Part shown: piece after piece, positions 1 through 64,000 of the stretch | Numbering within the stretch: position 1 is the stretch's first letter | How the letters are laid out: the number at the start of each line of letters is the position of its first letter | Assembly (NCBI RefSeq): GCF_016717175.1 | Contig: NZ_JADKFZ010000003.1 | Length of the DNA: 64,000 nt | Reading direction: 5' to 3' (one strand) | Source: Nannocystis sp. | Lineage (GTDB): Bacteria; Myxococcota_A; Polyangia; Nannocystales; Nannocystaceae | The notes under the pieces: model-generated | Told to the model about the DNA's origin: nothing | Database searches by the model: none | What the model saw: only the letters and a program-made list of their open reading frames with translations | Position numbers and translations under genes: made by a program

Positions 1-497
1 GCGGCGAAGCGGGTGTTCGGGTCGGTCGGCGGCGGGTCGCCTTCGCCTGGCTTTTCGGACAGGCTCGCCCGCACCACCCCGATCGCCGCCGCCAGCTCGC
101 GCGCCTTGGCCAGGTAGTCGGCGGCCGCGGCCTCGAGTTCGACCAGGGGCGGCTGCAGCAGCGGACCCTCGCGCTGCGCCTTCACGCAGGGCTCGAGCCA
201 CTCGTCGAGCACCGGCGTGATCGACTCGGCGCGCGCCTTCTTGCCCGCCGCCTGGGCCGCGTTCACCTCGCGAAACCCCGCGTAGAGCGGCACCCGCGTG
301 CTGTTGGCGCAGTCGACGAAGAGGCTCAGCTTGTTGCTGATCAGCTCCGGCGGCAGCTCGGCCCCGGCGGCGACCGGCCGCTCGCTGTCGGTGAGGCGCT
401 GCTGCAGGCGCTCGCCGATCGTGTTGCGCAGCTCGTCGCCGCACGACGCCGTGAACAGGACGGGGAGGACCGAGAGGAGGAGGCGAGGGGAGGCCAC
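1..497 (-). CDS. Putative lipoprotein, 5' part of gene runs off the window start (N-terminus VASPRLLLSVLPVLFTASCGDE..., GTG start at 497-495)
   Basis: Own minus-strand translation of 1-497 gives a signal peptide with lipobox (FTAS|C) and ordinary composition. Not in the ORF track because no stop falls inside the window. Starts 5 nt after the upstream lipid-kinase stop. Confidence 0.45.
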   Translation of the reverse strand, partial: MASPRLLLSVLPVLFTASCGDELRNTIGERLQQRLTDSERPVAAGAELPPELISNKLSLFVDCANSTRVPLYAGFREVNAAQAAGKKARAESITPVLDEWLEPCVKAQREGPLLQPPLVELEAAAADYLAKARELAAAIGVVRASLSEKPGEGDPPPTDPNTRFA

Positions 498-501
498 GGA
501 G

Positions 502-1557
502 CTAGACCCAGTGCGCGTCCTCGGGGACGAGGATGCGGAGGTAGTGGTAGAGGTTCTCGATGCGGTAGTGGTCCGCGGGGATGAACTCCTCGCCGTCGAT
601 CTGGGCCTGCAGCGGCGGCATGCCCTCCGGGCGCGTGACCCGGATCTCCACCACGCGGCCGCTGGGGATCTCGCGCTGCGGCAGGCCGAGCACGGCGAGG
701 TCGTCGCGCGTGACCGGGTTGCGCTTGTGGGCGCCGATCGCCGCGGCGCCCCAGTCGGCGTTGTTCTTGACGATGATGACCTCGAATTTGCCGTCGTCGG
801 GCTTGCCGTCCGGCGCGAAGATCCAGTCGCCGCCGTAGAGCAGCGTGCCCTTGACGACGATGTCGTTGACGCCGTCGAAGCGCAGCGTGCGGTCGTCGAT
901 GCGGATCTCGGCGGCGAAGCGGGCGCGCCCGATCAACGACTTGAACACGTTCTTGAGGTAGCTCGACAGGCCGGCCCGGATGTAGACCAGCTTGTCGCGG
1001 TAGATCTGACGCACGACCGGGATCCGCTTCACGAACTCCCGCTCGCGGTTGCGCTTGGCGAGGATCTGCGCCGACAGGCCGAGGCCCCAGCTGTCGAACC
1101 ACAGGTCGCGCAGCAGCAGCTCGCCCGCGGGGTCGAAGGCCTCGACCTTGCCGACGTCGAGCCACTGTTCGATCCCCGTGGCGATCACCTTGATGTTGGC
1201 GCCGAGCGCCTTGACCCCCGAGTGCACGCCGAACGATCGGCCCTGGTCGTTGGCCGTGCCCATCGGCAGCATGCCCATCGGCGCGTCGACCCCATATTGC
1301 TCGCGCGCCAGGATGATGCCCTTCGCCGTCTCCGCGAAGGTCCCGTCGCCGCCGAGGTAGATGACACGGGCCACGTCCCCCTTCTCGAGCCGCTGCGCCA
1401 GCGCGGCCACAGTGGCGCCCTCGGGCAGCGTCGAGAAGAATTCCGGCTGCAGCCGCGCTGTCTGCAAGCCCGTCATCGCCGCCTCGATCGCCGCGGCGGC
1501 CTTGCCGGAGCGGGCGGTCGGGTTGCCGACCAGCAGCGATACACGGGGCCTTGGCAC
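502..1557 (-). CDS. Diacylglycerol-kinase catalytic-domain lipid kinase (YegS/BmrU-like)
   Basis: Part of ORF 502..1941(-). Conserved N-terminal RVSLLVGNPTARSGK and YLGGDGT motif of the DAGK_cat family. A GTG at 1557 is the most plausible start; the longer upstream extension is Arg/Gly-rich and looks non-coding. Confidence 0.6.
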   Translation of the reverse strand: MPRPRVSLLVGNPTARSGKAAAAIEAAMTGLQTARLQPEFFSTLPEGATVAALAQRLEKGDVARVIYLGGDGTFAETAKGIILAREQYGVDAPMGMLPMGTANDQGRSFGVHSGVKALGANIKVIATGIEQWLDVGKVEAFDPAGELLLRDLWFDSWGLGLSAQILAKRNREREFVKRIPVVRQIYRDKLVYIRAGLSSYLKNVFKSLIGRARFAAEIRIDDRTLRFDGVNDIVVKGTLLYGGDWIFAPDGKPDDGKFEVIIVKNNADWGAAAIGAHKRNPVTRDDLAVLGLPQREIPSGRVVEIRVTRPEGMPPLQAQIDGEEFIPADHYRIENLYHYLRILVPEDAHWV

Positions 1558-1774
1558 GTGCCGGTAGCCTACACGTCGGCGCTGTCCCGCGGCCTGGCAG
1601 CGGCCCCGGTCTGCTGCGGGGACCTTGCTCACGGCCCCGCCACAGCGCGTGGTCGCAGCGGAGCGCAGGAGGAAGACCCGCGAGCCGCGGTCCGGGTTTC
1701 GCGCTGGCCCCCGGCGGCGACTCACGGGCCCGGGACTGCCCAGCGCACGCGTAGATCTGATACCTGTCAATGCC

Positions 1775-4042
1775 ATGTCGTGCGTGCGTTCCAAGCTCTC
1801 CATCGCCTTCTCGTCTCTGCTCTTGCTGGCCTGCAATGGCAGCAAGGCCGACTCCGCGAACCCCGGCGGCAGCGGCAGCGAGGTGCAGGCGGGCGGCGAC
1901 ACCACGCCCGCGGCCTTCAAGTTCCAGAACCCCGGCGGCATGTGGATGCCCCGTCAGATGGCGCAGCACGCCGACACCTTGAAGAAGCTCGGCGTCAGCT
2001 ACGACCCGAAAGCCCTCACCGACCCGACCGCCTTCCCGCTCAACGCGGTCGTCAGCCTCGGCGGCTGTACGGCCTCCTTCGTCTCGCCGGACGGCCTGCT
2101 CATCACCAACCACCACTGTGTCACCCGCTACCTGCAGCACAACGCCACCCCGGAGAAGAACCTGCTCAAGGAGGGCTACCTCGCGGCGACCCGCGCCGAC
2201 GAGAAGTCGGGCGGACCGACCGCGCGGGTGTGGGTCACCACGGCCTTCACCGACGTGAGTGACAAGGTGCTCGGCGGCCTCGAGGCCGTCACCGACGACA
2301 AGGATCGCTACAAGCAGATCGAGGAGCGCCGCAAGCAGATCGTCAACACCTGCGAGAACGGCCGCCCCGAGGTCGCCTGCTCGGTGGCCAGCTTCTTCGA
2401 GGGCGCGCAGTTCTTCCAGATCGAACAGGCCGAGATCCGTGACGTGCGCCTCGTGTACGCCCCGGCCGCGGGCATCGGCAACTACGGCGGCGAGGTCGAC
2501 AACTGGCGCTGGCCGCGCCACACCGGCGACTTCTCGTTCTTCCGCGCCTACGTCGGCAAGGACGGCAAGCCGGCCGACTTCAGCCCCGACAACGTCCCCT
2601 ACAAGCCGGCTCACCACCTGAAGGTCGCCACCACCAAGGCCGCGGCCGACGGCTTCGTCATGGTCGCCGGCTACCCCGGTCGGACCCAGCGGCTCAAGAC
2701 CGCCGCCGAGGCGCAGCAGGCCGCCGACTGGTACTACAGCCGCCAGATCGCGCTCTACGAGGAGCACATCGCCGTGCTCGAGACGATCGGCAAGGACCGG
2801 CCCGACGTCGCGATCAAGGGCGCCTCCCGCCTGCGCAACCTCCACAACTACCTCACCAACTTCAAGGGCGTGCGCGACGGCCTGGTCAAGGGCGGCGTCG
2901 CGGCCGAGAAGGCCCGCCTCGAGGGCGAGCTGCAGAAGTGGATCGACAGCGACGTGGCGCGCAAGGCCAAGTACGGCGACGTGCTCGCCAAGATGGCGGC
3001 GCTCAGCCAGGAGCGGGCCCGGACCCGCGAGCACGACATGGCCCAGGACGAGCTCCTGCGCGGCTCCCAGCTGCTCGGCGTCGCCGACACGATCGTCAAG
3101 CTCGCCGACGAGCGCCAGAAGCCAGACCCCGAGCGCAAGCTCGGCTTCCAGGAGCGCGACGCCAAGGACCTCGAGCAGGGCTTCCAGGCCATGCAGAGCT
3201 CCTACGATCCGGACATGGACCGCGCGGTGTTCAAGCTCTACCTGCAGCGCGCCGCCAAGCTGCCGGAGGCCGAACGCCCCGAGGTCCTCGCCGCGGTGCT
3301 CGGCGCCGGCAAGGCCAGCGACGCCGACATCGATCGCGCCCTGACCGCGCTCTACAAGACAAGCAAGCTCGGCGACTCGAAGGCCCGCATCGATCTGCTC
3401 AAGACGGCGACCCCGGCGAGCCTGGCGAAGAGCAAGGACCCCTTCATCAAGCTCGCGCTCAAGGTCAAGCCGGTGGTCGACGCCTACAAGGCCCGCAGCG
3501 AGGCCCAGGCCGGCGCGCTCGCGGCCCTGCGTCCCCGCTACATCGAGGCGCTCCAGACCTACTCCGGCGGCACCCTCGCGCCCGACGCCAACGGCACCCT
3601 GCGCATCACCTTCGGCACCATCCGCGGCTACAGCCCGCAGCCCGGCGCGCCGGTCTACACCCCGTTCACGAAGCTCTCCGAGGTCGTCGCCAAGCACACC
3701 GGGGAGGAGCCCTTCAACGCCCCGAAGGCGCTGCTCGACGCCGTGGCCGCCAAGAAGTTCGGGCCCTATGTTGACCCGACCCTCGGCGAGGTCCCGGTCA
3801 ACTTCCTCACCGACCTCGACATCACCGGCGGCAACTCGGGATCGTCCACCCTCAACGCCGCCGGCGAGCTGACCGGCCTCGTGTTCGACGGCAACATCGA
3901 GGCGATGGCCAGCGACTGGGTGTTCATGCCGGCGATCACCCGCTCGATCCACGTCGACATCCGCTACGTGCTGTGGGTGATGGACGCGGTCGACAACGCC
4001 GACCACCTGCTCACCGAGATGGGCGTCACGCCCGCGATCTGA
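1775..4042 (+). CDS. Family S46 dipeptidyl-peptidase (DPP7/DPP11-like) lipoprotein
   Basis: ORF 1625..4042 with the ATG at 1775. Signal peptide plus lipobox (LLLAC|NG). GGCTASFVSPDGLLITNHHC catalytic-His region typical of S46 peptidases. Confidence 0.8.
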   Translation: MSCVRSKLSIAFSSLLLLACNGSKADSANPGGSGSEVQAGGDTTPAAFKFQNPGGMWMPRQMAQHADTLKKLGVSYDPKALTDPTAFPLNAVVSLGGCTASFVSPDGLLITNHHCVTRYLQHNATPEKNLLKEGYLAATRADEKSGGPTARVWVTTAFTDVSDKVLGGLEAVTDDKDRYKQIEERRKQIVNTCENGRPEVACSVASFFEGAQFFQIEQAEIRDVRLVYAPAAGIGNYGGEVDNWRWPRHTGDFSFFRAYVGKDGKPADFSPDNVPYKPAHHLKVATTKAAADGFVMVAGYPGRTQRLKTAAEAQQAADWYYSRQIALYEEHIAVLETIGKDRPDVAIKGASRLRNLHNYLTNFKGVRDGLVKGGVAAEKARLEGELQKWIDSDVARKAKYGDVLAKMAALSQERARTREHDMAQDELLRGSQLLGVADTIVKLADERQKPDPERKLGFQERDAKDLEQGFQAMQSSYDPDMDRAVFKLYLQRAAKLPEAERPEVLAAVLGAGKASDADIDRALTALYKTSKLGDSKARIDLLKTATPASLAKSKDPFIKLALKVKPVVDAYKARSEAQAGALAALRPRYIEALQTYSGGTLAPDANGTLRITFGTIRGYSPQPGAPVYTPFTKLSEVVAKHTGEEPFNAPKALLDAVAAKKFGPYVDPTLGEVPVNFLTDLDITGGNSGSSTLNAAGELTGLVFDGNIEAMASDWVFMPAITRSIHVDIRYVLWVMDAVDNADHLLTEMGVTPAI

Positions 4043-4058
4043 GGGCCAGGGGGCGCGC

Positions 4059-4247
4059 GTGCATATTCGCTGCCCCATCTGCCGCAAGCAGATCCGCGAC
4101 GCGCCGGACGACTTCGCCTGGCGCCCGTTCTGCTCCAAGCGCTGTCAGACGATTGACCTCGGCAACTGGCTCGGCGGGGCCTACCGCATCACCCGTCCGC
4201 TCGGCCCCGACGACGTCGACGACGACGGCGAGCGCGGCGTCAACTGA
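4059..4247 (+). CDS. yacG: DNA gyrase inhibitor YacG (zinc-ribbon protein)
   Basis: 62-aa ORF with CPICRK...FCSKRCQTIDLGNW, the YacG zinc-finger signature. Confidence 0.8.
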   Translation: MHIRCPICRKQIRDAPDDFAWRPFCSKRCQTIDLGNWLGGAYRITRPLGPDDVDDDGERGVN

Positions 4248-4310
4248 GCTCGCACACGCGGCACCCAGCTCAATAACCGCGGTCGCCGACGCCGTGACGC
4301 GAGCGTCTGT

Positions 4311-4337
4311 CACGTTCACGGCAGCGCCGTGAACGTG
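4311..4337. terminator. Perfect 12-bp stem / 3-nt loop hairpin between the convergent yacG and ffh genes (candidate bidirectional terminator)
   Basis: cacgttcacggc-agc-gccgtgaacgtg read directly from the sequence. It lies 7 nt from the ffh stop and about 64 nt from the yacG stop. No U-tract follows, as expected in high-GC DNA. Confidence 0.45.
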
Positions 4338-4343
4338 GCCGCC

Positions 4344-6209
4344 TCACTTGCGGCGGTTCTTCTTGCGCGCCAGCTTCTCCGCCTTGCGCTTCGCCGCGAT
4401 CGCCTTGTAGTCGATGGCACCCTTCGGCGCGCCCGGATGCCCGCCCATGCCGCCATGCCCACCGAGGTTCGGCGCGCCCGGTTGTCCACCCGGCAGCCCC
4501 GGCATGCCTGGCAGCCCACCCATGCCCGGCATGCCGCCCATGCCCGGCATGCCGCCCATGCCCGGCAGTCCGCCCATTCCCGGCATGCCGCCGCCGCCGA
4601 ACATCGAGCTCAGCGCCTCCGGGTTCTGGGCCAGCTTGCGCAGCGCGTTGAGCTGCTTGAGGCTGCCCATCCCGGGGATCTTGTCCATCAGCCCGCCGAG
4701 GCCGCCGCGCTTCTGATCACCGCCGGGCATGCCCGGGATGAGCCCGCCGAACATGCCGCCCATCATGCCGAACATGTCGCGCATGCTGATGAAGCGGGCG
4801 ATGAGCCCACGGACCTCGTCCTCCGTGCGCGCGCTGCCGCGGGCCACCCGGGCGACGCGGCTCTGCACGAAGTCCTCGGGCTTCATGTTGTTGGGGTCGG
4901 GCATGCCGGCCGCCGGGTCACGCCGCTTGCGCCGGCTGAGTTTGGCCGCGGCCGACTGCTTCGGGTCCTTGTCGAAGAACAGCTCCGGCTCGTTGCGCTC
5001 CGCCTTCGTCATCGAGCGGATCATCGCCTCGACCTTGCCGAGCTCCTTGTCGTCGGTCGCCTGCTGCATCGCCTCGGGCGGGATCTCGATCCCGAACATG
5101 CTGGCGAGGGGCATCTTCTCCATGATGTCCTTCAGGCTGCCCATGCTCTGGATGTTCTTGATCTGGGTCAGGAAGTCATCCATCGAGAACTTGCCCGAGA
5201 GCATCTTCTCGGCGTCCTTCGCGGCCGTCTCCTCGTCGACGACCTCCTGGAAGTCGTTCATCAGCCCGACCAGGTCGCCCATCCCTAGGATGCGCCCGGC
5301 CAGACCCTCGGGGCGGAACTCGTCGAGCTTGTCGAGCTGCTCGCCGATGCCGAGGAACTTGATCGGCTTGCCGGTGACCGCCTTCACCGACAGCGCCGCG
5401 CCGCCGCGGGCGTCGCCGTCGAGCTTGGTCAGGATCACGCCGGTGACGTCGAGCTTCTCGTCGAAGGCCTTCGCGGTGGTCACCGCGTCCTGGCCAATCA
5501 TCGCGTCGATCACCAGGAAGATGTTCGACGGCTGGACCCGCGTCTTGATGTCCGCGAGCTCCTGCATCAACACGGCGTCGATCGTCAGGCGACCGGCGGT
5601 GTCGTAGATGACGAAGTCGTAGTTCTCGGCCGCGGCGGTGTCGGTCGCGTCGGCGCAGATGTCGACCGGGTTGGCCCCGTCGATCGAGAACACCGGCAGC
5701 CCGAGCTTCTCGCCCAGCACCTTGAGCTGGTGCACCGCGGCCGGACGGTACACGTCCGCGGCCACCAGCATCACCTTGTAGCCGGCCTTCTGCAGCTTGC
5801 GCGCGAGCTTGCCGGTGGTGGTCGTCTTGCCCGAGCCCTGCAGGCCCACCATCATGATGCCCGTGACGCCCTTGCGCGCCCGCGACAGCGAGGTGTCCAC
5901 CGGACCCATCAGCGCGATCAGCTCGTCGTGGCAGATCTTGACGAAGTGGTCCTCGGCGCGGACCCGCAGCGTCTCGCTCTGCTTCTTCGCGACCAGCTGC
6001 ACCTTCTCGCCGAGCGCCTTCTCTTTGACCGCCTGCAAGAAGCGCTTGACCACCCCGAACTCGACGTCCGCCTCGAGCAAGCTCAGGCGCACGTCCTTCA
6101 GAGCGGCGTTGACCACGTCCTCGGTCAACTCGCCTTTGCCAGTCAAACGCTCGCGCGCGGCCCGGAAACCCTTCGATAATGTCTCGAACACGGCCGGGCG
6201 TTCTACCAC
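4344..6209 (-). CDS. ffh: Signal recognition particle protein Ffh with a ~140-aa Gly/Met-rich repetitive C-terminal extension and basic tail
   Basis: ORF 4344..6209(-). N and G domains (GLQGSGKTTT, DTAGR, TKLDGD) and an M domain. C-terminus has (GMPG/GLPG) repeats ending KRKAEKLARKKNRRK. Confidence 0.9.
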   Translation of the reverse strand: MVERPAVFETLSKGFRAARERLTGKGELTEDVVNAALKDVRLSLLEADVEFGVVKRFLQAVKEKALGEKVQLVAKKQSETLRVRAEDHFVKICHDELIALMGPVDTSLSRARKGVTGIMMVGLQGSGKTTTTGKLARKLQKAGYKVMLVAADVYRPAAVHQLKVLGEKLGLPVFSIDGANPVDICADATDTAAAENYDFVIYDTAGRLTIDAVLMQELADIKTRVQPSNIFLVIDAMIGQDAVTTAKAFDEKLDVTGVILTKLDGDARGGAALSVKAVTGKPIKFLGIGEQLDKLDEFRPEGLAGRILGMGDLVGLMNDFQEVVDEETAAKDAEKMLSGKFSMDDFLTQIKNIQSMGSLKDIMEKMPLASMFGIEIPPEAMQQATDDKELGKVEAMIRSMTKAERNEPELFFDKDPKQSAAAKLSRRKRRDPAAGMPDPNNMKPEDFVQSRVARVARGSARTEDEVRGLIARFISMRDMFGMMGGMFGGLIPGMPGGDQKRGGLGGLMDKIPGMGSLKQLNALRKLAQNPEALSSMFGGGGMPGMGGLPGMGGMPGMGGMPGMGGLPGMPGLPGGQPGAPNLGGHGGMGGHPGAPKGAIDYKAIAAKRKAEKLARKKNRRK

Positions 6210-6262
6210 TTCCCGGCCCCGCGCGGCGCTCCGGACGTGCCCGGGGGGCCTAGCTCACACGC

Positions 6263-8233
6263 ATGGCCGTGGGCGCGAGCTGCCCGGAGACCCGGCTGGT
6301 GAATCCGGCGGCCGCGCGCTACGTTGGCTGCCCCACCATGACGAAAACCGCCGCCAGGGCCCAGGGATGGGGCGTCAGCCTGCTGTTTCGCGGTCGCAGC
6401 GTCGCCGAGTGCAGCGTCCGCGACGGCGCTCCGCTGCGTGTGGGCGAAGATCCCGCGTGCACGCTGGTCGTGCCGGGCCTCGGCGGCAGCGCCTTGCTCG
6501 CGCAGGGCGAGCGCCTCCTCGGCGTGCCCGGACTCACCGGTCTGGTCCACCGCGACGGCGAGCCCGAGCCCGTGCAGGAGACCGATGGCACGACCCTCAG
6601 CGTGGGCGAGCGCGCCGAGCTGCATTTCGTCGCTCACCCGGAGATCACCCTCGAGCTGCGTCGCCAGCAGTTCGATCGCCTCCCGCTCGGCACGCTGCTC
6701 AACGTCCGCGAGCTCGGTCGCCAGCTGGCTCTCGGCGCCGGCCTGGTCGCCGGCATGATCTTGCTGGTCCGCAGTGAGGCGCCGGTCAACACCCTCGAGG
6801 TCAAGGGCGAGCCCGACGCGCCCGAGGACTCGGCCCTGGTGCGGGCGATGTTCGCCACCGCGGTGGAGCCTGTACCGATCGTCGACGTCCGTTGGCTGCC
6901 CGTGCCTGTGCCCGTCGCTCCGCCGTCGCCCGAGCCGCCCGCGCTTGCCAGCCTCGCCGCGCTCTTGCCCCCGCCCGTCGCCGTGCCCGTCGCCGACGCA
7001 CCGCCGCGAGCCCGCAAGCGCCGCGCCCCCGAGCCCGAGGTCACCGCGATGCTGCTCGGCTCGCTGGAAAGCGACGAGCTCGGCGGTGTGTTCGACGAAG
7101 CCGTGGTCGGCGGTGTGGTCGGCGGCGTGGTCGGCGGTACGGTGGCATCCGACGTGATGGCCGAGCGCAGCCCGGACGCCCCTGGCCTCGCCTTCGGCCT
7201 CGCGGACGGTGGTGCTGGCGGCCTGGGTGGCGGCGGCACGGGCGAGGGCGTCAGCGCCCGTCCGACCGTCGGCGACGAGCTCGTGGTCCGCGAGCTCCAC
7301 GATCAGCCCAGGCCCGAGCTCGTCGAGCTCGACGAGCCGGCCGACGACAGCTTCGTCGAGGCGATCATGGGCCCCGGCACCAGCGACACACCTGTCCCCG
7401 GGGACAGCCCGCCGCCGCCTCCGCAGGCTGGCCCGCACAGCCACGGCGAGGCCGGCGTCGCCGTGCTGCGTGGCACCGCCGACGGGCTCGCCGCGGTCGC
7501 CCCCGAGGACCGCTGCGACGACCCCACGATCAGCAAGAAGCGCCAGCTCGACGTCGTCTTCGTCGTCGACGTCTCGACCACCATGAATTTCATGCTCGGC
7601 CGCATCGAGCAGCAGCTCGCGCAGGTCGACGCCGAGGCGCGGGCGGCCGGCCTCGACACTCGCTACGGCCTCGTCGTCTTCGTCGACGACGTCCAGCTCG
7701 GCAACCAGGGCCAGCCCTACGTCGACCTCGCCGCCGTGCAGCGGGACCTCGCGCACTGGCAGGCCTTCACCAGCAGCAACCGCCAGATCGGCAGCGAGGC
7801 CGCCAACCTCGACTGGCCCGAGAACAGCCTCGACGCCCTCCACAGCGCCGCCACCGGCTTCGCCTGGCGACCCGCCGACACCACCCTGCGGATGATCGTC
7901 CACGCCACCGACGACGACTTCGGCGAGGCCCCCGCGGTCCAGAGCGGGCAGCAGATCCAGCACAGCTACCAAGCGACCGTCACGGCCCTGCGCGCGGCGG
8001 AGGTCCGCATGTTCAGCTTCGCCGCAAAGATCGGCGGTCAGTGCGAGTGCCTCGACGTCCGCCCGGGCCTGTTCACCCGCCACCGCGGCCGGCCCTCGCT
8101 GCCGAGCGCCACCGGCGGCGCCGTGTTCGACATCGACGAGGTCGCGAGCGACAAGCTCAGCTTCGCGGCCGCGGTCGGCGGCGCGATCAAGAGCGGCGTC
8201 TGCACCCGCTACCCGCTCTCGCCGTTCGGCTGA
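6263..8233 (+). CDS. von Willebrand factor A domain protein with a predicted TM segment and Pro-rich linker (alternative ATG start at 6338)
   Basis: ORF 6263..8233. C-terminal DVVFVVDVSTTM...GLVVFVDD is a vWA/MIDAS-like fold. Central LALGAGLVAGMILLV hydrophobic segment. The N-terminal region may be a degenerate FHA-like fold (weak). Confidence 0.6.
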   Translation: MAVGASCPETRLVNPAAARYVGCPTMTKTAARAQGWGVSLLFRGRSVAECSVRDGAPLRVGEDPACTLVVPGLGGSALLAQGERLLGVPGLTGLVHRDGEPEPVQETDGTTLSVGERAELHFVAHPEITLELRRQQFDRLPLGTLLNVRELGRQLALGAGLVAGMILLVRSEAPVNTLEVKGEPDAPEDSALVRAMFATAVEPVPIVDVRWLPVPVPVAPPSPEPPALASLAALLPPPVAVPVADAPPRARKRRAPEPEVTAMLLGSLESDELGGVFDEAVVGGVVGGVVGGTVASDVMAERSPDAPGLAFGLADGGAGGLGGGGTGEGVSARPTVGDELVVRELHDQPRPELVELDEPADDSFVEAIMGPGTSDTPVPGDSPPPPPQAGPHSHGEAGVAVLRGTADGLAAVAPEDRCDDPTISKKRQLDVVFVVDVSTTMNFMLGRIEQQLAQVDAEARAAGLDTRYGLVVFVDDVQLGNQGQPYVDLAAVQRDLAHWQAFTSSNRQIGSEAANLDWPENSLDALHSAATGFAWRPADTTLRMIVHATDDDFGEAPAVQSGQQIQHSYQATVTALRAAEVRMFSFAAKIGGQCECLDVRPGLFTRHRGRPSLPSATGGAVFDIDEVASDKLSFAAAVGGAIKSGVCTRYPLSPFG

Positions 8234-8271
8234 GCGCCCGTGCCCGCTCGCGGGTGATACCCTGGCCGCAC

Positions 8272-10612
8272 GTGGAAGCCTCGCGGTCGATCGCCCTGTG
8301 TCTCCTGCTCGCCGCGTGCAAGGGCGGCGACGGCAACGACGGCGGCAGCGAGACTGGGGGCACCGGCGGCGGCTCGGCCAGCAGCGGCGACGAGCCGACC
8401 ACCGGCGACCCCGTGTGCACCGACTGCACCCCCGTCGGCATGATGAGCTTTCGCCTGCCCTCGCCCGCGGGCGCGACCCTGTGGACCGCGACGACGATGG
8501 ACAAGGTCCTGCGCGAGGCGGCCCCGCCCGAGGCCACCGCCCCCGCGATCCAGATCCACGCCGCCCGCAACGAGTACGAGCCCTTCCAGCTGGTCGTGCG
8601 CAGCGACACCGACGCCATGGTCAGCGTCAGCGTCTCCGATTTCAGCGGACCCGGCCCGCTCCCCGCGGTGACGCTGCACCGCGTCGACTACGTGAACATC
8701 GCCGCCCCCTCCGACCCGGGCGCGATCCTCAGCGGCCAGATCCCCGACCCGTTGGTCCCGATCGCCTTCGGCACCCCCGTGGCTGTCAGCGCCGCGAGCA
8801 ACCAGCCGCTGTGGTTCACCGCGCAGGTCCCCGCCGACGCCCTCGCCGGCGACTACAACGCCACCATCACGGTGACCATCGCCGGCCTCGCCCACGAGGT
8901 CCCGGTCCAGCTCCACGTCTTCAACTTCGCCATCCCGGCCCAGCTCGGCTTCGACGGCAACTGGAACACCAGCTTCGAGGCCCTCGGCGGCGGCGCCAGC
9001 CTCGAGCGCGTCGAGCTGCTCAAGGACTTCTTCTTCGCCCACCGACTGGTCCCATCGTCGGTCGCCTGGCCGGCGGGCACCAACTACAACGGCGGCATCA
9101 TCTACGACTGCGCCGCCGGCGTGTTCAAGGAGGAGGTCAACGACTACGACATCTCGTCGCTCGGCCCGAAGTACATCGACGGCGTCGGCTGGAACGGCGT
9201 CGGCTTCCCGTCGTTCCAGGCCATGACCTTCGTCGACAACAGCACGCCGCGGCCGCAGCTCTTCTGCGACGTCGACCGCGGCCCCGACCACGTCGGCACC
9301 GCCGAGTACAACGCCGCCTGGTCGAAGATGCTGACCGCCCTCGACGCCTACCTGGTCGGCAAGGGCTGGGCCGGCAAGGCCTACTACTACACGCAGAACG
9401 AGCCCCAGGGCCCCGCCGACTACGACACCGCCGCCTACCTGGCGACCCTCACCCGCAGCGCCGCGCCCAACCTGCGCCTGGCGATCAGCGAGGAGCCCAA
9501 ACCCGAGATCGCCGAGCACCCGCAGATCGCCGGCAACCACTACGACCTGTGGTGGGCCAACCTCTCCGCCTTCGAGCCCGTCTACGCCGCCACGCGTCAG
9601 GCCTTAGGCGAGCAGGTGTGGTGGTACTTCCTCTACGGCGACCTCCCGCCGCACTTCAACCCGATCACCATCGATCACGCCGGCATCGAGACCCGCGTCG
9701 CCCACTGGGCCGCCTGGAAGTTCCGCATCCGCGGCTTCGCCTACTACTCCGTCACCGGCTGGGGCGCCGACCCGATCGTCGACCCACGCCCGCAGGGCAC
9801 CAATCAGAACGGCGACGGCTTCCTCCTCTATCCCCCCTCAGGGCGACGCGCTCGTCACCAGCATCCGCTGGGAGCTGCTGCGCGAGGGCATCGAGGACCA
9901 CGAGTACCTCCGCCTCGCCGCCGGCGGCAACTATCCCGCGACCCCGGCCGAGGTCGTCGGCTGCGACGTCTCGGTCGCCAGCGCCGTCTCCTCGACCACC
10001 GCCTACACCCGCGACGCCTCGGGCCTGCAGCACCTGCGCGACGAGCTCGGCTTCTACCTCGAGGGTGCGCGCAGCGGCTGTCCGCTGCTCATGACGAACG
10101 CCCCCGGCGTGCACAAGCGGGCCCCGTACTACCTGAACTTTCAGGACCCCGCCGGCGAGCCCGCCACGGACCCGCTGCAGGTCGACGGCCAGACCTGGCA
10201 GAAGGTCGGCTGGGTCCCCTACGCCGTCGAACAGGGCTTCGGCTGGTCGGGCCCCTACATCGGCGATCCCGCGATCATGAAGGCCCAGTACCTCGCTGAT
10301 GCCCCCGTCGATGAGCTGCAGCGCAGCATCCTCTACAACGACTACGGCCGCACCGACACCTTCAACTGGGACATCGAGCCCGGCCTCTACACCGTCACCG
10401 TCTCGGTCGGCTGGCACGGCAAGGACTACCCGAAGCACCGCGTCATCGTCGAGGGCACTCCGCTGTTCGACTCGGTCCCCACCACGATGGCCGAGCCCTA
10501 CCGCGTCGCCTCGATCGACGTGATGGTCAGCGATGGCAACCTCACCCTCGAGGCGGGCCAGATGGACGAGTACACGATGCTCAACTGGCTCAGCATCGTC
10601 CCGAAGGATTGA
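8272..10612 (+). pseudogene. Glycoside-hydrolase-like lipoprotein (DUF4091/GH123-like C-terminal region) interrupted by a +1 frameshift in a C6 run at 9832-9837
   Basis: Frame 1 (GTG 8272, lipobox LLLAAC|KG) reads to ...GDGFLLYPPS and then becomes Arg-rich nonsense. Frame 2 continues ...PPQGDALVTSIRWELLREGIEDHEY... to the stop at 10612 (ORF 10091..10612). Removing one C restores a single ~780-aa ORF. Confidence 0.6.
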
Positions 10613-10645
10613 CCGCCGCGCGCGAGATTGCGCTAAGCTGCCGCA

Positions 10646-12283
10646 GTGCGCCTCCTGACCCTGCTTTGCGGCTCGCTCCTCGCCACCCCGGCCCTCGCTG
10701 GCGAGACCAAGATTGTCCTCGATGGCGCCGTCCCGGACGGCGACCTCGACCACTTCTTCGTGCCCTTCGACGTCCCGCCCGGCACCGTCGAGATCGAGGT
10801 GCAGCACGATGACCTCTCCGACGCCAACATCCTCGACTGGGGCCTCAACGACCCCGCGGGCTTTCGCGGCTGGGGTGGCGGCAACAGCGAGCCCGCCGTC
10901 GTCGGCCTCGCCGCCGCCTCGCGCAGCTACGTCGCCGGCCCGATCGCCGCGGGCGAGTGGCGGGTCGTCGTCGGCAAGGCGAAGCTCGTCGAGACCCCCG
11001 CGAGCTACGCCCTCACGGTGATCCTGCGCGACGCGCCGAGCCTCGCGCCGCAGCCCGAACGCGCCGCCTACCAGCCCTTCGCGGGCCTCGGCGGCGGTCC
11101 GCGCTGGTACGCCGGCGACTTCCACGTCCACTCGCGCGAGAGCGGCGACGCCAAGCCCCCGCTCGCCGAGATCGCCGCCCTCGCGCGCAGCCGCGGCCTC
11201 GACTTCGTCGAGATCAGCGACCACAACACCCTCACCCAGCTCGAGTTCTTCGCCGCCGCCCAGGCCGAACAGTCGGAGCTTCTGTTCGTCCCGGGCAGCG
11301 AGTTCACCACCTACGCGGGCCACGCCAACGCGATCGGCGCGACCGCTTGGGTCGACCACAAGATCGGCCAGCCCGGCGTCACGATCGCCGCCGCAGCCGC
11401 GGCCTACGCCGCCCAGGGCGCGTTGTTCTCGATCAACCACCCGGCGCTCGACCTCGGCGACGTGTGCATCGGCTGCGCCTGGAAGCACGAGATCCCGGCC
11501 GAGCTCGCCGCCGTCGAGGTCGCAACGGGCGGGCTCGACAAGGCCGGTAAGTACCTCACCGACGATAGCATCGCCTTCTGGGACAAGCTGTGCGGCGAGG
11601 GCCGTCACCTCGCGGCGATCGGCGGCAGCGACGACCACCGCGCCGGGAAGGACCTCGGCGCCTTCGACAGCCCCGTCGGCGATCCCACCACGATGATCTA
11701 CGCCGACGAGCTCAGCACCCCCGCGCTGCTCGCGGGCATCGCCGCCGGTCGCACCGTGGTCAAGCTGCAGGGACCCGGCGATCCGATGCTCGAGCTCGCC
11801 GCCGATGTCTCCCCGATCGGCGACACCATCACCGCCGACGCCGTCACCCTGCAGGCCACGGTCACCGGCGCGCCCGGGGGCAGCAGCGTCCGCTTCCTCC
11901 GCAACGGCCAGGGGATGCCCCCGATTCCGATCGACGACGACCCCTTCGTCGCCAGCGTGCAGGCCACCGCGCCCGCCACCGGCGAGGACCGCTGGCGCGC
12001 CGAGGTGATCGTCGAGGGCGCGCCGCGCACGATCACCAGCCATCTGTGGCTGCGCGACGATCCCTCATCCGCCCCGACCACCGGCCCCGAGCCCACCACC
12101 GGCCTCGACGCGAGCAGCGGCAGCACCGCCGCGCCCACCGGCGGCGCTCCGGGCAGCAGCAGCAGCGGTTCCCCCGAGGAGACCCCAGGCGAAACTGGCG
12201 GCTGCGCGTGTGACCTGAAGAAAAGGCCGAGCGCCCCCATGTTGCTGGCGCTGCTCGTGCTCATCCGCCGACGCCGGGACTAG
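10646..12283 (+). CDS. PHP-domain (CehA/McbA-like) metallophosphoesterase with a Cys-motif/TM/Arg-rich C-terminal sorting tail (MYXO-CTERM-like)
   Basis: Signal peptide. WYAGDFHVHSRESGDA...FVEISDHNT PHP motifs. C-terminus GGCACDLKKRPSAPMLLALLVLIRRRRD matches the Cys-motif/TM/Arg-rich architecture of MYXO-CTERM. Confidence 0.75.
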   Translation: MRLLTLLCGSLLATPALAGETKIVLDGAVPDGDLDHFFVPFDVPPGTVEIEVQHDDLSDANILDWGLNDPAGFRGWGGGNSEPAVVGLAAASRSYVAGPIAAGEWRVVVGKAKLVETPASYALTVILRDAPSLAPQPERAAYQPFAGLGGGPRWYAGDFHVHSRESGDAKPPLAEIAALARSRGLDFVEISDHNTLTQLEFFAAAQAEQSELLFVPGSEFTTYAGHANAIGATAWVDHKIGQPGVTIAAAAAAYAAQGALFSINHPALDLGDVCIGCAWKHEIPAELAAVEVATGGLDKAGKYLTDDSIAFWDKLCGEGRHLAAIGGSDDHRAGKDLGAFDSPVGDPTTMIYADELSTPALLAGIAAGRTVVKLQGPGDPMLELAADVSPIGDTITADAVTLQATVTGAPGGSSVRFLRNGQGMPPIPIDDDPFVASVQATAPATGEDRWRAEVIVEGAPRTITSHLWLRDDPSSAPTTGPEPTTGLDASSGSTAAPTGGAPGSSSSGSPEETPGETGGCACDLKKRPSAPMLLALLVLIRRRRD

Positions 12284-12450
12284 CTGGCCCGAGAGACAGC
12301 CTCACACGAAGGGCGAGCGGTACGGCGGCCGGCGCCGGGTGTTCGTCCCGAGCTCGGCGTAGCTGGCCCGAGAGACAGCCTCACACGAAGGGCGAGCGGT
12401 ACGGCGGCCGGCGCGGGGTGTTCGTCCCGAGCTCGGCGTAGCTGGCCCGC
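12281..12450. repeat. 79-bp tandem direct duplication (2 copies plus a 12-bp partial third; one mismatch between copies) containing the stop codons of both convergent flanking genes
   Basis: Copies at 12281-12359 and 12360-12438, with partial 12439-12450. Unit begins with the PHP-gene TAG and contains the tsaB TGA plus the last 20 tsaB codons. The boundaries share gggccagcta microhomology. Confidence 0.85.
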
Positions 12451-13100
12451 AGGTACAGCGCGTCGACGTGATCGATCTCGGCGGGTTGATCGCGCCTGAA
12501 GGCCCGGGCGGCCGCCCGCCACAGCCCGCGCCCGTCGACGCCCGGCGTCGTCTGCAGCGCGAAGCCAGCCAGCGCCTCCGCGTAGGCCGCCGCGCCTGGT
12601 CCCACGACCTGGATGCCTGGCGCATCGACCATGTCCGTGAGGACCTGTCCGATCGGACAGCAGCGCGGCTCGCCCAGTGCCCGCGGTCCCTCCTCCGCGA
12701 GTACGAAGCGAGCCGCGTAGACCTCGCCGCGTCGCGCGTCGAGCAGCGCCAGCACCTCGCCGTCGCGCGTCGCCCCGCCGGCCAGGCTCGCCAGGGTGCT
12801 GAGCGCGAACAGCGGGCAGGGGAGGGCGAAGGCCAGCCCCTTCGCCGTCGCCAGCGCCACGCGGGTGCCGGTGAAGGTGCCCGGCCCCACGCCGCAGGCG
12901 ATCGCTCCGAGCTGGCGCGGTGTGATGCCCGCCTCCTCGAGCAGCGCGGAGATCCTCGGCGCGAGCAGACTTGAGGCCGGCGCCGCGCGATCGTCGTGGG
13001 TCGCCTGCGCGACCAGTCCGTCCGCGTCGCCGCCGACCCGCCCAAGGGCGAGCGCCGTGCACGGCGTCGAGGTGTCCAGCGCCAGCAGCCAGGTCGACAT
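12381..13100 (-). CDS. tsaB: tRNA threonylcarbamoyladenosine biosynthesis protein TsaB (YeaZ)
   Basis: Within ORF 12381..13559(-). MSTWLLALDTSTPCTALAL... and GVGPGTFTGTRVALATAKG are characteristic. The ATG at 13100-13098 overlaps the rseP TGA by 1 nt. The upstream ORF extension is antisense of rseP and rejected. Confidence 0.75.
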   Translation of the reverse strand: MSTWLLALDTSTPCTALALGRVGGDADGLVAQATHDDRAAPASSLLAPRISALLEEAGITPRQLGAIACGVGPGTFTGTRVALATAKGLAFALPCPLFALSTLASLAGGATRDGEVLALLDARRGEVYAARFVLAEEGPRALGEPRCCPIGQVLTDMVDAPGIQVVGPGAAAYAEALAGFALQTTPGVDGRGLWRAAARAFRRDQPAEIDHVDALYLRASYAELGTNTPRRPPYRSPFV

Positions 13101-14731
13101 CAGTCCATCCAGATGCGCATCACGTCGTTGCGCAGGGCGATGAGGAGGAGCAGCAGGATGATGACCAGACCGATCGCGCTGGCGATCTCCCGCGCCCGCT
13201 GGCTGAGCGGTCGGCGGCGCAGCGCCTCGATCGTGAAGAACATCAGGTGCCCACCGTCGAGGATCGGGATCGGTAGCAGGTTGACGAAGCCGAGGTTGAT
13301 GCTGAGCAGCGCCATCAGCCGCAGGAACTCGGCCCAGCCCTGGTTGGCGGCCGTGCCAGCGACGTCGAAGATGCCGACCACCGAGCTCAGCTCCTCCACG
13401 CCGCGCTCGCCGGTCACCATCTGCCGCAGGGTCGTCCACATCATCATCAACATCGACCCGGTGGTCGTCAGCGCCGAGCGCATCGCGTACGTGAAGCGCC
13501 CGCGGATCGGCTCGGGCGGCGGCGTCATGCGGCTGTGGTAGGGCTCGGCCCCGAACCACAGGTAGCTGCGCGCGTCCTTGTAGAGCCCGCGGTAGCTGCG
13601 GATCTCCTGCGTGACCTGCACTTCGCGCGGCGCCTGGCCAGGCGACTGCACCGTCAACGCCAGTGGTTGCTCGCCCTGACGATCGAGCAGCACCGCGACC
13701 GTCTCCCAGCGCGTCACCGGTCGATCAGCCACCGCGAGCACCCGGTCGCCCGGAGCGATGCCCGCCTTCGCGGCCGGCGAGTCCGGCTCGACCGTGCGGA
13801 CGAAGGTGTTGGCCGGCAACAGCCCGGTGCTCTGCCCGCGCTCGTGCCGTGGCAGCAGGCGCGCGTGGTACGAGTCGAACCACAGGTAGCGACCGAGCTC
13901 GCCGCGCACGGCCTGGGGCCGCAGGTAGGTGAGGCGCAGCGCGCCGTCGCGGCTGCGCTCGAGCTCTCGCTCGAGACCCTCGATCGTCTCGACCGGCTCG
14001 CCGTTGACCGAGGTGATGATGTCACCGGTCTGCAGGCCCTCGGCGTGGGCCGGGGAGTCGGTGTCGATGATCCCTATCTGCGGCGCGTAGACCCACTGGG
14101 TCACCCCGAGCAGGCCGCGCGCCTCGTGTTCGCCCACCATGTTCTTCGCCACGCTCTTGCGCGGCGTGACGAAGCGGTCGAAGCGGACCCCGTCGCGCTC
14201 GATCTGCAGGCGAAGCTCGCGGCCCGGGGCGACACGTACGCGGTCCTGCATCTCCTGCCACGCGTGGATGTCATCGCCCTCGATCGCCACGATGCGATCG
14301 CCCGACTGTAGGTCCGAGGCCGCCGCCGCCGAGTCGTCGAGCACGGTGCCGATGATCGGCGGTGCCACCACGGTGTGCCCGAGGAAGAACGCGAAGTAGA
14401 TGAACAGCGGGAGCAGCAGGTTGAACGCCGGACCTGCCCCGAGGACCAGGTAGCGGGCCCACAGCGGTTTGTTGCGCAGCGCCCGGTCGGCGTCCTGCGG
14501 GCTCAGCTCCTCGTCCGGCGACGCGCCCAGCAGGGTCACATAGCCGCCGAGCGGGATCGGAGCGATGCGGTACTCCGTCTCCCCGATCTGCACCCGCGCC
14601 AGCGCCGGACCGAAGCCCAGCGAGAAGCGCACAGCCTTGACCCCGACGAGCTTCGCCGCCAGCAAGTGACCGAGCTCGTGGATGAAGATCAGCGGCCCGA
14701 TCAACAGGATGAACGCGAGAAAATACGTCAC
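13100..14731 (-). CDS. rseP: RIP zinc metalloprotease RseP (site-2 protease) with PDZ domains
   Basis: ORF 13100..14731(-). HELGH zinc motif in the first TM segment, PDZ repeats, LDGG motif. Confidence 0.9.
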   Translation of the reverse strand: MTYFLAFILLIGPLIFIHELGHLLAAKLVGVKAVRFSLGFGPALARVQIGETEYRIAPIPLGGYVTLLGASPDEELSPQDADRALRNKPLWARYLVLGAGPAFNLLLPLFIYFAFFLGHTVVAPPIIGTVLDDSAAAASDLQSGDRIVAIEGDDIHAWQEMQDRVRVAPGRELRLQIERDGVRFDRFVTPRKSVAKNMVGEHEARGLLGVTQWVYAPQIGIIDTDSPAHAEGLQTGDIITSVNGEPVETIEGLERELERSRDGALRLTYLRPQAVRGELGRYLWFDSYHARLLPRHERGQSTGLLPANTFVRTVEPDSPAAKAGIAPGDRVLAVADRPVTRWETVAVLLDRQGEQPLALTVQSPGQAPREVQVTQEIRSYRGLYKDARSYLWFGAEPYHSRMTPPPEPIRGRFTYAMRSALTTTGSMLMMMWTTLRQMVTGERGVEELSSVVGIFDVAGTAANQGWAEFLRLMALLSINLGFVNLLPIPILDGGHLMFFTIEALRRRPLSQRAREIASAIGLVIILLLLLIALRNDVMRIWMD

Positions 14732-15073
14732 CCTCGACCTCCTGCAGGCCGTTCGGCGCAGCGTGCGAACTCGCGCTGGCGCTGGTGTGGCGTCGTCATG
14801 CCAGAGCCCTGGATACTCGACTCACGCGCGCAGGTCCATCGCGGCACCCCTCCGAGCCGAGCATCGTGACAGCAATCACGGGCCAGGAAGCGACCGTGTG
14901 ACGCCAAAAAAGATGCTGGTCTCGCCTGGACCTCGCCGTACACTTGTCCGCCGCGCGGGCTCAGGTGGCGCGCTCGAGCGACTTGTCTCGACGTCCAACC
15001 TGCACCGCCTGAATCCCGTCCAAACCCGGGCGTCTACCGCCCCTGAATTTCCGACCTCCACGAGGACTTCCCG

Positions 15074-15904
15074 ATGATCCGCAATACTCTGATCCTGGTA
15101 GCGAGTTTTGGGCTGATGGCTGGTTGTGCCACCTCTTCCGCGACCTCCACCCCCCAGAACCCCGATGCTGGCAAGGTCAACTACGACGTCGGCAGCGCGC
15201 CGAATGGCGGCACCGGGTCTGGCTCTGGCGGCACCGAGCCGGCGACCGATGGCGGCGCTGCGCCCCACACCGCCAAGGGCCGCGACTCGACCAGCACCAA
15301 GTCTGTCGGGCTCAAGCCCAAGGTGGTGAAGAAGATCGCCGCCGCCAAGCCGCCCAAGCCGGAGGAGCCCGCGGCTGATCCCAAGGCCAAGCCGACCCGC
15401 AAGGGTCGCGTCGACGTGAATGGCCTGCTGGCCGAGGCGTTCGCCATCGAGGCGACCACGACGAAGCTCCCGGACCTCACCACGTTCGCCGGGCCGAGCA
15501 GCATCTTCATCGCCGCCACGGTCGACGCAACCGGCAGCACCCCGCTGGCGGGCATCCCGGCGACCGTAGCGACCCCGACCGCGCTGCGTTTCACCGGCAC
15601 GATCAACATCACCGCTGGCGACGAGTACAAGCTGTGCACCAAGAGCAGTGACGGCTCGCAGCTGCTGATCGAGGATACTCTGGTCGTCGATAATGACGGC
15701 GTTCACGCCGAGGCCGTCGAGGTGTGCGAGCTCGTCAACCTCGAGCCCGGCGAGTACAAGATCGAGATTCGCTCGTTCCACACCAAGTCGGTGCTGGTCC
15801 AGGCCAGCTGGGCCGTCGGCAAGGATGGCACCCCGGCCGCGATCCCGACCCGCTCGTTCTTCCGGCCGGCCGACGCCGACGCTCGTGTGAAGGCCAAGAA
15901 GTAG
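15074..15904 (+). CDS. Lipoprotein with PA14-like C-terminal domain
   Basis: ORF 15074..15904. Lipobox LMAG|C. Low-complexity linker. C-terminal LRFTGTINITAGDEYKLCTKSSDGSQLLIED...GEYKIEIRSFH resembles PA14/GLEYA. Confidence 0.6.
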   Translation: MIRNTLILVASFGLMAGCATSSATSTPQNPDAGKVNYDVGSAPNGGTGSGSGGTEPATDGGAAPHTAKGRDSTSTKSVGLKPKVVKKIAAAKPPKPEEPAADPKAKPTRKGRVDVNGLLAEAFAIEATTTKLPDLTTFAGPSSIFIAATVDATGSTPLAGIPATVATPTALRFTGTINITAGDEYKLCTKSSDGSQLLIEDTLVVDNDGVHAEAVEVCELVNLEPGEYKIEIRSFHTKSVLVQASWAVGKDGTPAAIPTRSFFRPADADARVKAKK

Positions 15905-15927
15905 CGCCACCCACCGATGGCAACCCA

Positions 15928-15968
15928 GGGGCGCGCCGCGGAACTCCGCGGTGCGCCCTTTGTCGTTG
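15928..15968 (+). terminator. Intrinsic-terminator-like hairpin (13-bp stem with one G-U pair, 4-nt loop) followed by a U-rich run, between convergent genes
   Basis: ggggcgcgccgcgg-aact-ccgcggtgcgccc then tttgtcgtt, read from the sequence 24 nt after the stop of 15074..15904. Confidence 0.5.
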
Positions 15969-15970
15969 GC

Positions 15971-17224
15971 TCACTCGTGGTCGCAGGCGGCCGCGACCCG
16001 GCGCGAGCCCCCATCGGCGCGCACGAGGAACTGGCCCCGGCCGGCGAGCGACACCTGGGCCCCGGGATCGAGGGTGAGCGCGCCGGTGCGATCGACATCG
16101 ACGCCCTTCTCGTCGATCGGCGCGATCGTCCACGCCTGGCCCTGGATCTGCCCCAGCGCCACGCGGCCGCCGATCTGCAGCAGGTGTGAGCTCAGCTCCT
16201 TGCGCGCCGTGGCCATGATCCGCGCCTGTCCGGTCGCGTCGTCGCGGCCGGCCCGGTACAGGAAGTCCTGCTCCGGCAAGGTCGCGTCGTCGGTGAGTGG
16301 CACCAGCCCGGCGAGCCAGTACAGCGCGTCGCGGTCGGTAGCGATGAACGCCGGCGACACCACGACCGGTCCGGTCGTGGTCCAGTACGGCAGGTCGCGG
16401 CGCAGCATCGTCGGCGGCTGATCGGGCCCGAGCGAGCGCAGCTCCACGTTCGCCACCAGCGTGGTGTACACGGCCGTCGTCGCCGGTGGGTCGGACATCT
16501 TCGAGGAGTACATCCCGATCAGCGCCGCCGCTCCGCCCACGCTGCCCCCCTCGGTGGTGCCGAGCAGCTCGAGCTCGATCGGGCCGCTCAGCAGTGGCGG
16601 CTGGCACGGGAGCATCTCATCGATCTGGCCTTCAGGACAGGCTTGCCACAACGGCAAGCCAAGCGCCGGCTCAGGCGCGAGCGTGTCATCGAGACGCGAG
16701 AGCATCACCTCGACCGTGCTGGCATCGCCGCTGTACGGCACCGCAAGGACGTGGGCGACTTGATCGAGGAACACGAGCCTGCGCGTCCAGTTACCGGCCG
16801 CCGGGAAGTCGACGAGGCGCGGGCCGGCGACGAGATCCCCGTCCTCGCTGTCGCTCACCCGCCACACCTGCGCCTCGTTGGGACGGTCGAGCAGCACCCA
16901 GGTCTCGCCCTCGATCGCACCCGGTACCAGCTGCAGCTCGGCGATCGTGCCGATCTCGGAGAAGTCGTGCGCAGCTCCGTCGGGCGATGCAACCAGTTGC
17001 AGTCGACCCTCGCCGTCGGTCGCCAGCGCCCACGCGCGCGCCCCCTCGCTGCGTTCGATCGCCAGCGCGTGCACCTGCCAGCCTGGCAGCAGCGCCGGGT
17101 CGCGCACCTCGAGGGCGATGCGGGCGCAGATGCGGCCGAGGTCGATCTCGAGGTCGGGATCCGGCCCGCTGACGCAGGACGCCGCGGCGACGACGGCGAG
17201 CAGGACTCGGCGCATGCCCGACAT
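15971..17224 (-). CDS. Hypothetical lipoprotein
   Basis: ORF 15971..17224(-). Signal peptide with lipobox (AAAS|C). Normal amino-acid composition. No recognisable catalytic motif. Confidence 0.55.
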   Translation of the reverse strand: MSGMRRVLLAVVAAASCVSGPDPDLEIDLGRICARIALEVRDPALLPGWQVHALAIERSEGARAWALATDGEGRLQLVASPDGAAHDFSEIGTIAELQLVPGAIEGETWVLLDRPNEAQVWRVSDSEDGDLVAGPRLVDFPAAGNWTRRLVFLDQVAHVLAVPYSGDASTVEVMLSRLDDTLAPEPALGLPLWQACPEGQIDEMLPCQPPLLSGPIELELLGTTEGGSVGGAAALIGMYSSKMSDPPATTAVYTTLVANVELRSLGPDQPPTMLRRDLPYWTTTGPVVVSPAFIATDRDALYWLAGLVPLTDDATLPEQDFLYRAGRDDATGQARIMATARKELSSHLLQIGGRVALGQIQGQAWTIAPIDEKGVDVDRTGALTLDPGAQVSLAGRGQFLVRADGGSRRVAAACDHE

Positions 17225-17230
17225 GATAGT

Positions 17231-18568
17231 TCAGGCCAGCGCCGCGTGGACGGCCGCGATCGTCACATCGGCGAGGACGTCGAGCTCCGCGTCGTCGATC
17301 ACCAGCGGCGGAAGCCAGTAGATCGTGTCGTGCAGCGGTCGCAGCAGGACCCCGCGCTCGAGCGCAGCCGCCCGCAGGCGCAGCCCGAGGCGGCCGTCGG
17401 CCGGCGTGCGCGAGGGGTCGACCTGGAACGCGCTGATCATCCCGATCTGGCGTTGCTGCACGATCGCCGGGCAGGCCGCGGTGACCGCCTCGCGGCGCGT
17501 CGCCATCGCGGCCACTCGCTCGGGCAGGCGCGCGAGCAGGTCGCCGTCTCGAAACAGGCGCAGGCCAGCAAGCGCCGCGGCGCACGTGATCGGGTTGGCC
17601 GTGAAGGTGTGGCTGTGCAGGAAGCTGCGGCTCGGTGCCCCGGTGAACGCGTCCTCGAAGCCGGCCCGGATCAACACCGCCGCCAGCGGCAGCACCCCGG
17701 CGAGGCCCTTGCTCAGGCACAGGAAGTCGGGCGTCACGCCGGCCCAGCTCGACGCGAACAGGCGTCCGGTGCGGCCGAAGCCGACCGCGATCTCGTCGGC
17801 GATGACGTCGATCCCCAGCCCATGTGCGGCCCCCGCGAGTCGGCGGTAGAAGCCAGTACCGGTCATCGTCATGCGCCCGGCGCACTGCACCAGCGGCTCG
17901 ATCACCACCGCGCTGAGCTCCGCGGCGTGCTGCTCCAGCAGCGCGACCGCGGCGTCCGCTTCGGGTGTGTCCGCCCCTAGATCGCCATCGCTGTCCTCCG
18001 GGCGGTGCGCCGGGAAGGCCGGCGCCGGCAGCTCCAGCGCGTCGAAGAGCAGCGGCGCGAAGCTGTCACGATAGGGCCCGCTGCCGCACAGCGCCAACGC
18101 CCCGAGGGTCTCGCCGTGGTAGCTGTTGCGCAGCGTGGCGAAGCGTCGGCGCCGTGGTTCGCCGATCTGCTGGTGTCGCTGATAACTGAGCTTGAGCGCC
18201 ACCTCCACCGCCGCCGAGCCGCAGTCGGCGAAAAACACCTTGCCGAGCCCCGGCGGCGCGAGCTCCAGCAGAGACTCGGCGAGTTCGACCGCCGGCGCAT
18301 GCGTGAAGCCGGCGAACATCACGTGGTCGAGGCGCTCCGACTGGGCGCGGATCGCCGCGACGATCGCCGGGTGGCCGTGCCCGTGGACGCAGGTCCACCA
18401 CGACGCGATCGCGTCGAGCAGCCGCCCGCCCGACTCGTCGTACAGCCAGCAGCCGAGGGCGCGTTCGATGGCGATGGGGGGCAAGCGATCGAGGTCGGCG
18501 AAGTGGGTCGCGGGGTGCCACAGGTGCGCGCGGTCGCGGTCGCGGAGGGACACAAGCCGGTTCGCCAT
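17231..18568 (-). CDS. bioA: Adenosylmethionine-8-amino-7-oxononanoate aminotransferase (BioA)
   Basis: ORF 17231..18649(-). HLWHP, SWWTCVHGHGHP, ADEIAVGFGRTG and LSKGL (PLP lysine) closely parallel BioA. Start placed at the internal ATG (MANRLVSL...) by analogy with BioA N-termini; a start at 18649 is possible. Confidence 0.75.
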   Translation of the reverse strand: MANRLVSLRDRDRAHLWHPATHFADLDRLPPIAIERALGCWLYDESGGRLLDAIASWWTCVHGHGHPAIVAAIRAQSERLDHVMFAGFTHAPAVELAESLLELAPPGLGKVFFADCGSAAVEVALKLSYQRHQQIGEPRRRRFATLRNSYHGETLGALALCGSGPYRDSFAPLLFDALELPAPAFPAHRPEDSDGDLGADTPEADAAVALLEQHAAELSAVVIEPLVQCAGRMTMTGTGFYRRLAGAAHGLGIDVIADEIAVGFGRTGRLFASSWAGVTPDFLCLSKGLAGVLPLAAVLIRAGFEDAFTGAPSRSFLHSHTFTANPITCAAALAGLRLFRDGDLLARLPERVAAMATRREAVTAACPAIVQQRQIGMISAFQVDPSRTPADGRLGLRLRAAALERGVLLRPLHDTIYWLPPLVIDDAELDVLADVTIAAVHAALA

Positions 18569-18720
18569 CGCCACGGCAGCCTGGTCCGCCCGGTCCTTCG
18601 CCGTCAACCCCGCGACCTCTGCGTTGCCCGATGGCCCCGGACGGCGCACGCTGTGGTATCACCCTCGACAGACACGCCGGTTGAAATGCCGGTTGTGCGC
18701 AGCGTCACGGACGGTTCGCC

Positions 18721-19434
18721 ATGCCACGCAGTTCCAGGTCCCTGATCCCCTCGCTCCTCGCCTTCCTCGCAACCGCCTCCCTCGGCGCTGGCTGTGTGCT
18801 CTACGGCGGCCCCGAGGACTACAAGACCTGCGCCGAGGTCGTGTGCGGCAACCATGCCACCTGTGGCGAGAACGCGGACTGTTACTGCGACGCTGGCTAC
18901 GACGGCAACCCCTACGACGGCTGCGTCGATGTCACGCCGGCGGTCGACGCCACCTGCAAGGTCGACTGCGGGCAAAACGCGTACTGCTCGGAGGGCGCCT
19001 GCTACTGCGAGCTCGACCACATCGCCGTGTGCGGTGCGAACGCTGGATGCATGCCCGAGGCCCGCGTCTGCGACGGTCAGCCTGACTGTCCCAACAGCGC
19101 CGACGAGGCCGTCGCTGTGTGCAGCAAGCCGGTGTTCCAGGAGTGGCTGATCACCGACGATTGCGACGACGGCCTCGATATCGACTGGCGGCTCTACGCC
19201 CAGGATCGCGACTGGGCCTGGCCCGACGCGACCTCCACTTTTGTCACCACTGGCATCGGCGCCGAGGACTTCCAGACCATTCAGTGCTTCGACGGCGAGA
19301 CGATCTGCATGGCGGGCGCCGCAGGGGACACCGTCTGGGGCTTGAACCTCGACGGCACCGGCAGCTGTGACACGTGTTGCTTTCTCTGCGGCAGCCCAAC
19401 GTACATCGACCTCGGCTTCCAGACCTGCCAGTAA
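18721..19434 (+). CDS. Cys-rich secreted lipoprotein with EGF-like repeats and an LDL-receptor class A-like module
   Basis: ORF 18721..19434. Lipobox LGAG|C. Repeated C-x-C-x...GY motifs. CDGQPDCPNSADE matches the LDLa calcium-binding signature. Confidence 0.6.
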   Translation: MPRSSRSLIPSLLAFLATASLGAGCVLYGGPEDYKTCAEVVCGNHATCGENADCYCDAGYDGNPYDGCVDVTPAVDATCKVDCGQNAYCSEGACYCELDHIAVCGANAGCMPEARVCDGQPDCPNSADEAVAVCSKPVFQEWLITDDCDDGLDIDWRLYAQDRDWAWPDATSTFVTTGIGAEDFQTIQCFDGETICMAGAAGDTVWGLNLDGTGSCDTCCFLCGSPTYIDLGFQTCQ

Positions 19435-19581
19435 TTGGCCCCCGATAATTGGCTCAGCGAACAGATCGCTGGGGGCTCGCGGGGCCTTGCAATCGCGGCC
19501 ATTTGCCGCTACGTCTCTCCTCCCCGTGCTTGTACTCTCGTGTTTCGCGCGACGCATTGCGCCGCGATCCATGGTGGCCCC

Positions 19582-20094
19582 ATGACAGAGATCGCCCAGC
19601 TCTTCGAGTCTGCGCTCCGGCAGAACCGTGCCAACCTGCTGCGCAAAGCCGCGATCAACACCGTGGCCAAGATGCCGGCACAGACCACCTTGCACGAGCT
19701 CCTCAGCAGCGAAGCAGGCACCTCGATCCGCGAGCTCACCCTCCACGAGCTGCGTGAGGCGCTGACCGGCTTCGTCCCCGCAGCGGGCGCTCGTCGGAGC
19801 CCGGGTGCAGCCAGTCACAGCGGCCCAGGCGGCCACACCAGTCACTCCGGCGTGACGGTGAACGCCGCCACGCCGGCCGCCAATAACGCCTCCCCGGAGA
19901 GCCGCGAGGCCCGGCTCTACCGCCAGATCATCGACGCCGTCGGCCACGAGCCGAAGACCATCGGCCAGCTCGCCAAGGTCGTCGATGTCGACGTGGTCGA
20001 GCTCCGCGGCTATCTCGCGTGGATGAAGAAGATGGGCAAGATCGACAGCACTGGCCGAGCCCGGGCCACCCGCTATCACCTGCCAGCTGGTTGA
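19582..20094 (+). CDS. Hypothetical protein with C-terminal winged-helix-like segment
   Basis: In-frame ATG inside ORF 19435..20094. C-terminal TIGQLAKVVDVDVVELRGYLAWMKKMGKI resembles a wHTH. The upstream part of the ORF looks non-coding. Confidence 0.45.
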   Translation: MTEIAQLFESALRQNRANLLRKAAINTVAKMPAQTTLHELLSSEAGTSIRELTLHELREALTGFVPAAGARRSPGAASHSGPGGHTSHSGVTVNAATPAANNASPESREARLYRQIIDAVGHEPKTIGQLAKVVDVDVVELRGYLAWMKKMGKIDSTGRARATRYHLPAG

Positions 20095-20157
20095 CCACGC
20101 CAGGCTGACCACGCCAGGCTGACCACGCCAGGCTGATCACGCCAGGCTGACCACGGC
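20093..20157. repeat. 14-bp microsatellite (gaccacgccaggct) x4.5 beginning inside the stop codon of the upstream gene
   Basis: Direct reading of 20091-20160. One copy has a C-to-T substitution. Confidence 0.9.
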
Positions 20158-20178
20158 ACATGGCACGCCTGAGGGTGC

Positions 20179-20646
20179 TTGCTCCGGCGCGCGAGCTGGG
20201 GGATCCTTGCGCCGGCCATGGACGACAGCAGCGACGACCTCGAGTTTGGCCGGCAGATCGCCGCGCTCAAGCACGACCTCGGCAAGTATGTGGCGTGGAT
20301 GTCGGCCAACCTCGATGAGGACTGCTGGCATGGCCCCGTGCGCGACGAGCTGATCGACGCCCTCGAGCGCGACCTGCTGCGCACGCGGACCCCCGCGGAC
20401 GGCCCGCCCGAGCCCGCCTGGGCGGTGTGGCAGCGGCTGGCTGGCGCGCTCCCCAAGCCCTGGCGCCACCCCGAGCTGCACGACGTCGACGCCGCCGTCG
20501 CCGAGCTGCAGGCGGCCGAGCCGGCGCTGCGGGCCCGCGATCGCGTCGCGCTCGCCAGCCAGCGCTCGACCATCCGCGCCGCGCAGCGGACGATCCGCAG
20601 CGCCTTGCAGCAGCTCCATCGTCGTCTCCTCCAGGCCGAGACCTAA
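20179..20646 (+). CDS. Hypothetical acidic protein (possible start at 20218)
   Basis: ORF 20179..20646 with protein-like composition. Ends 10 nt before the sigma-54 activator gene. Confidence 0.4.
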   Translation: MLRRASWGILAPAMDDSSDDLEFGRQIAALKHDLGKYVAWMSANLDEDCWHGPVRDELIDALERDLLRTRTPADGPPEPAWAVWQRLAGALPKPWRHPELHDVDAAVAELQAAEPALRARDRVALASQRSTIRAAQRTIRSALQQLHRRLLQAET

Positions 20647-20655
20647 GAGCCTCGC

Positions 20656-22326
20656 ATGTCCTCGATCCTCATCATCGACGACGAGGACAGCTACCTCGAG
20701 CTGTGCCGGCGCCACATGCCCGAGCACAGCTTCTTGCCGCCGGCCCGCAACTATCGCGAGGCCGCCGACACGCTGCGGCGTCACGCCGGCAAGGTCGACC
20801 TCGTCCTGCTCGACGTCCACTTCGACATCCCCGAGGCCGATCTGTTGCCGCAGGACAAGGCCGCGCTGCTGGCCCGCGGCGACGCCAGCCGCCAGATCGA
20901 GCGCCTGCGCCGTAGCCAGGGCTTGCACATCCTCGCCGCGATCCGCGAGCGTTACCCCGATCTGCCGGTGATCGTGATGACCTCGCGGGACGACCTCCCG
21001 CTCGAGACCGACGCCGAGCGCCTGCAGGCCGAGGACTACACCTACCTGCTCGCGGACGACTACCTCGACGCGCGTTCGCTCAAGCTGCAGGTCGACGCCA
21101 TCCTCGCCCGCCGCGAGCGTCCGGCCGCCAACGACGACGACCCCTTCTACTGGGGCGCGACCGGGGCGATGTCCAGCCTCCAGCGCCGGCTCTCGATCCT
21201 CGCGCGCGGCCGCCTGCCGATCATCATCCAGGGCGCCACCGGCACGGGCAAGAGCCTGGTCGCCCGCGAGTTCATCCACCCGCGCTCGCAGCGACCTGGC
21301 CCCTTCGTCGCCGTCGACCTCTCGACGCTGCCGACCGATCTGATGGCCGCGCACCTGTTCGGCGTGATCAAGGGCGCCTACACCGGCGCGACCAACACGC
21401 GCGAGGGCGTGCTGACGCGGGCCCACGGCGGCACCCTCTTCCTCGACGAGATCGGCAACCTCTCGCTCGAGCTGCAGAAGTCGCTGCTGCTGGTGCTGCA
21501 GGAGGGCGTGTACCGCCCGGTCGGCGCCGTCAAGGAGATCGTCACCGACATCAAGATCGTCGTCGCCACCAACGAGAACCTCGGCGCCCTGGTCCGCGCG
21601 GGCCGCTTCCGCGAGGACCTGTACATGCGCCTGAACCCGGCCACCGCGGTCACCCTGCCGAGCCTACGCGAGCGTCGCGACGACTTCGAGGAGCTGCTCG
21701 CCTGGTTCATGCGTCAGGTCGTCGGCGAGGCCTACAACCGCGACCTGCTCGGGCAGTACGCCGAGCAGCGCGGCCTCGCGGCCAACCTCCCGATCAGCGC
21801 CGGCCGCGGCGTCCCACCCCGCGCCGACGTGCGGCGGATCCACTTCCTGCTCCACCCGAGCAGCTTCAAGCTGCTGCACGACTTCGAGTGGCCGGGCAAC
21901 TTCCGTCAGTTCGCCATGACCCTGTCCAACCTCGTCACCTTCACGCTGGTCGAGCTGGTCGAGCGCGCCGAGAAGATCGAGCCCCAGCGCCCCGGCGAGG
22001 GGCGCCCCGACGTCATCCCGATCCCGCCGAAGATCGTCAGCGACCTGCTGCGACCGATGACCCCGCCCGAGGTCGTCGACCTGCCGATGGCCGCCGCGGG
22101 TCCGCGGCGCTTCGTCGTCGATCTCGAGGCCGGGGACTCGCTCAACGCGGTCTCCTGCGCCGTCGAGCGGCAGTACCTCGAGCAGCTCTACGAGCGCTGC
22201 GGCGCCGATCTCGGGCAGATGGCCGCGCTCCTGCTCGGCGACGAGACGGCCGGGCGCAAGATCCAGCTGCGCATGAACCAGCTCGGCATGAAGCTGCGCC
22301 TCCTCAAGCGCAAGACGGGGGAGTGA
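20656..22326 (+). CDS. Sigma-54-dependent response regulator (NtrC family: receiver + AAA+ sigma-54 interaction domain + C-terminal HTH)
   Basis: ORF 20656..22326. Receiver (ILIIDDE...LLDVHF), Walker A GATGTGKS, GAYTGA (GAFTGA variant), R-finger region, C-terminal Fis-like HTH. Confidence 0.85.
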   Translation: MSSILIIDDEDSYLELCRRHMPEHSFLPPARNYREAADTLRRHAGKVDLVLLDVHFDIPEADLLPQDKAALLARGDASRQIERLRRSQGLHILAAIRERYPDLPVIVMTSRDDLPLETDAERLQAEDYTYLLADDYLDARSLKLQVDAILARRERPAANDDDPFYWGATGAMSSLQRRLSILARGRLPIIIQGATGTGKSLVAREFIHPRSQRPGPFVAVDLSTLPTDLMAAHLFGVIKGAYTGATNTREGVLTRAHGGTLFLDEIGNLSLELQKSLLLVLQEGVYRPVGAVKEIVTDIKIVVATNENLGALVRAGRFREDLYMRLNPATAVTLPSLRERRDDFEELLAWFMRQVVGEAYNRDLLGQYAEQRGLAANLPISAGRGVPPRADVRRIHFLLHPSSFKLLHDFEWPGNFRQFAMTLSNLVTFTLVELVERAEKIEPQRPGEGRPDVIPIPPKIVSDLLRPMTPPEVVDLPMAAAGPRRFVVDLEAGDSLNAVSCAVERQYLEQLYERCGADLGQMAALLLGDETAGRKIQLRMNQLGMKLRLLKRKTGE

Positions 22327-22332
22327 CGGAAC

Positions 22333-25300
22333 ATGCGGACGCGGGCGGGCGTCATCGGGGCGATGTCCCTGCGCATCGCCGCTACTGGCCTCGTGCTCGG
22401 CCTCGTGCTCGGCCTCGCCGGTCACGTCGTCGCCGCGCCCGCTGGCAAGAAGTCCGCTGAAGCGCGCCCGCCCGTGGTCACCGTGAAGCCCGCGCTCGAG
22501 GCCGAGGGTCCGGCCGATGGCTTGCCGCCGCCGCCGGTGCTGGAGGCCGACACCGGCGAGACCGGCGGACCCGGCGACGAGTTCGGCGAGACCCCGCCGA
22601 TGACCCCGCAGCAGCGGCTGCAGGAGTTCGACCTGCACATCAGCCGCGCCCAGCGGGCCGAGCGTGAGAACCGCCTCGACGACGCGATCCGCGAGTACAG
22701 CGCGGCGCTCAAGCTCCAGCCCGGCGATCCGGCGGCGCTCAAAGGTCGCGCCTATCTCCGGCACAAGCGCACGAAGGAGGGCCAGTGCCCCAAGCGCGCG
22801 ATCGAAGATCTGCGGCTGCTGCGGACCTACGACCCGCGCGGCCTGTGGCTCGAGCAGCGCGGCACCCTCGTCACCTGGCTGGGTCAGTGCGACACCCGCA
22901 CGGACGCGGAGCGCCTGAGCCTCGCGCTCGAGGTCGCCGACGACGACCCCAAGTCGGCCAATCGCCCCGGCGACATTCGCTTCACCATCGCCGTCCTGCA
23001 GGCGCGCCAGGCCGAGGCCGCCGAGCGGGAGCGCGAGCGGCTCGCGCTCCAGCGGGCCGCGCTGCAGGAGCTCGAGCGCTACCGCAAGGACTGCGAGCAG
23101 ATCGGGCGCAAGCCGGCCGCCGACGCGCTGGCCCTGCAGGCGGCCCTCTACCGCAGCACCGACAACCCCGAGGCCGCGATCCAGATCTACGAGGAGCTGC
23201 TGCGCCGCTACCCGGGCACCACCGCCGCCAAGCAGGCCAAGAAGAGCGTCGACGACCTCAAGCTCGAGGTGCAGCTCGACCGGCTGGAGAAGGAGCAGGG
23301 CGGCAAGCCGAGTCAGGCCGCGGAGGCCGCGTACACCAGCGCCGTCGCGGCGCTGCGAACCGGTGACCTCGCCACCGCCGAGCGCGAGCTCGACAAGGCG
23401 ATCGCCGACTCGCCGTGGTTCCCCAAGGCGCACTACGTCCTCGGGATCGTCCACGCGCGCAGCGGTCGGGTCCCGAAGGCCGCCGAGGAGCTGAAGATCA
23501 GCATCCGCATGGACCGCTTCGACTACGAGGCGCACATGGCCCTCGGCCTGCTCTACAAGAAGGAGTTCGCCGGCGGCGAGGACGAGCAGGCGATCAAGCA
23601 CCTCGAGACGGCGCTGCTGCTGCGCCCCGATCTCTACCACCTGCACTTCCAGCTCGGGCAGCTCTACGCCCGCATCGACCGCGAGCGGGCGCGTCGCTCC
23701 TTCACCCGCTTCCTCGACGCCCCGATCCCCGAGGACGACCCCGACCGCGAGCTCGCCCGGCGCGCCCGCGACGAGCTCAACCGCGAGCCCGCCGCCGAGA
23801 ACCCCTCGATCCTCCCCGAGCCCCCGCGCGACCTCCAGCGCCTCGATCCCGAGCTGCAGCGCATGATCAACGAGGCCTACCTGCGCGTCAGCGAGGAGCA
23901 GGACTTCCAGCAAGCCGAGCGGGTGCTCGAGCGCGCCCGCAAGAAGTTCCCCGGCGAGGAGGTCGTGCTCAACGAGCTCGCCAAGGTCGCCTACGCGACC
24001 GGCCGCTTCGGCAACGCCCGCGAGTTCTGGGAGACCTCGCTGGCGATGAAGGAGGACCAGATGGAGGTGCACGAGCGCCTCGGCCTCCTGCTCGAGAGCG
24101 ACCTGCCCGACGAGGCCACCACCCACCTGCGCCGGGCCGCCGAGCTCGGCGCCTCGACGGCCCGCTTCCGCCTGGCCCAGCTGCTGTGGTCCGACCTGCG
24201 CGTGCTCGACGCCTCCGACGAGCTCGACCGCTACCTCGCCGCCGCCGGCCCCTACGACCTCTACTGGGACGCGGGTCGGCGCCTGCGGGAGCGCATGGAC
24301 CAGGTGTTCCTGCGCCTCTATCTCGCGATCGGCGCCCTGCTCCTGCTCCTGATCTCGATCCCCGCGTGGCAGGTGTACCGGCGCCTGCGCGGCGCCTCGC
24401 TGGCCCAGCTGCTGCAGCGCGCGCCCAAGAGCTTCCCCGAGGTCGCCCGGATCTTGAGCCTCATCCGCCACGAGATCCTCAAGCACAACACCGCTTTCCT
24501 CACCGACGTCGGCCGCGCGCTCGAGATGGACGAGCCCGACGCCGAGGTGCGGGCCGGCATCGTCGCCCGCCGCCTGTTCGGCGAGCACCGCGGCGGGGCC
24601 CCGGCGGGTCAGCCCGCCGGCATGCGCGAGCGCGGCATCTACGGCCGCTTCCTCGGCTACGTCGCCGAGCTGCAGAAGGTCGGGCGCAGCCACGGCGTCA
24701 CCCTGAACCTCGGCCGCAAGGACCCGATCTTCAGCGCCATGATCACCGCCTTCGAGGATCTGCGCGGGCTCGAGGCGATGCAGCGCACCCACACCCGCGA
24801 CCGCCCGACCGTTAAGCTCGACTGGTCGCGCCGGCTGGTCCGCTCGGGCCACGTGCTCGGGCGCAAGGCCTTCGAGTCGCTGAGCAGCGTGATCCACTCG
24901 CTGTGCATCGTCGAGGTCGCGCCCGGCCTGGTCCGCGAGGTCTTCGCCCAGGTCGTCGCCGAGGCCCAGTTCGGCGGCGTGCAGGTGCGCGAGCTCGAGG
25001 TGGCGGGGGAGGGCGCCCGCGTGCGAGTGTTCCGCTCCGACCTCGAGGACATCCTGACCAACGTCATGCGCAACTCGCTGCAGTCGAGCGTCCTCTACGC
25101 GCCCAAGCCGATCGCCCTCGGGGTCGCCCTGGTCACCGAGATGGACGAGATCACCGGCCTCAGCAGCCTGGCGATCCGCATCCAGGATCGCTCGAGCGAG
25201 CAGCTCAGCAACGAGATGTTGCGCGGCCGCTACGTCGAGCGCGGCATGGGCATCACCGCCGACCTGCTGTCCCGCTACGACGGCTCGATCGCCGTCGAGC

Positions 25301-25362
25301 CCGAGCCCGGCTGGCAGAAGGCCGTCGTGCTCCGCTTCTTCACCGTCGAGGAGGTCCCATGA
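22333..25362 (+). CDS. Secreted/periplasmic TPR-repeat sensor with one TM segment and a C-terminal GHKL (HATPase_c-like) domain; no canonical HisKA H-box recognised
   Basis: ORF 22333..25362. Signal peptide, multiple TPR-like helices, TM (LYLAIGALLLLLISIPAW), N-box-like ILTNVMRNSL and G-box GMGI near the C-terminus. Confidence 0.7.
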   Translation: MRTRAGVIGAMSLRIAATGLVLGLVLGLAGHVVAAPAGKKSAEARPPVVTVKPALEAEGPADGLPPPPVLEADTGETGGPGDEFGETPPMTPQQRLQEFDLHISRAQRAERENRLDDAIREYSAALKLQPGDPAALKGRAYLRHKRTKEGQCPKRAIEDLRLLRTYDPRGLWLEQRGTLVTWLGQCDTRTDAERLSLALEVADDDPKSANRPGDIRFTIAVLQARQAEAAERERERLALQRAALQELERYRKDCEQIGRKPAADALALQAALYRSTDNPEAAIQIYEELLRRYPGTTAAKQAKKSVDDLKLEVQLDRLEKEQGGKPSQAAEAAYTSAVAALRTGDLATAERELDKAIADSPWFPKAHYVLGIVHARSGRVPKAAEELKISIRMDRFDYEAHMALGLLYKKEFAGGEDEQAIKHLETALLLRPDLYHLHFQLGQLYARIDRERARRSFTRFLDAPIPEDDPDRELARRARDELNREPAAENPSILPEPPRDLQRLDPELQRMINEAYLRVSEEQDFQQAERVLERARKKFPGEEVVLNELAKVAYATGRFGNAREFWETSLAMKEDQMEVHERLGLLLESDLPDEATTHLRRAAELGASTARFRLAQLLWSDLRVLDASDELDRYLAAAGPYDLYWDAGRRLRERMDQVFLRLYLAIGALLLLLISIPAWQVYRRLRGASLAQLLQRAPKSFPEVARILSLIRHEILKHNTAFLTDVGRALEMDEPDAEVRAGIVARRLFGEHRGGAPAGQPAGMRERGIYGRFLGYVAELQKVGRSHGVTLNLGRKDPIFSAMITAFEDLRGLEAMQRTHTRDRPTVKLDWSRRLVRSGHVLGRKAFESLSSVIHSLCIVEVAPGLVREVFAQVVAEAQFGGVQVRELEVAGEGARVRVFRSDLEDILTNVMRNSLQSSVLYAPKPIALGVALVTEMDEITGLSSLAIRIQDRSSEQLSNEMLRGRYVERGMGITADLLSRYDGSIAVEPEPGWQKAVVLRFFTVEEVP

Positions 25363-25865
25363 GTTCGTCCAACACTTCCGGGTCGCGAGAGATCGACCCA
25401 CGCGAGATCAAGGTCCTGATCGTCGAGGACGGCGACGAGTACCTGCAGAACCTCTCGACCTTCGTCGCCCGCGGGATCCGCTACACCCAGGCCAAGAGCG
25501 GCGGCTGGGCCTGCACCCTCCTGAGCACGCTGCAGCCCGATCTGGTCTACCTCGACATGCGCTTCGATCGCACGCCGAACGAGGCGCTGCTCGGCGACTT
25601 CGTCGGGCTCACGGCCCGCTTCAACGGCGACGTCGCCCGCGCGCGCGCCTTCCAGCAGGACAACCAGGGCCTGTTTGTGCTGCGAGCGCTGCGCGACGCC
25701 GGCTTCCACGGCCCGGTGATCCTCTCCTACGACTTCAGCCGCGAGGAGCGGCGCTTCCGCGCCCTGTCCGACAAGGACCCCGCGCTCTCGTACTGCCCCG
25801 ACTACGCCGACGCCAGCGAGATCCAGGCCGCGATCTTCCGCGCCGTCGGGCGTCGGCCGCCGTGA
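25359..25865 (+). CDS. Stand-alone receiver-domain protein
   Basis: ATG at 25359 overlaps the upstream stop (ATGA). KVLIVEDGDE...DLVYLDMRF receiver signature. Lies in the tail of ORF 24903..25865. Confidence 0.65.
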   Translation: MSSSNTSGSREIDPREIKVLIVEDGDEYLQNLSTFVARGIRYTQAKSGGWACTLLSTLQPDLVYLDMRFDRTPNEALLGDFVGLTARFNGDVARARAFQQDNQGLFVLRALRDAGFHGPVILSYDFSREERRFRALSDKDPALSYCPDYADASEIQAAIFRAVGRRPP

Positions 25866-25908
25866 TCGCCGATCGTCGCTGGCGCTTCACCGGCGGGCGG
25901 GCGACAGT

Positions 25909-26301
25909 GTGCGCGCCATGACTGAAGACCTCGGCTCTCCCGCGATCCGCGTGCTGATGATGCCGCGCGACACCAACGCCCACGGCACGATCTTCGGCGG
26001 GCACATCCTCAGCCTCATCGACCAGGCCGGCGCCGTCGCGGCCCACGGCGTCGGCGCGCGCAAGGTCGTCACCGTGGCGATCCGCGAGGTCGTGTTCAAG
26101 GCCCCCGTGCACGTGGGCGACATCGTCAGCTGCTACGCGCGCGTGGTGAAGCGCGGCCGGACCTCGCTCACCGTCCAGGTCCGCGTGCTCGCCGAGGATC
26201 CCGTCGCGCGCGACTGCGTCGAGGTCACCAGCGCCGAACTCGTCTACGTGCACGTCGACGAGGACGGCCGCCCGAACGCGCTGCCGCCGGCCAACGCTTG
26301 A
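25909..26301 (+). CDS. Hotdog-fold acyl-CoA thioesterase (YciA-like)
   Basis: ORF 25909..26301. NAHGTIFGGHILSLIDQAG...GRTSL motifs of 4HBT/YciA thioesterases. Confidence 0.75.
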   Translation: MRAMTEDLGSPAIRVLMMPRDTNAHGTIFGGHILSLIDQAGAVAAHGVGARKVVTVAIREVVFKAPVHVGDIVSCYARVVKRGRTSLTVQVRVLAEDPVARDCVEVTSAELVYVHVDEDGRPNALPPANA

Positions 26302-26338
26302 ACGGCCCTGACGGCCCTGGGCGGCCCTGGACGGCCCT
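26300..26338. repeat. 9-10-bp microsatellite (g)acggccct x4 starting inside the thioesterase stop codon
   Basis: tgAacggccctgacggccctgggcggccctggacggccct read directly. Confidence 0.85.
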
Positions 26339-26373
26339 TGACCGCCGCGAACCCTTTCCGTAGCGTGCTCGCC

Positions 26374-26586
26374 ATGCGCACCGCATTTCACCTCGTCCTC
26401 GGTCTGTCCCTCCTGAGCCTCGGCGCCTGCGCCGAGCAGCCCGGCAAGAAGAAGGAAGAGACCAAGGCCGAGACCAAGACCGACAGCAAGACCGACAAGC
26501 CCGACGGCACCAAGACCGAGACCAAGACCGAGACCAAGGTTGAGACCAAGGTCGAGACCCCGCCGACCCCGCCGCCGGCCACCTGA
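26374..26586 (+). CDS. Small lipoprotein with Lys/Thr/Glu-rich (KTETK) repeats
   Basis: In ORF 26338..26586. Lipobox LSLG|AC. The coding sequence carries a 12-bp in-frame repeat x4. Confidence 0.45.
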   Translation: MRTAFHLVLGLSLLSLGACAEQPGKKKEETKAETKTDSKTDKPDGTKTETKTETKVETKVETPPTPPPAT

Positions 26587-27515
26587 TGCGCCTCCCGCTG
26601 CGTCATCCGCCGCCCGTGGCGGACACGCCGCTGCGACGTTGCGCTCACCTCGAGGCGCTGGCCGAGTCGGCCCTCGGCCTCGGCCTCGGGCCCGCGGCCG
26701 CCCTGGTCGCGCCGATCCACGCCCGCGGCCGCTTCGGCAACGCCCTGCAGTGGCACTTCGGGCTCGAGCCGCACGACAGCTCCGAGCAGCTCGACTGGGA
26801 GGACCGCATCGAGCTCAAGCTGGTGTCCGTGTGGCGCCGCCGCGACGGCGGCCTCGCCTGCGACAAGCTCAAGGTCTGCGACATCACGGCCGACCCGTGG
26901 CGCAAGCTGGGCAACGTGCTGTGGGTGTTCGCCGATCGCATGACCCGCGCGATCGTCGGTCACCGATTCACCCGGCTCGCCGGGGCGGCCCGCAGCTCGC
27001 TCGCCGCGGCCTGGGACCACGACCCTCACTTCGACCGCCCCGCGATCTTCGTCGAGGCTCGTGAGCAGGACGAGCGCCAGGCCCCCGCGTACTACCTCAG
27101 CGCCACCTGGCTCGCCGAGCACGTGCTGCCCGCGAGCCTGCCCGGTGTCTACCGATTCGACGCGAAGTGGTGGTCCGAGGCCCGCGGTCACGGCCGCTGG
27201 CGCCGCGATCCCTTGCTGGCGCTGTGGCGGGGCGAGCCGTCACCCGTGGCCTGCCCGCGCTGCGGCGGCCCGCTGCGCTGCGAGCTCGATCGGCTGCGGG
27301 CCGAGGGCTGGTCGCCAGCCGTGCACGCGATGCCGCTGGGCCCCGACTGTGGCCTGCAGGCGCACGCGGTGCTCGCCATGGCCGGCCTGCCGCTGGCCCC
27401 TGGCGCCCTCGGCTTCGACGATCTGGTCGCCGCGATCGAGAGCCGCGTGGCGGCGAGTCAGGTCGCCCGCCTCAGCGACCGCGTGCTCGAGCCCGAGGAC
27501 CACGAGCACGACTGA
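26586..27515 (+). CDS. MutH/Sau3AI-family endonuclease-domain protein with C-terminal CxxC...C region
   Basis: ORF 26586..27515. GRFGNALQWHFGL...D...ELKLVSV follows the MutH/Sau3AI D-(X)n-E-x-K core pattern. CPRCGGPLRC zinc-ribbon-like element downstream. Confidence 0.45.
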   Translation: MRLPLRHPPPVADTPLRRCAHLEALAESALGLGLGPAAALVAPIHARGRFGNALQWHFGLEPHDSSEQLDWEDRIELKLVSVWRRRDGGLACDKLKVCDITADPWRKLGNVLWVFADRMTRAIVGHRFTRLAGAARSSLAAAWDHDPHFDRPAIFVEAREQDERQAPAYYLSATWLAEHVLPASLPGVYRFDAKWWSEARGHGRWRRDPLLALWRGEPSPVACPRCGGPLRCELDRLRAEGWSPAVHAMPLGPDCGLQAHAVLAMAGLPLAPGALGFDDLVAAIESRVAASQVARLSDRVLEPEDHEHD

Positions 27516-27539
27516 CGGACGGCCCGCGATCGCGCTACC

Positions 27540-29411
27540 GTGCCGGCCTCACGGAGGAGCATGACGCAGGCAAACCCTGGCTTGGCGGAGTTCACGGCGC
27601 GCGCGGTGATCACGGGCATCGTCCTCGGGCTGGTGTTCGGGGCGGCCAACGCCTACCTCGGCCTCAAGGTCGGCATGACCGTCTCGGCCTCCATCCCCGC
27701 CGCGGTGATGACCGTCGCCGTGCTGCGCCGTCGCGGCGTGACGATCCTCGAGGCCAACATGGCCCAGACGATCGGCTCGGCCTCGACCTCGCTGGCGACC
27801 GGCACGATCTTCACGATCCCCGCGCTGTTCCTGTGGGGCCTCGCGCCGCCGTACTGGCAGGTGGTCGTGCTGGCGCTGCTCGGCGGCCTGCTCGGGCTCG
27901 CGGCGATGATCCCCCTGCGCCGCCTGCTCATCGTCCAGGCCCACCACGAGCTGCCGTACCCCGAGGGCACCGCCTGCGCCGAGGTGCTGCGCGCGACCAC
28001 CTCGGGCGCCTCCGGCAGCGCGTGGATCTTCCGCGGCATCGCCGTCGGCGCGCTGGTCAAGCTCGCCGGCTCGCTGCTGTTCCTGATGCCCACCGAGCTG
28101 CACGCCGGCCTGCCGATCCTGCCGCGCGCCGAGCTGGCGATCGAGGTCGCGCCCGCGCTGCTGGCCGTCGGCTTCATCCTCGGCTACCGCCAGGCCGCGG
28201 TGGTGGTCGCCGGCGCCGTGATCTCGTCGCTGGCCCTGATCCCCCTGATCGCCTGGATCGGCGCCGGTCTGCCCGGACCGCTCTACCCCGAGCCGGTCCT
28301 GCGCATCGCCGACATGGACACCGGCCAGATCTGGGCCCGCTACATCCGCTACATCGGCGCCGGGGCGGTCGCCACCGCCGGCGTGCTCACCGTCGCCCGC
28401 AACCTGCCGACCATGCTCGGCGCCTTCATGGCTGTCCTTCGGGGCATGCGCAAAGGGACAGGTCCAGCCAGCGACGACCGCACCGACCGCGACCTCCCCG
28501 GCAGCTTCATCGCCGCCGCGATCGCCACCGTGGTCCTGGTCGTCGCCCTGGTCCCCGGCGTGCTCGCGGGTGAGATGGGCCTGGCCGCGCGCTCGGTCTG
28601 CGCGGCTGGCGTGGCGGTGTTCGGCCTGCTCTTCGTCACCGTCGCCGCGCGCATCGTCGGCATCGTCGGCGTGTCCTCGCAGCCGACCTCGGGCATCACC
28701 CTCGTCACCCTGCTCGGCACCGCCTCGCTGTTCGCCGCCTTCGGCTGGGTCGAGCCCGGCGCCCGCGCGGCGGTGCTGACCGTCGGTACGATCGTCGCGG
28801 TCGCGGCCTCGAAGGCCGGCGACATCTCGCAGGACCTCAAGACCGGCTTCCTGGTCGGCGCCACCCCGGCGCGCCAGCAGCTCGGCCAGCTCATCGGGGC
28901 CGCGTGCGCCTGCTGGGCCGTCGCCGCGACCGTGATGCTGCTGTCGAGCTACGGCTTCGGCAGCAAGGAGCTGCCCGCCCCGCAGGCGACCCTGATGAAG
29001 ACGATCATCGAGGGCGTGCTCAGCGGCGAGCTGCCCTGGGGCCTGGTGCTCACCGGCGCCGGGGTCTCGGGCGCGGCGATGCTGTGCGGCGTCTCGGGCC
29101 TGGCCTTCGCGATCGGCGTGTACCTGCCGCTGGCCTCGATGGCCCCGATCTTCGTCGGCGGCTGCGTGCGCGCCATGGCCTCGCGGGGCGCCGCGCCGGA
29201 GCGCGAGGGCGAGGCGCGGGCCGGCATCCTCGCCGCCTCGGGCGTGGTCGCGGGCGAGGGCCTCGCGGGCGTGCTGGTCGCCGGACTCGTCGCCGCGGGC
29301 GTGCTCGCCAAGTCGAGCCCGCCGCTGCTCTCGGGCGTGTACGGCTCGCTCGTCGCCGGCCTCGCCGTGGTCGGCGTGTGCGGCTTCCTCGGCCGCGCCG
29401 CGCGGGCCTAG
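27540..29411 (+). CDS. OPT-family oligopeptide transporter (polytopic membrane protein)
   Basis: ORF 27540..29411. N-terminal FTARAVITGIVLGLVFGAANAYLGLKVGMTVSASIPAAV is typical of bacterial OPT transporters. About 14-16 hydrophobic segments. Confidence 0.75.
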   Translation: MPASRRSMTQANPGLAEFTARAVITGIVLGLVFGAANAYLGLKVGMTVSASIPAAVMTVAVLRRRGVTILEANMAQTIGSASTSLATGTIFTIPALFLWGLAPPYWQVVVLALLGGLLGLAAMIPLRRLLIVQAHHELPYPEGTACAEVLRATTSGASGSAWIFRGIAVGALVKLAGSLLFLMPTELHAGLPILPRAELAIEVAPALLAVGFILGYRQAAVVVAGAVISSLALIPLIAWIGAGLPGPLYPEPVLRIADMDTGQIWARYIRYIGAGAVATAGVLTVARNLPTMLGAFMAVLRGMRKGTGPASDDRTDRDLPGSFIAAAIATVVLVVALVPGVLAGEMGLAARSVCAAGVAVFGLLFVTVAARIVGIVGVSSQPTSGITLVTLLGTASLFAAFGWVEPGARAAVLTVGTIVAVAASKAGDISQDLKTGFLVGATPARQQLGQLIGAACACWAVAATVMLLSSYGFGSKELPAPQATLMKTIIEGVLSGELPWGLVLTGAGVSGAAMLCGVSGLAFAIGVYLPLASMAPIFVGGCVRAMASRGAAPEREGEARAGILAASGVVAGEGLAGVLVAGLVAAGVLAKSSPPLLSGVYGSLVAGLAVVGVCGFLGRAARA

Positions 29412-29451
29412 GAGCGGCGCGTCGACCTCCGCCGCGGGCTGCTGGCGACGA

Positions 29452-30078
29452 TCAGTCCTCCTCGCTGACGTAGCTGGCGAGGGCAGGGTAGGGGTGCAGC
29501 GGCGCCCCGATCAGCCACAGCGGATCGACCGCGAAGGCCCCGAGCTTGACCGTGAGGTGCAGGTGCGGCGCCTCGCTGCGCCCGGTGTTCCCGACCAGCC
29601 CGAGCGCCACCCCGCGATCCACCGGCAGCCCGACGTGCACGAGGATGTCGCTCATGTGGCCATAGAAGCTGGTCACCCCGAGCCCGTGATCGACGATCAC
29701 AAGGTTGCCGAGCAGCGGGTCGCTGCCCGCGAAGCTCACCACACCCGGGCCGATGCTGAGGATGAGGTCGCCGGTCTCGCCGCGCAGGTCGAGCCCGCGG
29801 TGCAGCTTGGTCCCCGCGCCCGTGATCGGATTGATGCGCCAGCCGAAGTACGAGGTGATGTGCACGCTCTCCACCGGCCAGCCGAAGCGCAGGCCCGGCC
29901 GCGCGAACTCGATGTCGCCCGCGTGGAACGCATCGGCCAGCGGCGCCGGCGTCTGCTCGCGCGGGCTCGCCGGCGTCTCCTCCGGGGACACCCCAAGGCC
30001 CGCGTCGCCCGCGTCGCTCGCGACCTCGGCCTCACCGCAGGCGGCCAGCAGCAGCAGCGCGAGGGAGCAGCGGAGCAT
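29452..30078 (-). CDS. M23-family (LytM-type) metallopeptidase lipoprotein
   Basis: ORF 29452..30078(-). Lipobox LLAA|C. HRGLD...GNTGRSEAPHLH active-site motifs. Confidence 0.8.
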   Translation of the reverse strand: MLRCSLALLLLAACGEAEVASDAGDAGLGVSPEETPASPREQTPAPLADAFHAGDIEFARPGLRFGWPVESVHITSYFGWRINPITGAGTKLHRGLDLRGETGDLILSIGPGVVSFAGSDPLLGNLVIVDHGLGVTSFYGHMSDILVHVGLPVDRGVALGLVGNTGRSEAPHLHLTVKLGAFAVDPLWLIGAPLHPYPALASYVSEED

Positions 30079-30122
30079 CGCGGCGCGACCCTACCCGATC
30101 TCCCGCCCGCGTACACCCGGCC

Positions 30123-31154
30123 TCACGCCGGTGCTTCGAGCACCGCGAAGTCGACCAGCCGCGCCACCAGATCCGGGGTGAGGATCACCCCCTCGCGGGC
30201 CAGCTCCGCGAGCACCTGCTCGGTCGCCCGACCGTCGAAGCGCGGCAGCAGGGCGAGCAGCTCGTTCGGCAGCTCGAGCGCGTCGCTGTCGCTGTAGGTC
30301 ACGACCCGAGTGCTCACCGGCCCGCGCTGCGCCAGCTTCACCGTCCCCGGCACCAGCACCGTCGGCGGACGTCGCAGCGCGACCAGCCGCGACGCCGGCC
30401 CGGCCGAGCCCTCCGATCGCAGCGCCGCGTGGGCGGCCTGCAACTGCTCCACCAGCGCGGCCAGCTCGGGCCCGCCGATCACCTGTACTTCGGGCCAGCT
30501 CAGCTCGTCGACCAGGGCCGCCGCGCGCAGGTAGTAGTCGCGGCGCAGCGGCACCCAGGCCGACCACTCCGACAGCGAGTCATCGATCTCCGCGGCCCCC
30601 GGCGGCGCCTCGCGGTACAGCAGCTGACACGCGCACCAGTGGCACAGCTCGCGCTCGGCGAGGGTCAGCAGCGCCTCCGCGGCCTGCCAGAAGCGCTGCC
30701 CGGCCGCGCCGCGATCGTGCTTGCAGAACCAGGTCGCGCACACGCCGTTGCGCTGGCGCCAGATCCCGCACAGGCCGCCCTGCTCCGCCAGGTAATGCGG
30801 GCAGCGCAGGTCGGGGTCGCGGCCGAAAGTCTCGGCGGCGACCAGCGCCTGGTAGCGCGCGCGGTCGGCCTCGCTCACGTCGAGCCCGTGCGGCGTGCAG
30901 GTCGCCAGGTCCTCGATCCGCGACTCGAGGCTCGCGCGCCCCGGCCCCGGCGGCAGCTCGCGCAGCGCCGCACCGACCAGGAAGTTCGGCAGCGCCGGCA
31001 CGTAGGTGCAGCACTTCGCGTCGGCGCGGAAGCGGTAGCCCTCCGCCACCGCCTCGCCCTGCATCGCGCAGCTCGAGCAGGTCGCCGCCTGTTCTTCGGG
31101 CAATGTCCCTCCGAGCAGGTCGGTCAGCCATTTCGCGTAGCGCGGCGGCAGCAT
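30123..31154 (-). CDS. Hypothetical Cys-rich protein (starts MLPPRYAKWLTDLLGG)
   Basis: Internal ATG of ORF 30123..31505(-). The upstream ORF extension is Arg/Ser-rich junk. Multiple Cys pairs (CSSCAM, CCTY, CHWCAC). No family recognised. Confidence 0.5.
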   Translation of the reverse strand: MLPPRYAKWLTDLLGGTLPEEQAATCSSCAMQGEAVAEGYRFRADAKCCTYVPALPNFLVGAALRELPPGPGRASLESRIEDLATCTPHGLDVSEADRARYQALVAAETFGRDPDLRCPHYLAEQGGLCGIWRQRNGVCATWFCKHDRGAAGQRFWQAAEALLTLAERELCHWCACQLLYREAPPGAAEIDDSLSEWSAWVPLRRDYYLRAAALVDELSWPEVQVIGGPELAALVEQLQAAHAALRSEGSAGPASRLVALRRPPTVLVPGTVKLAQRGPVSTRVVTYSDSDALELPNELLALLPRFDGRATEQVLAELAREGVILTPDLVARLVDFAVLEAPA

Positions 31155-31404
31155 CGTGCGTGCGCGCCGACGTGATCTTGTCGCGGCGCGAGGGCCCATC
31201 GTACCATCGCCGCGGGGGTGACGGGTGGACGGGCGGGGTGGGGCGCGGGTCTTCGACGCGGGGGTTGTGCGGCGCGTGCCAGGCGGCATCGCCTCGCAGA
31301 CCCTCGCACAGCTGCAGTCGCTGCGTCCGGCACATTCGCCACATTCGCCACACCGGGGCGACATCGTCGCGTCCAGCGCTCCGGCAGCGGCTATCGTCGC
31401 GCGC

Positions 31405-31863
31405 ATGTCCCCCGAGGCCCCCGCACCCGCCGAGCCGAGCCCCGTGTTCGAGCAGCGCCGCACCGTCGTCGCCGCCGACATCGACGCCCTCGGCCACGTC
31501 AACAACCTCCGCTACCTCGAGTGGGTCCTCGCCGCCGCGATCGATCACTCGGAGGCCGTCGGATGGAGCCTCGCCCGCTACCAGGAGCTCGGCGCCGCGT
31601 GGGTCGTGCGCTCGCACGCGATCGAGTACCTGCGCCCCGCCTTCGTCGACGACGATCTGCTCGTCCGCACCTGGGTCAGCGAGATGACCAAGGTCAGCTC
31701 GCGCCGCAAGACGACCGTGTCGCGGGCCGACGGCACCACGCTAGCCCGCTGCGAGACCCTCTGGGTGTTCGTCAGCCGCCGCGCCCACGCCCTCGACCGC
31801 GTCCCGCCCGAGCTCGCCGCCGCCTTCCCGCTGATCCCCGACGCCCCGCCGCGCGTCCGGTGA
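31405..31863 (+). CDS. Hotdog-fold thioesterase (YbgC/4HBT-like)
   Basis: Internal ATG of ORF 31225..31863. DIDALGHVNNLRYLEW motif of 4HBT thioesterases. Confidence 0.65.
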   Translation: MSPEAPAPAEPSPVFEQRRTVVAADIDALGHVNNLRYLEWVLAAAIDHSEAVGWSLARYQELGAAWVVRSHAIEYLRPAFVDDDLLVRTWVSEMTKVSSRRKTTVSRADGTTLARCETLWVFVSRRAHALDRVPPELAAAFPLIPDAPPRVR

Positions 31864-31926
31864 TGCTGGCCCGCCCCGCGTCGGGTGATGCGGGTCCCGG
31901 GCGCTCCGCCGCGCGTCCGGTGATAT
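31842..31926. repeat. ~30-bp imperfect tandem repeat x3 (ccgccgcgcgtccggtgat...) spanning the thioesterase stop codon up to the gpsA start region
   Basis: Copies at ~31842, ~31871 (degenerate) and ~31901, each carrying gtccggtgat or gtcgggtgat with an in-frame tga. Confidence 0.7.
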
Positions 31927-31935
31927 AAGGCTCGC

Positions 31936-32958
31936 ATGTCCACCACGCCCGTCGTCACCGTGCTAGGCGCTGGCAGCTGGGGCACCGCGCTGGCCCTGCA
32001 CGCCGCGCGTCGCGGCCTCCGCACCCGCCTGTGGACCCGCAGCGTCGAGCACTTCGAGCTGATGCGACGCGAGCGGAGGAACGCCCGCTACCTCCCCGAC
32101 TTCCCGTTCCCCGACAACCTCGAGGCGAGCGCCGACCAGGCCGCCGCGCTCGCCGACGCCGCGCTCGTGATCCTGGCGATCCCCAGCCACGCCCTGCGCA
32201 CCTCGTTGCTCGCCGTGCGCGAGGTCCAGGCCGAGCTCGCCGACCCGCCGCTCTACCTGGTCGCGGCCAAGGGCGTCGAGGTCGACACGCTCGCGACGAT
32301 GGCCGAGGTCGTCGCCCAGACCCTGCCCCCCGCGCACGCCCGACGCATGGCCGTGCTCGGCGGTCCGAGCTTCGCCGCCGAGGTCGCCCGCGGCCTGCCC
32401 ACCGCCGTGGTCATCGCCAGCCACGAGCGCGCCGTCGCCGAGCAGATCCAGCACATGCTCGGCGGCGACGGCGTGCGGGCCTACGTCACGGAGGACGTCG
32501 TCGGTGTCGAGCTCGGGGGCGCCTTCAAGAACGTCATCGCCCTCGGCGCGGGCGTGTGCGACGGCGCCGGCCTCGGCCAGAACGCCCGCGCCGCGCTCAT
32601 CACCCGCGGCCTCGCCGAGATCGGCCGCCTGTGCCACGCCCTCGGCGCCCACCCGGCCACGCTCTCCGGCCTCGCCGGCCTCGGCGACCTCGTGCTCACC
32701 TGCACCGGCGGCCTCTCACGCAACCGCCGGGTCGGCCTGGCCCTCGGCCAGGGCCAGCAGCTCGACGCGATCCTCAAGGAGATGGGCATGGTCGCCGAGG
32801 GCGTCAACAACACCCTCAGCGCCCACCGCCTGGCCCGGCGCGAGCGCGTCGAGATGCCGATCACCGCGATGATGCACGCGATCCTCTACGAGGGCATCAG
32901 CGTCCGCACCGCGGTCGACGCGCTCATGCAGCGAGATCTCAAAGCGGAGCGCGACTGA
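31936..32958 (+). CDS. gpsA: NAD(P)H-dependent glycerol-3-phosphate dehydrogenase
   Basis: ORF 31936..32958. VLGAGSWGTALA Rossmann motif, GLAEI, EG...T motifs of GpsA. Confidence 0.9.
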   Translation: MSTTPVVTVLGAGSWGTALALHAARRGLRTRLWTRSVEHFELMRRERRNARYLPDFPFPDNLEASADQAAALADAALVILAIPSHALRTSLLAVREVQAELADPPLYLVAAKGVEVDTLATMAEVVAQTLPPAHARRMAVLGGPSFAAEVARGLPTAVVIASHERAVAEQIQHMLGGDGVRAYVTEDVVGVELGGAFKNVIALGAGVCDGAGLGQNARAALITRGLAEIGRLCHALGAHPATLSGLAGLGDLVLTCTGGLSRNRRVGLALGQGQQLDAILKEMGMVAEGVNNTLSAHRLARRERVEMPITAMMHAILYEGISVRTAVDALMQRDLKAERD

Positions 32959-33232
32959 CAGGACTGAGTGGGACTGCCGGTGGAGCGAGCCACAGCAGCG
33001 ACGGGAGCGCGACAGGGCGCCGCGCGGAAAGCCGAAACCGCGGACGTTTCGCGGCCCGGCCCGGCGCCCGCGGCCACCGCCCAGGTCCGAGTCCGTGCAC
33101 AAACACCGGTAGTCCTCCGGGTCAATGCCCACGCCATCGCAGCGAAGTCACCGCCTCACCACCCGCGGGCCGCGTCTCGCCCTCTGCCCGGGGCTTGGCG
33201 CTGGATCCCGGATCCGTTAGGCTGGTGCGACC

Positions 33233-34813
33233 TTGAGCAACATTGAGCCCACGCCATTCGGCGACAAATATGTGCTGGTCGAGCACATCGCGACTGGCGG
33301 TATGGCGGAGATCTATCGCGCCCAGTACTCGGGCATCGAGGGCTTCGCCAAGGAACTCGTGGTCAAGCGCCTGCGCGAGGAGTTCGCCGCCCGCCCCAGC
33401 GTCGTCCAGATGTTCCTCGACGAGGCCCGCGTCGCCGCGACGCTGACCCACCAGAACGTGGTCCACACCTACGACCTCGGCGAGCTGCAGGGCGAGTACT
33501 TCATCGCCATGGAGCTCCTCAAGGGCGAGGAGCTGGTCGCCGTGCTGCGCCGCGCCGTCAAGACCGGCCACATGTTGCCGATGCAGATCGCGATCGGCAT
33601 CGTCATGCAGTCGCTCGAGGGCCTGCACTACGTCCACACCCGCGCCGACGATCGCGGCCGCCTGCTCGGCCTGTGCCACCGCGACATCAACCCCACGAAC
33701 ATCCACGTCGGATACGACGGCACCTGCAAGATCGTCGACTTCGGCATCGCCGCCACACGCGCCAGCCTGCAGACGGCCGGCGAGGGCCAATTCGCCGGCA
33801 AACTGGCCTACATGGCCCCGGAGCAGGTCCTCGGCCACGAGCTCGACCTCCGCGCCGACATCTTCGCCCTCGGCATCGTCCTCTACGAGATGTGCCTCGC
33901 CCGCCGCCTGTTCCGCGGCCTGCCCGAGGAGGTCGCCGAGCGCATCGTCGAGGGCGACATCCCGGCGCCCACCTTCGTCAAGGCCGAGTTCCCGCCCGCG
34001 CTCGAGGCGATCATCATGAAGTCGCTCGAGGTCGACCCGGCCGAGCGCTACCAAAATTGCGACCACATGTTCCGTGACCTGGAGAAGTACACGGAGCAGG
34101 CCGGCATCCGCTGCACGCCGCGCATGATCAGCGCCTACATGAGCGAGATGTTCGGCGAGGGCGCGCCCGCCGAGGTCAACTACGACGACCAGTACGACGA
34201 CCTCGTCGACGAGGCCCTCGACTTCGACAAGTTCGACTCGCTCGAGGCCGCCAAGAACGACGACGCCCCCGAGTGGGCCCGCTCCTTCGAGTCGGCGCCA
34301 GACACCTCCGGCGTCCGCAACAAGAAGTCGATGACGATCGGCAACCTCGAGGCCCTGCTCGGGCCCGAGTTCCAGCAGCTGCGCGAGCAGCAGGCTGCGG
34401 CCGCGGCCGCCCCGACCGCCGCCGAGTCCGACGCCGCTGGCTCCGGGCGTCGCGGCAAGAAGGCTGGCCCGCGTGAGCGGGTCGCCATGCCCCGCATCGA
34501 GGCCGAGGCCCCGCCGCGCAAGGGCCCGGCGACCCGGCCGCCCGTGCCAGGTCCGGTCGCCCCGGTCCAGAAGCAGGGCCCCGCGCAGCTCGGCCGCGTG
34601 CCGACCGCGGGCCGCCCGGTCATCCGCCCCGGCCAGTCCATGACCACCGGCGCGCTGTCCTCGCTCGACACGGGCGCGACCGCCGGCAGCTTCGGTCACG
34701 GCGTGATGGCCGAGCAGAACAAGAAGGGCGGTGCAGCCCTCACCTGGCTGCTCGTCATCTTCGGCCTCGGCGGCCTGGGATACATCGCCTACACCGTCTT
34801 CACCATGAAGTAG
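33233..34813 (+). CDS. Hanks-type Ser/Thr protein kinase with C-terminal TM anchor
   Basis: ORF 33233..34813 (TTG start). GGMAEIYRA, VVKRL, HRDINPTN, DFG, APE motifs. Terminal LTWLLVIFGLGGLGYIAY hydrophobic helix. Confidence 0.85.
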   Translation: MSNIEPTPFGDKYVLVEHIATGGMAEIYRAQYSGIEGFAKELVVKRLREEFAARPSVVQMFLDEARVAATLTHQNVVHTYDLGELQGEYFIAMELLKGEELVAVLRRAVKTGHMLPMQIAIGIVMQSLEGLHYVHTRADDRGRLLGLCHRDINPTNIHVGYDGTCKIVDFGIAATRASLQTAGEGQFAGKLAYMAPEQVLGHELDLRADIFALGIVLYEMCLARRLFRGLPEEVAERIVEGDIPAPTFVKAEFPPALEAIIMKSLEVDPAERYQNCDHMFRDLEKYTEQAGIRCTPRMISAYMSEMFGEGAPAEVNYDDQYDDLVDEALDFDKFDSLEAAKNDDAPEWARSFESAPDTSGVRNKKSMTIGNLEALLGPEFQQLREQQAAAAAAPTAAESDAAGSGRRGKKAGPRERVAMPRIEAEAPPRKGPATRPPVPGPVAPVQKQGPAQLGRVPTAGRPVIRPGQSMTTGALSSLDTGATAGSFGHGVMAEQNKKGGAALTWLLVIFGLGGLGYIAYTVFTMK

Positions 34814-34858
34814 TTGGGTTGCAGTCAGCAGTGCGTGCGTGAACGCGAGGCTCGTCGG

Positions 34859-35572
34859 ATGAACAGCGCTGAGGTCCAAGGAAACCACACCTGGGGGAAG
34901 TTCTCCGCCTTCCGCGTGCTCGGCGATCACGAGCCCATGCCCGGCTTTCGCCTCGTCATGCAGTTCGCCCCGCGGCCCGAGGGGTTGACTCGATTGCTCG
35001 AGCAGCGCGCCCGCCACAGCGACACCCTCGACTCCGAGCTCGCCCGCCTCACGGTGCGCGCCGGCATCGGCCTGCTGCAGTCGCACAACGTCTCCTTCGC
35101 CTACGCCAACGCCGAGGAGGTCGTCGCCCTCATCCGCCCCGACGCCGTCGCCCGCATGGGCTCGTCGCTCGCCGTCTACGAGCAGCTGCTGTCGATGTAC
35201 TCGGCGCGCCTCGCCGTCCTGCTCGGCGAGGAGCTCCACGTCCACGGCCACATCTTCGAGTTCCCCGACCTCGGCATCGCCCGCCGCGCCTTCGTCGCCG
35301 CCCAGGAGTGGGCCGAGGAGGGCACGCCCCTGCGCTCCGCCAGGCGCCTCGGCTCGCAGCTGCGCGGCCAGGGCCAGGGCTTCCACGCCGGCAGCATCGA
35401 CACGGTCGAGGGTCAGATGACCACCCTGCGCGGCGCCGGCGTCGACCTCGACGCCCTCCCGCACTGGTGGTGGCGCGGCATCGCGGCCCGCTTCCGCAGC
35501 GACGGCGGCGTCGAGCTCTACGACGACGTCCCGCACGGGGCCGAGCTCGCCGCGCTCGTCTCGGACGTCTAG
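34859..35572 (+). CDS. Hypothetical protein
   Basis: Internal ATG of ORF 34814..35572. Protein-like composition. No family recognised. Confidence 0.4.
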   Translation: MNSAEVQGNHTWGKFSAFRVLGDHEPMPGFRLVMQFAPRPEGLTRLLEQRARHSDTLDSELARLTVRAGIGLLQSHNVSFAYANAEEVVALIRPDAVARMGSSLAVYEQLLSMYSARLAVLLGEELHVHGHIFEFPDLGIARRAFVAAQEWAEEGTPLRSARRLGSQLRGQGQGFHAGSIDTVEGQMTTLRGAGVDLDALPHWWWRGIAARFRSDGGVELYDDVPHGAELAALVSDV

Positions 35573-35594
35573 CCCACGCGCGCAAGGTCCCCGC

Positions 35595-36755
35595 GTGGCC
35601 GGCCTCTACGTCCACGTCCCGTTCTGCGCCCGCGCCTGTCCCTACTGCGACTTCGACTTCCAGGTCGGTCGCCGCCCCGACGCTGTGGCCTTCATTGCTG
35701 GCCTTGGCTGTGAGCTGGCTGCCCGCAAGGACATGTCCCCGGAGACAGGTGTCATCCCGCCCGGCGACGCCTGGCCGACCGTCTACCTCGGCGGCGGCAC
35801 CCCGAGCCTGCTCGGCGTCGACGGCCTGCGCGCGCTCGCGGCCTTCATCGCGGCCAACTTCCCCGGCGCTGGCCGTGGCCCGGGCTCCGAGTACACCGTC
35901 GAGGTCAACCCGGAGCACGGCGACCCGGCCCTGTTCGCCGCGATCGCCGGCTTCGGCGGCACCCGCGTCTCGCTCGGCGTCCAGACCCTCGACCCCCACG
36001 GCCTCGCCGCCCTCGGTCGCGTCCACAGCCGCACGCGCGCCCTCGCGGCGCTCAGCGACGCCCGCAGCGCCGGCCTCGATATCAGCGCCGACCTCATCGT
36101 CGGCTGGCCCGGACAGACGCTCGCCAGCCTCCGCGCCGACGTGACCGCGATCGTCGATTCGGGCGCCCGCCACGTCTCGATCTACGGCCTCACGATCGAG
36201 GCCGGGACCCCGTGGGAGACCCTGGTCCGCCGCGGCAAGCGGCGCCTCCCCGACCCCGAGCACCAGACCGACCTCCTGCTCGCCGCGGGCGAGGCCCTGT
36301 GCGCCGCCGGCCTCGAGCACTACGAGGTCGCCAGCTACGCCGCCCCCGGCCAGCGCGCCCGCCACAACCTCGGCTACTGGACCTGGCGCGACTACCTCGG
36401 CCTCGGACCCTCGGCCCACTCTGCCGTGTACGCCGACGACGGCTCGGTCATCCGCCGCGGCAACCGCCGCGGCCTCGGCCCCTGGAGCGCCGACCCCGGG
36501 ATCGCCGGCGAGCTCGATCCACAGGCCCCGCTCGCCGCCGCCGCCGAGGGCCTGTGGACCGGCCTGCGCCACCTCCCGGGCCTCGATCTCGCCGCCTTCC
36601 TGGCCCGCTTCCCCGCCGTCGATCGCGCCTGGATCGCCGCCCGCACGCTGCGGCAGGTCGCCCGCGGCAACCTCGAGCTCGGCGACGCCTGCCTGCGCGT
36701 CGCCCCCGGCCGCTGGCTCTGGCACGACTCGATCGCCGCCGATCTGCTCGCCTGA
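35595..36755 (+). CDS. hemW: Radical-SAM heme chaperone HemW (HemN-like, oxygen-independent coproporphyrinogen oxidase family)
   Basis: ORF 35595..36755 (GTG start). LYVHVPFCARACPYCDF CxxxCxxC radical-SAM motif, GGGTPS. Confidence 0.8.
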   Translation: MAGLYVHVPFCARACPYCDFDFQVGRRPDAVAFIAGLGCELAARKDMSPETGVIPPGDAWPTVYLGGGTPSLLGVDGLRALAAFIAANFPGAGRGPGSEYTVEVNPEHGDPALFAAIAGFGGTRVSLGVQTLDPHGLAALGRVHSRTRALAALSDARSAGLDISADLIVGWPGQTLASLRADVTAIVDSGARHVSIYGLTIEAGTPWETLVRRGKRRLPDPEHQTDLLLAAGEALCAAGLEHYEVASYAAPGQRARHNLGYWTWRDYLGLGPSAHSAVYADDGSVIRRGNRRGLGPWSADPGIAGELDPQAPLAAAAEGLWTGLRHLPGLDLAAFLARFPAVDRAWIAARTLRQVARGNLELGDACLRVAPGRWLWHDSIAADLLA

Positions 36756-36785
36756 GCGCGCGACCCTGGGACTGGCGCGTCCCGC

Positions 36786-37946
36786 TTGATCGCGCTACCA
36801 AGGGCGACGGTGGCAGAGCTGAGTCCCCGACGACAGCGGATCTTGTTCGCGCTGTGTCGCGACTACATCGTGACCGGTCGCCCGGTCGCGTCGGCCAACC
36901 TCACCCAGCACCTCGAGTGCTCCTCGGCCACGATCCGCAACGAGCTCGCCGCGCTCGAGGAGCACGGCCTCCTGCAGCAGCCGCACCACTCCGCCGGGCG
37001 CCTGCCCACCGCCGCGGGCATGCGCCTCTACGTGCGCTCGCTCGGCGCCCTCCCGCCGCTGCGCGCCGAGGTCCGCCGCGCCGTCGACGTCTCCTTCGGC
37101 GAGGTCGTCCAGGGCCCCGAGGGCATGCGCGCCGCGGTCCGCGTGCTCAGCGAGCTGGTCGGCTGCGTCGCCGTCAGCTTCGTCGGCGAGGGCCGCCGCG
37201 GCGTGATGCGCCAGGTCGACCTCGTCCCCGTGCAAGGTCATCGCGCGCTGGTCGTCGTCGGCCTCGCCGACGGCGCCACCCACGTGCACCCGGTCAACCT
37301 CGACCCCAGCCTCGTCGGCGGGCTCGCCGGCGATAAGGGCGGCGCCTCGCTGCTGCGCGTCCAGGAGCGCCTGCGCGGCCTGTGCATCGGCAAGACCCTC
37401 GCCGAGGCCCGCGCCGATCTCACGCGCATGTGGGCCGAGCAAGAGGCCCACCTCGATCGCCTGCTCGCCGAGAGCCTGCGCCTCGGCCTGTGGCTGTGCA
37501 GCGCCGCCGCCCTCGATCCGCTGTGGGTCCAGATCGCCGGCCAGAAGCTGCTCGCCGGCCACAGCGGCACCACCCTCGCGCAGATCCTCAGCCTCTTCGA
37601 CGACTATCACAGCCTCGCGGAGCTGCTGTGTCAGCTGCTCCCGGAGCAGGTCGGCTCGGCCCGCGCCGAGGTCCACGTCGCCGGCGAGGTCCCGGGCACG
37701 GCTGGCCCCGCGGGCGCAGCAGGCCCCGCGGGCGCAGCAGGGCCCGGCGGTCTGTTCATCCGCGACGAGCCGCTCGTGCTCGCGGGGCTTAGCCTGGTCG
37801 GCTGTCGCCTCCACTCGACCGACGACGACGGCCGCAAGACCACCGCCGTCGCGCTGCTGGGCCCCGATCACATGGATTACGAGGCCGTCATTCCTCTGGT
37901 AGAGTACGCCGCCCAGGCACTGGCGGCGCGTACAAGCGAGGGATAG
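36786..37946 (+). CDS. hrcA: Heat-inducible transcription repressor HrcA (a GTG start at 36810 is equally plausible)
   Basis: ORF 36786..37946. N-terminal wHTH (RQRILFALCRDYIVTGRPVAS) and HrcA C-terminal domain. Directly upstream of grpE. Confidence 0.8.
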   Translation: MIALPRATVAELSPRRQRILFALCRDYIVTGRPVASANLTQHLECSSATIRNELAALEEHGLLQQPHHSAGRLPTAAGMRLYVRSLGALPPLRAEVRRAVDVSFGEVVQGPEGMRAAVRVLSELVGCVAVSFVGEGRRGVMRQVDLVPVQGHRALVVVGLADGATHVHPVNLDPSLVGGLAGDKGGASLLRVQERLRGLCIGKTLAEARADLTRMWAEQEAHLDRLLAESLRLGLWLCSAAALDPLWVQIAGQKLLAGHSGTTLAQILSLFDDYHSLAELLCQLLPEQVGSARAEVHVAGEVPGTAGPAGAAGPAGAAGPGGLFIRDEPLVLAGLSLVGCRLHSTDDDGRKTTAVALLGPDHMDYEAVIPLVEYAAQALAARTSEG

Positions 37947-37996
37947 GTCACGTCCCGCTTGCGTGTGCACGGCCGAGTCGCCACAAACGGAGCCGC

Positions 37997-38548
37997 ATGA
38001 GCCAAGCAAGCAACGACCCCGACCAAAGCCCCGACCACTCGGCCGCCGGCATGGCGCTCCTGGACGCCGAGAAGCTCGCCCTGGCCGAGCAGGAGGTCGC
38101 GAGCCTCAAGGACAAGTGGCTCCGCGCCGTCGCCGATCACGAGAACTTCAAGAAGCGCACCCGTCGCGAGATCGACGACGCCGTGTTCCGCGCCCGCCAG
38201 GACCTGCTCAGCAGCTTCTTCCCGACCGCCGACAACCTCGACCGCGCGCTCGAGCTGGCCCGCGGCAACGAGCAGCTGTTCAAGGGCATCGAGATGGTCG
38301 CCCACGAGTTTCGCGGCGCGCTCGCCCGCCACGGCATCGAGCCCGTGCCCACCGTCGGCCACCCCTTCGACCCGGCCCTGCACGAGGCCCTCTCGCAGGT
38401 CGACTCCGCCGACCACGCGCCCGGCACCGTCACCTTCGAGTTCGAACGCGGCTACCGCCAGGGCGATCGCCTCCTGCGCCCCGCTCGCGTGGTGATCGCC
38501 GGCCCCGGCTCGACTGGCTCGCCTGGCAAGGCCGGCCCCGCGGCGTGA
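37997..38548 (+). CDS. grpE: Nucleotide exchange factor GrpE
   Basis: ORF 37997..38548. DKWLRAVADHENFKKRTRRE and the C-terminal beta-domain typical of GrpE. Confidence 0.9.
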   Translation: MSQASNDPDQSPDHSAAGMALLDAEKLALAEQEVASLKDKWLRAVADHENFKKRTRREIDDAVFRARQDLLSSFFPTADNLDRALELARGNEQLFKGIEMVAHEFRGALARHGIEPVPTVGHPFDPALHEALSQVDSADHAPGTVTFEFERGYRQGDRLLRPARVVIAGPGSTGSPGKAGPAA

Positions 38549-38568
38549 TCCATGATCGAGATCCCGCG

Positions 38569-40434
38569 ATGACGAGCAAGCCGGGCCCGATCCTCGGCAT
38601 CGACCTGGGGACCACCAACTCCTGCGTCGCCGTGATGGACGGCGGCGAGGCGCGCGTGCTCGCCAACCGCGAGGGCAGCCGCACCACCCCGAGCGTCGTC
38701 GCCTTCGTCGGCGACGACATCCTCGTCGGCGAGGCCGCCCGCCAGCGCGCCAGCAAAGATCCAGCCGCCACCGTGTTCGCCGCCAAGCGCCTCATCGGCC
38801 GCAAGTTCGCCGAGGTCGAGGCCGTGCGCCGCGGGCTGCCTTACACCGTCGTCGCCGCGGCCAACGGCGACGCCTGGGCCGAAGTCCACGGCCGCCGCCG
38901 CTCACCCAGCCAGATCTCCGCGCAGGTGCTCGCGTACCTCAAGGACGCCGCCGCCGACGCGCTCGGCGAGCCGGTCACCCGCGCCATCATCACCGTCCCC
39001 GCCTACTTCGACGACGCCCAGCGCCAGGCCACCCGCGACGCCGGCACCATCGCCGGCCTCCGCGTCGAGCGCATCCTCAGCGAGCCCACCGCCGCCGCCC
39101 TCGCTTACGGCCTCCATGACCGCAAGGACAGGCCGCCCCAGATCGTCGCCGTCTACGACCTCGGCGGCGGCACCTTCGACGTCTCCCTGCTCGAGCTGCG
39201 CAGCGGCGCCTTCGAGGTCCTCGCCACCGCCGGCGACTCGCAGCTCGGCGGCGAGGACTTCGACAGCGCCGTCGTCGATCACATCGCCGACCTGTTCCAG
39301 CGCGAGCACGGCGTCGATCTGCGCAGCGATCGCGCCGCCCTCGCGCGCCTGCGTGACGCCGCCCAGCGGGCCAAGCACGAGCTCAGCTGGGCCCTCGCCA
39401 CCGAGCTGAACCTGCCCTTCATCGCCGCCGTCGACGGCCAGCCGCTGCACCTCGCGCTCACGCTCACCCGCCGCGAACTCGAGCGCCTCACGCGGCCGCT
39501 GATCGATCGCAGCCTCGGCCCCTGTCGCCGCGTCCTCGCCGACGCCGGCCTGCGCCGCGACCAGGTCGAGGAGGTCCTGCTGGTCGGCGGCCAGACCCGC
39601 ATGCCCGCGGTCGTCGAGGCCGTGGCCGAGTGCTTCGGCCGCCAGCCCAGCACCGCCCACAACCCCGACGAGGTCGTGGCGATCGGCGCCGCGATCCAGG
39701 GCGCCGTCCTGGCCGGCGAGCTCGCCGACCTCGTCCTGCTCGACGTCGTCCCGCTCAGCATCGGCGTCGAGACCCAGGGCGGCGTGTTCTCGGTGCTGAT
39801 CCCCCGCAACACCCCGATCCCCACCCGCCGCACCGAGACCTTCAGCACCAGCGTCGACAACCAATCGATCGTGCACGTGCACGTGCTCCAGGGTCTGCGC
39901 GAGATGGCCGAGGACAACCGCAGCCTCGCCCGCCTGCAGCTCACCGACATCCCGCCCGCCCCGCGCGGCGCCCCGCAGATCCAGGTCCGCTTCGAGCTCG
40001 ACGCCGACGCGATCCTCCGCGTCAGCGCCCGCGAGCTGCTCAGCGGCAAGGAGGCCGCGATCGTCGCCCAGCCCGCCTCCGGCCTGACCCGCGCCGAGGT
40101 CCAGGCGCTCGCCCAGGAGGCCGAGGACGCCCGCCAGCACGACCTCTCCCGCCGCGCCATCGTCGAGACGCGCAACCGCTGCGAGACCCTCGCCTACGCC
40201 TGCGAGCGCGCCCTCGAGGGCTACGGCGAGGGCCTCCCCGCCGCCGTCCGCGAGTCGGTGCAGCGCGACGTCGCGGCCCTGCGCGGGCTGCTCGGTGACC
40301 ATGCGGGCGCCCGCGGCGGCCCCGAGCTGCAAGCCGCCTTCGCCGCGCTCGAGCGATCGTCCCGCCAGATCTACGCCGCGATGCTCGGCGACGCCGAGAC
40401 ACCCGCCCTGCTCGCCGAGGGGTCCCGCGAATGA
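38569..40434 (+). CDS. dnaK: Hsp70-family chaperone (DnaK-like, 622 aa, short C-terminal lid)
   Basis: Internal ATG (38569) of ORF 37963..40434. [25 protein letters not shown], Hsp70 signatures. Its last 16 codons lie in copy 1 of the 74-bp repeat. Confidence 0.8.
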
Positions 40435-40611
40435 GCTACCAGGATCACCACGCCGTCCTCGGCGACGCCGAGACACCCGCCCTGCTCGCCGAGGGGTCCC
40501 GCGAATGAGCTACCAGGATCACCACGCCGTCCTCGGCGAAACACCCGCCCTGCTCGCCGAGGGGTCCCGCGAATGAGCTACCAGGATCACTACGCCGTCC
40601 TCGGCGTCGCC
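40384..40611. repeat. 74-bp tandem repeat x3 (third copy 68 bp) spanning the dnaK stop / dnaJ start junction (ATGA overlap)
   Basis: Copies at 40384-40457, 40458-40531 and 40532-40599. Each holds ...LLAEGSRE-stop overlapping ATGAGCTACCAGGATCAC (MSYQDH). A ctcggcg(a/t)cgcc microhomology sits at the boundaries. Confidence 0.9.
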
Positions 40612-41679
40612 GCCAACGCATCGCAGGACGAGATCAAGGCCGCCTACCGCCGCCTCGCCCTCGCCACGCACCCCGATCGCCACCCCGACGACCCCGACGC
40701 CGAGGCCCGCTTCCGCGCCATCTCCACCGCCTACGCCGTCCTCAGCGACCCGGCCCAGCGCGCCCGCTACGACACCCAGCGCCTCCTCCCCGAGACCCTG
40801 ATCGGCGGGCAGGGCGGGCAGGGGGTCAGCCTCCAGACCGCGAAGGACCTGCTCGCCGCCGTCGTCGGCGACGTGTTCGGCCGCCAGCGCCGCGAGCGTC
40901 GCCGCGGCCGCGACATCCGCTACACCCTCACCGTCGAGCTCGCCCAGGCCGTCCTCGGCGGCGAGCACGAGATCAACTTCGAGGCCGCCGGCGCCTGCAG
41001 CACCTGCGGCGGCACCGGGGCCCGCCCCGCCGGGCGCCCGCCCATCACCTGTCCCTTGTGCCAGGGTCGCGGCGAGGTCAAGGGCGAGGGCTTTCTGCGC
41101 CGCTACAGCCCGTGCGGCCGCTGCGGCGGCGTCGGCATGATCCAGCAAGATCCCTGCGCGCCCTGCTCCGGCCGCGGCTCGCGGCGGGAGAAGCGGAGCT
41201 TCCACGTGCGCCTCCCGCCCGGCACCGAGTCGGGCGTCGAGAAGCTCGTCGAGGGCCAGGGCGAGCCCGGTCAATTCGGCGGCGCACCCGGGCACCTGCG
41301 GGTCACCATCAACGTCCGCCCGCACCCGTGGCTGCGCCGCGAGGGCCTCGACATCCTCGGCGAGCTCTACGTAAGCCTCGGCGAGGCCGCCCGCGGCGGC
41401 AAGCTCCCGGTGCCCACCCTCACCGGGGTGGCGATGGTCGAGATCCCCGCCGGCGTGACCACCGGCGCCAAGCTGCGCCTGCGTGGCAAGGGCGCCCCCG
41501 CCGAGGCCGGACGTCCCGGCGATCAGATCGTCACCGTCGTGATCGAGACCCCGCGGATCACCACCGCCACCGGCGCCCCCGCGACCCACCTCGCCAGCGC
41601 CCTCGACGCCCTCGAGCGCGCCTTCGAGGCCGATCCCCAGCTGCTCCCGCGTCGCGCCGCCCAGCGCAGCGGCGCCTGA
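40573..41679 (+). CDS. dnaJ: Chaperone DnaJ (J domain, Gly-rich region, CxxCxGxG zinc finger)
   Basis: ORF 40573..41679. YAVLGV...HPDR J-domain. CSTCGGTG/CPLCQGRG/CGRCGGVG/CAPCSGRG repeats. The start lies in copy 3 of the repeat. Confidence 0.9.
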   Translation: MSYQDHYAVLGVAANASQDEIKAAYRRLALATHPDRHPDDPDAEARFRAISTAYAVLSDPAQRARYDTQRLLPETLIGGQGGQGVSLQTAKDLLAAVVGDVFGRQRRERRRGRDIRYTLTVELAQAVLGGEHEINFEAAGACSTCGGTGARPAGRPPITCPLCQGRGEVKGEGFLRRYSPCGRCGGVGMIQQDPCAPCSGRGSRREKRSFHVRLPPGTESGVEKLVEGQGEPGQFGGAPGHLRVTINVRPHPWLRREGLDILGELYVSLGEAARGGKLPVPTLTGVAMVEIPAGVTTGAKLRLRGKGAPAEAGRPGDQIVTVVIETPRITTATGAPATHLASALDALERAFEADPQLLPRRAAQRSGA

Positions 41680-41704
41680 TCAGGCACCCTCAGGTGCTCT
41701 TCAG

Positions 41705-41720
41705 ATGTCCCAAAGGACAG
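41705..41720. promoter_or_regulatory. Palindrome atgtccc-aaa-ggacag 26 nt after the dnaJ stop
   Basis: Third instance of the TGTCCC-N3-GGACAG motif. Confidence 0.35.
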
Positions 41721-41759
41721 CCGCGTTAGCGCTGGCGCGGCGCCATGCTTTGAGGCACC

Positions 41760-42128
41760 TTGCTCGCACGCATGGCAACGGGTGACGCGAACAAGCAGCT
41801 GCAGGAGCTCGAGCAGCTGGCGAGCAACCTCGGCGTGCGCGTCAGCTACGACGCCATGACGGGCCTCAGCCAGGGCGGCGGCGGCCTGTGCAAGGTGCGC
41901 GGCGAGTGGCGCATCATCATGGACAAGCGGCTCAAGGCGGTGGAGCGCATGCAGGTGATCTCCGACGCCCTGCGCTCACGCTTCGACACCGAGGCCCACT
42001 TCGTCTCGCCGCAGGTCCGCAGCATGCTCGCGCCAATGGCTGGCATCCCGGTTGGCATCCCGGTTGGCATCCCGGCTGGCATCCCGGCTGGCATCCCGGT
42101 TGGCGTCCCGGCACCTGCGGGCACCTGA
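41760..42128 (+). CDS. Hypothetical protein ending in a (GIPV/GIPA)x6 repeat
   Basis: ORF 41760..42128. A 12-bp in-frame tandem repeat ggcatcccgg(t/c)t x6 at 42042-42113 encodes the C-terminus. Confidence 0.4.
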   Translation: MLARMATGDANKQLQELEQLASNLGVRVSYDAMTGLSQGGGGLCKVRGEWRIIMDKRLKAVERMQVISDALRSRFDTEAHFVSPQVRSMLAPMAGIPVGIPVGIPAGIPAGIPVGVPAPAGT

Positions 42129-42171
42129 CCCAAAGGTCAGGTCTCTGCCCACCGGAGGTGCCTCCGACGCC

Positions 42172-42543
42172 TCACACGCGCAGGAGATCGGCCAGGGTCG
42201 GATCGCCAGCGAGCAGCGCCTCGACCTCGGCCCGGATCTCGCGCCACAGCGCTGGATCAGCCCCTGCGGGCATCTGCGCCGCGACCACCGCGTCGATCAA
42301 CTGCACGCGCGCCGCCTCAGCGTCGATAGCGCCCGCAGCCAGGGCCTCGCTGATCGACGCCACGGGATCCGCCGCCGCGGCCTCGACCGGGGCCACGCCG
42401 GTGAGCCCGCCGCTCGCCGCGACCTCACCGACCTCCGCGACCGAGTCGACGTCCGCAGCCGGCTGCGCTGCGCCGCTGGGTCCGACGCGCTCAAGCCGGG
42501 GGAGGGGGTCTGGTCCGCTGGGATCGTCGTGCCGGTCTCGCAT
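42172..42543 (-). CDS. Hypothetical acidic Ala-rich protein
   Basis: ORF 42172..42543(-). Plausible composition. No motif recognised. Confidence 0.35.
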   Translation of the reverse strand: MRDRHDDPSGPDPLPRLERVGPSGAAQPAADVDSVAEVGEVAASGGLTGVAPVEAAAADPVASISEALAAGAIDAEAARVQLIDAVVAAQMPAGADPALWREIRAEVEALLAGDPTLADLLRV

Positions 42544-42899
42544 GGGTACGCCTCGCAGACCTTATCATCGGCCGTCGCAGGGGGATCGTTGCAGCCCCGC
42601 GATCGACCACGGCCCGGTCCGGAGCCCGCCCAATCTCACCACGCCCGGCCGGTCGTGGACAAACCCGCGCCAGGTCCCACGTGCGTCCGCAGGGGCCGCG
42701 GCGGGCCAGCGGCCAGCCCCAAAATAGCCTGAGTGCCCCGAATACCCCGCCCTCCTGGCCCGGTTTTCCGGTCGTGGCCAAAGCCTCCCCCAAAGCCTCC
42801 CCCAATGCCTCTTGAAGCGACGAGGACGTTGACTTTTGCCAGGCTTCGGGCTCACATGTTGCAGCCCTACGTCCACGCGCGTACGGGTCGGAGTTCCTG

Positions 42900-45809
42900 T
42901 TGAATCAGATCACCCAATTCGGCCCTTACAAGCTGATCGAGCGCATCAGCGTGGGTGGCATGGCAGAGGTGTACAAGGCCACAGAGCACGGCGTGGAGGG
43001 CTTCGAACGCACCGTCGCGGTCAAGCGGATCTTGCCCCACATCGCGGAGGATGACGAGTTCATCACGATGTTCAAGGACGAGGCCAAGATCGCCGGCCAG
43101 CTCCAGCACGGGAACATCGCCCAGATCTACAACCTCGGTCAGCAGGGCGACAGCTTCTACATCGCCCTCGAGTACGTCGCCGGCAAGGACCTGCGCAACA
43201 TCTTCACCCGCTGCCAGCAGCAGGGGCGCGCCATGCCGATCGCCCAGGCCTGCTTCATCGTGATGAAGGTCGGCGAGGGCCTCGACTACGCCCACAACAA
43301 GCGCGACAAGCACGGCCGCCACCTCAACATCGTCCACCGCGACGTGAGCCCGCCGAACGTGCTCGTGTCCTACGAGGGCGAGGTCAAGCTCATCGACTTC
43401 GGCGTCGCCAAGGCCGCCGGTCGCGTCAGCCGCACCCAGGCCGGCATCCTCAAGGGCAAGTTCGGCTACATGTCCCCGGAGCAGGTCCGCGGCATGCCGC
43501 TCGACCGCCGCAGCGACGTGTTCTCGCTCGGCGTCGTCCTCTTCGAGACCCTCGTCGGTCAGCGCCTGTTCCAGGGCGACACCGACTTCGCGACCCTCGA
43601 GATGGTGCGCACCGTCGACGTGCCCGCCCCGAGCAGCAAGAACCCGGAGATCCCCAAGGACCTCGAGGCCATCATCATGAAGGCCCTCTCCGGCGAGCCG
43701 GAGACCCGCTACCAGACGGCGATGGAGCTCCACGACGACCTCCAGGCCTTCATGTTCCAGCACGGCATGTTCTACAGCCGCAAGGACCTCGCCGCGTGGA
43801 TGCGCAAGCAGTACGCCCGCGAGATCGAGCTGGAGAAGGACAAGAACACCGGCAAGTCGGCGCCCCCGCGGCCCGCACCGCCGGGCGCCGCCGCTGGTCG
43901 CAAGCCCACGCTGAGCGGTGTGCCGGCCCCCAAGGCCGCGCCGCCCGCGGCCCCACCCACGCCCGCAGCCGGCGCCCCGCGCCCGCCGCCCGCGGTCAAG
44001 CCGCCGCCCGGCTCGCCCGGCCCCAAGCCGCCCGCCGTTGGTCTGCCCAAGCCCGGCGCCGGCGATGCCCTCGAGCCCACCGAAGAGCAGCTCGCCGCCG
44101 CCCGCAAGCGCAGCAAGACCATGCTCATGTCGCCGTCGAATCGGCCGACGACGCTCAAGCCCGGGGCAACCGGCGCCGTGCCGACGATCCCCGCTGGCCT
44201 CGCAGCGATGCCGAAGCCCGCCGATCCGCTCAAGCAGACGATCGTCCCCGGCGGCGCCCCGCCGCCCGCAGTCGTCGCGCCCAAGATCGCATCGGTGCCG
44301 CTGCACCCGCCGACGCAGGCGCCCCGGCCCACCGTCGCCCCGGTCGCCAAGGCTGCCCCGTCCAGCGAGGACGGCCCCGATCTCGACTGGGACGACGACG
44401 AGCTCGAGACCAAACTCTTCGACGAGCCCGGTGGCCCGGGTGCCCCCGGTGCCCCTGCCATGGCCGCCTCCGTGCCGAGCGCCGCGCGCAGCAAGGTCAA
44501 GCCCGAGGAGGCCGGTTCGATCGCGCCGCTCATCCCGAAGGTCGGGCAGATCGAGGCCGACGAGGACGATGGCCCAGCCACCGTGCAGCTGCCGCCCAAC
44601 GCGGCTGCCGTCATCATCCAGCCGCTCATGGCCGCTGCAGCCGCTGCAGCTGCGGCCGCTCAGTCGATGCCCGGCGGCTCGATGCCCGGCGGCTCGATGC
44701 CCGGCGGCGCCATGCCCGGCGCCTCGATGTCCGGCGGCGCCATGCCCTCCGCCCCCGGCTTCCCGCAGCAGTCGAGCCCCGGTCTGCCGCAGCCCCCGCG
44801 CCGCGGCCAGCAGACGATGCCCACGCCGGAGCTCGCCGACGTCGAGGACACAGAGACTGGCAAGCGCAAGCCCAACTTCCTGCTCATCGGCGGGATCGCG
44901 GCGGGTGTGCTCCTGCTGATCGTCGTCATCGCCATGTTCTCCGGCGGCGGCGACAAGCCCGGCGAGGTCGCCAGCAACGACTCCGGCACGCCAGCTGCGG
45001 CCAGCGGCGGGGCTGTGCCAGGGCCGACGGTCGGCGGCCTCCAGATCGAGGTCTCGCCCGCGGACGCCAAGATCCTGGTCGACGGCGCCGAGGTCCCCGG
45101 CAGCGGCTCCTCGCGCGTGGTCAACAACCTCGCGGTCGGCAAGCACAAGCTCACCGTCAACTTCGGCGACGCCTATCTCCCCTTCGAGCAGGAGGTCGAC
45201 GTCGTCGCCAGTCAGCTGGCCAACTTCCCGGTCAAGCTCAGCGTCCGCGACGTCACCGTCACGGTCACCACCGAGCCGGCAGAGGCCGCCCTCAAGCTCA
45301 TCGAGGGCCAGAACCCGCCGACCGTCGTCGGCAAGGGCGGCGACAGCTTCAAGGTCCAGCGCAAACCCGGCGCGACCTACAAGCTGCTCGCCGAGCTCGC
45401 CGGCTACGATCCCAGCGAGATCCCGCTCACCTTCACCGGTGGCCCCAACGACAGCGCCAAGCTCGTGCTCATCAAGAGCAAGGCCGGCACGCCGCCGACG
45501 CCACCCGAGACCACGCCGCCGATCCCGACCCCGCCCCCCGGCGAGGTCACGCCGCCCAAGCCCAAGGATCCGAAGCCCAAGCAGCCGCCGAAGGCCAAGA
45601 CCGCCGAGCTCAAGATCGGCTCGGGCCCCGGCCTCCCGCCCGCGACTGTGTGGGTCGACGGCCAGAAGCAGCCCAAGCCCACGCCAGTCACCGTGATGGT
45701 CACCGCCGGCGCCCACACGGTGAAGTGGAAGTATCCCGACGGCAAGACCACCACCAAGAAGGTCACCGCCGCGGACAAGTCGAGCCAGGTCATCAAGGGC
45801 ACCCTCTAA
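42900..45809 (+). CDS. Hanks-type Ser/Thr protein kinase with long Pro/Ala-rich linker, TM segment and C-terminal PEGA-like domains
   Basis: ORF 42900..45809 (TTG start). GGMAEVYKA, HRDVSPPN, DFG, SPE motifs. TM (FLLIGGIAAGVLLLIVVIAMF). LQIEVSPADAKILVDGAEV...GKHKLTV PEGA-like fold. Confidence 0.85.
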   Translation: MNQITQFGPYKLIERISVGGMAEVYKATEHGVEGFERTVAVKRILPHIAEDDEFITMFKDEAKIAGQLQHGNIAQIYNLGQQGDSFYIALEYVAGKDLRNIFTRCQQQGRAMPIAQACFIVMKVGEGLDYAHNKRDKHGRHLNIVHRDVSPPNVLVSYEGEVKLIDFGVAKAAGRVSRTQAGILKGKFGYMSPEQVRGMPLDRRSDVFSLGVVLFETLVGQRLFQGDTDFATLEMVRTVDVPAPSSKNPEIPKDLEAIIMKALSGEPETRYQTAMELHDDLQAFMFQHGMFYSRKDLAAWMRKQYAREIELEKDKNTGKSAPPRPAPPGAAAGRKPTLSGVPAPKAAPPAAPPTPAAGAPRPPPAVKPPPGSPGPKPPAVGLPKPGAGDALEPTEEQLAAARKRSKTMLMSPSNRPTTLKPGATGAVPTIPAGLAAMPKPADPLKQTIVPGGAPPPAVVAPKIASVPLHPPTQAPRPTVAPVAKAAPSSEDGPDLDWDDDELETKLFDEPGGPGAPGAPAMAASVPSAARSKVKPEEAGSIAPLIPKVGQIEADEDDGPATVQLPPNAAAVIIQPLMAAAAAAAAAAQSMPGGSMPGGSMPGGAMPGASMSGGAMPSAPGFPQQSSPGLPQPPRRGQQTMPTPELADVEDTETGKRKPNFLLIGGIAAGVLLLIVVIAMFSGGGDKPGEVASNDSGTPAAASGGAVPGPTVGGLQIEVSPADAKILVDGAEVPGSGSSRVVNNLAVGKHKLTVNFGDAYLPFEQEVDVVASQLANFPVKLSVRDVTVTVTTEPAEAALKLIEGQNPPTVVGKGGDSFKVQRKPGATYKLLAELAGYDPSEIPLTFTGGPNDSAKLVLIKSKAGTPPTPPETTPPIPTPPPGEVTPPKPKDPKPKQPPKAKTAELKIGSGPGLPPATVWVDGQKQPKPTPVTVMVTAGAHTVKWKYPDGKTTTKKVTAADKSSQVIKGTL

Positions 45810-45894
45810 GGTCCCCGCTTCAGGCTTGGGCTTCGGGCCCCGCTCGTCGGGCTCGCGCTTGAACAAAGCTCGGGGACAGGGTAATCCGCCCGCC

Positions 45895-46413
45895 ATGAGC
45901 GAGCGGCCGCAGATCTTCGAGGGCACGCTGGACGCGACCGGGCTCCGCTTCGCGATCGTCGTCAGCCGCTTCAACAACTTCATCACCGACCGCCTGCTCG
46001 ACGGCGCCATCGACACGCTGCTCCGCTCCGGCGCCAGCGTCGGCGACATCCTCGTCGTCAAGGTCCCCGGCGCCTTCGAGATCCCCAGCGCCGTCACCCA
46101 GGTGCTCGGCGCCCGCAGCGTCGACGCCGTCATCACGCTCGGCTGCCTGATCAAGGGCGACACGATCCACTTCGACCTCATCGCCCAGGAGGTCACGCGA
46201 GCGATCGGCCAGCTCGCGCTCGCCTTCGAGGTCCCGATCAGCTTCGGCGTCCTCACCACCGACACCCTCGAGCAGGCGATCCACCGCGCCGGCGCCAAGG
46301 CGGGCAACAAGGGCGGAGAGGCGGCCCTCGCGGCGATCGAGCAGGTGCGCCTGTTCCGGGCCCTCGCCGCCGGCGCACAGGGGCAGGGCGAGGCCAGCGA
46401 TGCTACCGGTTGA
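45895..46413 (+). CDS. ribH: 6,7-dimethyl-8-ribityllumazine synthase
   Basis: Internal ATG of ORF 45826..46413. GLRFAIVVSRFN and GAFEIP motifs of RibH. Confidence 0.85.
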   Translation: MSERPQIFEGTLDATGLRFAIVVSRFNNFITDRLLDGAIDTLLRSGASVGDILVVKVPGAFEIPSAVTQVLGARSVDAVITLGCLIKGDTIHFDLIAQEVTRAIGQLALAFEVPISFGVLTTDTLEQAIHRAGAKAGNKGGEAALAAIEQVRLFRALAAGAQGQGEASDATG

Positions 46414-46903
46414 CGACTCGCCGGCGGCGCGTGGCCGCAGCCGGGCCGGCCGCGCCGAGGGCCGCGAGCTCGCGCTGCTCGCCCTCTGCCACCTCGAGTC
46501 CTACCGCGAGCCCGAGCGCGCCCAGGCCCTCGACATCTTCTGGACCCACGCCCCCAGCGAGGCCGGCGACGACGGCGCCGAGCTGCGCAGCTGGCTGAGG
46601 GACCCCGAGGCCACGGCCTTCGCCCGCCGTCTGCTCGCCGCTGCCCTCGAACGCGGCCCCGAGATCGACGCCGCGATCGAGGCCACCTCCCGCAGCTGGC
46701 GGCTCGCCCGGATGGACCGCGTCGACCGCAACCTCCTGCGCCTCGTCGGCGTCGAGATGCTCGCCATCGAGGACACGCCGCGCGCCGTGATCGTCGCCGA
46801 GGCTGTCCGCCTCGCCGCCCGCTATGGCAGCGATCGCAGCGCCCCCTTCGTCAACGGCGTCGCCGAGGCGCTGGCCAAGCGCCTGCGTCCGACTGGCAAG
46901 TAG
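46400..46903 (+). CDS. nusB: Transcription antitermination factor NusB
   Basis: ORF 46400..46903. Overlaps ribH (classic ribH-nusB pair). RELALLALCHLE... NusB fold motifs. Confidence 0.8.
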   Translation: MLPVDDSPAARGRSRAGRAEGRELALLALCHLESYREPERAQALDIFWTHAPSEAGDDGAELRSWLRDPEATAFARRLLAAALERGPEIDAAIEATSRSWRLARMDRVDRNLLRLVGVEMLAIEDTPRAVIVAEAVRLAARYGSDRSAPFVNGVAEALAKRLRPTGK

Positions 46904-46920
46904 CCTGTCCCTTGAGACAG
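46904..46920. promoter_or_regulatory. Palindrome cctgtccc-ttg-agacag immediately after the nusB stop
   Basis: One of three near-identical CTGTCCC-N2-3-GGGACAG inverted repeats placed right after + strand stop codons. Confidence 0.35.
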
Positions 46921-47033
46921 CCGTGCGGGCGTTCACGCCCCCGCGGAGATCCCGCGCGTGGCGTGCTACGCCCTCCAGGCGGCCCTCCAGCGGCCGCCCC
47001 GGGCGTCCAACGACCGGCGTATACTGCCCGGCG

Positions 47034-47429
47034 ATGTCGATCCGGGTACTTCTCGTCGAGGACTCCCCCGCCATGCGCAGCTTCGTGGGCTCCGTGCTCG
47101 AGTCGGCCGGCGAGTACCACGTCGACGAGGTCAAGGACGGCTTCGACGCCCTGCGGGTGATGCCGCGAACCGACTACGACCTCGTGATCACGGACATCAA
47201 CATGCCGGACATCAACGGCCTCGAGCTCATCCGCGCCGTCCGTCAGCAGCCGCGCCACGTCCACACCCCACTCATCGTCATCACCACCAACGACCGCGCG
47301 CAAGACGTCGAGCGCGCCCTGAAGCTCGGCGCCTCCGCGGTGCTCACCAAGCCCTTCACGCCCGAGGCGCTGCTCGACACCGTCGCTCGCCTGTGCAAGA
47401 CGGCCCGCGGCCCAGGAGGCGGCGGTTGA
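47034..47429 (+). CDS. cheY: CheY-like single-domain response regulator
   Basis: Internal ATG of ORF 46824..47429. VLLVEDS...DLVITDINMPDINGLEL...K receiver motifs. Confidence 0.85.
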   Translation: MSIRVLLVEDSPAMRSFVGSVLESAGEYHVDEVKDGFDALRVMPRTDYDLVITDINMPDINGLELIRAVRQQPRHVHTPLIVITTNDRAQDVERALKLGASAVLTKPFTPEALLDTVARLCKTARGPGGGG

Positions 47430-49849
47430 GCAGCGTCGACCAGAACGCCTCCGAGTTCATCGCCGAGGCGCAGGAGGTCATCGAGACCTTCTCGCGCACG
47501 CTGCTCGAGCTCGAGGCCCAGTCGCGCACCGGCTCCACCGACCCGGACCTCCTCAACGCCGCGTTCCGGGCGATCCACAGCCTCAAGGGCCTCGCCGGCC
47601 TGTTCGGCGCCGCCGCGATCGGCGGCCTCAGCCACACCCTCGAGAGCACCCTCGACAGCCTCCGCCTCGGCAAGCTCGGCCTCGGCCGCGTCGTGCTCGA
47701 CGTCCTGTTCGAGGCGATCGAGATGTTCGGTCGCCTGCTCACCCCGCGCGACGAGACCGACGAGCCCGAGCCCGACATCGAGCCGATCCTCGCCCGCCTG
47801 CGCGCCCTCACCGAGCAGGAGGCCCCGGAGCTGCCGCAGGACAACCTCGAGTGGGTCGGCGAGGCGATCCTCAGCGTGCTCACCGAGTACGAGGAGCACC
47901 GCCTGCGGGAGAACATCCGCTCCGGCCGCGGCCTGTTCCGCGTCCACGCGAAGTTCGACATCCTCGCCATCGACGTCGGCATCGAGCAGCTCAAGGACAA
48001 GATGAAGCTCTACGGGGAGGTCATCACCTACCTCCCCAGCGCCGACGGATCGTCCGACGACGCGATCGAGCTCGACATCCTGCTCGGCTCCAAGAGCAGC
48101 CTCGCCGAGCTGTCCTCCGCCCTCGCCGTCGGCGACGTCACCGTCCACCGCCTCGCCGCCGCCGAGGCCAGCTCCGTCATCACCCCCGCGCCCGCACACA
48201 AGCCGGCGAGCCCCGCCCCGGCGAGCCCCGCCCCGGCGAGCCCCGCCCCGGGCCGGGCCGCCGCTCCCCCGCCGACCCGGACCGCCGCCGCCTCGGCGCC
48301 ACCGCCCCGGCCCGCCGCCGCCCCGCCGCAGACACCCGCGCGCCGCGACCCCGAGCCCGCGCCAGCCCCCGCGCGCGCCCCCGTCGCCCGCGGCCCCGTC
48401 ACGCCCGCACCGTCTCGCCGCGAGCCCGCGCCCGTGCCGCTCGGCGACGACGCCCCGGTCGAGGCCGCCAGCTCCGAGACCAGCCTGCGCAGCCTCAGCC
48501 AGACGGTCCGCGTCGACCTCCGTCGCCTCGACCTCCTGATGAACCTCGTCGGCGAGCTCGGCCTCGTCCAGAACAACCTCGCCGGCGTGCTCGAGTCCGT
48601 GCGCCAGCTCGACCACAGCGCCGACGTCTCGCGCGAGCTCTCGGTCCAGATCCGCGACATGACCCGCAAGCTCGCGCTGCTGCAGCAGGGCATCCTCGAC
48701 GTCCGCATGGTCCCGATCGGCCAGGTCTTCGACAAGCTGGCCCGCGTCGTCCGCAAGCTCAGCCGCGACCTCGACAAGGAGATCCGCCTCGTCATCTCCG
48801 GCGCCGAGACCGTGCTCGACAAGCTCATCGTCGAGGAGCTCAGCGATCCGCTGATGCACATGATCCGCAACTGCATCGACCACGGCATCGAGCCGGCGGG
48901 CGAGCGGGCCCGCCTCGGCAAGCAGCCGGCCGGACGCATCGAGCTGCGCGCCTTCCAGAAGGGCAACCGCGTCGTCATCGAGGTCGAGGACGACGGCGGC
49001 GGCATCGACTGGCTGCGCATCCGCGACATGGGCGTGCGCCGCGGCCTCGTCAGCGCCGAGGAGGCCGTCTCCATGACCCCCTCCGAGGCGATCAACCTGA
49101 TCTTCTCCCCCGGCTTCTCGATCCGCGAGCACGCCACCGAGGTCAGCGGCCGCGGCGTCGGCATGGACATCGTCAAGACCAACATCGCCAAGCTCAGCGG
49201 CATGATCGACGTCACCACCGAGGTCGGCCGCGGCACCAAGTTCGCGATCACGCTGCCCGTCACCCTGGCGATCATCCAGGCGCTCGTCATCCAGAGCGCC
49301 GGCCACACCTTCTGCATCCCGCTCAACTCGGTGCTCGAGTCGATCATGGTCGAGGTCCGCGAGATCAGCACCATCGAGGGCCACGAGGTCATCATCCTCA
49401 ACAAGCGGACCCTGCCGCTGCTCTACCTCTCGCGCCTGTTCGCCCTGCGCCCGCTGTCCCGCACCTACCGCGATCCCAACCGCGTCTACGTCGTGGTCGT
49501 CGGGCTCGCGCAGCACCGCGTCGGCCTCGTCGTCGACGAGCTGCTCGGCCAGCAAGACGTCGTCATCAAGCCGCTCGGCAGCGCCGTGCGCAACGTCCCC
49601 GGCATCGCCGGCGCCACCGAGCTCGGGGCCAACCGCACGGTCCTGCTCCTCGACGTCGGCCGCCTCGTCGACGAGGGCGTGCGCCAGGCCGACGCGGCCA
49701 TCTCCATCGGTGGCTCGCTCGGTGGCTCGCTCGGCGGCTCGGGGGGCGGCAACCTCGGCGGCGCGAGCGTGGGCGGCAACTCCGGCTTCGGCGGCCTGTC
49801 CGGCGGCACCCAGTCCTCGCATCTCGGAGGTACGACGCATGTCCGTTGA
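47426..49849 (+). CDS. cheA: Chemotaxis histidine kinase CheA (HPt - Pro-rich linker - dimerisation - HATPase - CheW-like; no receiver)
   Basis: In ORF 46958..49849 from a TTG at 47426 overlapping the cheY TGA (TTGA). HPt motif AFRAIHSLKG, HATPase (DDGGGID, GRGVGMD), C-terminal CheW-like domain. Confidence 0.8.
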   Translation: MSSVDQNASEFIAEAQEVIETFSRTLLELEAQSRTGSTDPDLLNAAFRAIHSLKGLAGLFGAAAIGGLSHTLESTLDSLRLGKLGLGRVVLDVLFEAIEMFGRLLTPRDETDEPEPDIEPILARLRALTEQEAPELPQDNLEWVGEAILSVLTEYEEHRLRENIRSGRGLFRVHAKFDILAIDVGIEQLKDKMKLYGEVITYLPSADGSSDDAIELDILLGSKSSLAELSSALAVGDVTVHRLAAAEASSVITPAPAHKPASPAPASPAPASPAPGRAAAPPPTRTAAASAPPPRPAAAPPQTPARRDPEPAPAPARAPVARGPVTPAPSRREPAPVPLGDDAPVEAASSETSLRSLSQTVRVDLRRLDLLMNLVGELGLVQNNLAGVLESVRQLDHSADVSRELSVQIRDMTRKLALLQQGILDVRMVPIGQVFDKLARVVRKLSRDLDKEIRLVISGAETVLDKLIVEELSDPLMHMIRNCIDHGIEPAGERARLGKQPAGRIELRAFQKGNRVVIEVEDDGGGIDWLRIRDMGVRRGLVSAEEAVSMTPSEAINLIFSPGFSIREHATEVSGRGVGMDIVKTNIAKLSGMIDVTTEVGRGTKFAITLPVTLAIIQALVIQSAGHTFCIPLNSVLESIMVEVREISTIEGHEVIILNKRTLPLLYLSRLFALRPLSRTYRDPNRVYVVVVGLAQHRVGLVVDELLGQQDVVIKPLGSAVRNVPGIAGATELGANRTVLLLDVGRLVDEGVRQADAAISIGGSLGGSLGGSGGGNLGGASVGGNSGFGGLSGGTQSSHLGGTTHVR

Positions 49850-50480
49850 GCGCGAGGACATGTGGCAGGCGCTGCTGCGCAGCGGCGAGACCCTCGCCAC
49901 CGACGAGGACTACGAGCACGGCTACAAGCGCGAGGTCCCGCAGGACCTCCAGCAGTACGTCAGCTTCCGCGTCAGCGGCGAGATCTATGGCCTGCCGATC
50001 CACGAGATCGAGGAGATCAGCAAGGTCTTCGGCACCACCCACGTGCCGCGCACCGCCGATTTCCTGGTCGGCATCGGCAACGTCCGCGGCCGCATCATGC
50101 CGGTCATCGACCTCGCCCGCCGCCTGCGCCTGCGCCCGGTCGAGCGCGGTCGCACCGCCCGCGTCCTCATCGTCAACCTCAACGACGAGTCCTACGGCCT
50201 CGTCGTCGACGCCGTCATCGACGTCATCCGCATCCCCCCCGAGAAGATCGAGGAGAAGCCCGGCGGCATCACGGGCCCGCGCGCCGAGTACATCCGCGGC
50301 CTCGGCCGCCGCAAGGGCGCGGTCACCGTCGCCAAGGGCGCCGACGTCAAGGACCGCGGCGTGGTCGAGGACATCGTCATCATCCTCAACCTCACCACCC
50401 TCCTCGACCCCAAGGACTTCATCCGCACGGGTCCGGCCGTAGGTGGGCCGTCGGGCGGCGGCGAGGAGGGCAGGGGATGA
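49839..50480 (+). CDS. cheW: CheW-like coupling protein 1
   Basis: ATG at 49839 (overlaps cheA by 11 nt) in ORF 49710..50480. SGEIYGLPIHEIEEI...VGIGNVRGRIMPVIDL CheW fold. Confidence 0.8.
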   Translation: MSVEREDMWQALLRSGETLATDEDYEHGYKREVPQDLQQYVSFRVSGEIYGLPIHEIEEISKVFGTTHVPRTADFLVGIGNVRGRIMPVIDLARRLRLRPVERGRTARVLIVNLNDESYGLVVDAVIDVIRIPPEKIEEKPGGITGPRAEYIRGLGRRKGAVTVAKGADVKDRGVVEDIVIILNLTTLLDPKDFIRTGPAVGGPSGGGEEGRG

Positions 50481-50992
50481 GCGACCAGGAGCGTCTCGCT
50501 GGCGCCGAGGAGGACCTGAAGCTGGCCGGCTTCTACGTCGGCCAGGGCCTCTACGGCATCGAGATCATGCGCATCAAGGAGGTCATCCAGACCCGCAACC
50601 TCACCGTGCGCCCGGTGCCCTTCGCCCCCGCGATCGTCGAGGGCGTGATCCAGCTGCGCGGCGTCGTCATCCCGGTCGTCGACCTCCGCCGCCGCTTCGA
50701 CAGCACCATCGACCCCGCGATCGAGCACCTCAACAAGCTCATCATCGTCAGCGTCGCGGGCCGCATCGCCGGCCTCAAGGTCGACCGCGTGCTCGGCGAG
50801 CTGCGCGTGGCCGCCGGCGGCCTGCGCCCGGCCCCGTCCATGCTCCGGGCCGACGGCGAGCGCAGCAGCGGCAGCGACAACGTGTTCAGCGGCGTCAGCC
50901 GGATCTCCCGCGACCGCTCCGATGCCGAGATGGTGTTCGTGATCAACCTCGACGTGCTCCTCCGCGGCGGCCAGCCCGGCGGGGGGCGGTAG
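50477..50992 (+). CDS. cheW: CheW-like coupling protein 2
   Basis: ATG at 50477 overlapping the previous stop (ATGA). GQGLYGIEIMRIKEVIQ...IQLRGVVIPVVDL. Confidence 0.75.
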   Translation: MSDQERLAGAEEDLKLAGFYVGQGLYGIEIMRIKEVIQTRNLTVRPVPFAPAIVEGVIQLRGVVIPVVDLRRRFDSTIDPAIEHLNKLIIVSVAGRIAGLKVDRVLGELRVAAGGLRPAPSMLRADGERSSGSDNVFSGVSRISRDRSDAEMVFVINLDVLLRGGQPGGGR

Positions 50993-51001
50993 GCCCAGGG
51001 G

Positions 51002-51787
51002 ATGGAGAAGTACAAGATCCTGGTCGCCCACGAGCGCCCCGTCATCGCCCGCGCGATCGCCAGGGTGCTCGCCGCGCAGGGCCTCGTCGCCGAGGTCGCC
51101 CGCGACGGCGACGCGGTCTGGCGCGCCCTCGAGAGCGACAGCTGGGACGGCCTCCTCCTCGACGTCGCCCTGCCCGGACCGCCGGTGCACCAGATCGTCG
51201 CCCTCGCCAAGACCGGCGTCCCCCTGGCCCTGCGCGCGGTCATCCTCCTCGCCTCCGTGTTCCGTCGCTCGAGCTACAAGCGCCGCCCGCAGCAGCTCTA
51301 CGGCGCGGACAGCTACGTCGAGGGCCACCAGCTCGGCGCCGAGTTGTCGACCAAGCTGTGGCGCCTGCTCTCCCCCGACCCCGCCGGCCCCGGTGACATG
51401 GTCGAGGCCGAGGCGCTGCTCGTCGAGCTGCAGGCCGAGGCCGAGGCCGCCGCCGCCGCCGAGGTCGCCGAGGCCGCCACCGCAGCCACCGGCGCTACCG
51501 TTCAGCGCCCCCGCGATCCCGCCGCCGAGCTCGCCGATCTGCTCGTCGCCGACCTCCTGCTCCATGCCGGCGAGAAGCTCAGCGACGCCGACGCCGACGC
51601 GGCTGACCCCCCGCGCGCGAGCGACATCGCGGTCGTCCACGAGGTCCTCGCCGACGAGCTCGCCCAGGCGCGCGAGCTCCACAGCGCCGCCCTCGGCCCC
51701 GCGACGGCCGACGCCGACCCGATCGCCGCGGCCCTCGACCGCTTCCTGCGTCCGTCCGCGGACGAGCGAGGCGGCGCGTGGACCTGA
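51002..51787 (+). CDS. Degenerate receiver-like (pseudo-receiver) protein with acidic Ala-rich tail
   Basis: ORF 51002..51787. KILVAHERP...LLLDVALPG has the receiver topology but lacks the N-terminal acidic pair. Confidence 0.55.
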   Translation: MEKYKILVAHERPVIARAIARVLAAQGLVAEVARDGDAVWRALESDSWDGLLLDVALPGPPVHQIVALAKTGVPLALRAVILLASVFRRSSYKRRPQQLYGADSYVEGHQLGAELSTKLWRLLSPDPAGPGDMVEAEALLVELQAEAEAAAAAEVAEAATAATGATVQRPRDPAAELADLLVADLLLHAGEKLSDADADAADPPRASDIAVVHEVLADELAQARELHSAALGPATADADPIAAALDRFLRPSADERGGAWT

Positions 51788-53814
51788 CACCCCAGCCCCT
51801 CCCGCCGGAGCTCGAGCGCCTGCTCGCTCGCTTCTCTGGCGAGAGCTGGCGCGAGCGCAAGCAGGCCGTCAAGGATCTTCAGGCCGCGCTCGAGCGCGTC
51901 CCCCCGACCCCGGAGGTGCTGGTCGCGCTGCTCGAGCGCCTGCTCGACGGCCTCACCTCGGAGTCCGTCCCGGCCCGCTCGACCTGCCACGAGATGCTCG
52001 TCCACCTCGGCAGCTCCGGCCTCGCCGGCGCGCTGCGACGCCTGCAGGCCGGCGGTCGCGGGGCCCGGATGTACGTCGACCTCCTGGCCGACATCGGCAA
52101 GCCCGAGCACGTCCCGCTGCTCGCCGTGGTCCTGCAGACCGCCACCGACGACAACGTCCGCGCCTCCGCGGCGGCCGCCCTCGGGGCGATCGGCGGGCCC
52201 GCGGCCGAGGCGGCCCTCAAGCAGGCCCTGGCGGACAGCTCCGACATGCTGCAGCTGTTCGCCCTCGACGCGCTGCGCTCGATCGGCGCCGCCCTCTCGG
52301 TCGATCTCCTGCTCCCGCGCATCGACAACGCCGTCACTCGCCGCGCCGCCACCTCGCTGCTCGGCCACAGCGCGACCCCCGAGGCGCTCGACCTCCTGGT
52401 CGCCCTCCTGCGCGACAGCATGGCCGGCGTGCGCGCGGCGGCGGCGGTCGCCCTCGTCACCCTCGACGCCGCCCTCGCCGACCAGGGCAAGCCCGACGCC
52501 GTCGCCGCGGCGCTCGCCGGCAGCATCGACGACGCCGTCCGTCAGCGCCAGCGCGAGCTCGTCGAGCACCGCCAGACGGAGGTCAAGATCGCCGCGCTCG
52601 AGCTGTGCCGCATGACCAAAGATGCAGGTGCCTTGAGACATGTCCTCTCGGCCATGTCGGACCCCGTCGTGCGTGAGCGGGCCGCCGGCTTCGTCACCGC
52701 CCTGGGCGCCGAGGCCGGCCCGGCCCTCATGGCGCTCGCACCGTCGGTCGGCGCGGCGACCCTCGGTGATCTCTTCGTCCTGATCGGCGCGCTCGGCCCC
52801 GAGGTCGGGCCGTCCGACGGGCCCCTCATCGCCGTCCTGGTCGCCGGCCTCGAGCACCCCGATCCAGCGACCGCCTGCGTCGCCGCTGGCGCGCTCGGCC
52901 GGGTCGGAGACGCCGCCGCCTTCGCGCCTCTGGTCGCGACGCTCGGCGCACCCGACCCGCTCGGAGAGGCCACCGCCGCTGCGCTCGTCGTCCTCACCGA
53001 ACGCCACGGCCCCGCCGCACCCGCGGCCGCGGCCCTCCTGCGCGGCGCCACCACGGCCACCGGCACCCGCGCGCGCAACCTCTGTCGCGTCCTCGGGGCT
53101 CTCGGCCGCGGCGGCGACACCCGCTACGTGCCGCCGCTGGTCGCCCTCCTCGGCGCCCCCGAGCCGCTGGTCCGCGTCGCCGCAGCGCGGGCCCTCGGTC
53201 ACATCGCTGGTGAGCACGAGGGCGTCACCGCGTTGTGCATGGTCCTCCACGACGGCGACGCCGGCGTGCGCGCGGCGGCCTGCCGCAGCCTCGGTCAGGT
53301 CGGCGCTGGCGCGGCCGTCCAGGCGCTGCTGGGCGCCACCACCGACGACAGCGCCCAGGTCCGCGCCGCCGCCGTGCACGCCCTCGTCAGCCTCGACAAC
53401 CCCGTCGCGCTGGCTCGCCTCCGCGAGATCGTGCTCGCCGACAGCTCGCCGAGCGTCGTCATCCCCGCGATCGCCGGCCTCGGTCGCGGCGGCGGCGACC
53501 TCGACCTCACCCTCCTGATGAGCCTGTGCGGCTCCACCGATCACGAGGTCGCCAAGGCCGCCGCCCGCGGACTGGTCCGCTTCAGCGCCCACCGGGCCAC
53601 CGCCGCCGTCCTCGGTCTGCTCGCGCACGATCGCTGGGACGTGCGCTGGGCCGCCGCCGAGGTGCTCGCCGAGCGCGGTGACCTCACCGCCCTCGCGCCG
53701 CTGCGCCGCGTCCAGGCGCTCGAGCGCGACCCGCTGGTGCGGCAGGTCCTGGCCGGCGCGGTCGCTCGCCTCGAGGGCCTCGCGGCGGCCAGCGACTCGG
53801 AGCTCCCCGCGTGA
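51778..53814 (+). CDS. HEAT-repeat (PBS-lyase-like) protein
   Basis: ORF 51778..53814 (GTG start, 10-nt overlap). Repeated ...VRAAAAxALGxIG... HEAT/PBS-lyase-type units throughout. Confidence 0.7.
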   Translation: MDLTPQPLPPELERLLARFSGESWRERKQAVKDLQAALERVPPTPEVLVALLERLLDGLTSESVPARSTCHEMLVHLGSSGLAGALRRLQAGGRGARMYVDLLADIGKPEHVPLLAVVLQTATDDNVRASAAAALGAIGGPAAEAALKQALADSSDMLQLFALDALRSIGAALSVDLLLPRIDNAVTRRAATSLLGHSATPEALDLLVALLRDSMAGVRAAAAVALVTLDAALADQGKPDAVAAALAGSIDDAVRQRQRELVEHRQTEVKIAALELCRMTKDAGALRHVLSAMSDPVVRERAAGFVTALGAEAGPALMALAPSVGAATLGDLFVLIGALGPEVGPSDGPLIAVLVAGLEHPDPATACVAAGALGRVGDAAAFAPLVATLGAPDPLGEATAAALVVLTERHGPAAPAAAALLRGATTATGTRARNLCRVLGALGRGGDTRYVPPLVALLGAPEPLVRVAAARALGHIAGEHEGVTALCMVLHDGDAGVRAAACRSLGQVGAGAAVQALLGATTDDSAQVRAAAVHALVSLDNPVALARLREIVLADSSPSVVIPAIAGLGRGGGDLDLTLLMSLCGSTDHEVAKAAARGLVRFSAHRATAAVLGLLAHDRWDVRWAAAEVLAERGDLTALAPLRRVQALERDPLVRQVLAGAVARLEGLAAASDSELPA

Positions 53815-54674
53815 GTGCCCCGCGTCCGCCCCTCGATCGCGGAGCCGTGCGCATCCGGATCTCGCCCGAGGAGACGCGCCTCCTACAGGAGCTGATCCTC
53901 GAGCACTGCGGCGTCAACCTCGGCGTCGACGCCGGCTTCCTGTTCGAGCGTCGCCTCGGCGTCCGCCTCGAGGCCCTCTCGCTCGCGTCCTTCCGCGAGT
54001 ACTTCCATTACCTCAGCTACGACCTCGACGGCCCCGCCGAGCTCGAGGACTGCATCGAGCGCATCACCACCCACGAGACCTACTTCTTCCGCGAGCAGTT
54101 CCAGCTCGACGCCTTCCGCCAGGAGATCATCCCGCAGCTCGTGCATGGCGACGCCGGGGGCCGCGGTCCCGCCGTGTGGAGCGCCGGCTGCTCGACGGGC
54201 GAGGAGGCCTACACGATCGCGATGTTGCTGGCCGAAGCCGCCCCCCAGGCCGCCAGCCTCGTGATCGGCAGCGACATCAGCCGCAAGGTCCTCGCCACCG
54301 CACAGCAGGGCGTCTACGGCCCCGCCAGCTTCCGCACCACCGACGACGCCGTGCGCGATCGTCAGTTCCTCCCCGCCGGCCCCGGCCTGTGGCGCGTGCC
54401 CCCATCGATCCGTCGCATGTGCAGCTTCGTCCACCTCAACCTGCTGGAGGTCGCACGCTACGCCACGCTCGGCCGACTCGACGTGATTTTCTGCCGCAAT
54501 GTCCTGATGTATTTGTCGAGCCCGGCCCGCCATCGCATCGTCGAGGCGTTCTACGATGCCCTCGTGCCAGGCGGCTTCCTCCTCCTCGGCCACTCCGAGA
54601 GCCTGCTTAACGTCACCACCCGCTTCGACCTCGTCCACCTCAGCAGCGACCTCGTGTACCGCCGCCCCGCGTGA
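53811..54674 (+). CDS. cheR: Chemotaxis protein methyltransferase CheR
   Basis: ORF 53811..54674 (GTG overlapping the upstream TGA). TYFFREQ, VWSAGCSTGEEAYTIAMLL SAM-binding motifs. Confidence 0.85.
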   Translation: MSAPRPPLDRGAVRIRISPEETRLLQELILEHCGVNLGVDAGFLFERRLGVRLEALSLASFREYFHYLSYDLDGPAELEDCIERITTHETYFFREQFQLDAFRQEIIPQLVHGDAGGRGPAVWSAGCSTGEEAYTIAMLLAEAAPQAASLVIGSDISRKVLATAQQGVYGPASFRTTDDAVRDRQFLPAGPGLWRVPPSIRRMCSFVHLNLLEVARYATLGRLDVIFCRNVLMYLSSPARHRIVEAFYDALVPGGFLLLGHSESLLNVTTRFDLVHLSSDLVYRRPA

Positions 54675-55918
54675 GCGGGTCCTCGCCAACGCCTCTGCTC
54701 GCCATGGAAACCCTCGATCCCCCGCTGCGTGCGCCTGGCCAGAAGGTCCGCGTCCTCGTCGTCGACGACTCGGCCTACAACCGGCAGACGATCAGCGCGA
54801 TGCTCGAGTCGGACCCCCAGATCGAGGTCATCGGCCGCGCCTCGAACGGCAAGGAGGCGCTGCGTCAGGCCTTCGATCTCCACCCGGACGCCATCACCCT
54901 CGACCTCGAGATGCCGGAGATGGACGGCTTCGCCTTCCTCCGCCTGTTGATGGCCAAGCGACCGGTCCCGGTGATCGTCATCTCCAGCCACAGTGAGCGC
55001 GACAACGTGTTTCGCGCGCTCGAGCTCGGCGCGATGGACTTCATCGCCAAGCCGGGTCGCCACATCGGCCCCGACCTGCGCATGATCCAGGACGACCTCG
55101 TGCTCAAGATCCGCACGGTCGCCCGCCTCAGCGTCGTGCGCCTGCTGGCCCGCGCCCAGGCGCTCGTCGAGCAGCGCTCCGATCGCAGCACCGGCGAGCT
55201 CCCGGCCTTCGACAGCGGCCGCTACGACGTCGGCGGCGGGACCCAGCCGCCGATGCTCGGGGTCCTCGGCATCGCCGCGTCGACCGGCGGACCGCCCGCG
55301 ATCCAGCAGCTGCTGTGCGCCCTGCCGTCGACCTTGCCGCTGGCGATCGTCATCGCCCAGCACATGCCGGCTCGCTTCACCCGGGCCTTCGCCGCCCGCC
55401 TCGACAAGATCTGCGCGTTCCAGGTGGTCGAGGCCAGCGACGCCCAGGTGCTCAAGGCCGGCACCGTCTACATCGCCCCCGGCGCCGCCAACCTCGAGGT
55501 CGAGTCGTGCAACCCGCCCGGTGCGGCCCGCGTCCGCGTGCGACCACCGCGGCAGGGCGCCGCCATCGTCCCGTCCGGCGACATGCTGTTCAAGACCGCC
55601 GCCGACGTGTTCGGGCCCCGCTTCTGCGCTCTCGTGCTGACCGGGATGGGCTCCGACGGCCGCGAGGGCGCCGAGCTGGCGCGCCGCGCCGGTGCCACCG
55701 TGCTCGCCGAGGATCCGCGCACCGCCGTCATGCCCGGCATGCCCGGCTCCGCCATCGACGCCGGTGTCGTCGACCAGGTCCTCGCGCTCGAGGAGCTGCC
55801 CGTGGCGATCCAGCGCTTCGCCGACCACTGCCGCGGCCTGGCTGTCAGCTCCGGCGGGCCTGGCGGGCGCCATGACACCGGGCCTCGCGGCGATTCCGGC
55901 AGCTCCAGCGAACGTTGA
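54671..55918 (+). CDS. cheB: Chemotaxis response regulator protein-glutamate methylesterase CheB
   Basis: ORF 54671..55918 (GTG overlap). Receiver (VLVVDDS...TLDLEMPEMDG) plus methylesterase (GIAASTGGPPA, QHMP, GMGSDG). Confidence 0.85.
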   Translation: MSGSSPTPLLAMETLDPPLRAPGQKVRVLVVDDSAYNRQTISAMLESDPQIEVIGRASNGKEALRQAFDLHPDAITLDLEMPEMDGFAFLRLLMAKRPVPVIVISSHSERDNVFRALELGAMDFIAKPGRHIGPDLRMIQDDLVLKIRTVARLSVVRLLARAQALVEQRSDRSTGELPAFDSGRYDVGGGTQPPMLGVLGIAASTGGPPAIQQLLCALPSTLPLAIVIAQHMPARFTRAFAARLDKICAFQVVEASDAQVLKAGTVYIAPGAANLEVESCNPPGAARVRVRPPRQGAAIVPSGDMLFKTAADVFGPRFCALVLTGMGSDGREGAELARRAGATVLAEDPRTAVMPGMPGSAIDAGVVDQVLALEELPVAIQRFADHCRGLAVSSGGPGGRHDTGPRGDSGSSSER

Positions 55919-55994
55919 CCGGCTTCATGCTTTTCTGCACCCCGCGCGCCAGGGCCAGGATCGGGCGGCGCTGCGGCGTGATATCTTCGCCGAG

Positions 55995-56861
55995 ATGCGC
56001 GTGCAGGACACGGGTCAGGGCGATCGGAGCTCCCGGCCCTTGGCTTCTCTCCAAGACTTCTTCGGCCGCGGCGAGGTGTTTGTCCGCCAGCTCATCGCCG
56101 AGAACCAGCGCCTGCGCAGCGAGCTCCACGAGGCCCACCCTGGCCGTGACGACCTCCCCGCGCAGCATTCCGCCTCGATCATCGAGGACCTCATGGCCCG
56201 CGTCGCCGAGCTCGAGGTGGCCGCCGCGGCGACTGAAGCTGCGGACGACGAGGACGACGACGACACCGACACCGACCCGTCCGACTCCGCTCGCGTCCTC
56301 GGCCTGACCGAGCGCGTCGAGCAGCTCGAGGACGAGAACTACCACCTCGCCTCGATGTACGTCGCCGGCTTGCAGTTCCACTCGGCGCGCACGCTCGCCG
56401 AGGTGCTGCAGACGGTCACGGAGATTCTGCTCAACTTCGTCGGCGTCGGCGCCTTCACCGTCTTCATGCTCGATGAGGAGCGCCAGATGTTGTTCGCCCT
56501 GGTGCGCGAAGGCGGCGACATCGAGGCCTGCGGCGAGGTGCCGGTCCACGGCGAGGCCGGCGCGTTGGGGCCCTTCGCCGCGATGATCCAGCGCGCCCGC
56601 CCATGGACCCGCGGAGATCCCGCATACGCGGACGACAACGCGATCCTGTATCTTCCCCTGGTCAGCAACCGCCGGCTCGTCGCGGTGCTGCGCCTGGAGG
56701 GCTTCCTGCCCCAGAAGCCAGGCTTCGACGACAACGACTTCAGCTTGCTGTCTATGATCTCCGAACACGCGGGCATCGCCATCGAGACGGCCTGGATCCG
56801 GGCCCACGCGAAGACAGTGCCGCTGCAACGACAGGCCGTGGAGCATCTGGTGGGCGCATGA
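55995..56861 (+). CDS. Coiled-coil + GAF-domain protein (an alternative in-frame ATG at 55872 would overlap cheB by 47 nt)
   Basis: Frame of ORF 55692..56861. QLIAENQRLRSEL / LEDENYHL coiled-coil segments, acidic linker, then a GAF-like fold (LAEVLQTVTEILLNFVGVGAFTVFMLDEE...). Confidence 0.6.
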   Translation: MRVQDTGQGDRSSRPLASLQDFFGRGEVFVRQLIAENQRLRSELHEAHPGRDDLPAQHSASIIEDLMARVAELEVAAAATEAADDEDDDDTDTDPSDSARVLGLTERVEQLEDENYHLASMYVAGLQFHSARTLAEVLQTVTEILLNFVGVGAFTVFMLDEERQMLFALVREGGDIEACGEVPVHGEAGALGPFAAMIQRARPWTRGDPAYADDNAILYLPLVSNRRLVAVLRLEGFLPQKPGFDDNDFSLLSMISEHAGIAIETAWIRAHAKTVPLQRQAVEHLVGA

Positions 56862-57271
56862 CGCAAGACAGCACAGAGACCACGAGACGGCTGCAGGCGC
56901 TGGTTGTCGAGGACAGCCCGCCGATGCGCAAGATGATCGTGTTCGCCCTGTCGCGGATCAAGGGCCTCGTGGTCGCCGAGGCCGATGACGGCGTCGACGC
57001 GCTGCGCCGCCTCGCCGGCACCAAGTACGACCTCATCATCACCGACATCAACATGCCGATCCTCGACGGCCTGAAGCTCGTCAAGCGCCTGCGCGCCGAC
57101 GAGTCCTACATGCACGTCCCGATCATCATCATCACCACCGAGGGCGCCGCCGAGGACCGCCAGCGGGCGCTGGCGCTCGGCGCCAACGCGTACATCACCA
57201 AGCCGATCCAGGCCCCACAGGTGATCAAGCTGGTGAAGGAGATCCTCGGCATCGTCGACGACCCGCGTTAG
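56858..57271 (+). CDS. cheY: CheY-like single-domain response regulator
   Basis: ATG at 56858 overlapping the upstream TGA (ATGA); tail of ORF 56603..57271. ALVVEDS...DLIITDINMPILDGL...K. Confidence 0.8.
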   Translation: MTQDSTETTRRLQALVVEDSPPMRKMIVFALSRIKGLVVAEADDGVDALRRLAGTKYDLIITDINMPILDGLKLVKRLRADESYMHVPIIIITTEGAAEDRQRALALGANAYITKPIQAPQVIKLVKEILGIVDDPR

Positions 57272-57299
57272 CGGCTCGTGACTCGATCAGGCCTCGACC

Positions 57300-58268
57300 A
57301 TGGCTCGCCCCGCGCCCGGTCGCCGCGCTGCCCCGCCTCGCCCCGCACCTGTCTCGAAGGCCAGCCCCGGGGGCCTCGACGGCGCGATCGACGAGTACCT
57401 CATGCACCTCAAGGTCGAGCGGGGCCTGCGGCCCAACTCGCTCACCGCCTACGCCCAGGACCTGCGCGAGCTGGCCGCCTTCCTGGTCGCTCGCCTCGGT
57501 GACCCGGCCCCGCTCGCGCGCGTCGACCCGCCGCTGCTGCTCGCCTATCTGCAGGCGATCGCCCCGAAGCTCAAGGCCCGCAGCCAGGCCCGCCGCGTCG
57601 TCGCCCTGCGCGGCCTGTTCCGCTGGCTGCGCGAGGAGGGGCAGATCGCCGTCGACCCCAGCCAGGGCCTCGCCGCGCCGCGCCTGGCCCAGAAGCTCCC
57701 CGACCTGCTCGGCCGCGACGAGGTCCTGCGCCTGCTCGCCGCGCCCGGTAGCGACGGCCCGCTCGCGCTGCGCGACACGGCCCTGCTCGAGCTGCTCTAC
57801 GCCAGCGGCTGCCGCATCTCCGAGGCGCTCGACCTCAGCCTCGATCGCCTCTACCTCGACCAGGCCGTGGTCCGGCTGATCGGCAAGGGCGACAAGATGC
57901 GCCTGTGCCCGATCGGCGGCCCCGCGGTCGCGGCCCTGCACGCCTGGCTGCGCGACGGCCGACCCGCGCTGGCTCGGGGCAAGCGCCCGAGCCCGCTGGT
58001 CTTCCTCAACAAGAGCGGCGCCCGCCTGTCACGCCAGGGCTTCTTCCAGAAGCTGCGCGAGCACGCGATCGCGGCCGGCATCACCCGCGACATCTCGCCG
58101 CACAAGCTCCGCCACAGCTTCGCCACCCACCTGCTCGAGGGCGGCGCTGACCTGCGCGCCGTGCAGACCCTGCTCGGCCACGCCGACATCGCCACGACCC
58201 AGATCTACACCCACGTCAGCGACGCCCAGCTGCGCAGCGCCCACCGCAAGCACCACCCGCGCGCCTGA
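57300..58268 (+). CDS. Tyrosine site-specific recombinase (XerC/XerD family)
   Basis: ORF 57300..58268. Core-binding domain plus catalytic R...[27 protein letters not shown]...Y motifs. Confidence 0.8.
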
Positions 58269-58277
58269 GCTGCGCGG

Positions 58278-58294
58278 CCTGTCCCAAGGGACAG
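58278..58294. promoter_or_regulatory. Perfect palindrome cctgtccc-aa-gggacag 10 nt after the recombinase stop
   Basis: 7-bp perfect arms read from the sequence. Confidence 0.4.
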
Positions 58295-58303
58295 ACCGCT
58301 GCG

Positions 58304-59143
58304 TCACGGGCAGCGCGGCGCGACGAAGCTGCCCTCGAGCTGCGGCTCGCTGAAGCTGAAGAAGCCGTCGACGTGGCACAGCCGGCCCGTCACGTTCTGG
58401 TCGTCGATCGCCAGGATCTCGAAGGTCGCGCCGAAGCTGCCGCCACCGAACGCGCAGTCGCTGTTGTTGCCGTTGACCGGGCCGGTCTCGCTGGCGCTGC
58501 CGGTCACGTCCTGCCCGAGCAGGTTGAACACGCCGGGCGACTGAAACTCGGGCGGAATGGCGATCGTCACGTCCCAGTGTTCGCCGCACGGGAGCGACGC
58601 CTGCGGGTCGACGCAGCTCGCCTTCTGGTCCGAGAGCCGCACGTACAGCGTGGCCGGGTCCGGCTCGCCGCCGCCGCTGCTGCCGCTGGTGCCCGTGGGG
58701 TTCGGCTGCGGGGGGATCTGCGACTTGAGATACGCGAGGGTCTCGACCCCGGCCAGCGGCGTGGCCATCCCCTCGCACGGCACCACGGGCGGCGGATCGC
58801 TGGTGTCGCCGGTGTCCAGCGAGGTCTGGCTGGTGGCGACGGTGGTCGCGCTGGTCGCCCCGGTGGTGGCGCTCGCGGTGCCCGGATCGCTGGTGGCGGT
58901 GGTCGTCGTGCCGGTCGCGGAGCCGGCCGATCCGCCGGAGCCGCTGTTGGTGGCCGACGCGGTACCTGGGCTGGTCGGGTCGCTGGCGCCGGTGGTCAGC
59001 TCCTCACCGGTGGTGGTCATGGTGCCGCTCGAGTCACCACCCTCGTCGTTGCCCATCTTGGGGCCGCAGGCGAGGCCAGCGGTGAGGCCAGTGGCGAGGC
59101 TGATGACGACGAGGGCGGGGAGCTTGTCGAGAAATGAAGCCAT
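58304..59143 (-). CDS. Thr/Ser/Gly-rich lipoprotein with Cys-containing C-terminal domain
   Basis: ORF 58304..59188(-). Start placed at [26 protein letters not shown] (lipobox). The 45-nt upstream extension overlaps a tandem repeat. Confidence 0.55.
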
Positions 59144-59210
59144 GGCGCCAGGCATAACATGGTGCCGCGGCATTGCGGTCACCTTCACCTGGCGCCTTCA
59201 CCTGGCGCCT

Positions 59211-59342
59211 TCACTTGGAGAACGCGCGCCCGAGCTCGCGGCTCAGGCGACCGCTCTGCAGGCGGTTCTCGACCTCACCATAGGCGGCATAGAGGGCGGG
59301 GAGCAGGCTGGCGATGGCGACGACGGTGATGAAGAGAGACAT
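59211..59342 (-). CDS. Candidate 43-aa small hydrophobic protein (MSLFITVVAIASLLPALYAAYGEVENRLQSGRLSRELGRAFSK)
   Basis: Own translation; below the size cutoff of the ORF track. AGGAAG Shine-Dalgarno-like sequence 8-11 nt upstream of the ATG. One predicted TM helix. Directly upstream of the lipoprotein gene on the same strand. Confidence 0.3.
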   Translation of the reverse strand: MSLFITVVAIASLLPALYAAYGEVENRLQSGRLSRELGRAFSK

Positions 59343-59582
59343 GGTGGTTGCTTCCTCTGCCGGCCCCATTAGCGAGAAGCATGCCGGTCGCTTGTGGTAC
59401 TCAACTATTTGAAATCAATGAATTCATGACACATGTCCGGCCTGGCTCGCGCTGGCAACTCGAGTTTCGTGGCCAGCAGCCCGAGCAGCCACCCCCGCTT
59501 GCGAACCTGGCTCTTGAGGCAGGTCATCAGCGCTTCGTCGCTTCGTTGACGGGCCCGGGCCGCTTCTCTACAGTCCCTCGCC

Positions 59583-60452
59583 GTGACGAAGACAAGCAGT
59601 GGCGTGGGATTGTTCCTGGCGGCGCTCTGCGCCTGTGTCACGCCGCAGGGCGGCACGACGAGCGACGCTGGCAGCAGCAGCGGCGGCGGCTCGGAGCCGA
59701 CCACCGACGAGCCGCCCGACAGCGACGCGAGCGGCCCGATCCAGACCGTCACCAGCGACACCGACCCCGACCCGACGGGCTCGAGCACCGCGACCAGCGA
59801 CGCCAGCAGCAGCAGCAGCGGCCATGGCGACACCACCACCGGCGACGCCTGCACCGGCATCGTCGACGCGCTCGCGCTGGCGCTCTCGGCCGACGCGCGC
59901 TGCCAGCTGCTGCTCGCCCTCGACGCCGACGCCGGCCTGGTCGGCTGGCACGCCGTCTGCGGCGCGGTCCCCCCGGCGGATGTCTACGACGCGAAGAGCG
60001 CCCTCACGGCGACGGCCTGCTGCGCCGACGGCATGTTCCTCCAGGATGTCAGCCCCTTCGTCGTCTACTTCGCCCCGGCGGACCCGGCCGAGGGCGGCGT
60101 GGCGATCGTCAGCAACCATCTCGGCGCCGTGGTCTTCGACGCCACCATCGGCATCGCCAATCCCGGGACGATCTCCGTGCCCGACACGTGGAGCCCCGTG
60201 GACATGCTCGGCGTCGGCGCAGGCTGCTCCGACCAGGGCGTCGATCTCACGGGCCTGCAGAGCTTCCACGCCGGGGACGGCGAGATACCCGTGGGCTTCG
60301 AGGCCAAGGTCGGCGAGGCGATCGACGCGACTGCGCTGCCCGCCGCGCTGGCCGGGGCCGCCACCATCGATCGCGCCGTGCTGCTCGGCTACGAGGACCA
60401 CGACAAGGCCCCGAGCAGCTACCTCCTGCTGCTCGAGCTGCGCGCCACCTGA
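59583..60452 (+). CDS. Thr/Ser/Asp-rich lipoprotein
   Basis: ORF 59583..60452 (GTG). Lipobox LAAL|CAC. Low-complexity linker followed by a Cys-containing globular region. Confidence 0.55.
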   Translation: MTKTSSGVGLFLAALCACVTPQGGTTSDAGSSSGGGSEPTTDEPPDSDASGPIQTVTSDTDPDPTGSSTATSDASSSSSGHGDTTTGDACTGIVDALALALSADARCQLLLALDADAGLVGWHAVCGAVPPADVYDAKSALTATACCADGMFLQDVSPFVVYFAPADPAEGGVAIVSNHLGAVVFDATIGIANPGTISVPDTWSPVDMLGVGAGCSDQGVDLTGLQSFHAGDGEIPVGFEAKVGEAIDATALPAALAGAATIDRAVLLGYEDHDKAPSSYLLLLELRAT

Positions 60453-60609
60453 CGCGCCAACGAGCCCACCCGAGGCGCCCCTGAAGCGCCACCTGGGGCG
60501 CCAGAGCGTCGGCACTCGCCCCCACCAGGCGAACGTGGACCGGCGCCGGTCTGGGACCCCGCCAGACGCCGATCCCCCGCGCGCGAAAGCTCCGCCGGGC
60601 GCGCATTTC

Positions 60610-61614
60610 ATGTTATGTGGGAGCATGCAAACGCGCCTACTTACGCCATTCCTCGCCGCGCTCACGCTCGCCCCGATCGCCTGTGGTGACGACAAGGGCG
60701 GCTCGACCAGCAGCGAGACGGACGCCGCCGGCTCGACCACCGGCACGAGCCCGGCGACCACCGACGGTCCGACGCCGACGACCACCGACGGGCCGACGCC
60801 GTCGACCACCGACGAGCCGCCGCCGACCACCACCGTCGATCCAGACCCGACGACCACCGGCGACGGCACCACCGGCGAGCCGGCCGACTGCGCCGCTCCG
60901 GCCGACGCGGCCGACGAGGACGGCGACGGCGTGGCCAACATGGCCGACAACTGCCGCTGCGACGCCAACCCGAACCAGCTCGACTTCGACGGCAACTCGG
61001 TCGGCAACGTCTGCGACGTCCCGCTCAAGTTCACCATCGCCGACGGCACGCCGCCCGAGTTCAACAAGCTCGACACCACCGCCGAGGCCGAGAAGACCCT
61101 GAAGTGCAACTTCCCGGTGAGCCTCATCGTGCTAAACGGCGACGTGCAGGTGACCCTCGACGACGCCGGCACCGCCAAGATCTGGGCCGCCAAGCTCAAC
61201 TTCGCCGACACCCCCGAGCTGACCTGCGACCTGACCCTCGTCAAGGTCAAGCTCAAGATCCAGCAGTTCTTCGCCGACGGCCCCGACAAATTCGTGGTCG
61301 GCTTCCCCTTCACCCTCCCCGATCACGACGCAGGCAGCATCAGCGGCCAGACCGACAGCCCGCAGAGCATCCTCGTCAGCGGCATCATCAACGTCACCGA
61401 GTCCAACAACGAGGGGCTTGCACCGACCGGCGAGAACCCGCTGGAGATGGTCCCCGGCGCCTTCCCGACCGGCCTCGCCTCGGTCGTCAACAAGGGCGAG
61501 CAGGTGTCGGTGGTCTTCGACGACAGCGACTCCATCGTTTTCATGCAGACCACGATGAGCGGCATCAACATCAAGCTCACCGGCCTCAAGGGCACCCTGC
61601 GCCTCAAGATGTGA
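60610..61614 (+). CDS. Lipoprotein with thrombospondin type-3-like calcium-binding repeats
   Basis: In-frame ATG within ORF 59599..61614 (alternative ATG at 60625). Lipobox TLAPIA|C. DEDGDGVANMADNCRCDANPNQLDFDGNSVGNVCD matches the TSP3 DxDxDGxxDxxDNC pattern. Confidence 0.6.
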   Translation: MLCGSMQTRLLTPFLAALTLAPIACGDDKGGSTSSETDAAGSTTGTSPATTDGPTPTTTDGPTPSTTDEPPPTTTVDPDPTTTGDGTTGEPADCAAPADAADEDGDGVANMADNCRCDANPNQLDFDGNSVGNVCDVPLKFTIADGTPPEFNKLDTTAEAEKTLKCNFPVSLIVLNGDVQVTLDDAGTAKIWAAKLNFADTPELTCDLTLVKVKLKIQQFFADGPDKFVVGFPFTLPDHDAGSISGQTDSPQSILVSGIINVTESNNEGLAPTGENPLEMVPGAFPTGLASVVNKGEQVSVVFDDSDSIVFMQTTMSGINIKLTGLKGTLRLKM

Positions 61615-61615
61615 G

Positions 61616-63556
61616 GTGCTACCCTGCGCGGGCTCCATGGCCGCCAGCTCCCCGCGCCCTGCACCTGCCGTCTCGTCCGGCGTCCCCCCGTCAGGCGGCC
61701 CGTCAGGCGGCTCGTCAGGACCTGTCCGTTCGGAGGCCGCGGAGGCGGTCGACACCGTCAAGCCCGTCGAGCGACTGCGCCGCGTGTTCCGCTACGCGCG
61801 GCCGTACCGCGGGCGCCTGACCATCGCCCTGGTCTGCCTCTTCATCGCCTCCGGCCTCGGCCTGGTCCACCCGTACTTCTTCGGTGAGCTCGCCGGCGCC
61901 GCCTTCACCAGCGGCGCCGTGACCGATCACAGCGCGGCCTACCGCGCGCTGGCCGAGAACTCCATCGCCCTGGTCCTGGTGTTCCTCGCCCAGGCCGTCT
62001 TCATCTTCTTTCGCCACTTCTACATGACCTGGATCGGCGAGCGGGTGGTCACCGACCTGCGCATCGACCTCTATCGCCACCTGGCGACGATGCCGCAGAG
62101 CTACTTCCACAGCACCCGCACCGGCGAGCTCATCTCCCGCCTCGCCGATGATGTCACCCGCCTGCAGAACACGGTCGGCCAGGACCTCAGCATCTTCCTG
62201 CGCAACGTGCTGATGCTGATCGGCGGCGTGGCGATCCTGTTCTACATGAACTGGCTGCTGACCGCGGCGATGCTCGCCGTCGTGCCCGCGCTGATGATCG
62301 CCGCCAACTATTGGAGCCGCATCATCCGCGAGATCAGCCGCCAGGCCCAGGACGAGCTGGCCCGCGCCTCCGGGGCGCTGCAAGAGGGCCTGTCCGCCAT
62401 CGAGACCGTCCAGGCCTTCACCCGCGAGCGCTTCGAGGTCGACCGCTACGGCGCCGCGCTCGAGCGCACCTTCGGTCTGTTCATCCGCCGCACCCTGGCC
62501 CGCAGCTGGTTCGCGTCCGTGATCTCCTTCTTCGCCTTCGTCTCGATCGCCGGGGTGTTCTGGCTCGGCGGCAGCATGGTCATCGAGGGCACGATCACGG
62601 CCAGCAACCTGATGAGCTTCCTGCTCTACACGCTGATCGTCGCCGGCGCCGTCGGTGCCCTCGCCGAGCTGTTCGGCGGCCTCCAGTCGACCTTCGGCGC
62701 GACCGCCCGCATCTTCGAGATCCTCGACACGCCGCCCGACATCGCCGACCCGCCCGCGCCGGTCGCCACGCCGGCATTGCGCGGCGCGATCGAGTTCGCC
62801 GGCGTCTCCTTCACCTACCGCGACCGCGAGGTCCCCGTGGTCCAGGGCATCGACCTGCGCGTCGAGCCCGGTGAGGTGTGCGCCCTGGTCGGCCCCAGCG
62901 GCTCCGGCAAGACCACCCTCGGCCGCCTCGTCCTGCGCTTCTGGGACCCGAGCGAGGGCAGCGTCCGCCTCGACGGCCACGACCTGCGTACGCTCCGACT
63001 CGCCGACCTGCGCGGCGTGATGGCGATCGTCTCGCAGGACCCGGTGCTGTTCAGCGGGACGATCCGCGAGAACATCCGCTACGGCCGCCTCGACGCCAGC
63101 GACGCCGAGATCGAGGCCGCCGCGCGGGCGGCCAACGCCGACGGCTTCATCCGCGAATTCCCGGAGGGCTACGCCACCGTCGTCGGCGAGCGCGGCGTCA
63201 AGCTCAGCGGCGGCCAGCGCCAGCGCGTCTCGATCGCCCGCGCGATCCTCCGCGACCCGCGGGTGCTCATCCTCGACGAGGCCACCTCGGCGCTCGACAG
63301 CCAGAGCGAGCACCTCGTGCAGGAGGCGCTGGAGAAGCTGCAGAAGGGCCGCACCACCCTCGTCATCGCCCACCGCCTCAGCACCATCCGCGACGCCGAT
63401 CGCATCGTCGTCCTCGACCACGGTCACATCGTTGAGGTCGGCCGCCACGAGGCCCTGATGGCCCAGCACGGCACCTACGCCCGCCTGGTCGCGCGCCAGG
63501 CCGCCGCCGCCGCGGACGAGATCACCAGCGCCAACGCCACCGTGGCGAGCGCCTGA
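61616..63556 (+). CDS. ABC exporter, fused permease/ATPase (MsbA-like); alternative ATG at 61637
   Basis: ORF 61616..63556. Six-TM domain plus Walker [24 protein letters not shown] signature, Walker [12 protein letters not shown]-loop. Confidence 0.85.
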
Positions 63557-63641
63557 CAAGCCCCCGCGCGGACCCAGGCCCCCGTGCCTCTGGATCCGGC
63601 CTGGATCCGATCCTGGGGGGCGTGTTACTCCTCGCGCCACC

Positions 63642-64000
63642 ATGGCCAGCGCCGACGAGCCCCGCGAGAGCGAGCTGATGCAGAAGATCGTGTCCCTGTG
63701 CAAGCGCAGGGGCTTCGTGTTCCAGAGCTCCGAGATCTACGGCGGCCTGCGCTCGGCATACGACTACGGCCCGATGGGCGTCGAGCTCAAGCGCAACCTG
63801 ATGAGCGAGTGGTGGCGCTTCATGGTCCACAGCCGCGAGGACGTGGTCGGCATCGACGCGTCGATCATCATGCACCCCGACGTGTGGAAGTCGAGCGGCC
63901 ACCTCGCCAACTTCTCGGACCCGCTGGTCGACTGCAAGGTCTGTGGCGAGCGCTTCCGGGCTGACAAGGCGCCGAAGCTGGCTGAAGGCGCCGACGCCCC
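63642..64000 (+). CDS. glyQS: Glycine-tRNA ligase (alpha2-type), 5' part only, continues beyond the window
   Basis: Own translation [58 protein letters not shown]... matches the conserved GlyRS N-terminus. No stop before the window end. Confidence 0.7.

Follow-up and report, generated by a model that had tools for sequence, protein, structure and literature searches.

A 79-nt tandem duplication at the convergent ends of a metallohydrolase gene and tsaB in Nannocystis, probably a product of microhomology

Why should a tandem duplication sit exactly where two convergent genes end? We analyzed a 64,000-nt stretch of Nannocystis DNA (the window) in which a segment that carries the stop codons of both a PHP-type gene and tsaB is present twice in tandem. 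A preliminary description of the sequence had proposed that some mechanism or artifact, independent of the locus, targets gene ends. The best genome matches were to Nannocystis MAGs and to N. radixulma, in keeping with a Nannocystis source. We believe that the array is likely a recent, near-neutral tandem duplication mediated by microhomology and formed by slippage or template switching, and that its position at the gene ends reflects selection and not targeting.

The array lies between two convergent genes that are each recognizable from their products. The gene at 10646-12283 (plus strand) encodes a CehA/McbA-family metallohydrolase of the PHP superfamily and ends in a TAG codon at 12281-12283. 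Its product matched NCBIfam NF038032 (2e-60, 204.8 bits, cut-off of 80); the match to Pfam PHP was weak (22.8 bits, under the gathering score). Besides a signal peptide, the protein has a C-terminus that resembles MYXO-CTERM (GGCACD, a hydrophobic stretch, and RRRRD; GGCACD...LLALLVLIRRRRD), and its relatives are annotated as MYXO-CTERM domain-containing or CehA/McbA proteins. On the minus strand, tsaB (yeaZ; 12381-13100) encodes 239 amino acids, with a stop codon that reads TCA on the plus strand at 12381-12383, and is next to the RseP gene (13100-14731). TsaB matched TIGR03725 (6.9e-44, 150.4 bits, cut-off of 69.3) with residues 5-218 aligned to profile positions 1-212 of 212. Because the model is complete within those residues, the last 21 residues of TsaB are an extension past the family core. 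The spacer between the two stop codons (12284-12380) is now 97 nt long, compared to the 18 nt that it would have in the single-copy state.

The array consists of two complete 79-nt copies followed by the first 11 nt of a third. Tandem Repeats Finder (TRF) reported a period of 79, 2.1 copies, 98% matches, 0% indels, and a score of 331 for 12281-12449, the second-strongest tandem array in the 64-kb window. Copy 1 (12281-12359) adjoins the PHP-type gene and is distal to tsaB; copy 2 (12360-12438), with 99% identity to copy 1 in a repeat search, is proximal to tsaB and contains its working last codons and stop codon (TGA, 12381-12383, minus strand). The copies abut head-to-tail at 12359/12360 with no filler bases and differ only in having C at 12336 and G at 12415. 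An 11-mer, TAGCTGGCCCG, is found where the PHP-type gene stops (12281-12291), at the junction of the two copies (12360-12370), and inside tsaB (12439-12449), where this third arm is antisense to codons R-A-S-Y. The layout can thus be written arm-68 nt-arm-68 nt-arm, each arm being 11 nt long. The 11-mer had three matches in 64 kb, all in the array (0.03 expected), and a 39-nt core of the unit had two, at 12292 and 12371 (0.00 expected). Since the core and the 11-mer are confined to the array, the repeat is a genuine feature of this sequence, and chance is excluded as its source.

The boundaries of the unit could be placed to the base. The flanks differ both on the left (ACGCCGGGAC versus GAGCTCGGCG) and on the right (CAGGTACAGCG versus AGAGACAGCCT), and the repeat indeed starts at the T of the TAG codon. 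The junction between the copies reads ...CTCGGCG/TAGCTGGCCCG..., with GAGCTCGGCGTAGCTGGCCCGAGAGACAGCC as an example of a 31-mer that spans it. When phased on the microhomology arm and read on the tsaB strand, the unit begins CGGGCCAGCTA and is made up of 22 codons (RASYAELGTNTPRRPPYRSPFV), the TGA codon, and 10 nt. The preliminary description had recognized a 79-bp tandem duplication holding both stop codons, on which TRF, the repeat search, and the coordinates of the open reading frames agree, and it was also right about the start at the TAG codon and the one-base difference between the full copies. It had the array running from 12281 to 12450, of which the start stands and the end does not (the array stops at 12449), and it had correctly placed the tsaB tail within the unit, although its count of 20 codons was slightly low.

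Copy 1 contains a dead duplicate of the end of tsaB. Its minus strand carries a tsaB-tail relic that is non-functional and has its own TGA codon (12302-12304); in this relic, one codon is CGG (Arg) and not the conserved CCG (Pro) of tsaB. An ORF at 12302-13045 (minus strand) terminates in ...SYAELGTNTRRRPPYRSPFV, which is the relic tail in a different frame. The ORF carries the tsaB-tail peptide because the relic frame is shifted by one nucleotide (79 mod 3 = 1), and its translation bears out the earlier proposal that a frame-shifted second tail accounts for its end. Because each of the two convergent genes has its stop codon within the duplicated segment, neither protein is altered.

The tail that was duplicated belongs to tsaB. 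The preliminary description had left it to be checked whether the tail is native, and we found it in approximately 45 contigs from Nannocystaceae (TsaB identity of approximately 45-95%), each with a single copy. A lack of the tail in close relatives, which that description had named as evidence against its reading, was thus not observed. TsaB in these relatives ends in ...YLR(A/P/D)SYAELG(T/L/V)N(T/Q)P(R/K)R...RSPF(V/I)-stop, and the tail from copy 2 in the window (...SYAELGTNTPRRPPYRSPFV) agrees with the orthologues. The last 21 residues of TsaB are thus, as judged from these alignments, a native C-terminal extension that is specific to Nannocystaceae. The Pro codon is retained in the tail-bearing relatives with the exception of one contig (L015, below), and the CGG codon in the relic copy fits relaxed constraint. 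More distant relatives also have a single copy and are without the second arm.

The layout of the array is that expected of microhomology-mediated tandem duplication, which has been reported to be the dominant route to bacterial tandem duplications (PMC8639346; bioRxiv 10.64898/2026.02.28.708716). The starting state would have been two 11-nt direct repeats, TAGCTGGCCCG, located 79 nt apart, with arm 1 where the PHP-type gene stops and arm 2 within tsaB, opposite its R-A-S-Y codons. If replication slipped, or switched template, from one arm to the other, the intervening segment would have been doubled, giving arm-68 nt-arm-68 nt-arm. Each gene would then read into a full copy of its own end, leaving the proteins unchanged and lengthening the spacer from 18 to 97 nt, and the leftover 69 nt of tsaB tail, now dead, would already be drifting (the change from a Pro to an Arg codon). 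A frameshifting duplication of 79 nt would be expected to persist only where no reading frame is broken.

Several features are consistent with this route. An array of n copies has n+1 arms, and there are two copies and three arms at 12281-12449; the chance of a perfect 11-nt extension past two whole copies is approximately 1.7e-6 at the base composition of the array. The unit starts at TAG because the arm lies there, and not through recognition of a stop codon. In microhomology-mediated tandem duplication generally, a single segment flanked by arms becomes arm-segment-arm-segment-arm, as is seen with arms of 11 nt here and 7 nt at dnaK/dnaJ. Nothing essential differs; the particulars here are that the segment holds two convergent stop codons and that its formation is read from the product.

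A second array in the window, at 40384-40612 (plus strand), has the same layout. It contains three copies (74, 74, and 68 nt) of the junction between the stop codon of the Hsp70 gene and the start codon of dnaJ, with a 7-nt arm (CTCGGCG), and the ATGA overlap is kept in every copy. Because each copy keeps ATGA, mini-ORFs of 25 and 23 codons join the Hsp70 gene (which ends at 40434) to dnaJ (ATG at 40573). The third copy has lost 6 nt and acquired two substitutions, which implies two successive events with divergence between them. Relatives have the Hsp70/dnaJ junction only once; it shows the ATGA overlap and is flanked on each side by a 9-nt arm, TGCTCGGCG. The shared anatomy and the arm agree with the earlier view that the two arrays are events of the same kind. 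A further case is in the genome of an isolate of N. radixulma (contig L004, 5201-5340), where a 73-nt duplication (1.9 copies, 89% identity) includes the stop codon and approximately the last ten codons of a gene on the minus strand.

Two short-read contigs bear on the array itself. Across window positions 9163-12310, Logan contig L072 (SRR11674041) matches with 99.62% identity. It encodes a PHP-type protein that differs from that of the window at two residues, and its end falls precisely 30 nt inside the unit. Logan graphs are built with k = 31, and each 31-mer is unique per accession (PMC12424806). For a unitig that enters from the side of the PHP-type gene, a stop at k-1 = 30 nt is what a tandem junction (...CTCGGCG/TAG...) would cause, because the 30-mer would have a second left context; if the genome had one copy, the 30-mer would be unique and no unitig break would be expected. 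The end of L072 could in principle come from a drop in coverage or from the merging of another strain at that base. Compared by hand, none of the other recovered strain types would merge at position 30: the L022 type would do so at approximately unit position 37, and the L028 type is too dissimilar to merge. The second contig, L015, the only one recovered that shows window-type sequence in single copy, is a mosaic: it matches another strain type at 100% over its positions 340-1215 and the window type at 99-100% over 1215-1600. Its window-type part has arm-68 nt-arm directly adjoining the PHP stop codon, and the mosaic is joined within the unit. We considered L015 as an allele with an empty site and rejected this reading, since its sliding identity marks a mosaic contig with the join in the unit; its single unit may be the distal one of the two copies in a duplicated allele. 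Contig L014 (98% identical, with a partial tsaB) terminates before the repeat. We also considered the common end of the P0122-type Logan contigs, 54 nt past tsaB, as a signature of the repeat and rejected it, as these contigs have a single copy and no second arm; their break is probably due to strain variation.

Could the second copy have been introduced during assembly? The true genome might have a single copy of the 79 nt, doubled by a long-read MAG pipeline (presumably Canu, Racon, and Medaka, then Racon with Illumina reads). The window is part of a 621,778-bp MAG contig (MBK9753782.1, MBK9753783.1, MBK9753808.1), and a sister MAG encodes the matching TsaB on a 290,061-bp contig (the protein is identical, MBK9753783.1 and MBK7827742.1), which also carries gene MBK7827741.1. 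We take both to be products of a long-read study of activated sludge, going by the accession series and by the Nannocystaceae MAGs in the tables of that study. Activated-sludge Nannocystaceae MAGs have been assembled with Canu, Racon, and Medaka, followed by Racon with Illumina reads (PMC8012365). That every other recovered contig has a single copy, and that two such arrays are found within 28 kb, would also fit an artifact. However, the copies differ at one base, and the distal CGG allele recurs beside the PHP stop codon in L015, an independent Illumina contig. In the strain with 99.6% identity, the k = 31 contig breaks off at unit position 30, exactly where a true tandem junction should end it, and the endpoints of the array lie on an 11-nt microhomology, as biological slippage predicts; we know of no behavior of a polisher that yields endpoints on microhomology. 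The diverged third copy at dnaK/dnaJ and the gene-end duplication in the N. radixulma isolate argue in the same direction, and a limited literature search found no small tandem-duplication artifacts of this kind from Canu, Racon, or Medaka. A 24-mer specific for the junction had no matches in JGI metagenome contigs, a result that is uninformative because the nearest strain in that collection is at most 92% identical at tsaB. Based on these results, the artifact that had been suggested earlier is unlikely.

If the duplication is real, its position might reflect an active, locus-independent process aimed at gene termini, such as fork stalling or transcription-replication conflict. Such a process would hit convergent or translationally coupled ends and generate MIRU-like VNTR arrays and new spacers that are possibly selected. 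Five arrays in the 64 kb touch or abut a stop codon (at 12281, 20092, 26302, 31845, and 40384), only approximately 0.2% of uniformly placed segments of 79 nt would include a pair of convergent 3' ends, and the units are similar in length (73, 74, and 79 nt). In addition, the dnaK/dnaJ units of 74 and 68 nt are both 2 mod 3, which preserves the ATGA coupling, and gene-end positions are unusually labile among relatives. Against this, the sample is very small and was picked post hoc, the units have no structure or motif in common, and the relatives have no arrays at either locus. Spacers here are also very short, so that surviving arrays necessarily touch gene ends. Selection against frameshifts fully accounts for a census of 29 non-overlapping TRF arrays (score of at least 50) in the 64-kb window, which we compared to a gene map based on GC3. 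Among 19 arrays inside coding sequences, the period was divisible by three in 17 and not in 2, and these two were weak (70% and 84% identity); among the 10 at a gene boundary or in intergenic DNA, it was divisible by three in 4 and not in 6 (Fisher p = 0.009). When 79-nt segments were placed uniformly, 84% were internal to coding sequences and frameshifting, and the 16% that spared all ORFs included many that hold a gene end. Numerous pairs of microhomologies of at least 11 nt are present within coding sequences with no duplication between them. The endpoints were set by the 11-nt direct repeat, and the location is as purifying selection on frameshifts predicts in both the census and the placement model; these findings speak against the targeting of gene ends that had been proposed, which we regard as quite improbable. 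From this small sample, the location is best explained by survivorship, that is, a generic mutation filtered by selection. It is somewhat less improbable, and still doubtful, that Nannocystis is prone to unusually frequent 70-80-nt junction duplications that seed MIRU-like arrays, with translationally coupled mini-ORFs in cases such as dnaK/dnaJ, and provide spacers for abutting or overlapping convergent genes. Least probable by far is the footprint of a mobile or integrative element, either the 3'-end duplication of an att site or the insertion of a 79-nt MITE or MIRU. When integrative elements insert, the 3' end of the target gene is duplicated. A doubled 3' end with the target gene left intact is shared with such elements, and MIRUs sit between genes. 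However, there is no element here between the copies, which are exactly adjacent, and the unit consists of local DNA (spacer and the tail native to tsaB) and was not imported. It is found nowhere else in the window and has neither terminal inverted repeats nor a stable fold. We rejected the mobile-element or att-site reading on this anatomy.

The arrays resemble mycobacterial MIRU-VNTR and ETR loci in some respects. MIRU units are 40-100 nt and located between genes (PMC3184786), and both systems have intergenic tandem units in this size range in a high-GC genome. MIRUs contain small ORFs whose ends overlap with the stop codon or start codon of the adjacent, co-directional genes, as summarized in PMC3184786, which cites Supply et al. 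1997. Such mini-ORFs were matched at the dnaK/dnaJ array only. There were no coupled mini-ORFs at the 12281 array, nor are any possible, because the flanking genes are convergent. MIRUs are dispersed, related units at approximately 40-50 loci; in contrast, the Nannocystis units are local sequence and unalike between arrays, and we found no dispersed family of the MIRU type, as the unit core was present within the 64 kb only at 12292 and 12371. The copy number at the 12281 array is one in the relatives versus two in the window.

The enlarged spacer region had none of the signals for which we looked. A pattern scan found no terminator or promoter pattern, Rfam had no match at E <= 1, and there was no unusual RNA fold on either strand (z = -0.5 and +1.1 versus shuffled controls). 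We infer from the lack of these signals that the duplication at 12281-12449 is neutral or nearly so.

We conclude that 12281-12449 is a fresh instance of a well-known type of mutation and that it resembles the first step in the formation of a VNTR or MIRU. The duplication is probably ordinary and harmless and has little biological weight beyond this genome. It provides a clean, datable example of how a slippage duplication across gene ends can go unseen by selection, and illustrates how a high-GC genome that is densely packed with genes may gain intergenic DNA and dead gene tails. There are also practical consequences: the ORF at 12302-13045 and the second tsaB tail should be annotated as relics, and short-read assembly graphs break or collapse at 12281-12449. 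If the copy number varies among strains, this locus and its dnaK/dnaJ sister could mark strains of activated-sludge Nannocystis. If there were a propensity for junction duplications, the arrays would be a myxobacterial counterpart, at the first step, of the genesis of VNTRs in mycobacteria.

The spacing between the end of the PHP-type gene and that of tsaB was unusually variable among relatives, and the MYXO-CTERM-like tail probably tolerates such shifts in the position of the gene end. In the window-type single-copy state, 18 nt would separate the two stop codons. The genes overlap by approximately 2-3 nt in L001, as read from the sequence by eye, and by 14 nt in the L016 type. In the L028 type, the overlap reaches 61 nt, and the stop codon of the PHP-type gene is the TAG within the RASY codons of tsaB.

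The PHP-type gene (a CehA/McbA metallohydrolase) overlapped the 3' end of tsaB in close relatives, to an extent that differed between them. The 61-nt overlap was found in contigs L028-L037, L063 and L064 (e.g., L028 2882-2942), the 14-nt overlap in L016 (3713-3726), and the overlap of about 2-3 nt in L001 (about 3700-3712). In the 61-nt type, the stop codon of the PHP-type gene is a TAG antisense to tsaB codons S-Y, and the sequence at that stop, TAGCTGGCCCG, is the same word that forms the arm of the duplication in the window.

One arm of the 79-bp duplication may have arisen by a templated change. In the type represented by Logan contig L022, a perfect 7-bp hairpin (GGCTGTC-TCTCGG-GACAGCC) lies directly 3' of the tsaB stop (L022 3716-3740, compared to window 12281-12305), whereas in the window type two substitutions disrupt it. 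The same two substitutions distinguish CGGGACAGCCA (L022 type) from CGGGCCAGCTA (window type), and the latter is a perfect copy of an 11-mer inside tsaB. Judging from these sequences, the two substitutions may have been a conversion-like change that made the substrate for slippage.

Contig L015 (ENA ERZ15185635 NODE_88898, coverage 0.39) combines sequence from two Nannocystis strain types that occur together. The join falls within a 27-mer that both types share, where the repeat unit begins, and neither end of the contig matches either type. This mosaic probably arose by chimeric assembly at low coverage and not by natural recombination. Logan contigs L022-L027, from several samples, have their last base in common; it lies 54 nt beyond the stop of tsaB (...GAGCACGAGCAGCGC), where the PHP-type gene encodes its hydrophobic tail. 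Branching of the graph through strain variation, rather than a repeat, probably accounts for this shared end.

The array at the junction of the Hsp70 stop and the DnaJ start (window 40384-40612) has three copies, with units of 74, 74, and 68 nt. The ATGA overlap is retained in all three copies, and each of the two unit lengths leaves a remainder of 2 on division by 3, so that two mini-ORFs (25 and 23 codons) chain the Hsp70 gene to dnaJ, an arrangement like that of the mycobacterial MIRUs. The copy adjoining dnaJ has the conserved Tyr (TAC) and the remaining copies have His (CAC). The junction is single copy in relatives L065-L071.

Short out-of-frame tandem arrays were also found directly at or after stop codons at window 20092-20155 (14-nt unit; the first bases of the array are the upstream ORF's TGA), 26302-26346 (10-nt unit), 31845-31925 (~25-nt unit, in which GTCCGGTGAT, containing the TGA of a gene, occurs three times), and 59182-59218 (13-nt unit). 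From sequence, repeated gene ends look like a partial source of the intergenic DNA in the window. In N. radixulma (L004), a minus-strand gene has its stop and about its ten final codons within a 73-nt x 1.9 tandem duplication (5201-5340, 89% identity). The spacer 3' of tsaB on the same contig (L004 3720-3810) contains a palindromic motif, ACATGT(C), in several copies.

Over the whole window, the plus strand has a marked excess of C (39.2%) over G (32.4%), a skew of about -0.09, even though it bears most of the genes.

Follow-up and report, generated by a model that had tools for sequence, protein, structure and literature searches.

The window, as the whole 64-kb stretch of DNA analysed is called here, comes from the MAG of an uncultured Nannocystis and carries a chaperone operon in which Pfam assigned all four genes to their families (HrcA, GrpE, HSP70, and DnaJ with three domains). 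The genes are arranged in the order hrcA-grpE-dnaK-dnaJ:

36810-37946, plus strand: hrcA, encoding the heat-shock repressor, first gene of the operon (Pfam HrcA, 2.9e-16; TIGR00331, 8.3e-45, below its cut-off)
37997-38548, plus strand: grpE (exact match to NCBI 'nucleotide exchange factor GrpE [Nannocystis sp.]' MBK9753806.1 and MBK7827766.1; the orthologue carries PF01025)
38569-40434, plus strand: dnaK, 621 aa (Pfam HSP70, 8.7e-214; NF001413, 777.8 against a cut-off of 648; 100% match to MBK9753807.1)
40573-41679, plus strand: dnaJ, 368 aa, intact (Pfam DnaJ, 2.5e-25, DnaJ_CXXCXGXG, 4.5e-9, and DnaJ_C, 7.4e-36; exact match to MBK9753808.1 / WP_293251315.1)

The 378-aa HrcA gene call is identical in the loci L023 and L030. 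The true start of dnaK is at 38569, which gives the 621 aa of the NCBI protein MBK9753807.1 and corrects an earlier note on this DNA. DnaK scored above the cut-off of NF001413 and below that of TIGR02350, while DnaJ fell below both NCBIfam DnaJ cut-offs and bears at NCBI only the name 'J domain-containing protein'; its J domain, Zn-finger CXXCXGXG domain and C-terminal domain are all intact. The CIRCE operator (TTAGCACTC-N9-GAGTGCTAA) was sought with up to three mismatches and found nowhere in the 64-kb window, and the HrcA operator in Myxococcota may differ from the CIRCE consensus searched. Given these scores, the NCBI name and the CIRCE result, 'main chaperone operon', as the earlier note has it, is a tentative label.

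A tandem array spans the passage from dnaK to dnaJ. The earlier note had described it as a triplication of a 74-bp unit sitting on the ATGA junction of dnaK and dnaJ; the triplication was confirmed by the sequence, by TRF (40384-40612, period 74, 3.2 copies, score 402) and by an exact register check, and its position within the operon is supported by the family searches and the exact NCBI protein matches. Three head-to-tail units of 74, 74 and 68 bp fill 40384-40599:

40384-40457, plus strand: repeat copy 1, 74 bp, with the functional dnaK tail and stop and a decoy dnaJ start (MSYQDHHAV)
40458-40531, plus strand: repeat copy 2, 74 bp, a perfect (100%) match to copy 1 and a decoy in both its halves
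40532-40599, plus strand: repeat copy 3, 68 bp, with a decoy dnaK tail, then the functional SD-like motif and dnaJ start (MSYQDHYAV)
40600-40612, plus strand: J-side boundary repeat CTCGGCGTCGCCG, directly 3' of the array, with CTCGGCGTCGCC standing at 40600

In each unit, the final 16 codons of dnaK are found together with an SD-like motif (GAGGGG), the stop/start overlap ATGA and the opening codons of dnaJ. The earlier count of 16 dnaK codons holds, but 11 dnaJ codons are too many, since the 74-bp register holds nine and the Leu-Gly counted with them belongs to the shared boundary repeat. The dnaK stop (TGA, 40432-40434) lies inside copy 1, and, as had been proposed, dnaK is terminated by copy 1 alone and the J domain is entered from copy 3 alone. 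Copy 3 differs from copies 1 and 2 by a 6-bp in-frame deletion and an adjacent G>A in the dnaK part, and by a C>T in the dnaJ part. The two novel junctions of the array read …GCCGTC joined to CTCGGCGACGCCGAG and …GCCGTC joined to CTCGGCGAAACACC, and the k-mers diagnostic of them are CACGCCGTCCTCGGCGACGCCGAGACACC for the passage from copy 1 to copy 2 and CACGCCGTCCTCGGCGAAACACCC for that from copy 2 to copy 3. The copies share one register, a head-to-tail orientation and high identity, as in tandem duplications of the slippage type. A mobile or dispersed repeat (MITE- or REP-like) was also considered and rejected, because the 43-nt core of the unit occurs three times in the 64-kb window, always within the array (shuffles expect none), and the unit consists of gene ends.

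The copying of the junction has created two short ORFs between dnaK and dnaJ:

40431-40508, plus strand: mini-ORF 1, 25 codons; it overlaps the dnaK TGA with its ATG and the ATG of mini-ORF 2 with its TGA
40505-40576, plus strand: mini-ORF 2, 23 codons; its own TGA overlaps the dnaJ ATG
40417-40422, plus strand: SD-like GAGGGG, lying 9-14 nt before the ATG, with identical motifs at 40491-40496 and 40559-40564

These are the two decoy ORFs with intact ATGA overlaps foreseen in the earlier note. The 138 nt from the dnaK stop to the dnaJ start thus consist of two chained ORFs with no untranslated spacer, and the encoded peptides of 25 and 23 aa are chimeras of the DnaJ N-terminus and the DnaK C-terminus. 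The three overlaps (40431-34, 40505-08 and 40573-76) are identical and of the kind found in coupled gene pairs, and the 30 nt upstream are the same for all three ATGs (40431, 40505, 40573). The deletion in copy 3 is a multiple of three, so the stop of ORF2 still falls on the dnaJ ATG. Relatives with otherwise different tails have kept the dnaK end GAGGG(G/T)TCCCGCGAATGA; in relatives, the dnaK tail is of variable length and repeat-rich.

Since the mini-ORFs are linked by identical ATGA overlaps, translational coupling could be relayed through them, termination-reinitiation being handed on at each ATGA from dnaK to ORF1, ORF2 and finally dnaJ. In plasmid R1, the 24-codon tap ORF is required for the translation of repA. 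The mini-ORFs are similar to such a leader in being very short and ending beside a downstream start, to which they could deliver ribosomes. However, leader ORFs of the tap type are conserved and regulated, by antisense RNA and the opening of structure, whereas the mini-ORFs would be accidental copies of gene ends and differ between two strains. ATGA termination-reinitiation coupling (Huber et al. 2019, PMC6728339; Huber et al. 2023, PMC10666635) involves the same 4-nt overlap and an SD-like motif inside the upstream gene, features present at all three array junctions and at the ancestral one; it differs in using one direct overlap, whereas the three putatively coupled junctions here are chained via ORFs of 23-25 codons. 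[quoted passage not shown] A literature search gave no precedent for a tandem duplication on a coupling junction, the term 'tandem duplication' occurring in none of the 15 hits listed, which is weak evidence of absence.

The source of the window is a MAG, and its copies 1 and 2 are identical, so that their number might in principle be mis-estimated. The array could accordingly be an artefact of assembly or polishing, a collapsed or expanded repeat or a chimeric join of strain variants, in a genome that truly has one junction; the earlier note had kept this alternative, which is now highly improbable. An array of identical 74/74/68 structure, down to the 6-bp deletion, is present in GCA_964267895.1 (contig CAXWJW010000043.1, L022/L030), and this contig belongs to a different strain, since over 9.5 kb it is 97.5% identical to the window, with 195 mismatches and 32 gaps opened. 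Its copy 1 has TAC and its copy 2 CAC, so its first two copies differ. The occurrence of one array in independent MAGs of different strains means that it is not an assembly artefact and that it is older than the strain split; by the reasoning of the earlier note, which had taken a triplication shared with a related strain as a sign of stability, it is stable. In addition, each novel junction overlaps true sequence by 7 nt only, which an assembler would not create without supporting reads, and a Logan contig from SRR11673999 is 100% identical over 3.3 kb just upstream, indicating that the consensus is otherwise accurate. On the other side, no short-read contig across the array was recovered, either by exact-sequence look-ups or by protein search. 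The look-ups used DnaJ, DnaK (618 and 621 aa), the DnaJ of the second MAG (P0124), the 118-aa downstream protein and HrcA, in an index without the window's own MAG, and found no further contig bearing the array; the protein search used the array-frame peptide with the J domain, aimed at gene calls truncated at the edges of short-read contigs broken within the array, and gave J-domain matches only. Both array-bearing assemblies appear to be long-read MAGs. A tentative lead for the window's MAG is the Danish activated-sludge long-read study (PMC8012365), which includes Nannocystaceae MAGs that were built with CANU from Nanopore data and polished with Illumina data. The array itself was read in these two genomes, a third MAG of the lineage (MBK7827766-68) being outside the count.

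The arrays of the window and L022 differ at three positions (40449, 40559 and 40565), all outside the segments that encode DnaK and DnaJ, and the mini-ORF peptides differ by H/Y and, in L022, by E>K and S>A. The L022 contig also has single-base deletions in hrcA, dnaK and dnaJ.

Comparison with orthologous loci, which had been suggested as a check, revealed single-copy junctions in the relatives. The sister lineage (six contigs, L014, L024-L027 and L029, about 95-98% identical to the window, L014 being 95-98%) has one copy, and its junction is exactly the predicted ancestor, with CTCGGCGACGCC and CTCGGCGTCGCC 74 bp apart. All other Nannocystis and Nannocystaceae loci examined also have one junction copy, and the single junction is ATGA in L003, L013, L014, L015-L021 and L024-L029. 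The only copy numbers seen were one (sister lineage) and three (the window and L022), and on this comparison the three-copy state is derived and lineage-specific. Only the window and L022 carry the mini-ORFs, which no other relative has and which thus do not show the conservation of a leader ORF. Residue 7 of DnaJ is Tyr (TAC) in all relatives; Tyr is thus ancestral, and the change is Y>H in the decoy copies and not, as the earlier note had it, H>Y in the real dnaJ. That note was right about the 6-bp deletion and the presence of a change in the dnaJ part of copy 3, and overlooked the adjacent G>A.

The ancestral junction also suggests how the array arose. The boundary repeats are CTCGGCGACGCC on the K side, where it encodes Leu-Gly-Asp-Ala of DnaK, and CTCGGCGTCGCC on the J side, where it encodes Leu-Gly-Val-Ala of DnaJ. 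As direct repeats, the J-side sequence matches the K-side one (40384-40395) at 11 of 12 positions. The K-side sequence is a palindrome, so the two repeats are also mutually complementary over 13 nt: the J-side CTCGGCGTCGCCG is the perfect complement of the K-side CGGCGACGCCGAG (40386-40398), with a duplex energy of -28.5 kcal/mol. Judged by their sequences, these repeats are a classic slippage substrate. The CTCGGCG(A/T)CGCC microhomology pointed out in the earlier note was already present in the single-copy ancestor and fits an origin by slippage. Slipped-strand tandem duplication and minisatellite expansion in bacteria are favoured by quasi-palindromes, as is known from the replication-slippage literature. 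The stem would pair the K-side and J-side repeats on single-stranded DNA and bring both together, the segment would then be duplicated through slipped-strand misalignment in replication, and the third copy might be gained by further slippage or by unequal exchange between 74-bp copies.

For the single-copy relative, the MFE fold includes the 13-nt boundary stem. When the array and the single-copy junction were folded as RNA, the z-scores were about -1.7 and not significant, and an Rfam scan of 39800-41200 at E<=1 detected no RNA family. As the 13-bp stem is, by eye, not conserved in more distant relatives, no RNA function is claimed for it.

A second tandem duplication is present in the window at 12281-12449; it is 79 bp long, begins at a gene end and has 11 nt of boundary microhomology. 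It suggests, as do the variable and repeat-rich dnaK tails of relatives, that slippage is a general mutational mode. The array at the dnaK-dnaJ junction is similar to microhomology-mediated (slipped-strand) duplications and minisatellites of bacteria in its head-to-tail copies, the direct repeats at the boundaries in the ancestor, the inverted-repeat stem, the lineage-restricted derived state and the presence of a similar second event in the window. It differs in that the unit straddles a 4-nt gene overlap, so that each copy remakes the stop/start junction; whereas most intragenic tandem duplications change the product, this array leaves both products, DnaK (621 aa) and DnaJ (368 aa), unaltered.

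We consider it probable that the array is a real, inherited, lineage-specific expansion from one to three copies between two short repeats, a nearly neutral structural variant and not a device. Because the unit holds the complete junction, DnaK still ends normally in copy 1, and DnaJ still begins normally in the last copy, behind its native 60 nt of upstream sequence; the expansion is tolerated because the junction is rebuilt. From this anatomy, DnaJ output would most likely be unchanged or modestly changed. The inter-copy differences are confined to decoys (Y>H in the decoy dnaJ starts, the deletion and G>A in the decoy dnaK tail), although for three events, with decoy and functional parts of about the same length, such confinement has a probability of about 1/8 and is a statistically weak argument. 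The retention of exactly three copies and of an in-frame deletion across the strain split could reflect selection, given that short tandem repeats are usually unstable and yet the three copies persist.

Such selection might act on the array as a translational attenuator or rheostat, in which the one-step coupling of dnaK to dnaJ has become a three-step relay. With a reinitiation efficiency c for each step, the coupled component of DnaJ would change from c to c cubed, DnaJ would fall in relation to DnaK, and the number of copies could adjust this ratio. This is unlikely. Exactly three copies are indeed found in two strains with a local divergence of 0.3-2%; however, the six contigs of the sister lineage and all other relatives manage with one. 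The deletion in copy 3 is a multiple of three and leaves ORF2 ending on the dnaJ ATG, but an in-frame deletion is expected by chance in one case of three, and the integrity of the relay follows automatically from copying of the junction, making selection unnecessary. Because coupling depends strongly on distance in the systems that have been tested, the mini-ORFs should influence the flux; against this, the SD-like motif is retained in each copy, and de novo initiation at dnaJ is probably unchanged. The mini-ORF peptides also vary between the strains (H/Y, and E>K and S>A in L022). Quite doubtful is the proposal that selection keeps the array as a copy-number-tunable three-step ATGA relay that sets DnaJ against DnaK, with rare UGA readthrough to a DnaK-DnaJ fusion as a side effect; if true, it would be a natural case in which a tandem repeat tunes translational coupling within a core chaperone operon.

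Readthrough might also be the point at which the triplication matters. The genes dnaK and dnaJ lie in one frame, separated by one UGA and 46 sense codons, with no other stop in 40435-41679, and the same unit lengths in L022 preserve this relation there, so that a covalent DnaK-linker-DnaJ fusion of about 112 kDa could be made; alternatively, the chimeric peptides of 25 and 23 aa could themselves be functional. Both versions are very improbable. The shared frame is arithmetical, as each of the three units has a length of 2 mod 3, stretches free of stops are to be expected at 72% GC, and neither a readthrough signal nor an Rfam match such as SECIS was found. In E. coli, UGA with G as the next base is not known to be leaky, which counts against readthrough. 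The peptides differ in sequence between the two strains, and no other relative has them.

Thus, the array is most likely a tolerated accident of replication slippage and not a new regulatory device; on present evidence, no new regulatory system is revealed. It provides a clean, bracketed natural example in which the ancestor with microhomology and stem, the three-copy state and early drift in the non-functional halves are all available in public assemblies. For annotation and assembly quality control, it means that gene-junction arrays in long-read MAGs need not be artefacts. The array is also a ready-made natural construct for chained termination-reinitiation, and it illustrates how a duplication straddling a 4-nt gene overlap is self-healing, since it restores both proteins as well as the local context of initiation.

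The dnaK and dnaJ genes lie in the window (G+C content 71.6%) within a series of genes of the + strand, the identities of which were assigned by profile searches:

35595-36755, + strand, hemW-like radical SAM gene
36810-37946, + strand, hrcA
37997-38548, + strand, grpE
38569-40434, + strand, dnaK (621 aa)
40573-41679, + strand, dnaJ (368 aa; J domain, zinc-finger domain and C-terminal domain)

The 621-aa DnaK is NCBI MBK9753807.1, and the DnaJ is exactly MBK9753808.1 / WP_293251315.1 ('MAG: J domain-containing protein [Nannocystis sp.]'). Gene order suggests that this is the main chaperone operon, which is only plausible, since DnaK scored above the NF001413 DnaK cut-off and below that of TIGR02350, DnaJ stayed under both DnaJ cut-offs in the profile search, and no CIRCE consensus (the HrcA operator) was found at up to 3 mismatches across window 1-64000, though hrcA heads the operon. 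Several Hsp70 paralogues occur in myxobacteria. Downstream of dnaJ, a small ORF (41772-42128) encodes a 118-aa protein without a family match, whose C-terminus, (GIPV/GIPA)n, is produced by a 12-nt coding repeat at 42041-42111.

The triplicated unit noticed earlier at 40384-40611, on the dnaK stop / dnaJ start junction, was recovered by TRF as a single array (40384-40612, period 74, 3.2 copies, score 402) and also stands in the exact register, in which copies 1 (40384-40457) and 2 (40458-40531) are identical 74-mers and copy 3 (40532-40599) is 68 bp long. Relative to these, copy 3 has lost 6 bp next to a G>A in the half that holds the dnaK tail, and a C>T in the half that holds the dnaJ start turns a His codon into Tyr. 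Directly 3' of the array, CTCGGCGTCGCC begins a fourth unit, with a single mismatch. Within the 64 kb, a 43-nt core of the unit is found at the three array positions (zero expected) and at no other place; the array is genuine in sequence and well above chance.

The dnaK gene terminates at the TGA of copy 1 (40432-34). Three ATGs (40431, 40505 and 40573) each form an ATGA overlap with a TGA and share an identical upstream 30 nt with an SD-like GAGGGG at -14 to -9. Only the third runs on into DnaJ; the first two, correctly described in the earlier note as decoy dnaJ starts with intact ATGA, open mini-ORFs of 25 (ORF1) and 23 (ORF2) codons, which stop at the TGAs overlapping the next ATG, and these two chained ORFs wholly cover the 138 nt from the dnaK stop to the dnaJ start. 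Since each unit is 2 mod 3 long, three units place dnaJ in the frame of dnaK, with one TGA and 46 sense codons (ATRITTPSS...RRGVPR) between them (40432-40575). UGA readthrough would join the two into a DnaK-linker-DnaJ protein of about 1036 aa. That such a fusion is made, or that the mini-ORF peptides are functional, is highly improbable: these are arithmetic curiosities, and no supporting signals were found.

A contig retrieved by the exact GrpE sequence of the window, L022 (CAXWJW010000043.1, GCA_964267895.1; HrcA gave the same contig, as L030), carries the same 74/74/68 bp array, in which the 6-bp deletion and the G>A recur. It comes from a different strain: over 9.5 kb it aligns to the window at 97.5% identity (195 mismatches, 32 gap openings), and its genes diverge by 0.3-0.9% each, apart from a divergent dnaK patch. 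Three positions distinguish the two arrays. One is in copy 1, where the CAC of the window is TAC in L022; the other two belong to the SD-like stretch of copy 3, which is GAGGGGT in the window and AAGGGGG in L022. The latter two should be viewed with caution, because single-base deletions in L022 at window-equivalent 36786, 38838 and 40820, which split hrcA, dnaK and dnaJ, are probably long-read consensus errors. The array also holds two distinct novel junction sequences, which have only 7 nt in common with the flanks, so that an assembler would need reads to make them. An assembly artefact, the option left open earlier, is thus essentially refuted. Sequence look-ups found no short-read contig crossing the array; one Logan contig (SRR11673999) matches 3.3 kb of the window at 100% identity and ends inside dnaK.

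In the divergent patch (39039-39140), many substitutions and a 6-nt indel separate L022 from the window. The protein of L022 reads AGLLAGLRVDRIINEP...LDKGDTEQAVAV there and differs from that of the window, which suggests that a different allele or a paralogue of dnaK recombined here. The (GIPV/GIPA)n repeat sequence also differs between the two, representing a further slippage-prone tract.

A comparison of orthologous loci, proposed in the earlier note, gave a single-copy junction in all relatives other than L022. Species-representative genomes scanned with DnaJ provided three Nannocystis MAGs (80-91% DnaJ identity), Enhygromyxa, Plesiocystis and other Nannocystaceae, all with a single junction, and 15 more junction-crossing contigs (L013-L021, L024-L029), obtained from a metagenome scan with the junction motif and from close clusters of DnaJ and DnaK, were single-copy as well. 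Polarity is decided by a sister lineage (L014, L024-L027, L029) from JGI, ENA and Logan samples. L014, whose identity to the window is 95% in dnaK and 98% in dnaJ, reads ...ATG CTCGGCGACGCC GAG CCA CCC ... GAATGAGCTACCAGGATCACTACGCCGTC CTCGGCGTCGCC..., i.e. exactly one unit between two boundary repeats. Relatives and sister lineage being single-copy, both the single copy and the ATGA overlap are ancestral, and the expansion dates from after the sister-lineage split and before that of the window and L022. The His-to-Tyr change earlier ascribed to the real dnaJ goes in the opposite direction: the relatives show Tyr to be the ancestral residue 7 of DnaJ, in line with the conserved Tyr of the J-domain N-terminus, and the His codons of the decoy starts are derived.

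L028 (Logan SRR11674015, about 70-230) has a mosaic junction, in which the dnaK tail is of the type of the relative L003 (…LSELVPSTEPALLNEGSRE) and the dnaJ 5' end is identical to the window/sister type (…GCCGTCCTCGGCGTCGCCGCCAACGCATC), suggesting that lineages recombined in or close to the junction. Two ENA proteins, P0095 (488 aa) and P0030 (369 aa), join an unrelated N-terminal region to a DnaJ zinc-finger/C-terminal part (94% and 82% identical to the window DnaJ, respectively) and lack a J domain; either chimeric contigs or true rearrangements could account for them.

The slippage origin proposed from boundary microhomology agrees with the repeats found in single-copy relatives, where CTCGGCGACGCC near the dnaK end (K-side) and CTCGGCGTCGCC just inside dnaJ (J-side) match at 11/12 positions. 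Because the K-side CTCGGCGACGCCGAG is a palindrome, the J-side repeat can also pair with it perfectly over 13 nt (duplex energy -28.5 kcal/mol), and in the minimum-energy fold of the single-copy junction this 13-nt stem brackets the unit. Direct repeats held by a stem are a textbook substrate of slipped-strand misalignment, which probably produced the tandem copies here. Such substrates are abundant, since 11/12 repeats within 60-120 nt occur at ~0.9% of window positions. A second tandem duplication of this kind (12281-12449; 79-bp unit, 2.1 copies, 98% identical, one mismatch) has an 11-nt boundary microhomology, TAGCTGGCCCG, and begins exactly at the TAG stop of a + strand ORF (10646-12283, GC3 0.94); codon-position GC gave no convincing gene on the minus strand at 12281-12449. 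The dnaK tail of relatives, rich in repeats and variable in length (DnaK of 611-645 aa in the family), is a slippage hot spot, apart from the last ~20 nt before ATGA, which are conserved among close relatives. Given the second duplication and this variable tail, the array is best explained by a general mutational process, visible at this site since it is harmless here. Repeats in the tail include GGGACTGGCGAC x5 in L010, a Nannocystaceae MAG (about 2910-2990), and GTCGACCGATCG upstream of the junction in L013.

The array leaves both DnaK and DnaJ proteins unchanged, and the real dnaJ start retains its native upstream context. In the E. coli and Haloferax gene pairs described in PMC10666635, reinitiation required overlap and fell by 80-100% with a gap of 38 nt, whereas 15 nt at the end of the upstream gene sufficed in the pairs tested. 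If this requirement applies, a plain 138-nt insertion would uncouple dnaJ from dnaK; the junction copies could instead hand ribosomes along a relay, dnaK -> ORF1 -> ORF2 -> dnaJ. With de novo initiation d per identical site, reinitiation efficiency c and dnaK flux K, modelled DnaJ synthesis would pass from d + cK (one copy) to d(1 + c + c²) + c³K (three copies), falling if coupling dominates and changing little if the SD-like site does. It is rather unlikely that the array is a selected attenuator or rheostat of coupling; exactly three copies in both strains and the in-frame copy-3 deletion would fit this, but relay integrity comes automatically with duplication, the mini-ORF peptides are not the same in the two strains, and all other relatives have a single copy. 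In form the mini-ORFs resemble leader-peptide coupling, of which tap-repA of plasmid R1 is an example; they lack the conservation looked for in a regulatory leader ORF. Every difference between copies and strains lies in segments encoding neither DnaK nor DnaJ, as relaxed constraint on the decoy parts would predict, the events being too few for significance.

Thus the array belongs to the slippage-type tandem duplications (minisatellites), among which it is unusual in straddling a 4-nt gene overlap and remaking the stop/start junction in every copy; in the literature on coupling and overlapping genes, the term 'tandem duplication' was absent among the matches listed. Probably near-neutral, it is a genuine and neatly documented case of a known kind of duplication.

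Follow-up and report, generated by a model that had tools for sequence, protein, structure and literature searches.

Bases 47034–57271 of the Nannocystis window (the whole stretch of DNA analysed, 64 kb) hold a real, intact chemosensory operon of ten genes without a receptor gene of its own. In Nannocystis the cluster is probably the orthologue of a Myxococcota chemosensory pathway, the Che8 type, which belongs to the "alternative cellular function" class; the assignment draws on the order and number of the genes, their domain architecture, their neighbourhood and published tables. GC3 frame analysis and Pfam showed that ten plus-strand genes fill the interval exactly, in the order cheY, cheA, cheW, cheW, atypical receiver, HEAT protein, cheR, cheB, coiled-coil GAF protein and cheY; the content and order given in an earlier note on this DNA were correct. 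We regard the system as intact because of its domain calls, its intact catalytic and phospho-acceptor residues and its overlapping junctions.

Neighbouring genes overlap at seven of the nine junctions. Five of these are 4-nt overlaps (TTGA, ATGA, GTGA, GTGA and ATGA) and two are longer (11 and 10 nt), the remaining junctions being gaps of 9 and about 76 nt. Tight coupling in a single operon, as described earlier, is borne out; the TTGA at 49846 lies in a wrong frame and the cheB/GAF junction is probably a gap. Upstream of cheY1, GGCGTATACTG (47016–47026, plus strand) is the only conserved block in the otherwise divergent nusB–cheY1 spacer of the eight Nannocystis loci compared; it contains TATACT at 47020–47025 and ends 7 nt before the cheY1 ATG. 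This motif may serve as the −10 element of a promoter belonging to the operon itself, which would leave the cheY1 mRNA near-leaderless. A scan with the sigma-70 consensus gave no promoter match, so we infer the promoter role.

CheA (47426–49849, 807 aa) is a histidine kinase with Hpt, H-kinase_dim, HATPase_c and CheW domains in Pfam; it contains a Pro/Ala-rich linker and a CheW-like P5 domain, lacks a receiver domain, and shows the phospho-histidine motif HSLKG in its translation. Its TTG start follows AGGAGG and forms a 4-nt overlap with the stop of cheY1. Two coupling proteins follow. The frame of CheW1 (49839–50480, 213 aa; NCBIfam CheW, E 4e-16) was set by GC3 and translation, with its ATG at 49839 behind GGAGG and overlapping cheA by 11 nt, and in every locus the first cheW is its orthologue by position. 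The alternative TTGA frame at 49846 was rejected, as its Ser/Thr/Ala/Arg-rich product had no Pfam match. CheW2 (50477–50992, 171 aa; Pfam CheW, E 1e-22) is joined to cheW1 by an ATGA overlap. The receptor glutamate methyltransferase CheR (53811–54674, 287 aa; Pfam CheR, E 2e-50, plus CheR_N) matches P. aeruginosa CheR1 (5xly) over its full length (E 2e-42). CheB (54671–55918, 415 aa) combines a receiver (Response_reg) with a methylesterase domain (CheB_methylest, E 2e-55); the Ser of ASTGG, the His of QHMP and the Asp of GMGSDG align with solved CheB structures, and its receiver residues are intact. CheR and CheB are present in every cluster variant, and catalytic residues are kept in both enzymes and in both CheYs.

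Between cheW2 and cheR lie two accessory genes. The first (51002–51787, 261 aa) encodes an atypical (pseudo-)receiver comprising an N-terminal REC-like domain and a conserved C-terminal helical region, with a Response_reg score of 24.8 bits, under the Pfam cut-off of 30.2. The D57 equivalent is the sole retained residue, D12/D13 being replaced by H-E, T87 by A/S and K109 by G/H. The family nevertheless has invariants of its own (H10, D54, Y92, R94, Y100-G-A-D103 and E107), which fall in the motifs SYKRRP, LYGADDYVE and LIVADxxLYNGD, indicating that the protein is under selection. With the phospho-acceptor Asp kept and the metal-binding pair and Lys gone, it would more likely serve as a scaffold or regulatory partner than as a normal phosphate acceptor. 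The second gene (51778–53814) encodes a 678-aa protein with six HEAT-repeat stretches (HEAT_2, E 2e-54) and no other domain. Its orthologues share 45–90% identity within Nannocystales, and full-length relatives, 30–35% identical, are found at this position in other che clusters of Myxococcota.

The first gene of the operon, cheY1 (47034–47429), encodes a 131-aa single-domain response regulator (Pfam Response_reg, E 1e-30) that has E12, D13, D57, T87 and K109, all of them conserved among its orthologues. Across 35 genome loci, cheY1 and the HEAT gene were both present in 26 and both missing in nine, and no locus had only one of them. The CheR+CheB tree places this co-loss on at least three separate branches. 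Such repeated joint loss supports a CheY–HEAT output pair, a plausible partnership. The HEAT protein is not strictly dependent on CheY1, because Anaeromyxobacteraceae-type clusters have the HEAT gene without a 5' cheY.

The coiled-coil GAF protein (GAF_2, E 2e-12) has two alternative starts, 55872 and 56040, the latter being the TTG of the NCBI model. In alignments, conservation sets in at ATG 55995, which is most likely the start; the gene would then span 55995–56861 (288 aa), and the cheB/GAF junction would probably be a 76-nt gap with no overlap. Conservation of the family extends over its whole length. In the AlphaFold model, the GAF domain has pLDDT > 90 and is preceded by long helices, and no MCP-like hairpin was found; the nearest solved folds to this domain are generic small-molecule-binding GAF domains. 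The GAF stop overlaps the start of cheY2 (56858–57271) as ATGA. No other protein of the cluster is as strongly conserved as CheY2, a 137-aa single-domain response regulator (Response_reg, E 3e-29): its identity across Nannocystales is 72–98%, compared with means of 41–66% for the other nine, and none of D13, D57, T87, Y106 and K109 varies among 48 orthologues. Wherever a fetched contig covers the downstream flank of the GAF gene, cheY2 lies directly 3' of it. From this invariant adjacency and the translational coupling, the highly constrained CheY2 would pair with the GAF protein, which may be what CheY2 acts on or may modulate CheY2 in a ligand-dependent way.

All 47 Nannocystales species genomes found, together with dozens of metagenome contigs, keep these genes in the same order, and each protein of the cluster has its positional counterpart as best match. 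Both the HEAT and GAF genes are kept beside che genes in relatives, which leaves the earlier idea that they are modules of the system unweakened for Nannocystis. Upstream lie ribH and nusB (45826–46903, plus strand; Pfam DMRL_synthase and NusB), conserved neighbours outside the system that also occur in Nannocystales, Anaeromyxobacteraceae and locus L056. Downstream, 28 nt after cheY2, is a xerC/D-like tyrosine recombinase gene (57300–58268, plus strand; Phage_integrase and a SAM-like N domain), which follows cheY2 in nearly all GAF-type loci, overlaps it by 4 nt in N. punicea, and may be co-transcribed with the cluster. We read the operon as vertically inherited and lodged between ribH-nusB and xerC/D.

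Che8 of M. xanthus, MXAN_4751–4759, comprises CheY8b (MXAN_4759), CheA8 (4758), CheW8b/a (4757/4756), two unnamed genes, CheR8 (4753, 290 aa), CheB8 (4752) and CheY8a (4751), with no MCP assigned to it; CheA8 has Hpt, dimerisation, kinase and CheW domains and no receiver (PMC3945109). MXAN_4762, three genes from CheY8b, is lumazine synthase, ribH (PMC5131308). The order cheY-cheA-cheW-cheW-(two accessory genes)-cheR-cheB-cheY is therefore common to both clusters, as are the receiver-less CheA, a CheR of about 290 aa without TPR, the absence of an mcp gene and the proximity of ribH; by position, the accessory genes MXAN_4754/4755 would correspond to the HEAT protein and atypical receiver. Nannocystis differs in its tenth gene, the coiled-coil GAF gene between cheB and the 3' cheY. 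Che8-type clusters from Anaeromyxobacteraceae and other Myxococcota MAGs (L052, L053, L054, L055 and L056) are likewise collinear and beside ribH-nusB; their HEAT gene occupies the corresponding position, and CheA, CheR and CheB are 44–57% identical to those of Nannocystis. The synteny ribH-nusB-(small gene)-cheY is shared by M. xanthus Che8, Nannocystis, L052, L054, L055 and L056. The Anaeromyxobacter type has no 5' cheY, atypical receiver or GAF gene and carries an AAA_22 ATPase gene downstream of cheA; in L053 the GAF gene and 3' cheY are missing; and L056 adds an in-operon MCP and, upstream, a PatA_N protein to the full set of ten genes.

The MCP signalling domain is absent from the whole 64 kb (tblastn with the Tsr signalling domain, both strands, best E 0.12), and the other real ORFs of the window gave no Pfam match to MCPsignal. 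As had been stated before, no MCP lies inside or adjoining the cluster, and a check of the flanks for a conventional MCP gene directly outside it found only ribH and nusB upstream and the XerC/D-like recombinase downstream. The absence noted earlier is real but is not a peculiarity of this locus: M. xanthus Che8 also has no mcp gene, making the missing receptor gene a known, family-wide trait. Dispersed MCP genes feed the main che cluster of Pseudomonas aeruginosa, in which cheA, cheW, cheR and cheB have no adjacent mcp. Such clusters govern flagellar rotation, with CheZ and motor genes among their members, whereas the Nannocystis cluster has no motility genes and bears HEAT, GAF and pseudo-receiver accessories.

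Because the catalytic residues of CheR, CheB and the two CheYs are all preserved, the signal most likely enters through a receptor whose gene lies elsewhere in the genome. Orphan MCPs are presumed to be the receptors of the little-studied Che8 (PMC3945109, PMC9040617), Moine et al. linked the orphan receptors McpB/McpJ, together with Mcp7, to Che7/Che8, and Nannocystineae genomes contain 2–5 MCPs (PMC6194562). It is unlikely that the GAF, HEAT or atypical receiver protein instead replaces an MCP as the CheA input, with CheR and CheB acting on a non-MCP substrate. That reading draws on the roughly 130 related loci without an MCP gene within 10 kb, on GAF domains being classical small-molecule sensors, and on conservation of the GAF protein and atypical receiver wherever this cluster type occurs. 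However, the one exception, L056, an otherwise identical cluster that includes the GAF protein, has an 856-aa TM-HAMP-MCP gene 9 nt downstream of its 3' cheY, and this speaks for conventional MCPs as the receptors of the system. CheA also retains a normal P5 domain, and the cluster encodes two CheWs of ordinary type, proteins known to bind the MCP tip; CheR and CheB look catalytically normal from their sequences, and we know of no non-MCP substrate for them. Moreover, the GAF-less Anaeromyxobacteraceae clusters (and, by gene count, M. xanthus Che8) keep cheA, cheW, cheR and cheB, and the GAF model lacks the MCP-like hairpin.

The earlier note had drawn a comparison with Che7. Che7 and Che8 belong to the same M. 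xanthus phylogenetic group, and Che7 runs in the order CheB7 (6959), CheR7 (6960), Mcp7 (6962), CheW7, CheA7 and CheY7 (PMC3945109), of which the single-domain CheY7 signals to the HEAT-repeat protein Cpc7 (Darnell et al. 2014, via PMC11514114, PMC9040617). Che7 and the Nannocystis cluster are both alternative-function systems in which a single-domain CheY would address a HEAT protein rather than a motor or transcription factor, and the HEAT gene of Nannocystis accompanies a CheY and a receiver-less CheA. Yet orthology to Che7 is very improbable, since Che7 has its own soluble, cytoplasmic Mcp7, one CheW, one CheY and another gene order and chromosomal location, whereas the MCP-less Nannocystis cluster, with two CheWs and two CheYs, has the Che8 order and adjoins ribH-nusB like MXAN_4751–4762. 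Che7 also includes the desaturase Des7, and Pfam found no desaturase among the cluster genes and their neighbours. Che8 is therefore the closest known system, given the matching gene order, receiver-less CheA, absent mcp and ribH position. That the locus is a decaying or silent remnant whose receptor and signalling were lost, as the missing receptor gene and one degenerate receiver might suggest, is hardly credible with ten of ten genes intact and strongly coding, catalytic residues conserved, the order retained in every Nannocystales genome found, a CheY2 so strongly conserved, and selected motifs in the "degenerate" receiver itself.

As a Che8-type pathway, the system would take its input from one or more conventional MCPs encoded elsewhere, arrayed with CheW1, CheW2 and CheA P5, and adaptation would proceed through methylation of those receptors by CheR and demethylation by CheB. 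CheA would autophosphorylate on the Hpt His and act as phosphodonor for the two CheYs and the CheB receiver, each competent as judged from its residues. Phosphorylated CheY1 would probably act on the HEAT-repeat protein, like CheY7 on Cpc7, a step suggested by the repeated co-loss. Since none of the genes encodes a DNA-binding or enzymatic output domain, output must go via protein–protein contacts. The Nannocystis cluster is a conserved representative of a known type and hence not a new kind of system, and the process it controls would not be motility-specific.

The cluster consists of ten plus-strand genes in one unbroken run at positions 47034–57271, with domain identities assigned by Pfam and NCBIfam. 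At a window G+C content of ~72% most long open reading frames are spurious, so frames were fixed by third-position GC (GC3). The run begins with cheY1 (47034–47429) and cheA (47426–49849); the latter encodes Hpt, dimerisation, HATPase and CheW-like P5 domains and, according to Pfam, no receiver. It continues with cheW1 (49839–50480), cheW2 (50477–50992), a 261-residue atypical receiver (51002–51787) whose receiver match falls below the Pfam threshold, a 678-residue protein made up of HEAT repeats only (51778–53814), cheR (53811–54674) and cheB (54671–55918). The last two genes encode a coiled-coil GAF protein, which ends at 56861 and whose conserved part starts in the family alignment at ATG 55995 (GAF domain by Pfam), and CheY2 (56858–57271).

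The earlier note had described this region as a translationally coupled ten-gene Che-like operon, and GC3 together with the domain searches confirmed that the cluster is real and that the description was largely right. Its tight coupling stands at seven of the nine junctions, which overlap by 4, 11, 4, 10, 4, 4 and 4 nt, the other two being short gaps. It does not stand between cheB and the GAF gene: the GAF family is conserved from ATG 55995, so this junction is probably a 76-nt gap. Nor is the TTGA at 49846 a gene junction. The corresponding frame (49846–50442), taken as the first cheW, gives a Ser/Thr/Ala/Arg-rich wrong-frame product with no Pfam match, and GC3 favours the frame from ATG 49839, the true cheW1 start, behind GGAGG.

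Upstream of the operon, the divergent nusB–cheY1 spacer of eight Nannocystis loci holds a single conserved block, GGCGTATACTG (window 47016–47026), which ends 7 nt before the cheY1 ATG; this ATG has no Shine-Dalgarno sequence. The block looks like a candidate −10 element, which would give a leaderless or near-leaderless cheY1 mRNA. A scan for consensus promoters and terminators returned nothing above shuffled sequences.

Judged by architecture and synteny, not by tree, the cluster is the Nannocystis counterpart of Che8 of Myxococcus xanthus. Che8 comprises MXAN_4759 (CheY8b), MXAN_4758 (CheA8, without a receiver), MXAN_4757 and MXAN_4756 (CheW8b and CheW8a), two unnamed genes, MXAN_4753 (CheR8, 290 aa, no TPR), MXAN_4752 (CheB8) and MXAN_4751 (CheY8a) (PMC3945109, Moine et al.). 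The window order on one strand, cheY–cheA–cheW–cheW–x–x–cheR–cheB–cheY, matches MXAN_4759 to MXAN_4751 (PMC3945109 Tables 2–3), with one gene more, that of the GAF protein, before the last cheY. The CheA domain list (Hpt, dimerisation, kinase, CheW, no C-terminal receiver) is also that of CheA8, five of the eight M. xanthus CheAs being receiver hybrids (PMC3945109). Neither cluster contains an mcp gene, and none of the 21 MCPs of M. xanthus is assigned to che8 (PMC3945109 Table 1). In addition, the position beside ribH–nusB is common to the window, Anaeromyxobacteraceae and other Myxococcota, and ribH lies nearby in M. xanthus. Specifically, MXAN_4762 is lumazine synthase (PMC5131308), which gives the M. 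xanthus order as ribH, two genes and CheY8b, the same neighbourhood as the ribH–nusB–(M17_N-like gene)–cheY of the related loci L056, L061 and L066. The CheA linker in the window (48160–48450, ~residues 245–345) is a Pro/Ala-rich low-complexity tract, G+C-rich at all three codon positions; a comparison of M. xanthus and M. fulvus found an internal region gained or lost in CheA8 (PMC4603909).

The M. xanthus Che7 system, to which the earlier note had likened the cluster, fits less well than Che8. Che7 has its own soluble Mcp7 in the cluster, whereas the window cluster encodes no MCPsignal domain; Che7 also has one CheW, one CheY and another gene order (PMC3945109), in contrast to the two CheWs and two CheYs found here. 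In Che7 a single-domain CheY has a HEAT-repeat partner; the window cluster encodes a HEAT protein and CheYs, and its cheY1 and HEAT products, whose genes are lost together in relatives, may form such a pair. Che8 has been placed in one group with Dif and Che7; the orphan receptors McpB and McpJ have been linked to Che7/Che8, as has Mcp7 (PMC3945109). The S-motility mutants of that study did not include the cheA8 deletion, while development was altered in all cheA mutants (PMC3945109). CheA8 and CheA7 have further been implicated in the phosphorylation of MXAN_4468, an orphan regulator that influences groEL expression together with HrcA (PMC9040617). The window carries hrcA, dnaK and dnaJ at 36756–41679, 5–10 kb upstream of the che cluster, a proximity that may be coincidence.

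We then followed the arrangement across genomes. With each GTDB species represented by one genome, a scan using the GAF-family alignment, its patterns being too narrow for distant GAF homologues, returned 47 loci, all from Nannocystales (Nannocystis, Enhygromyxa, Plesiocystis and MAGs). Mapping of the window proteins gave an identical gene order at all 47, with nusB upstream and the XerC/D-like recombinase gene xer downstream wherever the flanks lie in the fetched contig. All of the at least 120 matches listed in a CheY2 search were likewise from Nannocystales. The GAF gene is nevertheless not specific to this order, an idea overturned by L056 and by metagenome loci: when metagenomes were scanned with a more inclusive GAF alignment, all ten genes in this arrangement, in most cases with xer behind them, were recovered from lineages that lie well away from the Nannocystales branch in a CheR+CheB tree. 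This ten-gene form with the GAF gene is widespread, and we found no description of it in the accessible literature, a scope that leaves out the genome survey of Sharma et al. 2018. The xer gene (window 57300–58268; 11223–12218 in the related locus L001) comes next after cheY2 at nearly all GAF-type loci, among them those of lineages distant from Nannocystales; the two genes share 4 nt in N. punicea, and xer may therefore be transcribed together with the che operon.

Beyond the GAF-type clusters, distant full-length HEAT relatives (30–35% identity) fill the same slot in collinear che clusters of other Myxococcota, the named cluster members among these matches being Anaeromyxobacteraceae only. 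A 'Myxococcales bacterium' MAG (L053) has cheY–cheA–cheW–cheW–receiver–HEAT–cheR–cheB, and three Anaeromyxobacteraceae-type loci (L052, L054 and L055) have ribH–nusB–(small M17_N-like gene)–cheA–AAA_22 ATPase–cheW–cheW–HEAT–cheR–cheB–cheY. In the latter three there is no atypical receiver, GAF gene or 5′ cheY, and none of the four loci contains an MCP. The AAA_22 P-loop ATPase, encoded after cheA and before the first cheW, is 274 aa long (L052 7718–8542, L054 7692–8516, L055 7468–8292). In most lineages nusB and the che cluster are also separated by a gene for a small protein that weakly matches the macro-like Peptidase_M17_N (209–1006 in L003, 554–1267 in L004, 4976–5551 in L052 and 1603–2226 in L056), which is absent from the window and from Nannocystis proper. 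Overall, the Che8-type system is a vertically inherited fixture beside ribH–nusB across Myxococcota, present in every Nannocystales genome found.

The earlier statement that no MCP lies within or beside the cluster was borne out. A tblastn search of both strands of the 64 kb with the conserved Tsr signalling domain gave a best E of 0.12, Pfam scans of all other credible ORFs in the window found no MCPsignal domain, and the flanks are ribH and nusB upstream and a XerC/D-type recombinase starting 28 nt downstream. Within 10 kb of the cluster, none of the 47 Nannocystales loci has an MCP match. The only one of ~130 related loci that does is L056 (72% G+C), which has all ten genes, with clear atypical receiver and GAF homologues, and an 856-aa MCP gene (TM, HAMP and MCPsignal; 15350–17920) 9 nt after the 3′ cheY. 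This in-operon HAMP-MCP makes the pathway compatible with an ordinary receptor; members of the Che8-type family as a rule keep the receptor gene elsewhere than in the cluster, L056 being the sole exception among these loci. L056 also encodes a 701-aa PatA_N-domain protein (2362–4467) between the M17_N-like gene and cheY1.

Judged from their residues, CheA, CheR, CheB and the CheYs are predicted to be catalytically competent as a canonical methylation-dependent core. CheA has the phospho-histidine motif HSLKG. The acidic pair, the phospho-acceptor Asp, Thr/Ser87 and Lys109 are all present in CheY1, in CheY2 and in the receiver of CheB; across 48 orthologues of CheY2 none of them varies, nor does Tyr106. 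The Ser, His and Asp motifs of CheB line up with solved CheB structures, and CheR can be aligned from end to end with CheR1 of P. aeruginosa. The 261-aa atypical receiver does not have this residue set of a phosphorylatable receiver (acidic pair, Asp, Thr/Ser, Lys): among 26 orthologues it retains only the phospho-acceptor Asp, with D-D replaced by H-E, T by A/S and K by G/H. It has invariant residues of its own (H10, D54, Y92, R94, YGAD100–103 and E107) and a conserved C-terminal helical motif, which argue that it is selected, not decayed, and every GAF-type cluster carries it. It has no specific NCBIfam family, and its single-sequence structure model (pLDDT 54) was unusable.

Phylogenetic profiling of the HEAT gene, which had been proposed as a check on a CheY–HEAT link, gave a clear pattern. 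Among GAF-type clusters, cheY1 and HEAT are both present at 26 genome loci and both absent at nine, with neither ever found alone, and the CheR+CheB tree places the losses on three or more separate branches. This repeated co-loss supports a functional CheY1–HEAT pair analogous to CheY7–Cpc7; Anaeromyxobacteraceae, however, keep HEAT with the 3′ cheY only. In NCBIfam the HEAT protein has only sub-threshold phycobilin-lyase and NblB-like matches.

The GAF protein has no NCBIfam match; like CheY2, it is 100% identical to an NCBI protein from a Nannocystis sp. In its model, long helices lead into a GAF domain predicted with confidence, and the nearest solved folds are generic ligand-binding GAF domains. 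Two other readings of this protein were set aside. Its N-terminus is not a minimal MCP hairpin, having no MCPsignal similarity and being modelled as plain helices running into the GAF domain. A CheC/CheX-like ExxN phosphatase motif in the conserved LExENYHLA helix seems unlikely: His replaces the Asn in the Enhygromyxa/Plesiocystis clade, and L056 has a different motif. The gene for CheY2 lies directly 3′ of the GAF gene wherever that flank is within the fetched contig, with an ATGA overlap in the window, and across Nannocystales loci CheY2 has by far the highest mean identity (82%, compared with 41% for the atypical receiver and 52% each for HEAT and GAF). The GAF protein could conceivably be a ligand-gated CheY2 partner, either a CheY2-switched effector or a small-molecule-dependent CheY2~P modulator, with CheY1–HEAT as a separate, dispensable output branch, although we regard this scheme as rather unlikely.

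A working model can be drawn in which competence is read from the residues and every interaction is inferred. Receptors encoded elsewhere in the genome would assemble with CheW1, CheW2 and CheA and be adapted by CheR and CheB, and CheA would phosphorylate CheY1, CheY2 and CheB. As the cluster encodes no DNA-binding or enzymatic output domain, output would proceed through protein–protein contact: CheY1 would act on the HEAT protein, CheY2 would work with the GAF protein, through which a small-molecule signal might also enter from the cytoplasm, and the atypical receiver might serve as a scaffold or regulator.

Further genes for signalling proteins are found close by (window 20647–25362, 33221–34813 and 42900–45809). 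One encodes a sigma-54 activator with a partial receiver and is followed by the gene for a TPR protein of 1011 aa; two more encode Ser/Thr kinases, one of which has a PEGA domain and is encoded directly upstream of ribH. Long ORFs with good coding signal at 6254–8233, 9608–12283, 15971–17230, 30123–31511 and 58269–61614 have no Pfam family at E ≤ 1e-4, among them all that lies from xer to the ABC transporter at 61616.

The cluster therefore belongs to a known, published and functionally uncharacterised family, and its lack of a receptor gene is common to M. xanthus Che8. Sharma et al. in 2018 reportedly found very few Che systems in the Nannocystales lineage. Together with the 2–5 MCPs per genome of Nannocystineae (PMC6194562), this should make Nannocystales a simpler setting in which to find the receptor and the output of Che8 than M. 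xanthus, which has 21 MCPs and eight systems. Of the eight chemosensory systems of Myxococcus, Che8 is among those understood least, and a 2022 study still described its function as unidentified (PMC9040617). The comparative data give testable hypotheses: a CheY1–HEAT pair, from co-loss; a CheY2–GAF pair; and, as the receptor type, a conventional HAMP-MCP as in L056. A ligand-gated GAF–CheY2 module, if real, would provide Che8-type pathways with a second, cytoplasmic metabolic input, alongside a dedicated receptor or, in Nannocystales, replacing it. The value of the cluster lies in the co-loss evidence and in the low complexity of Nannocystales as a setting in which to work out Che8.
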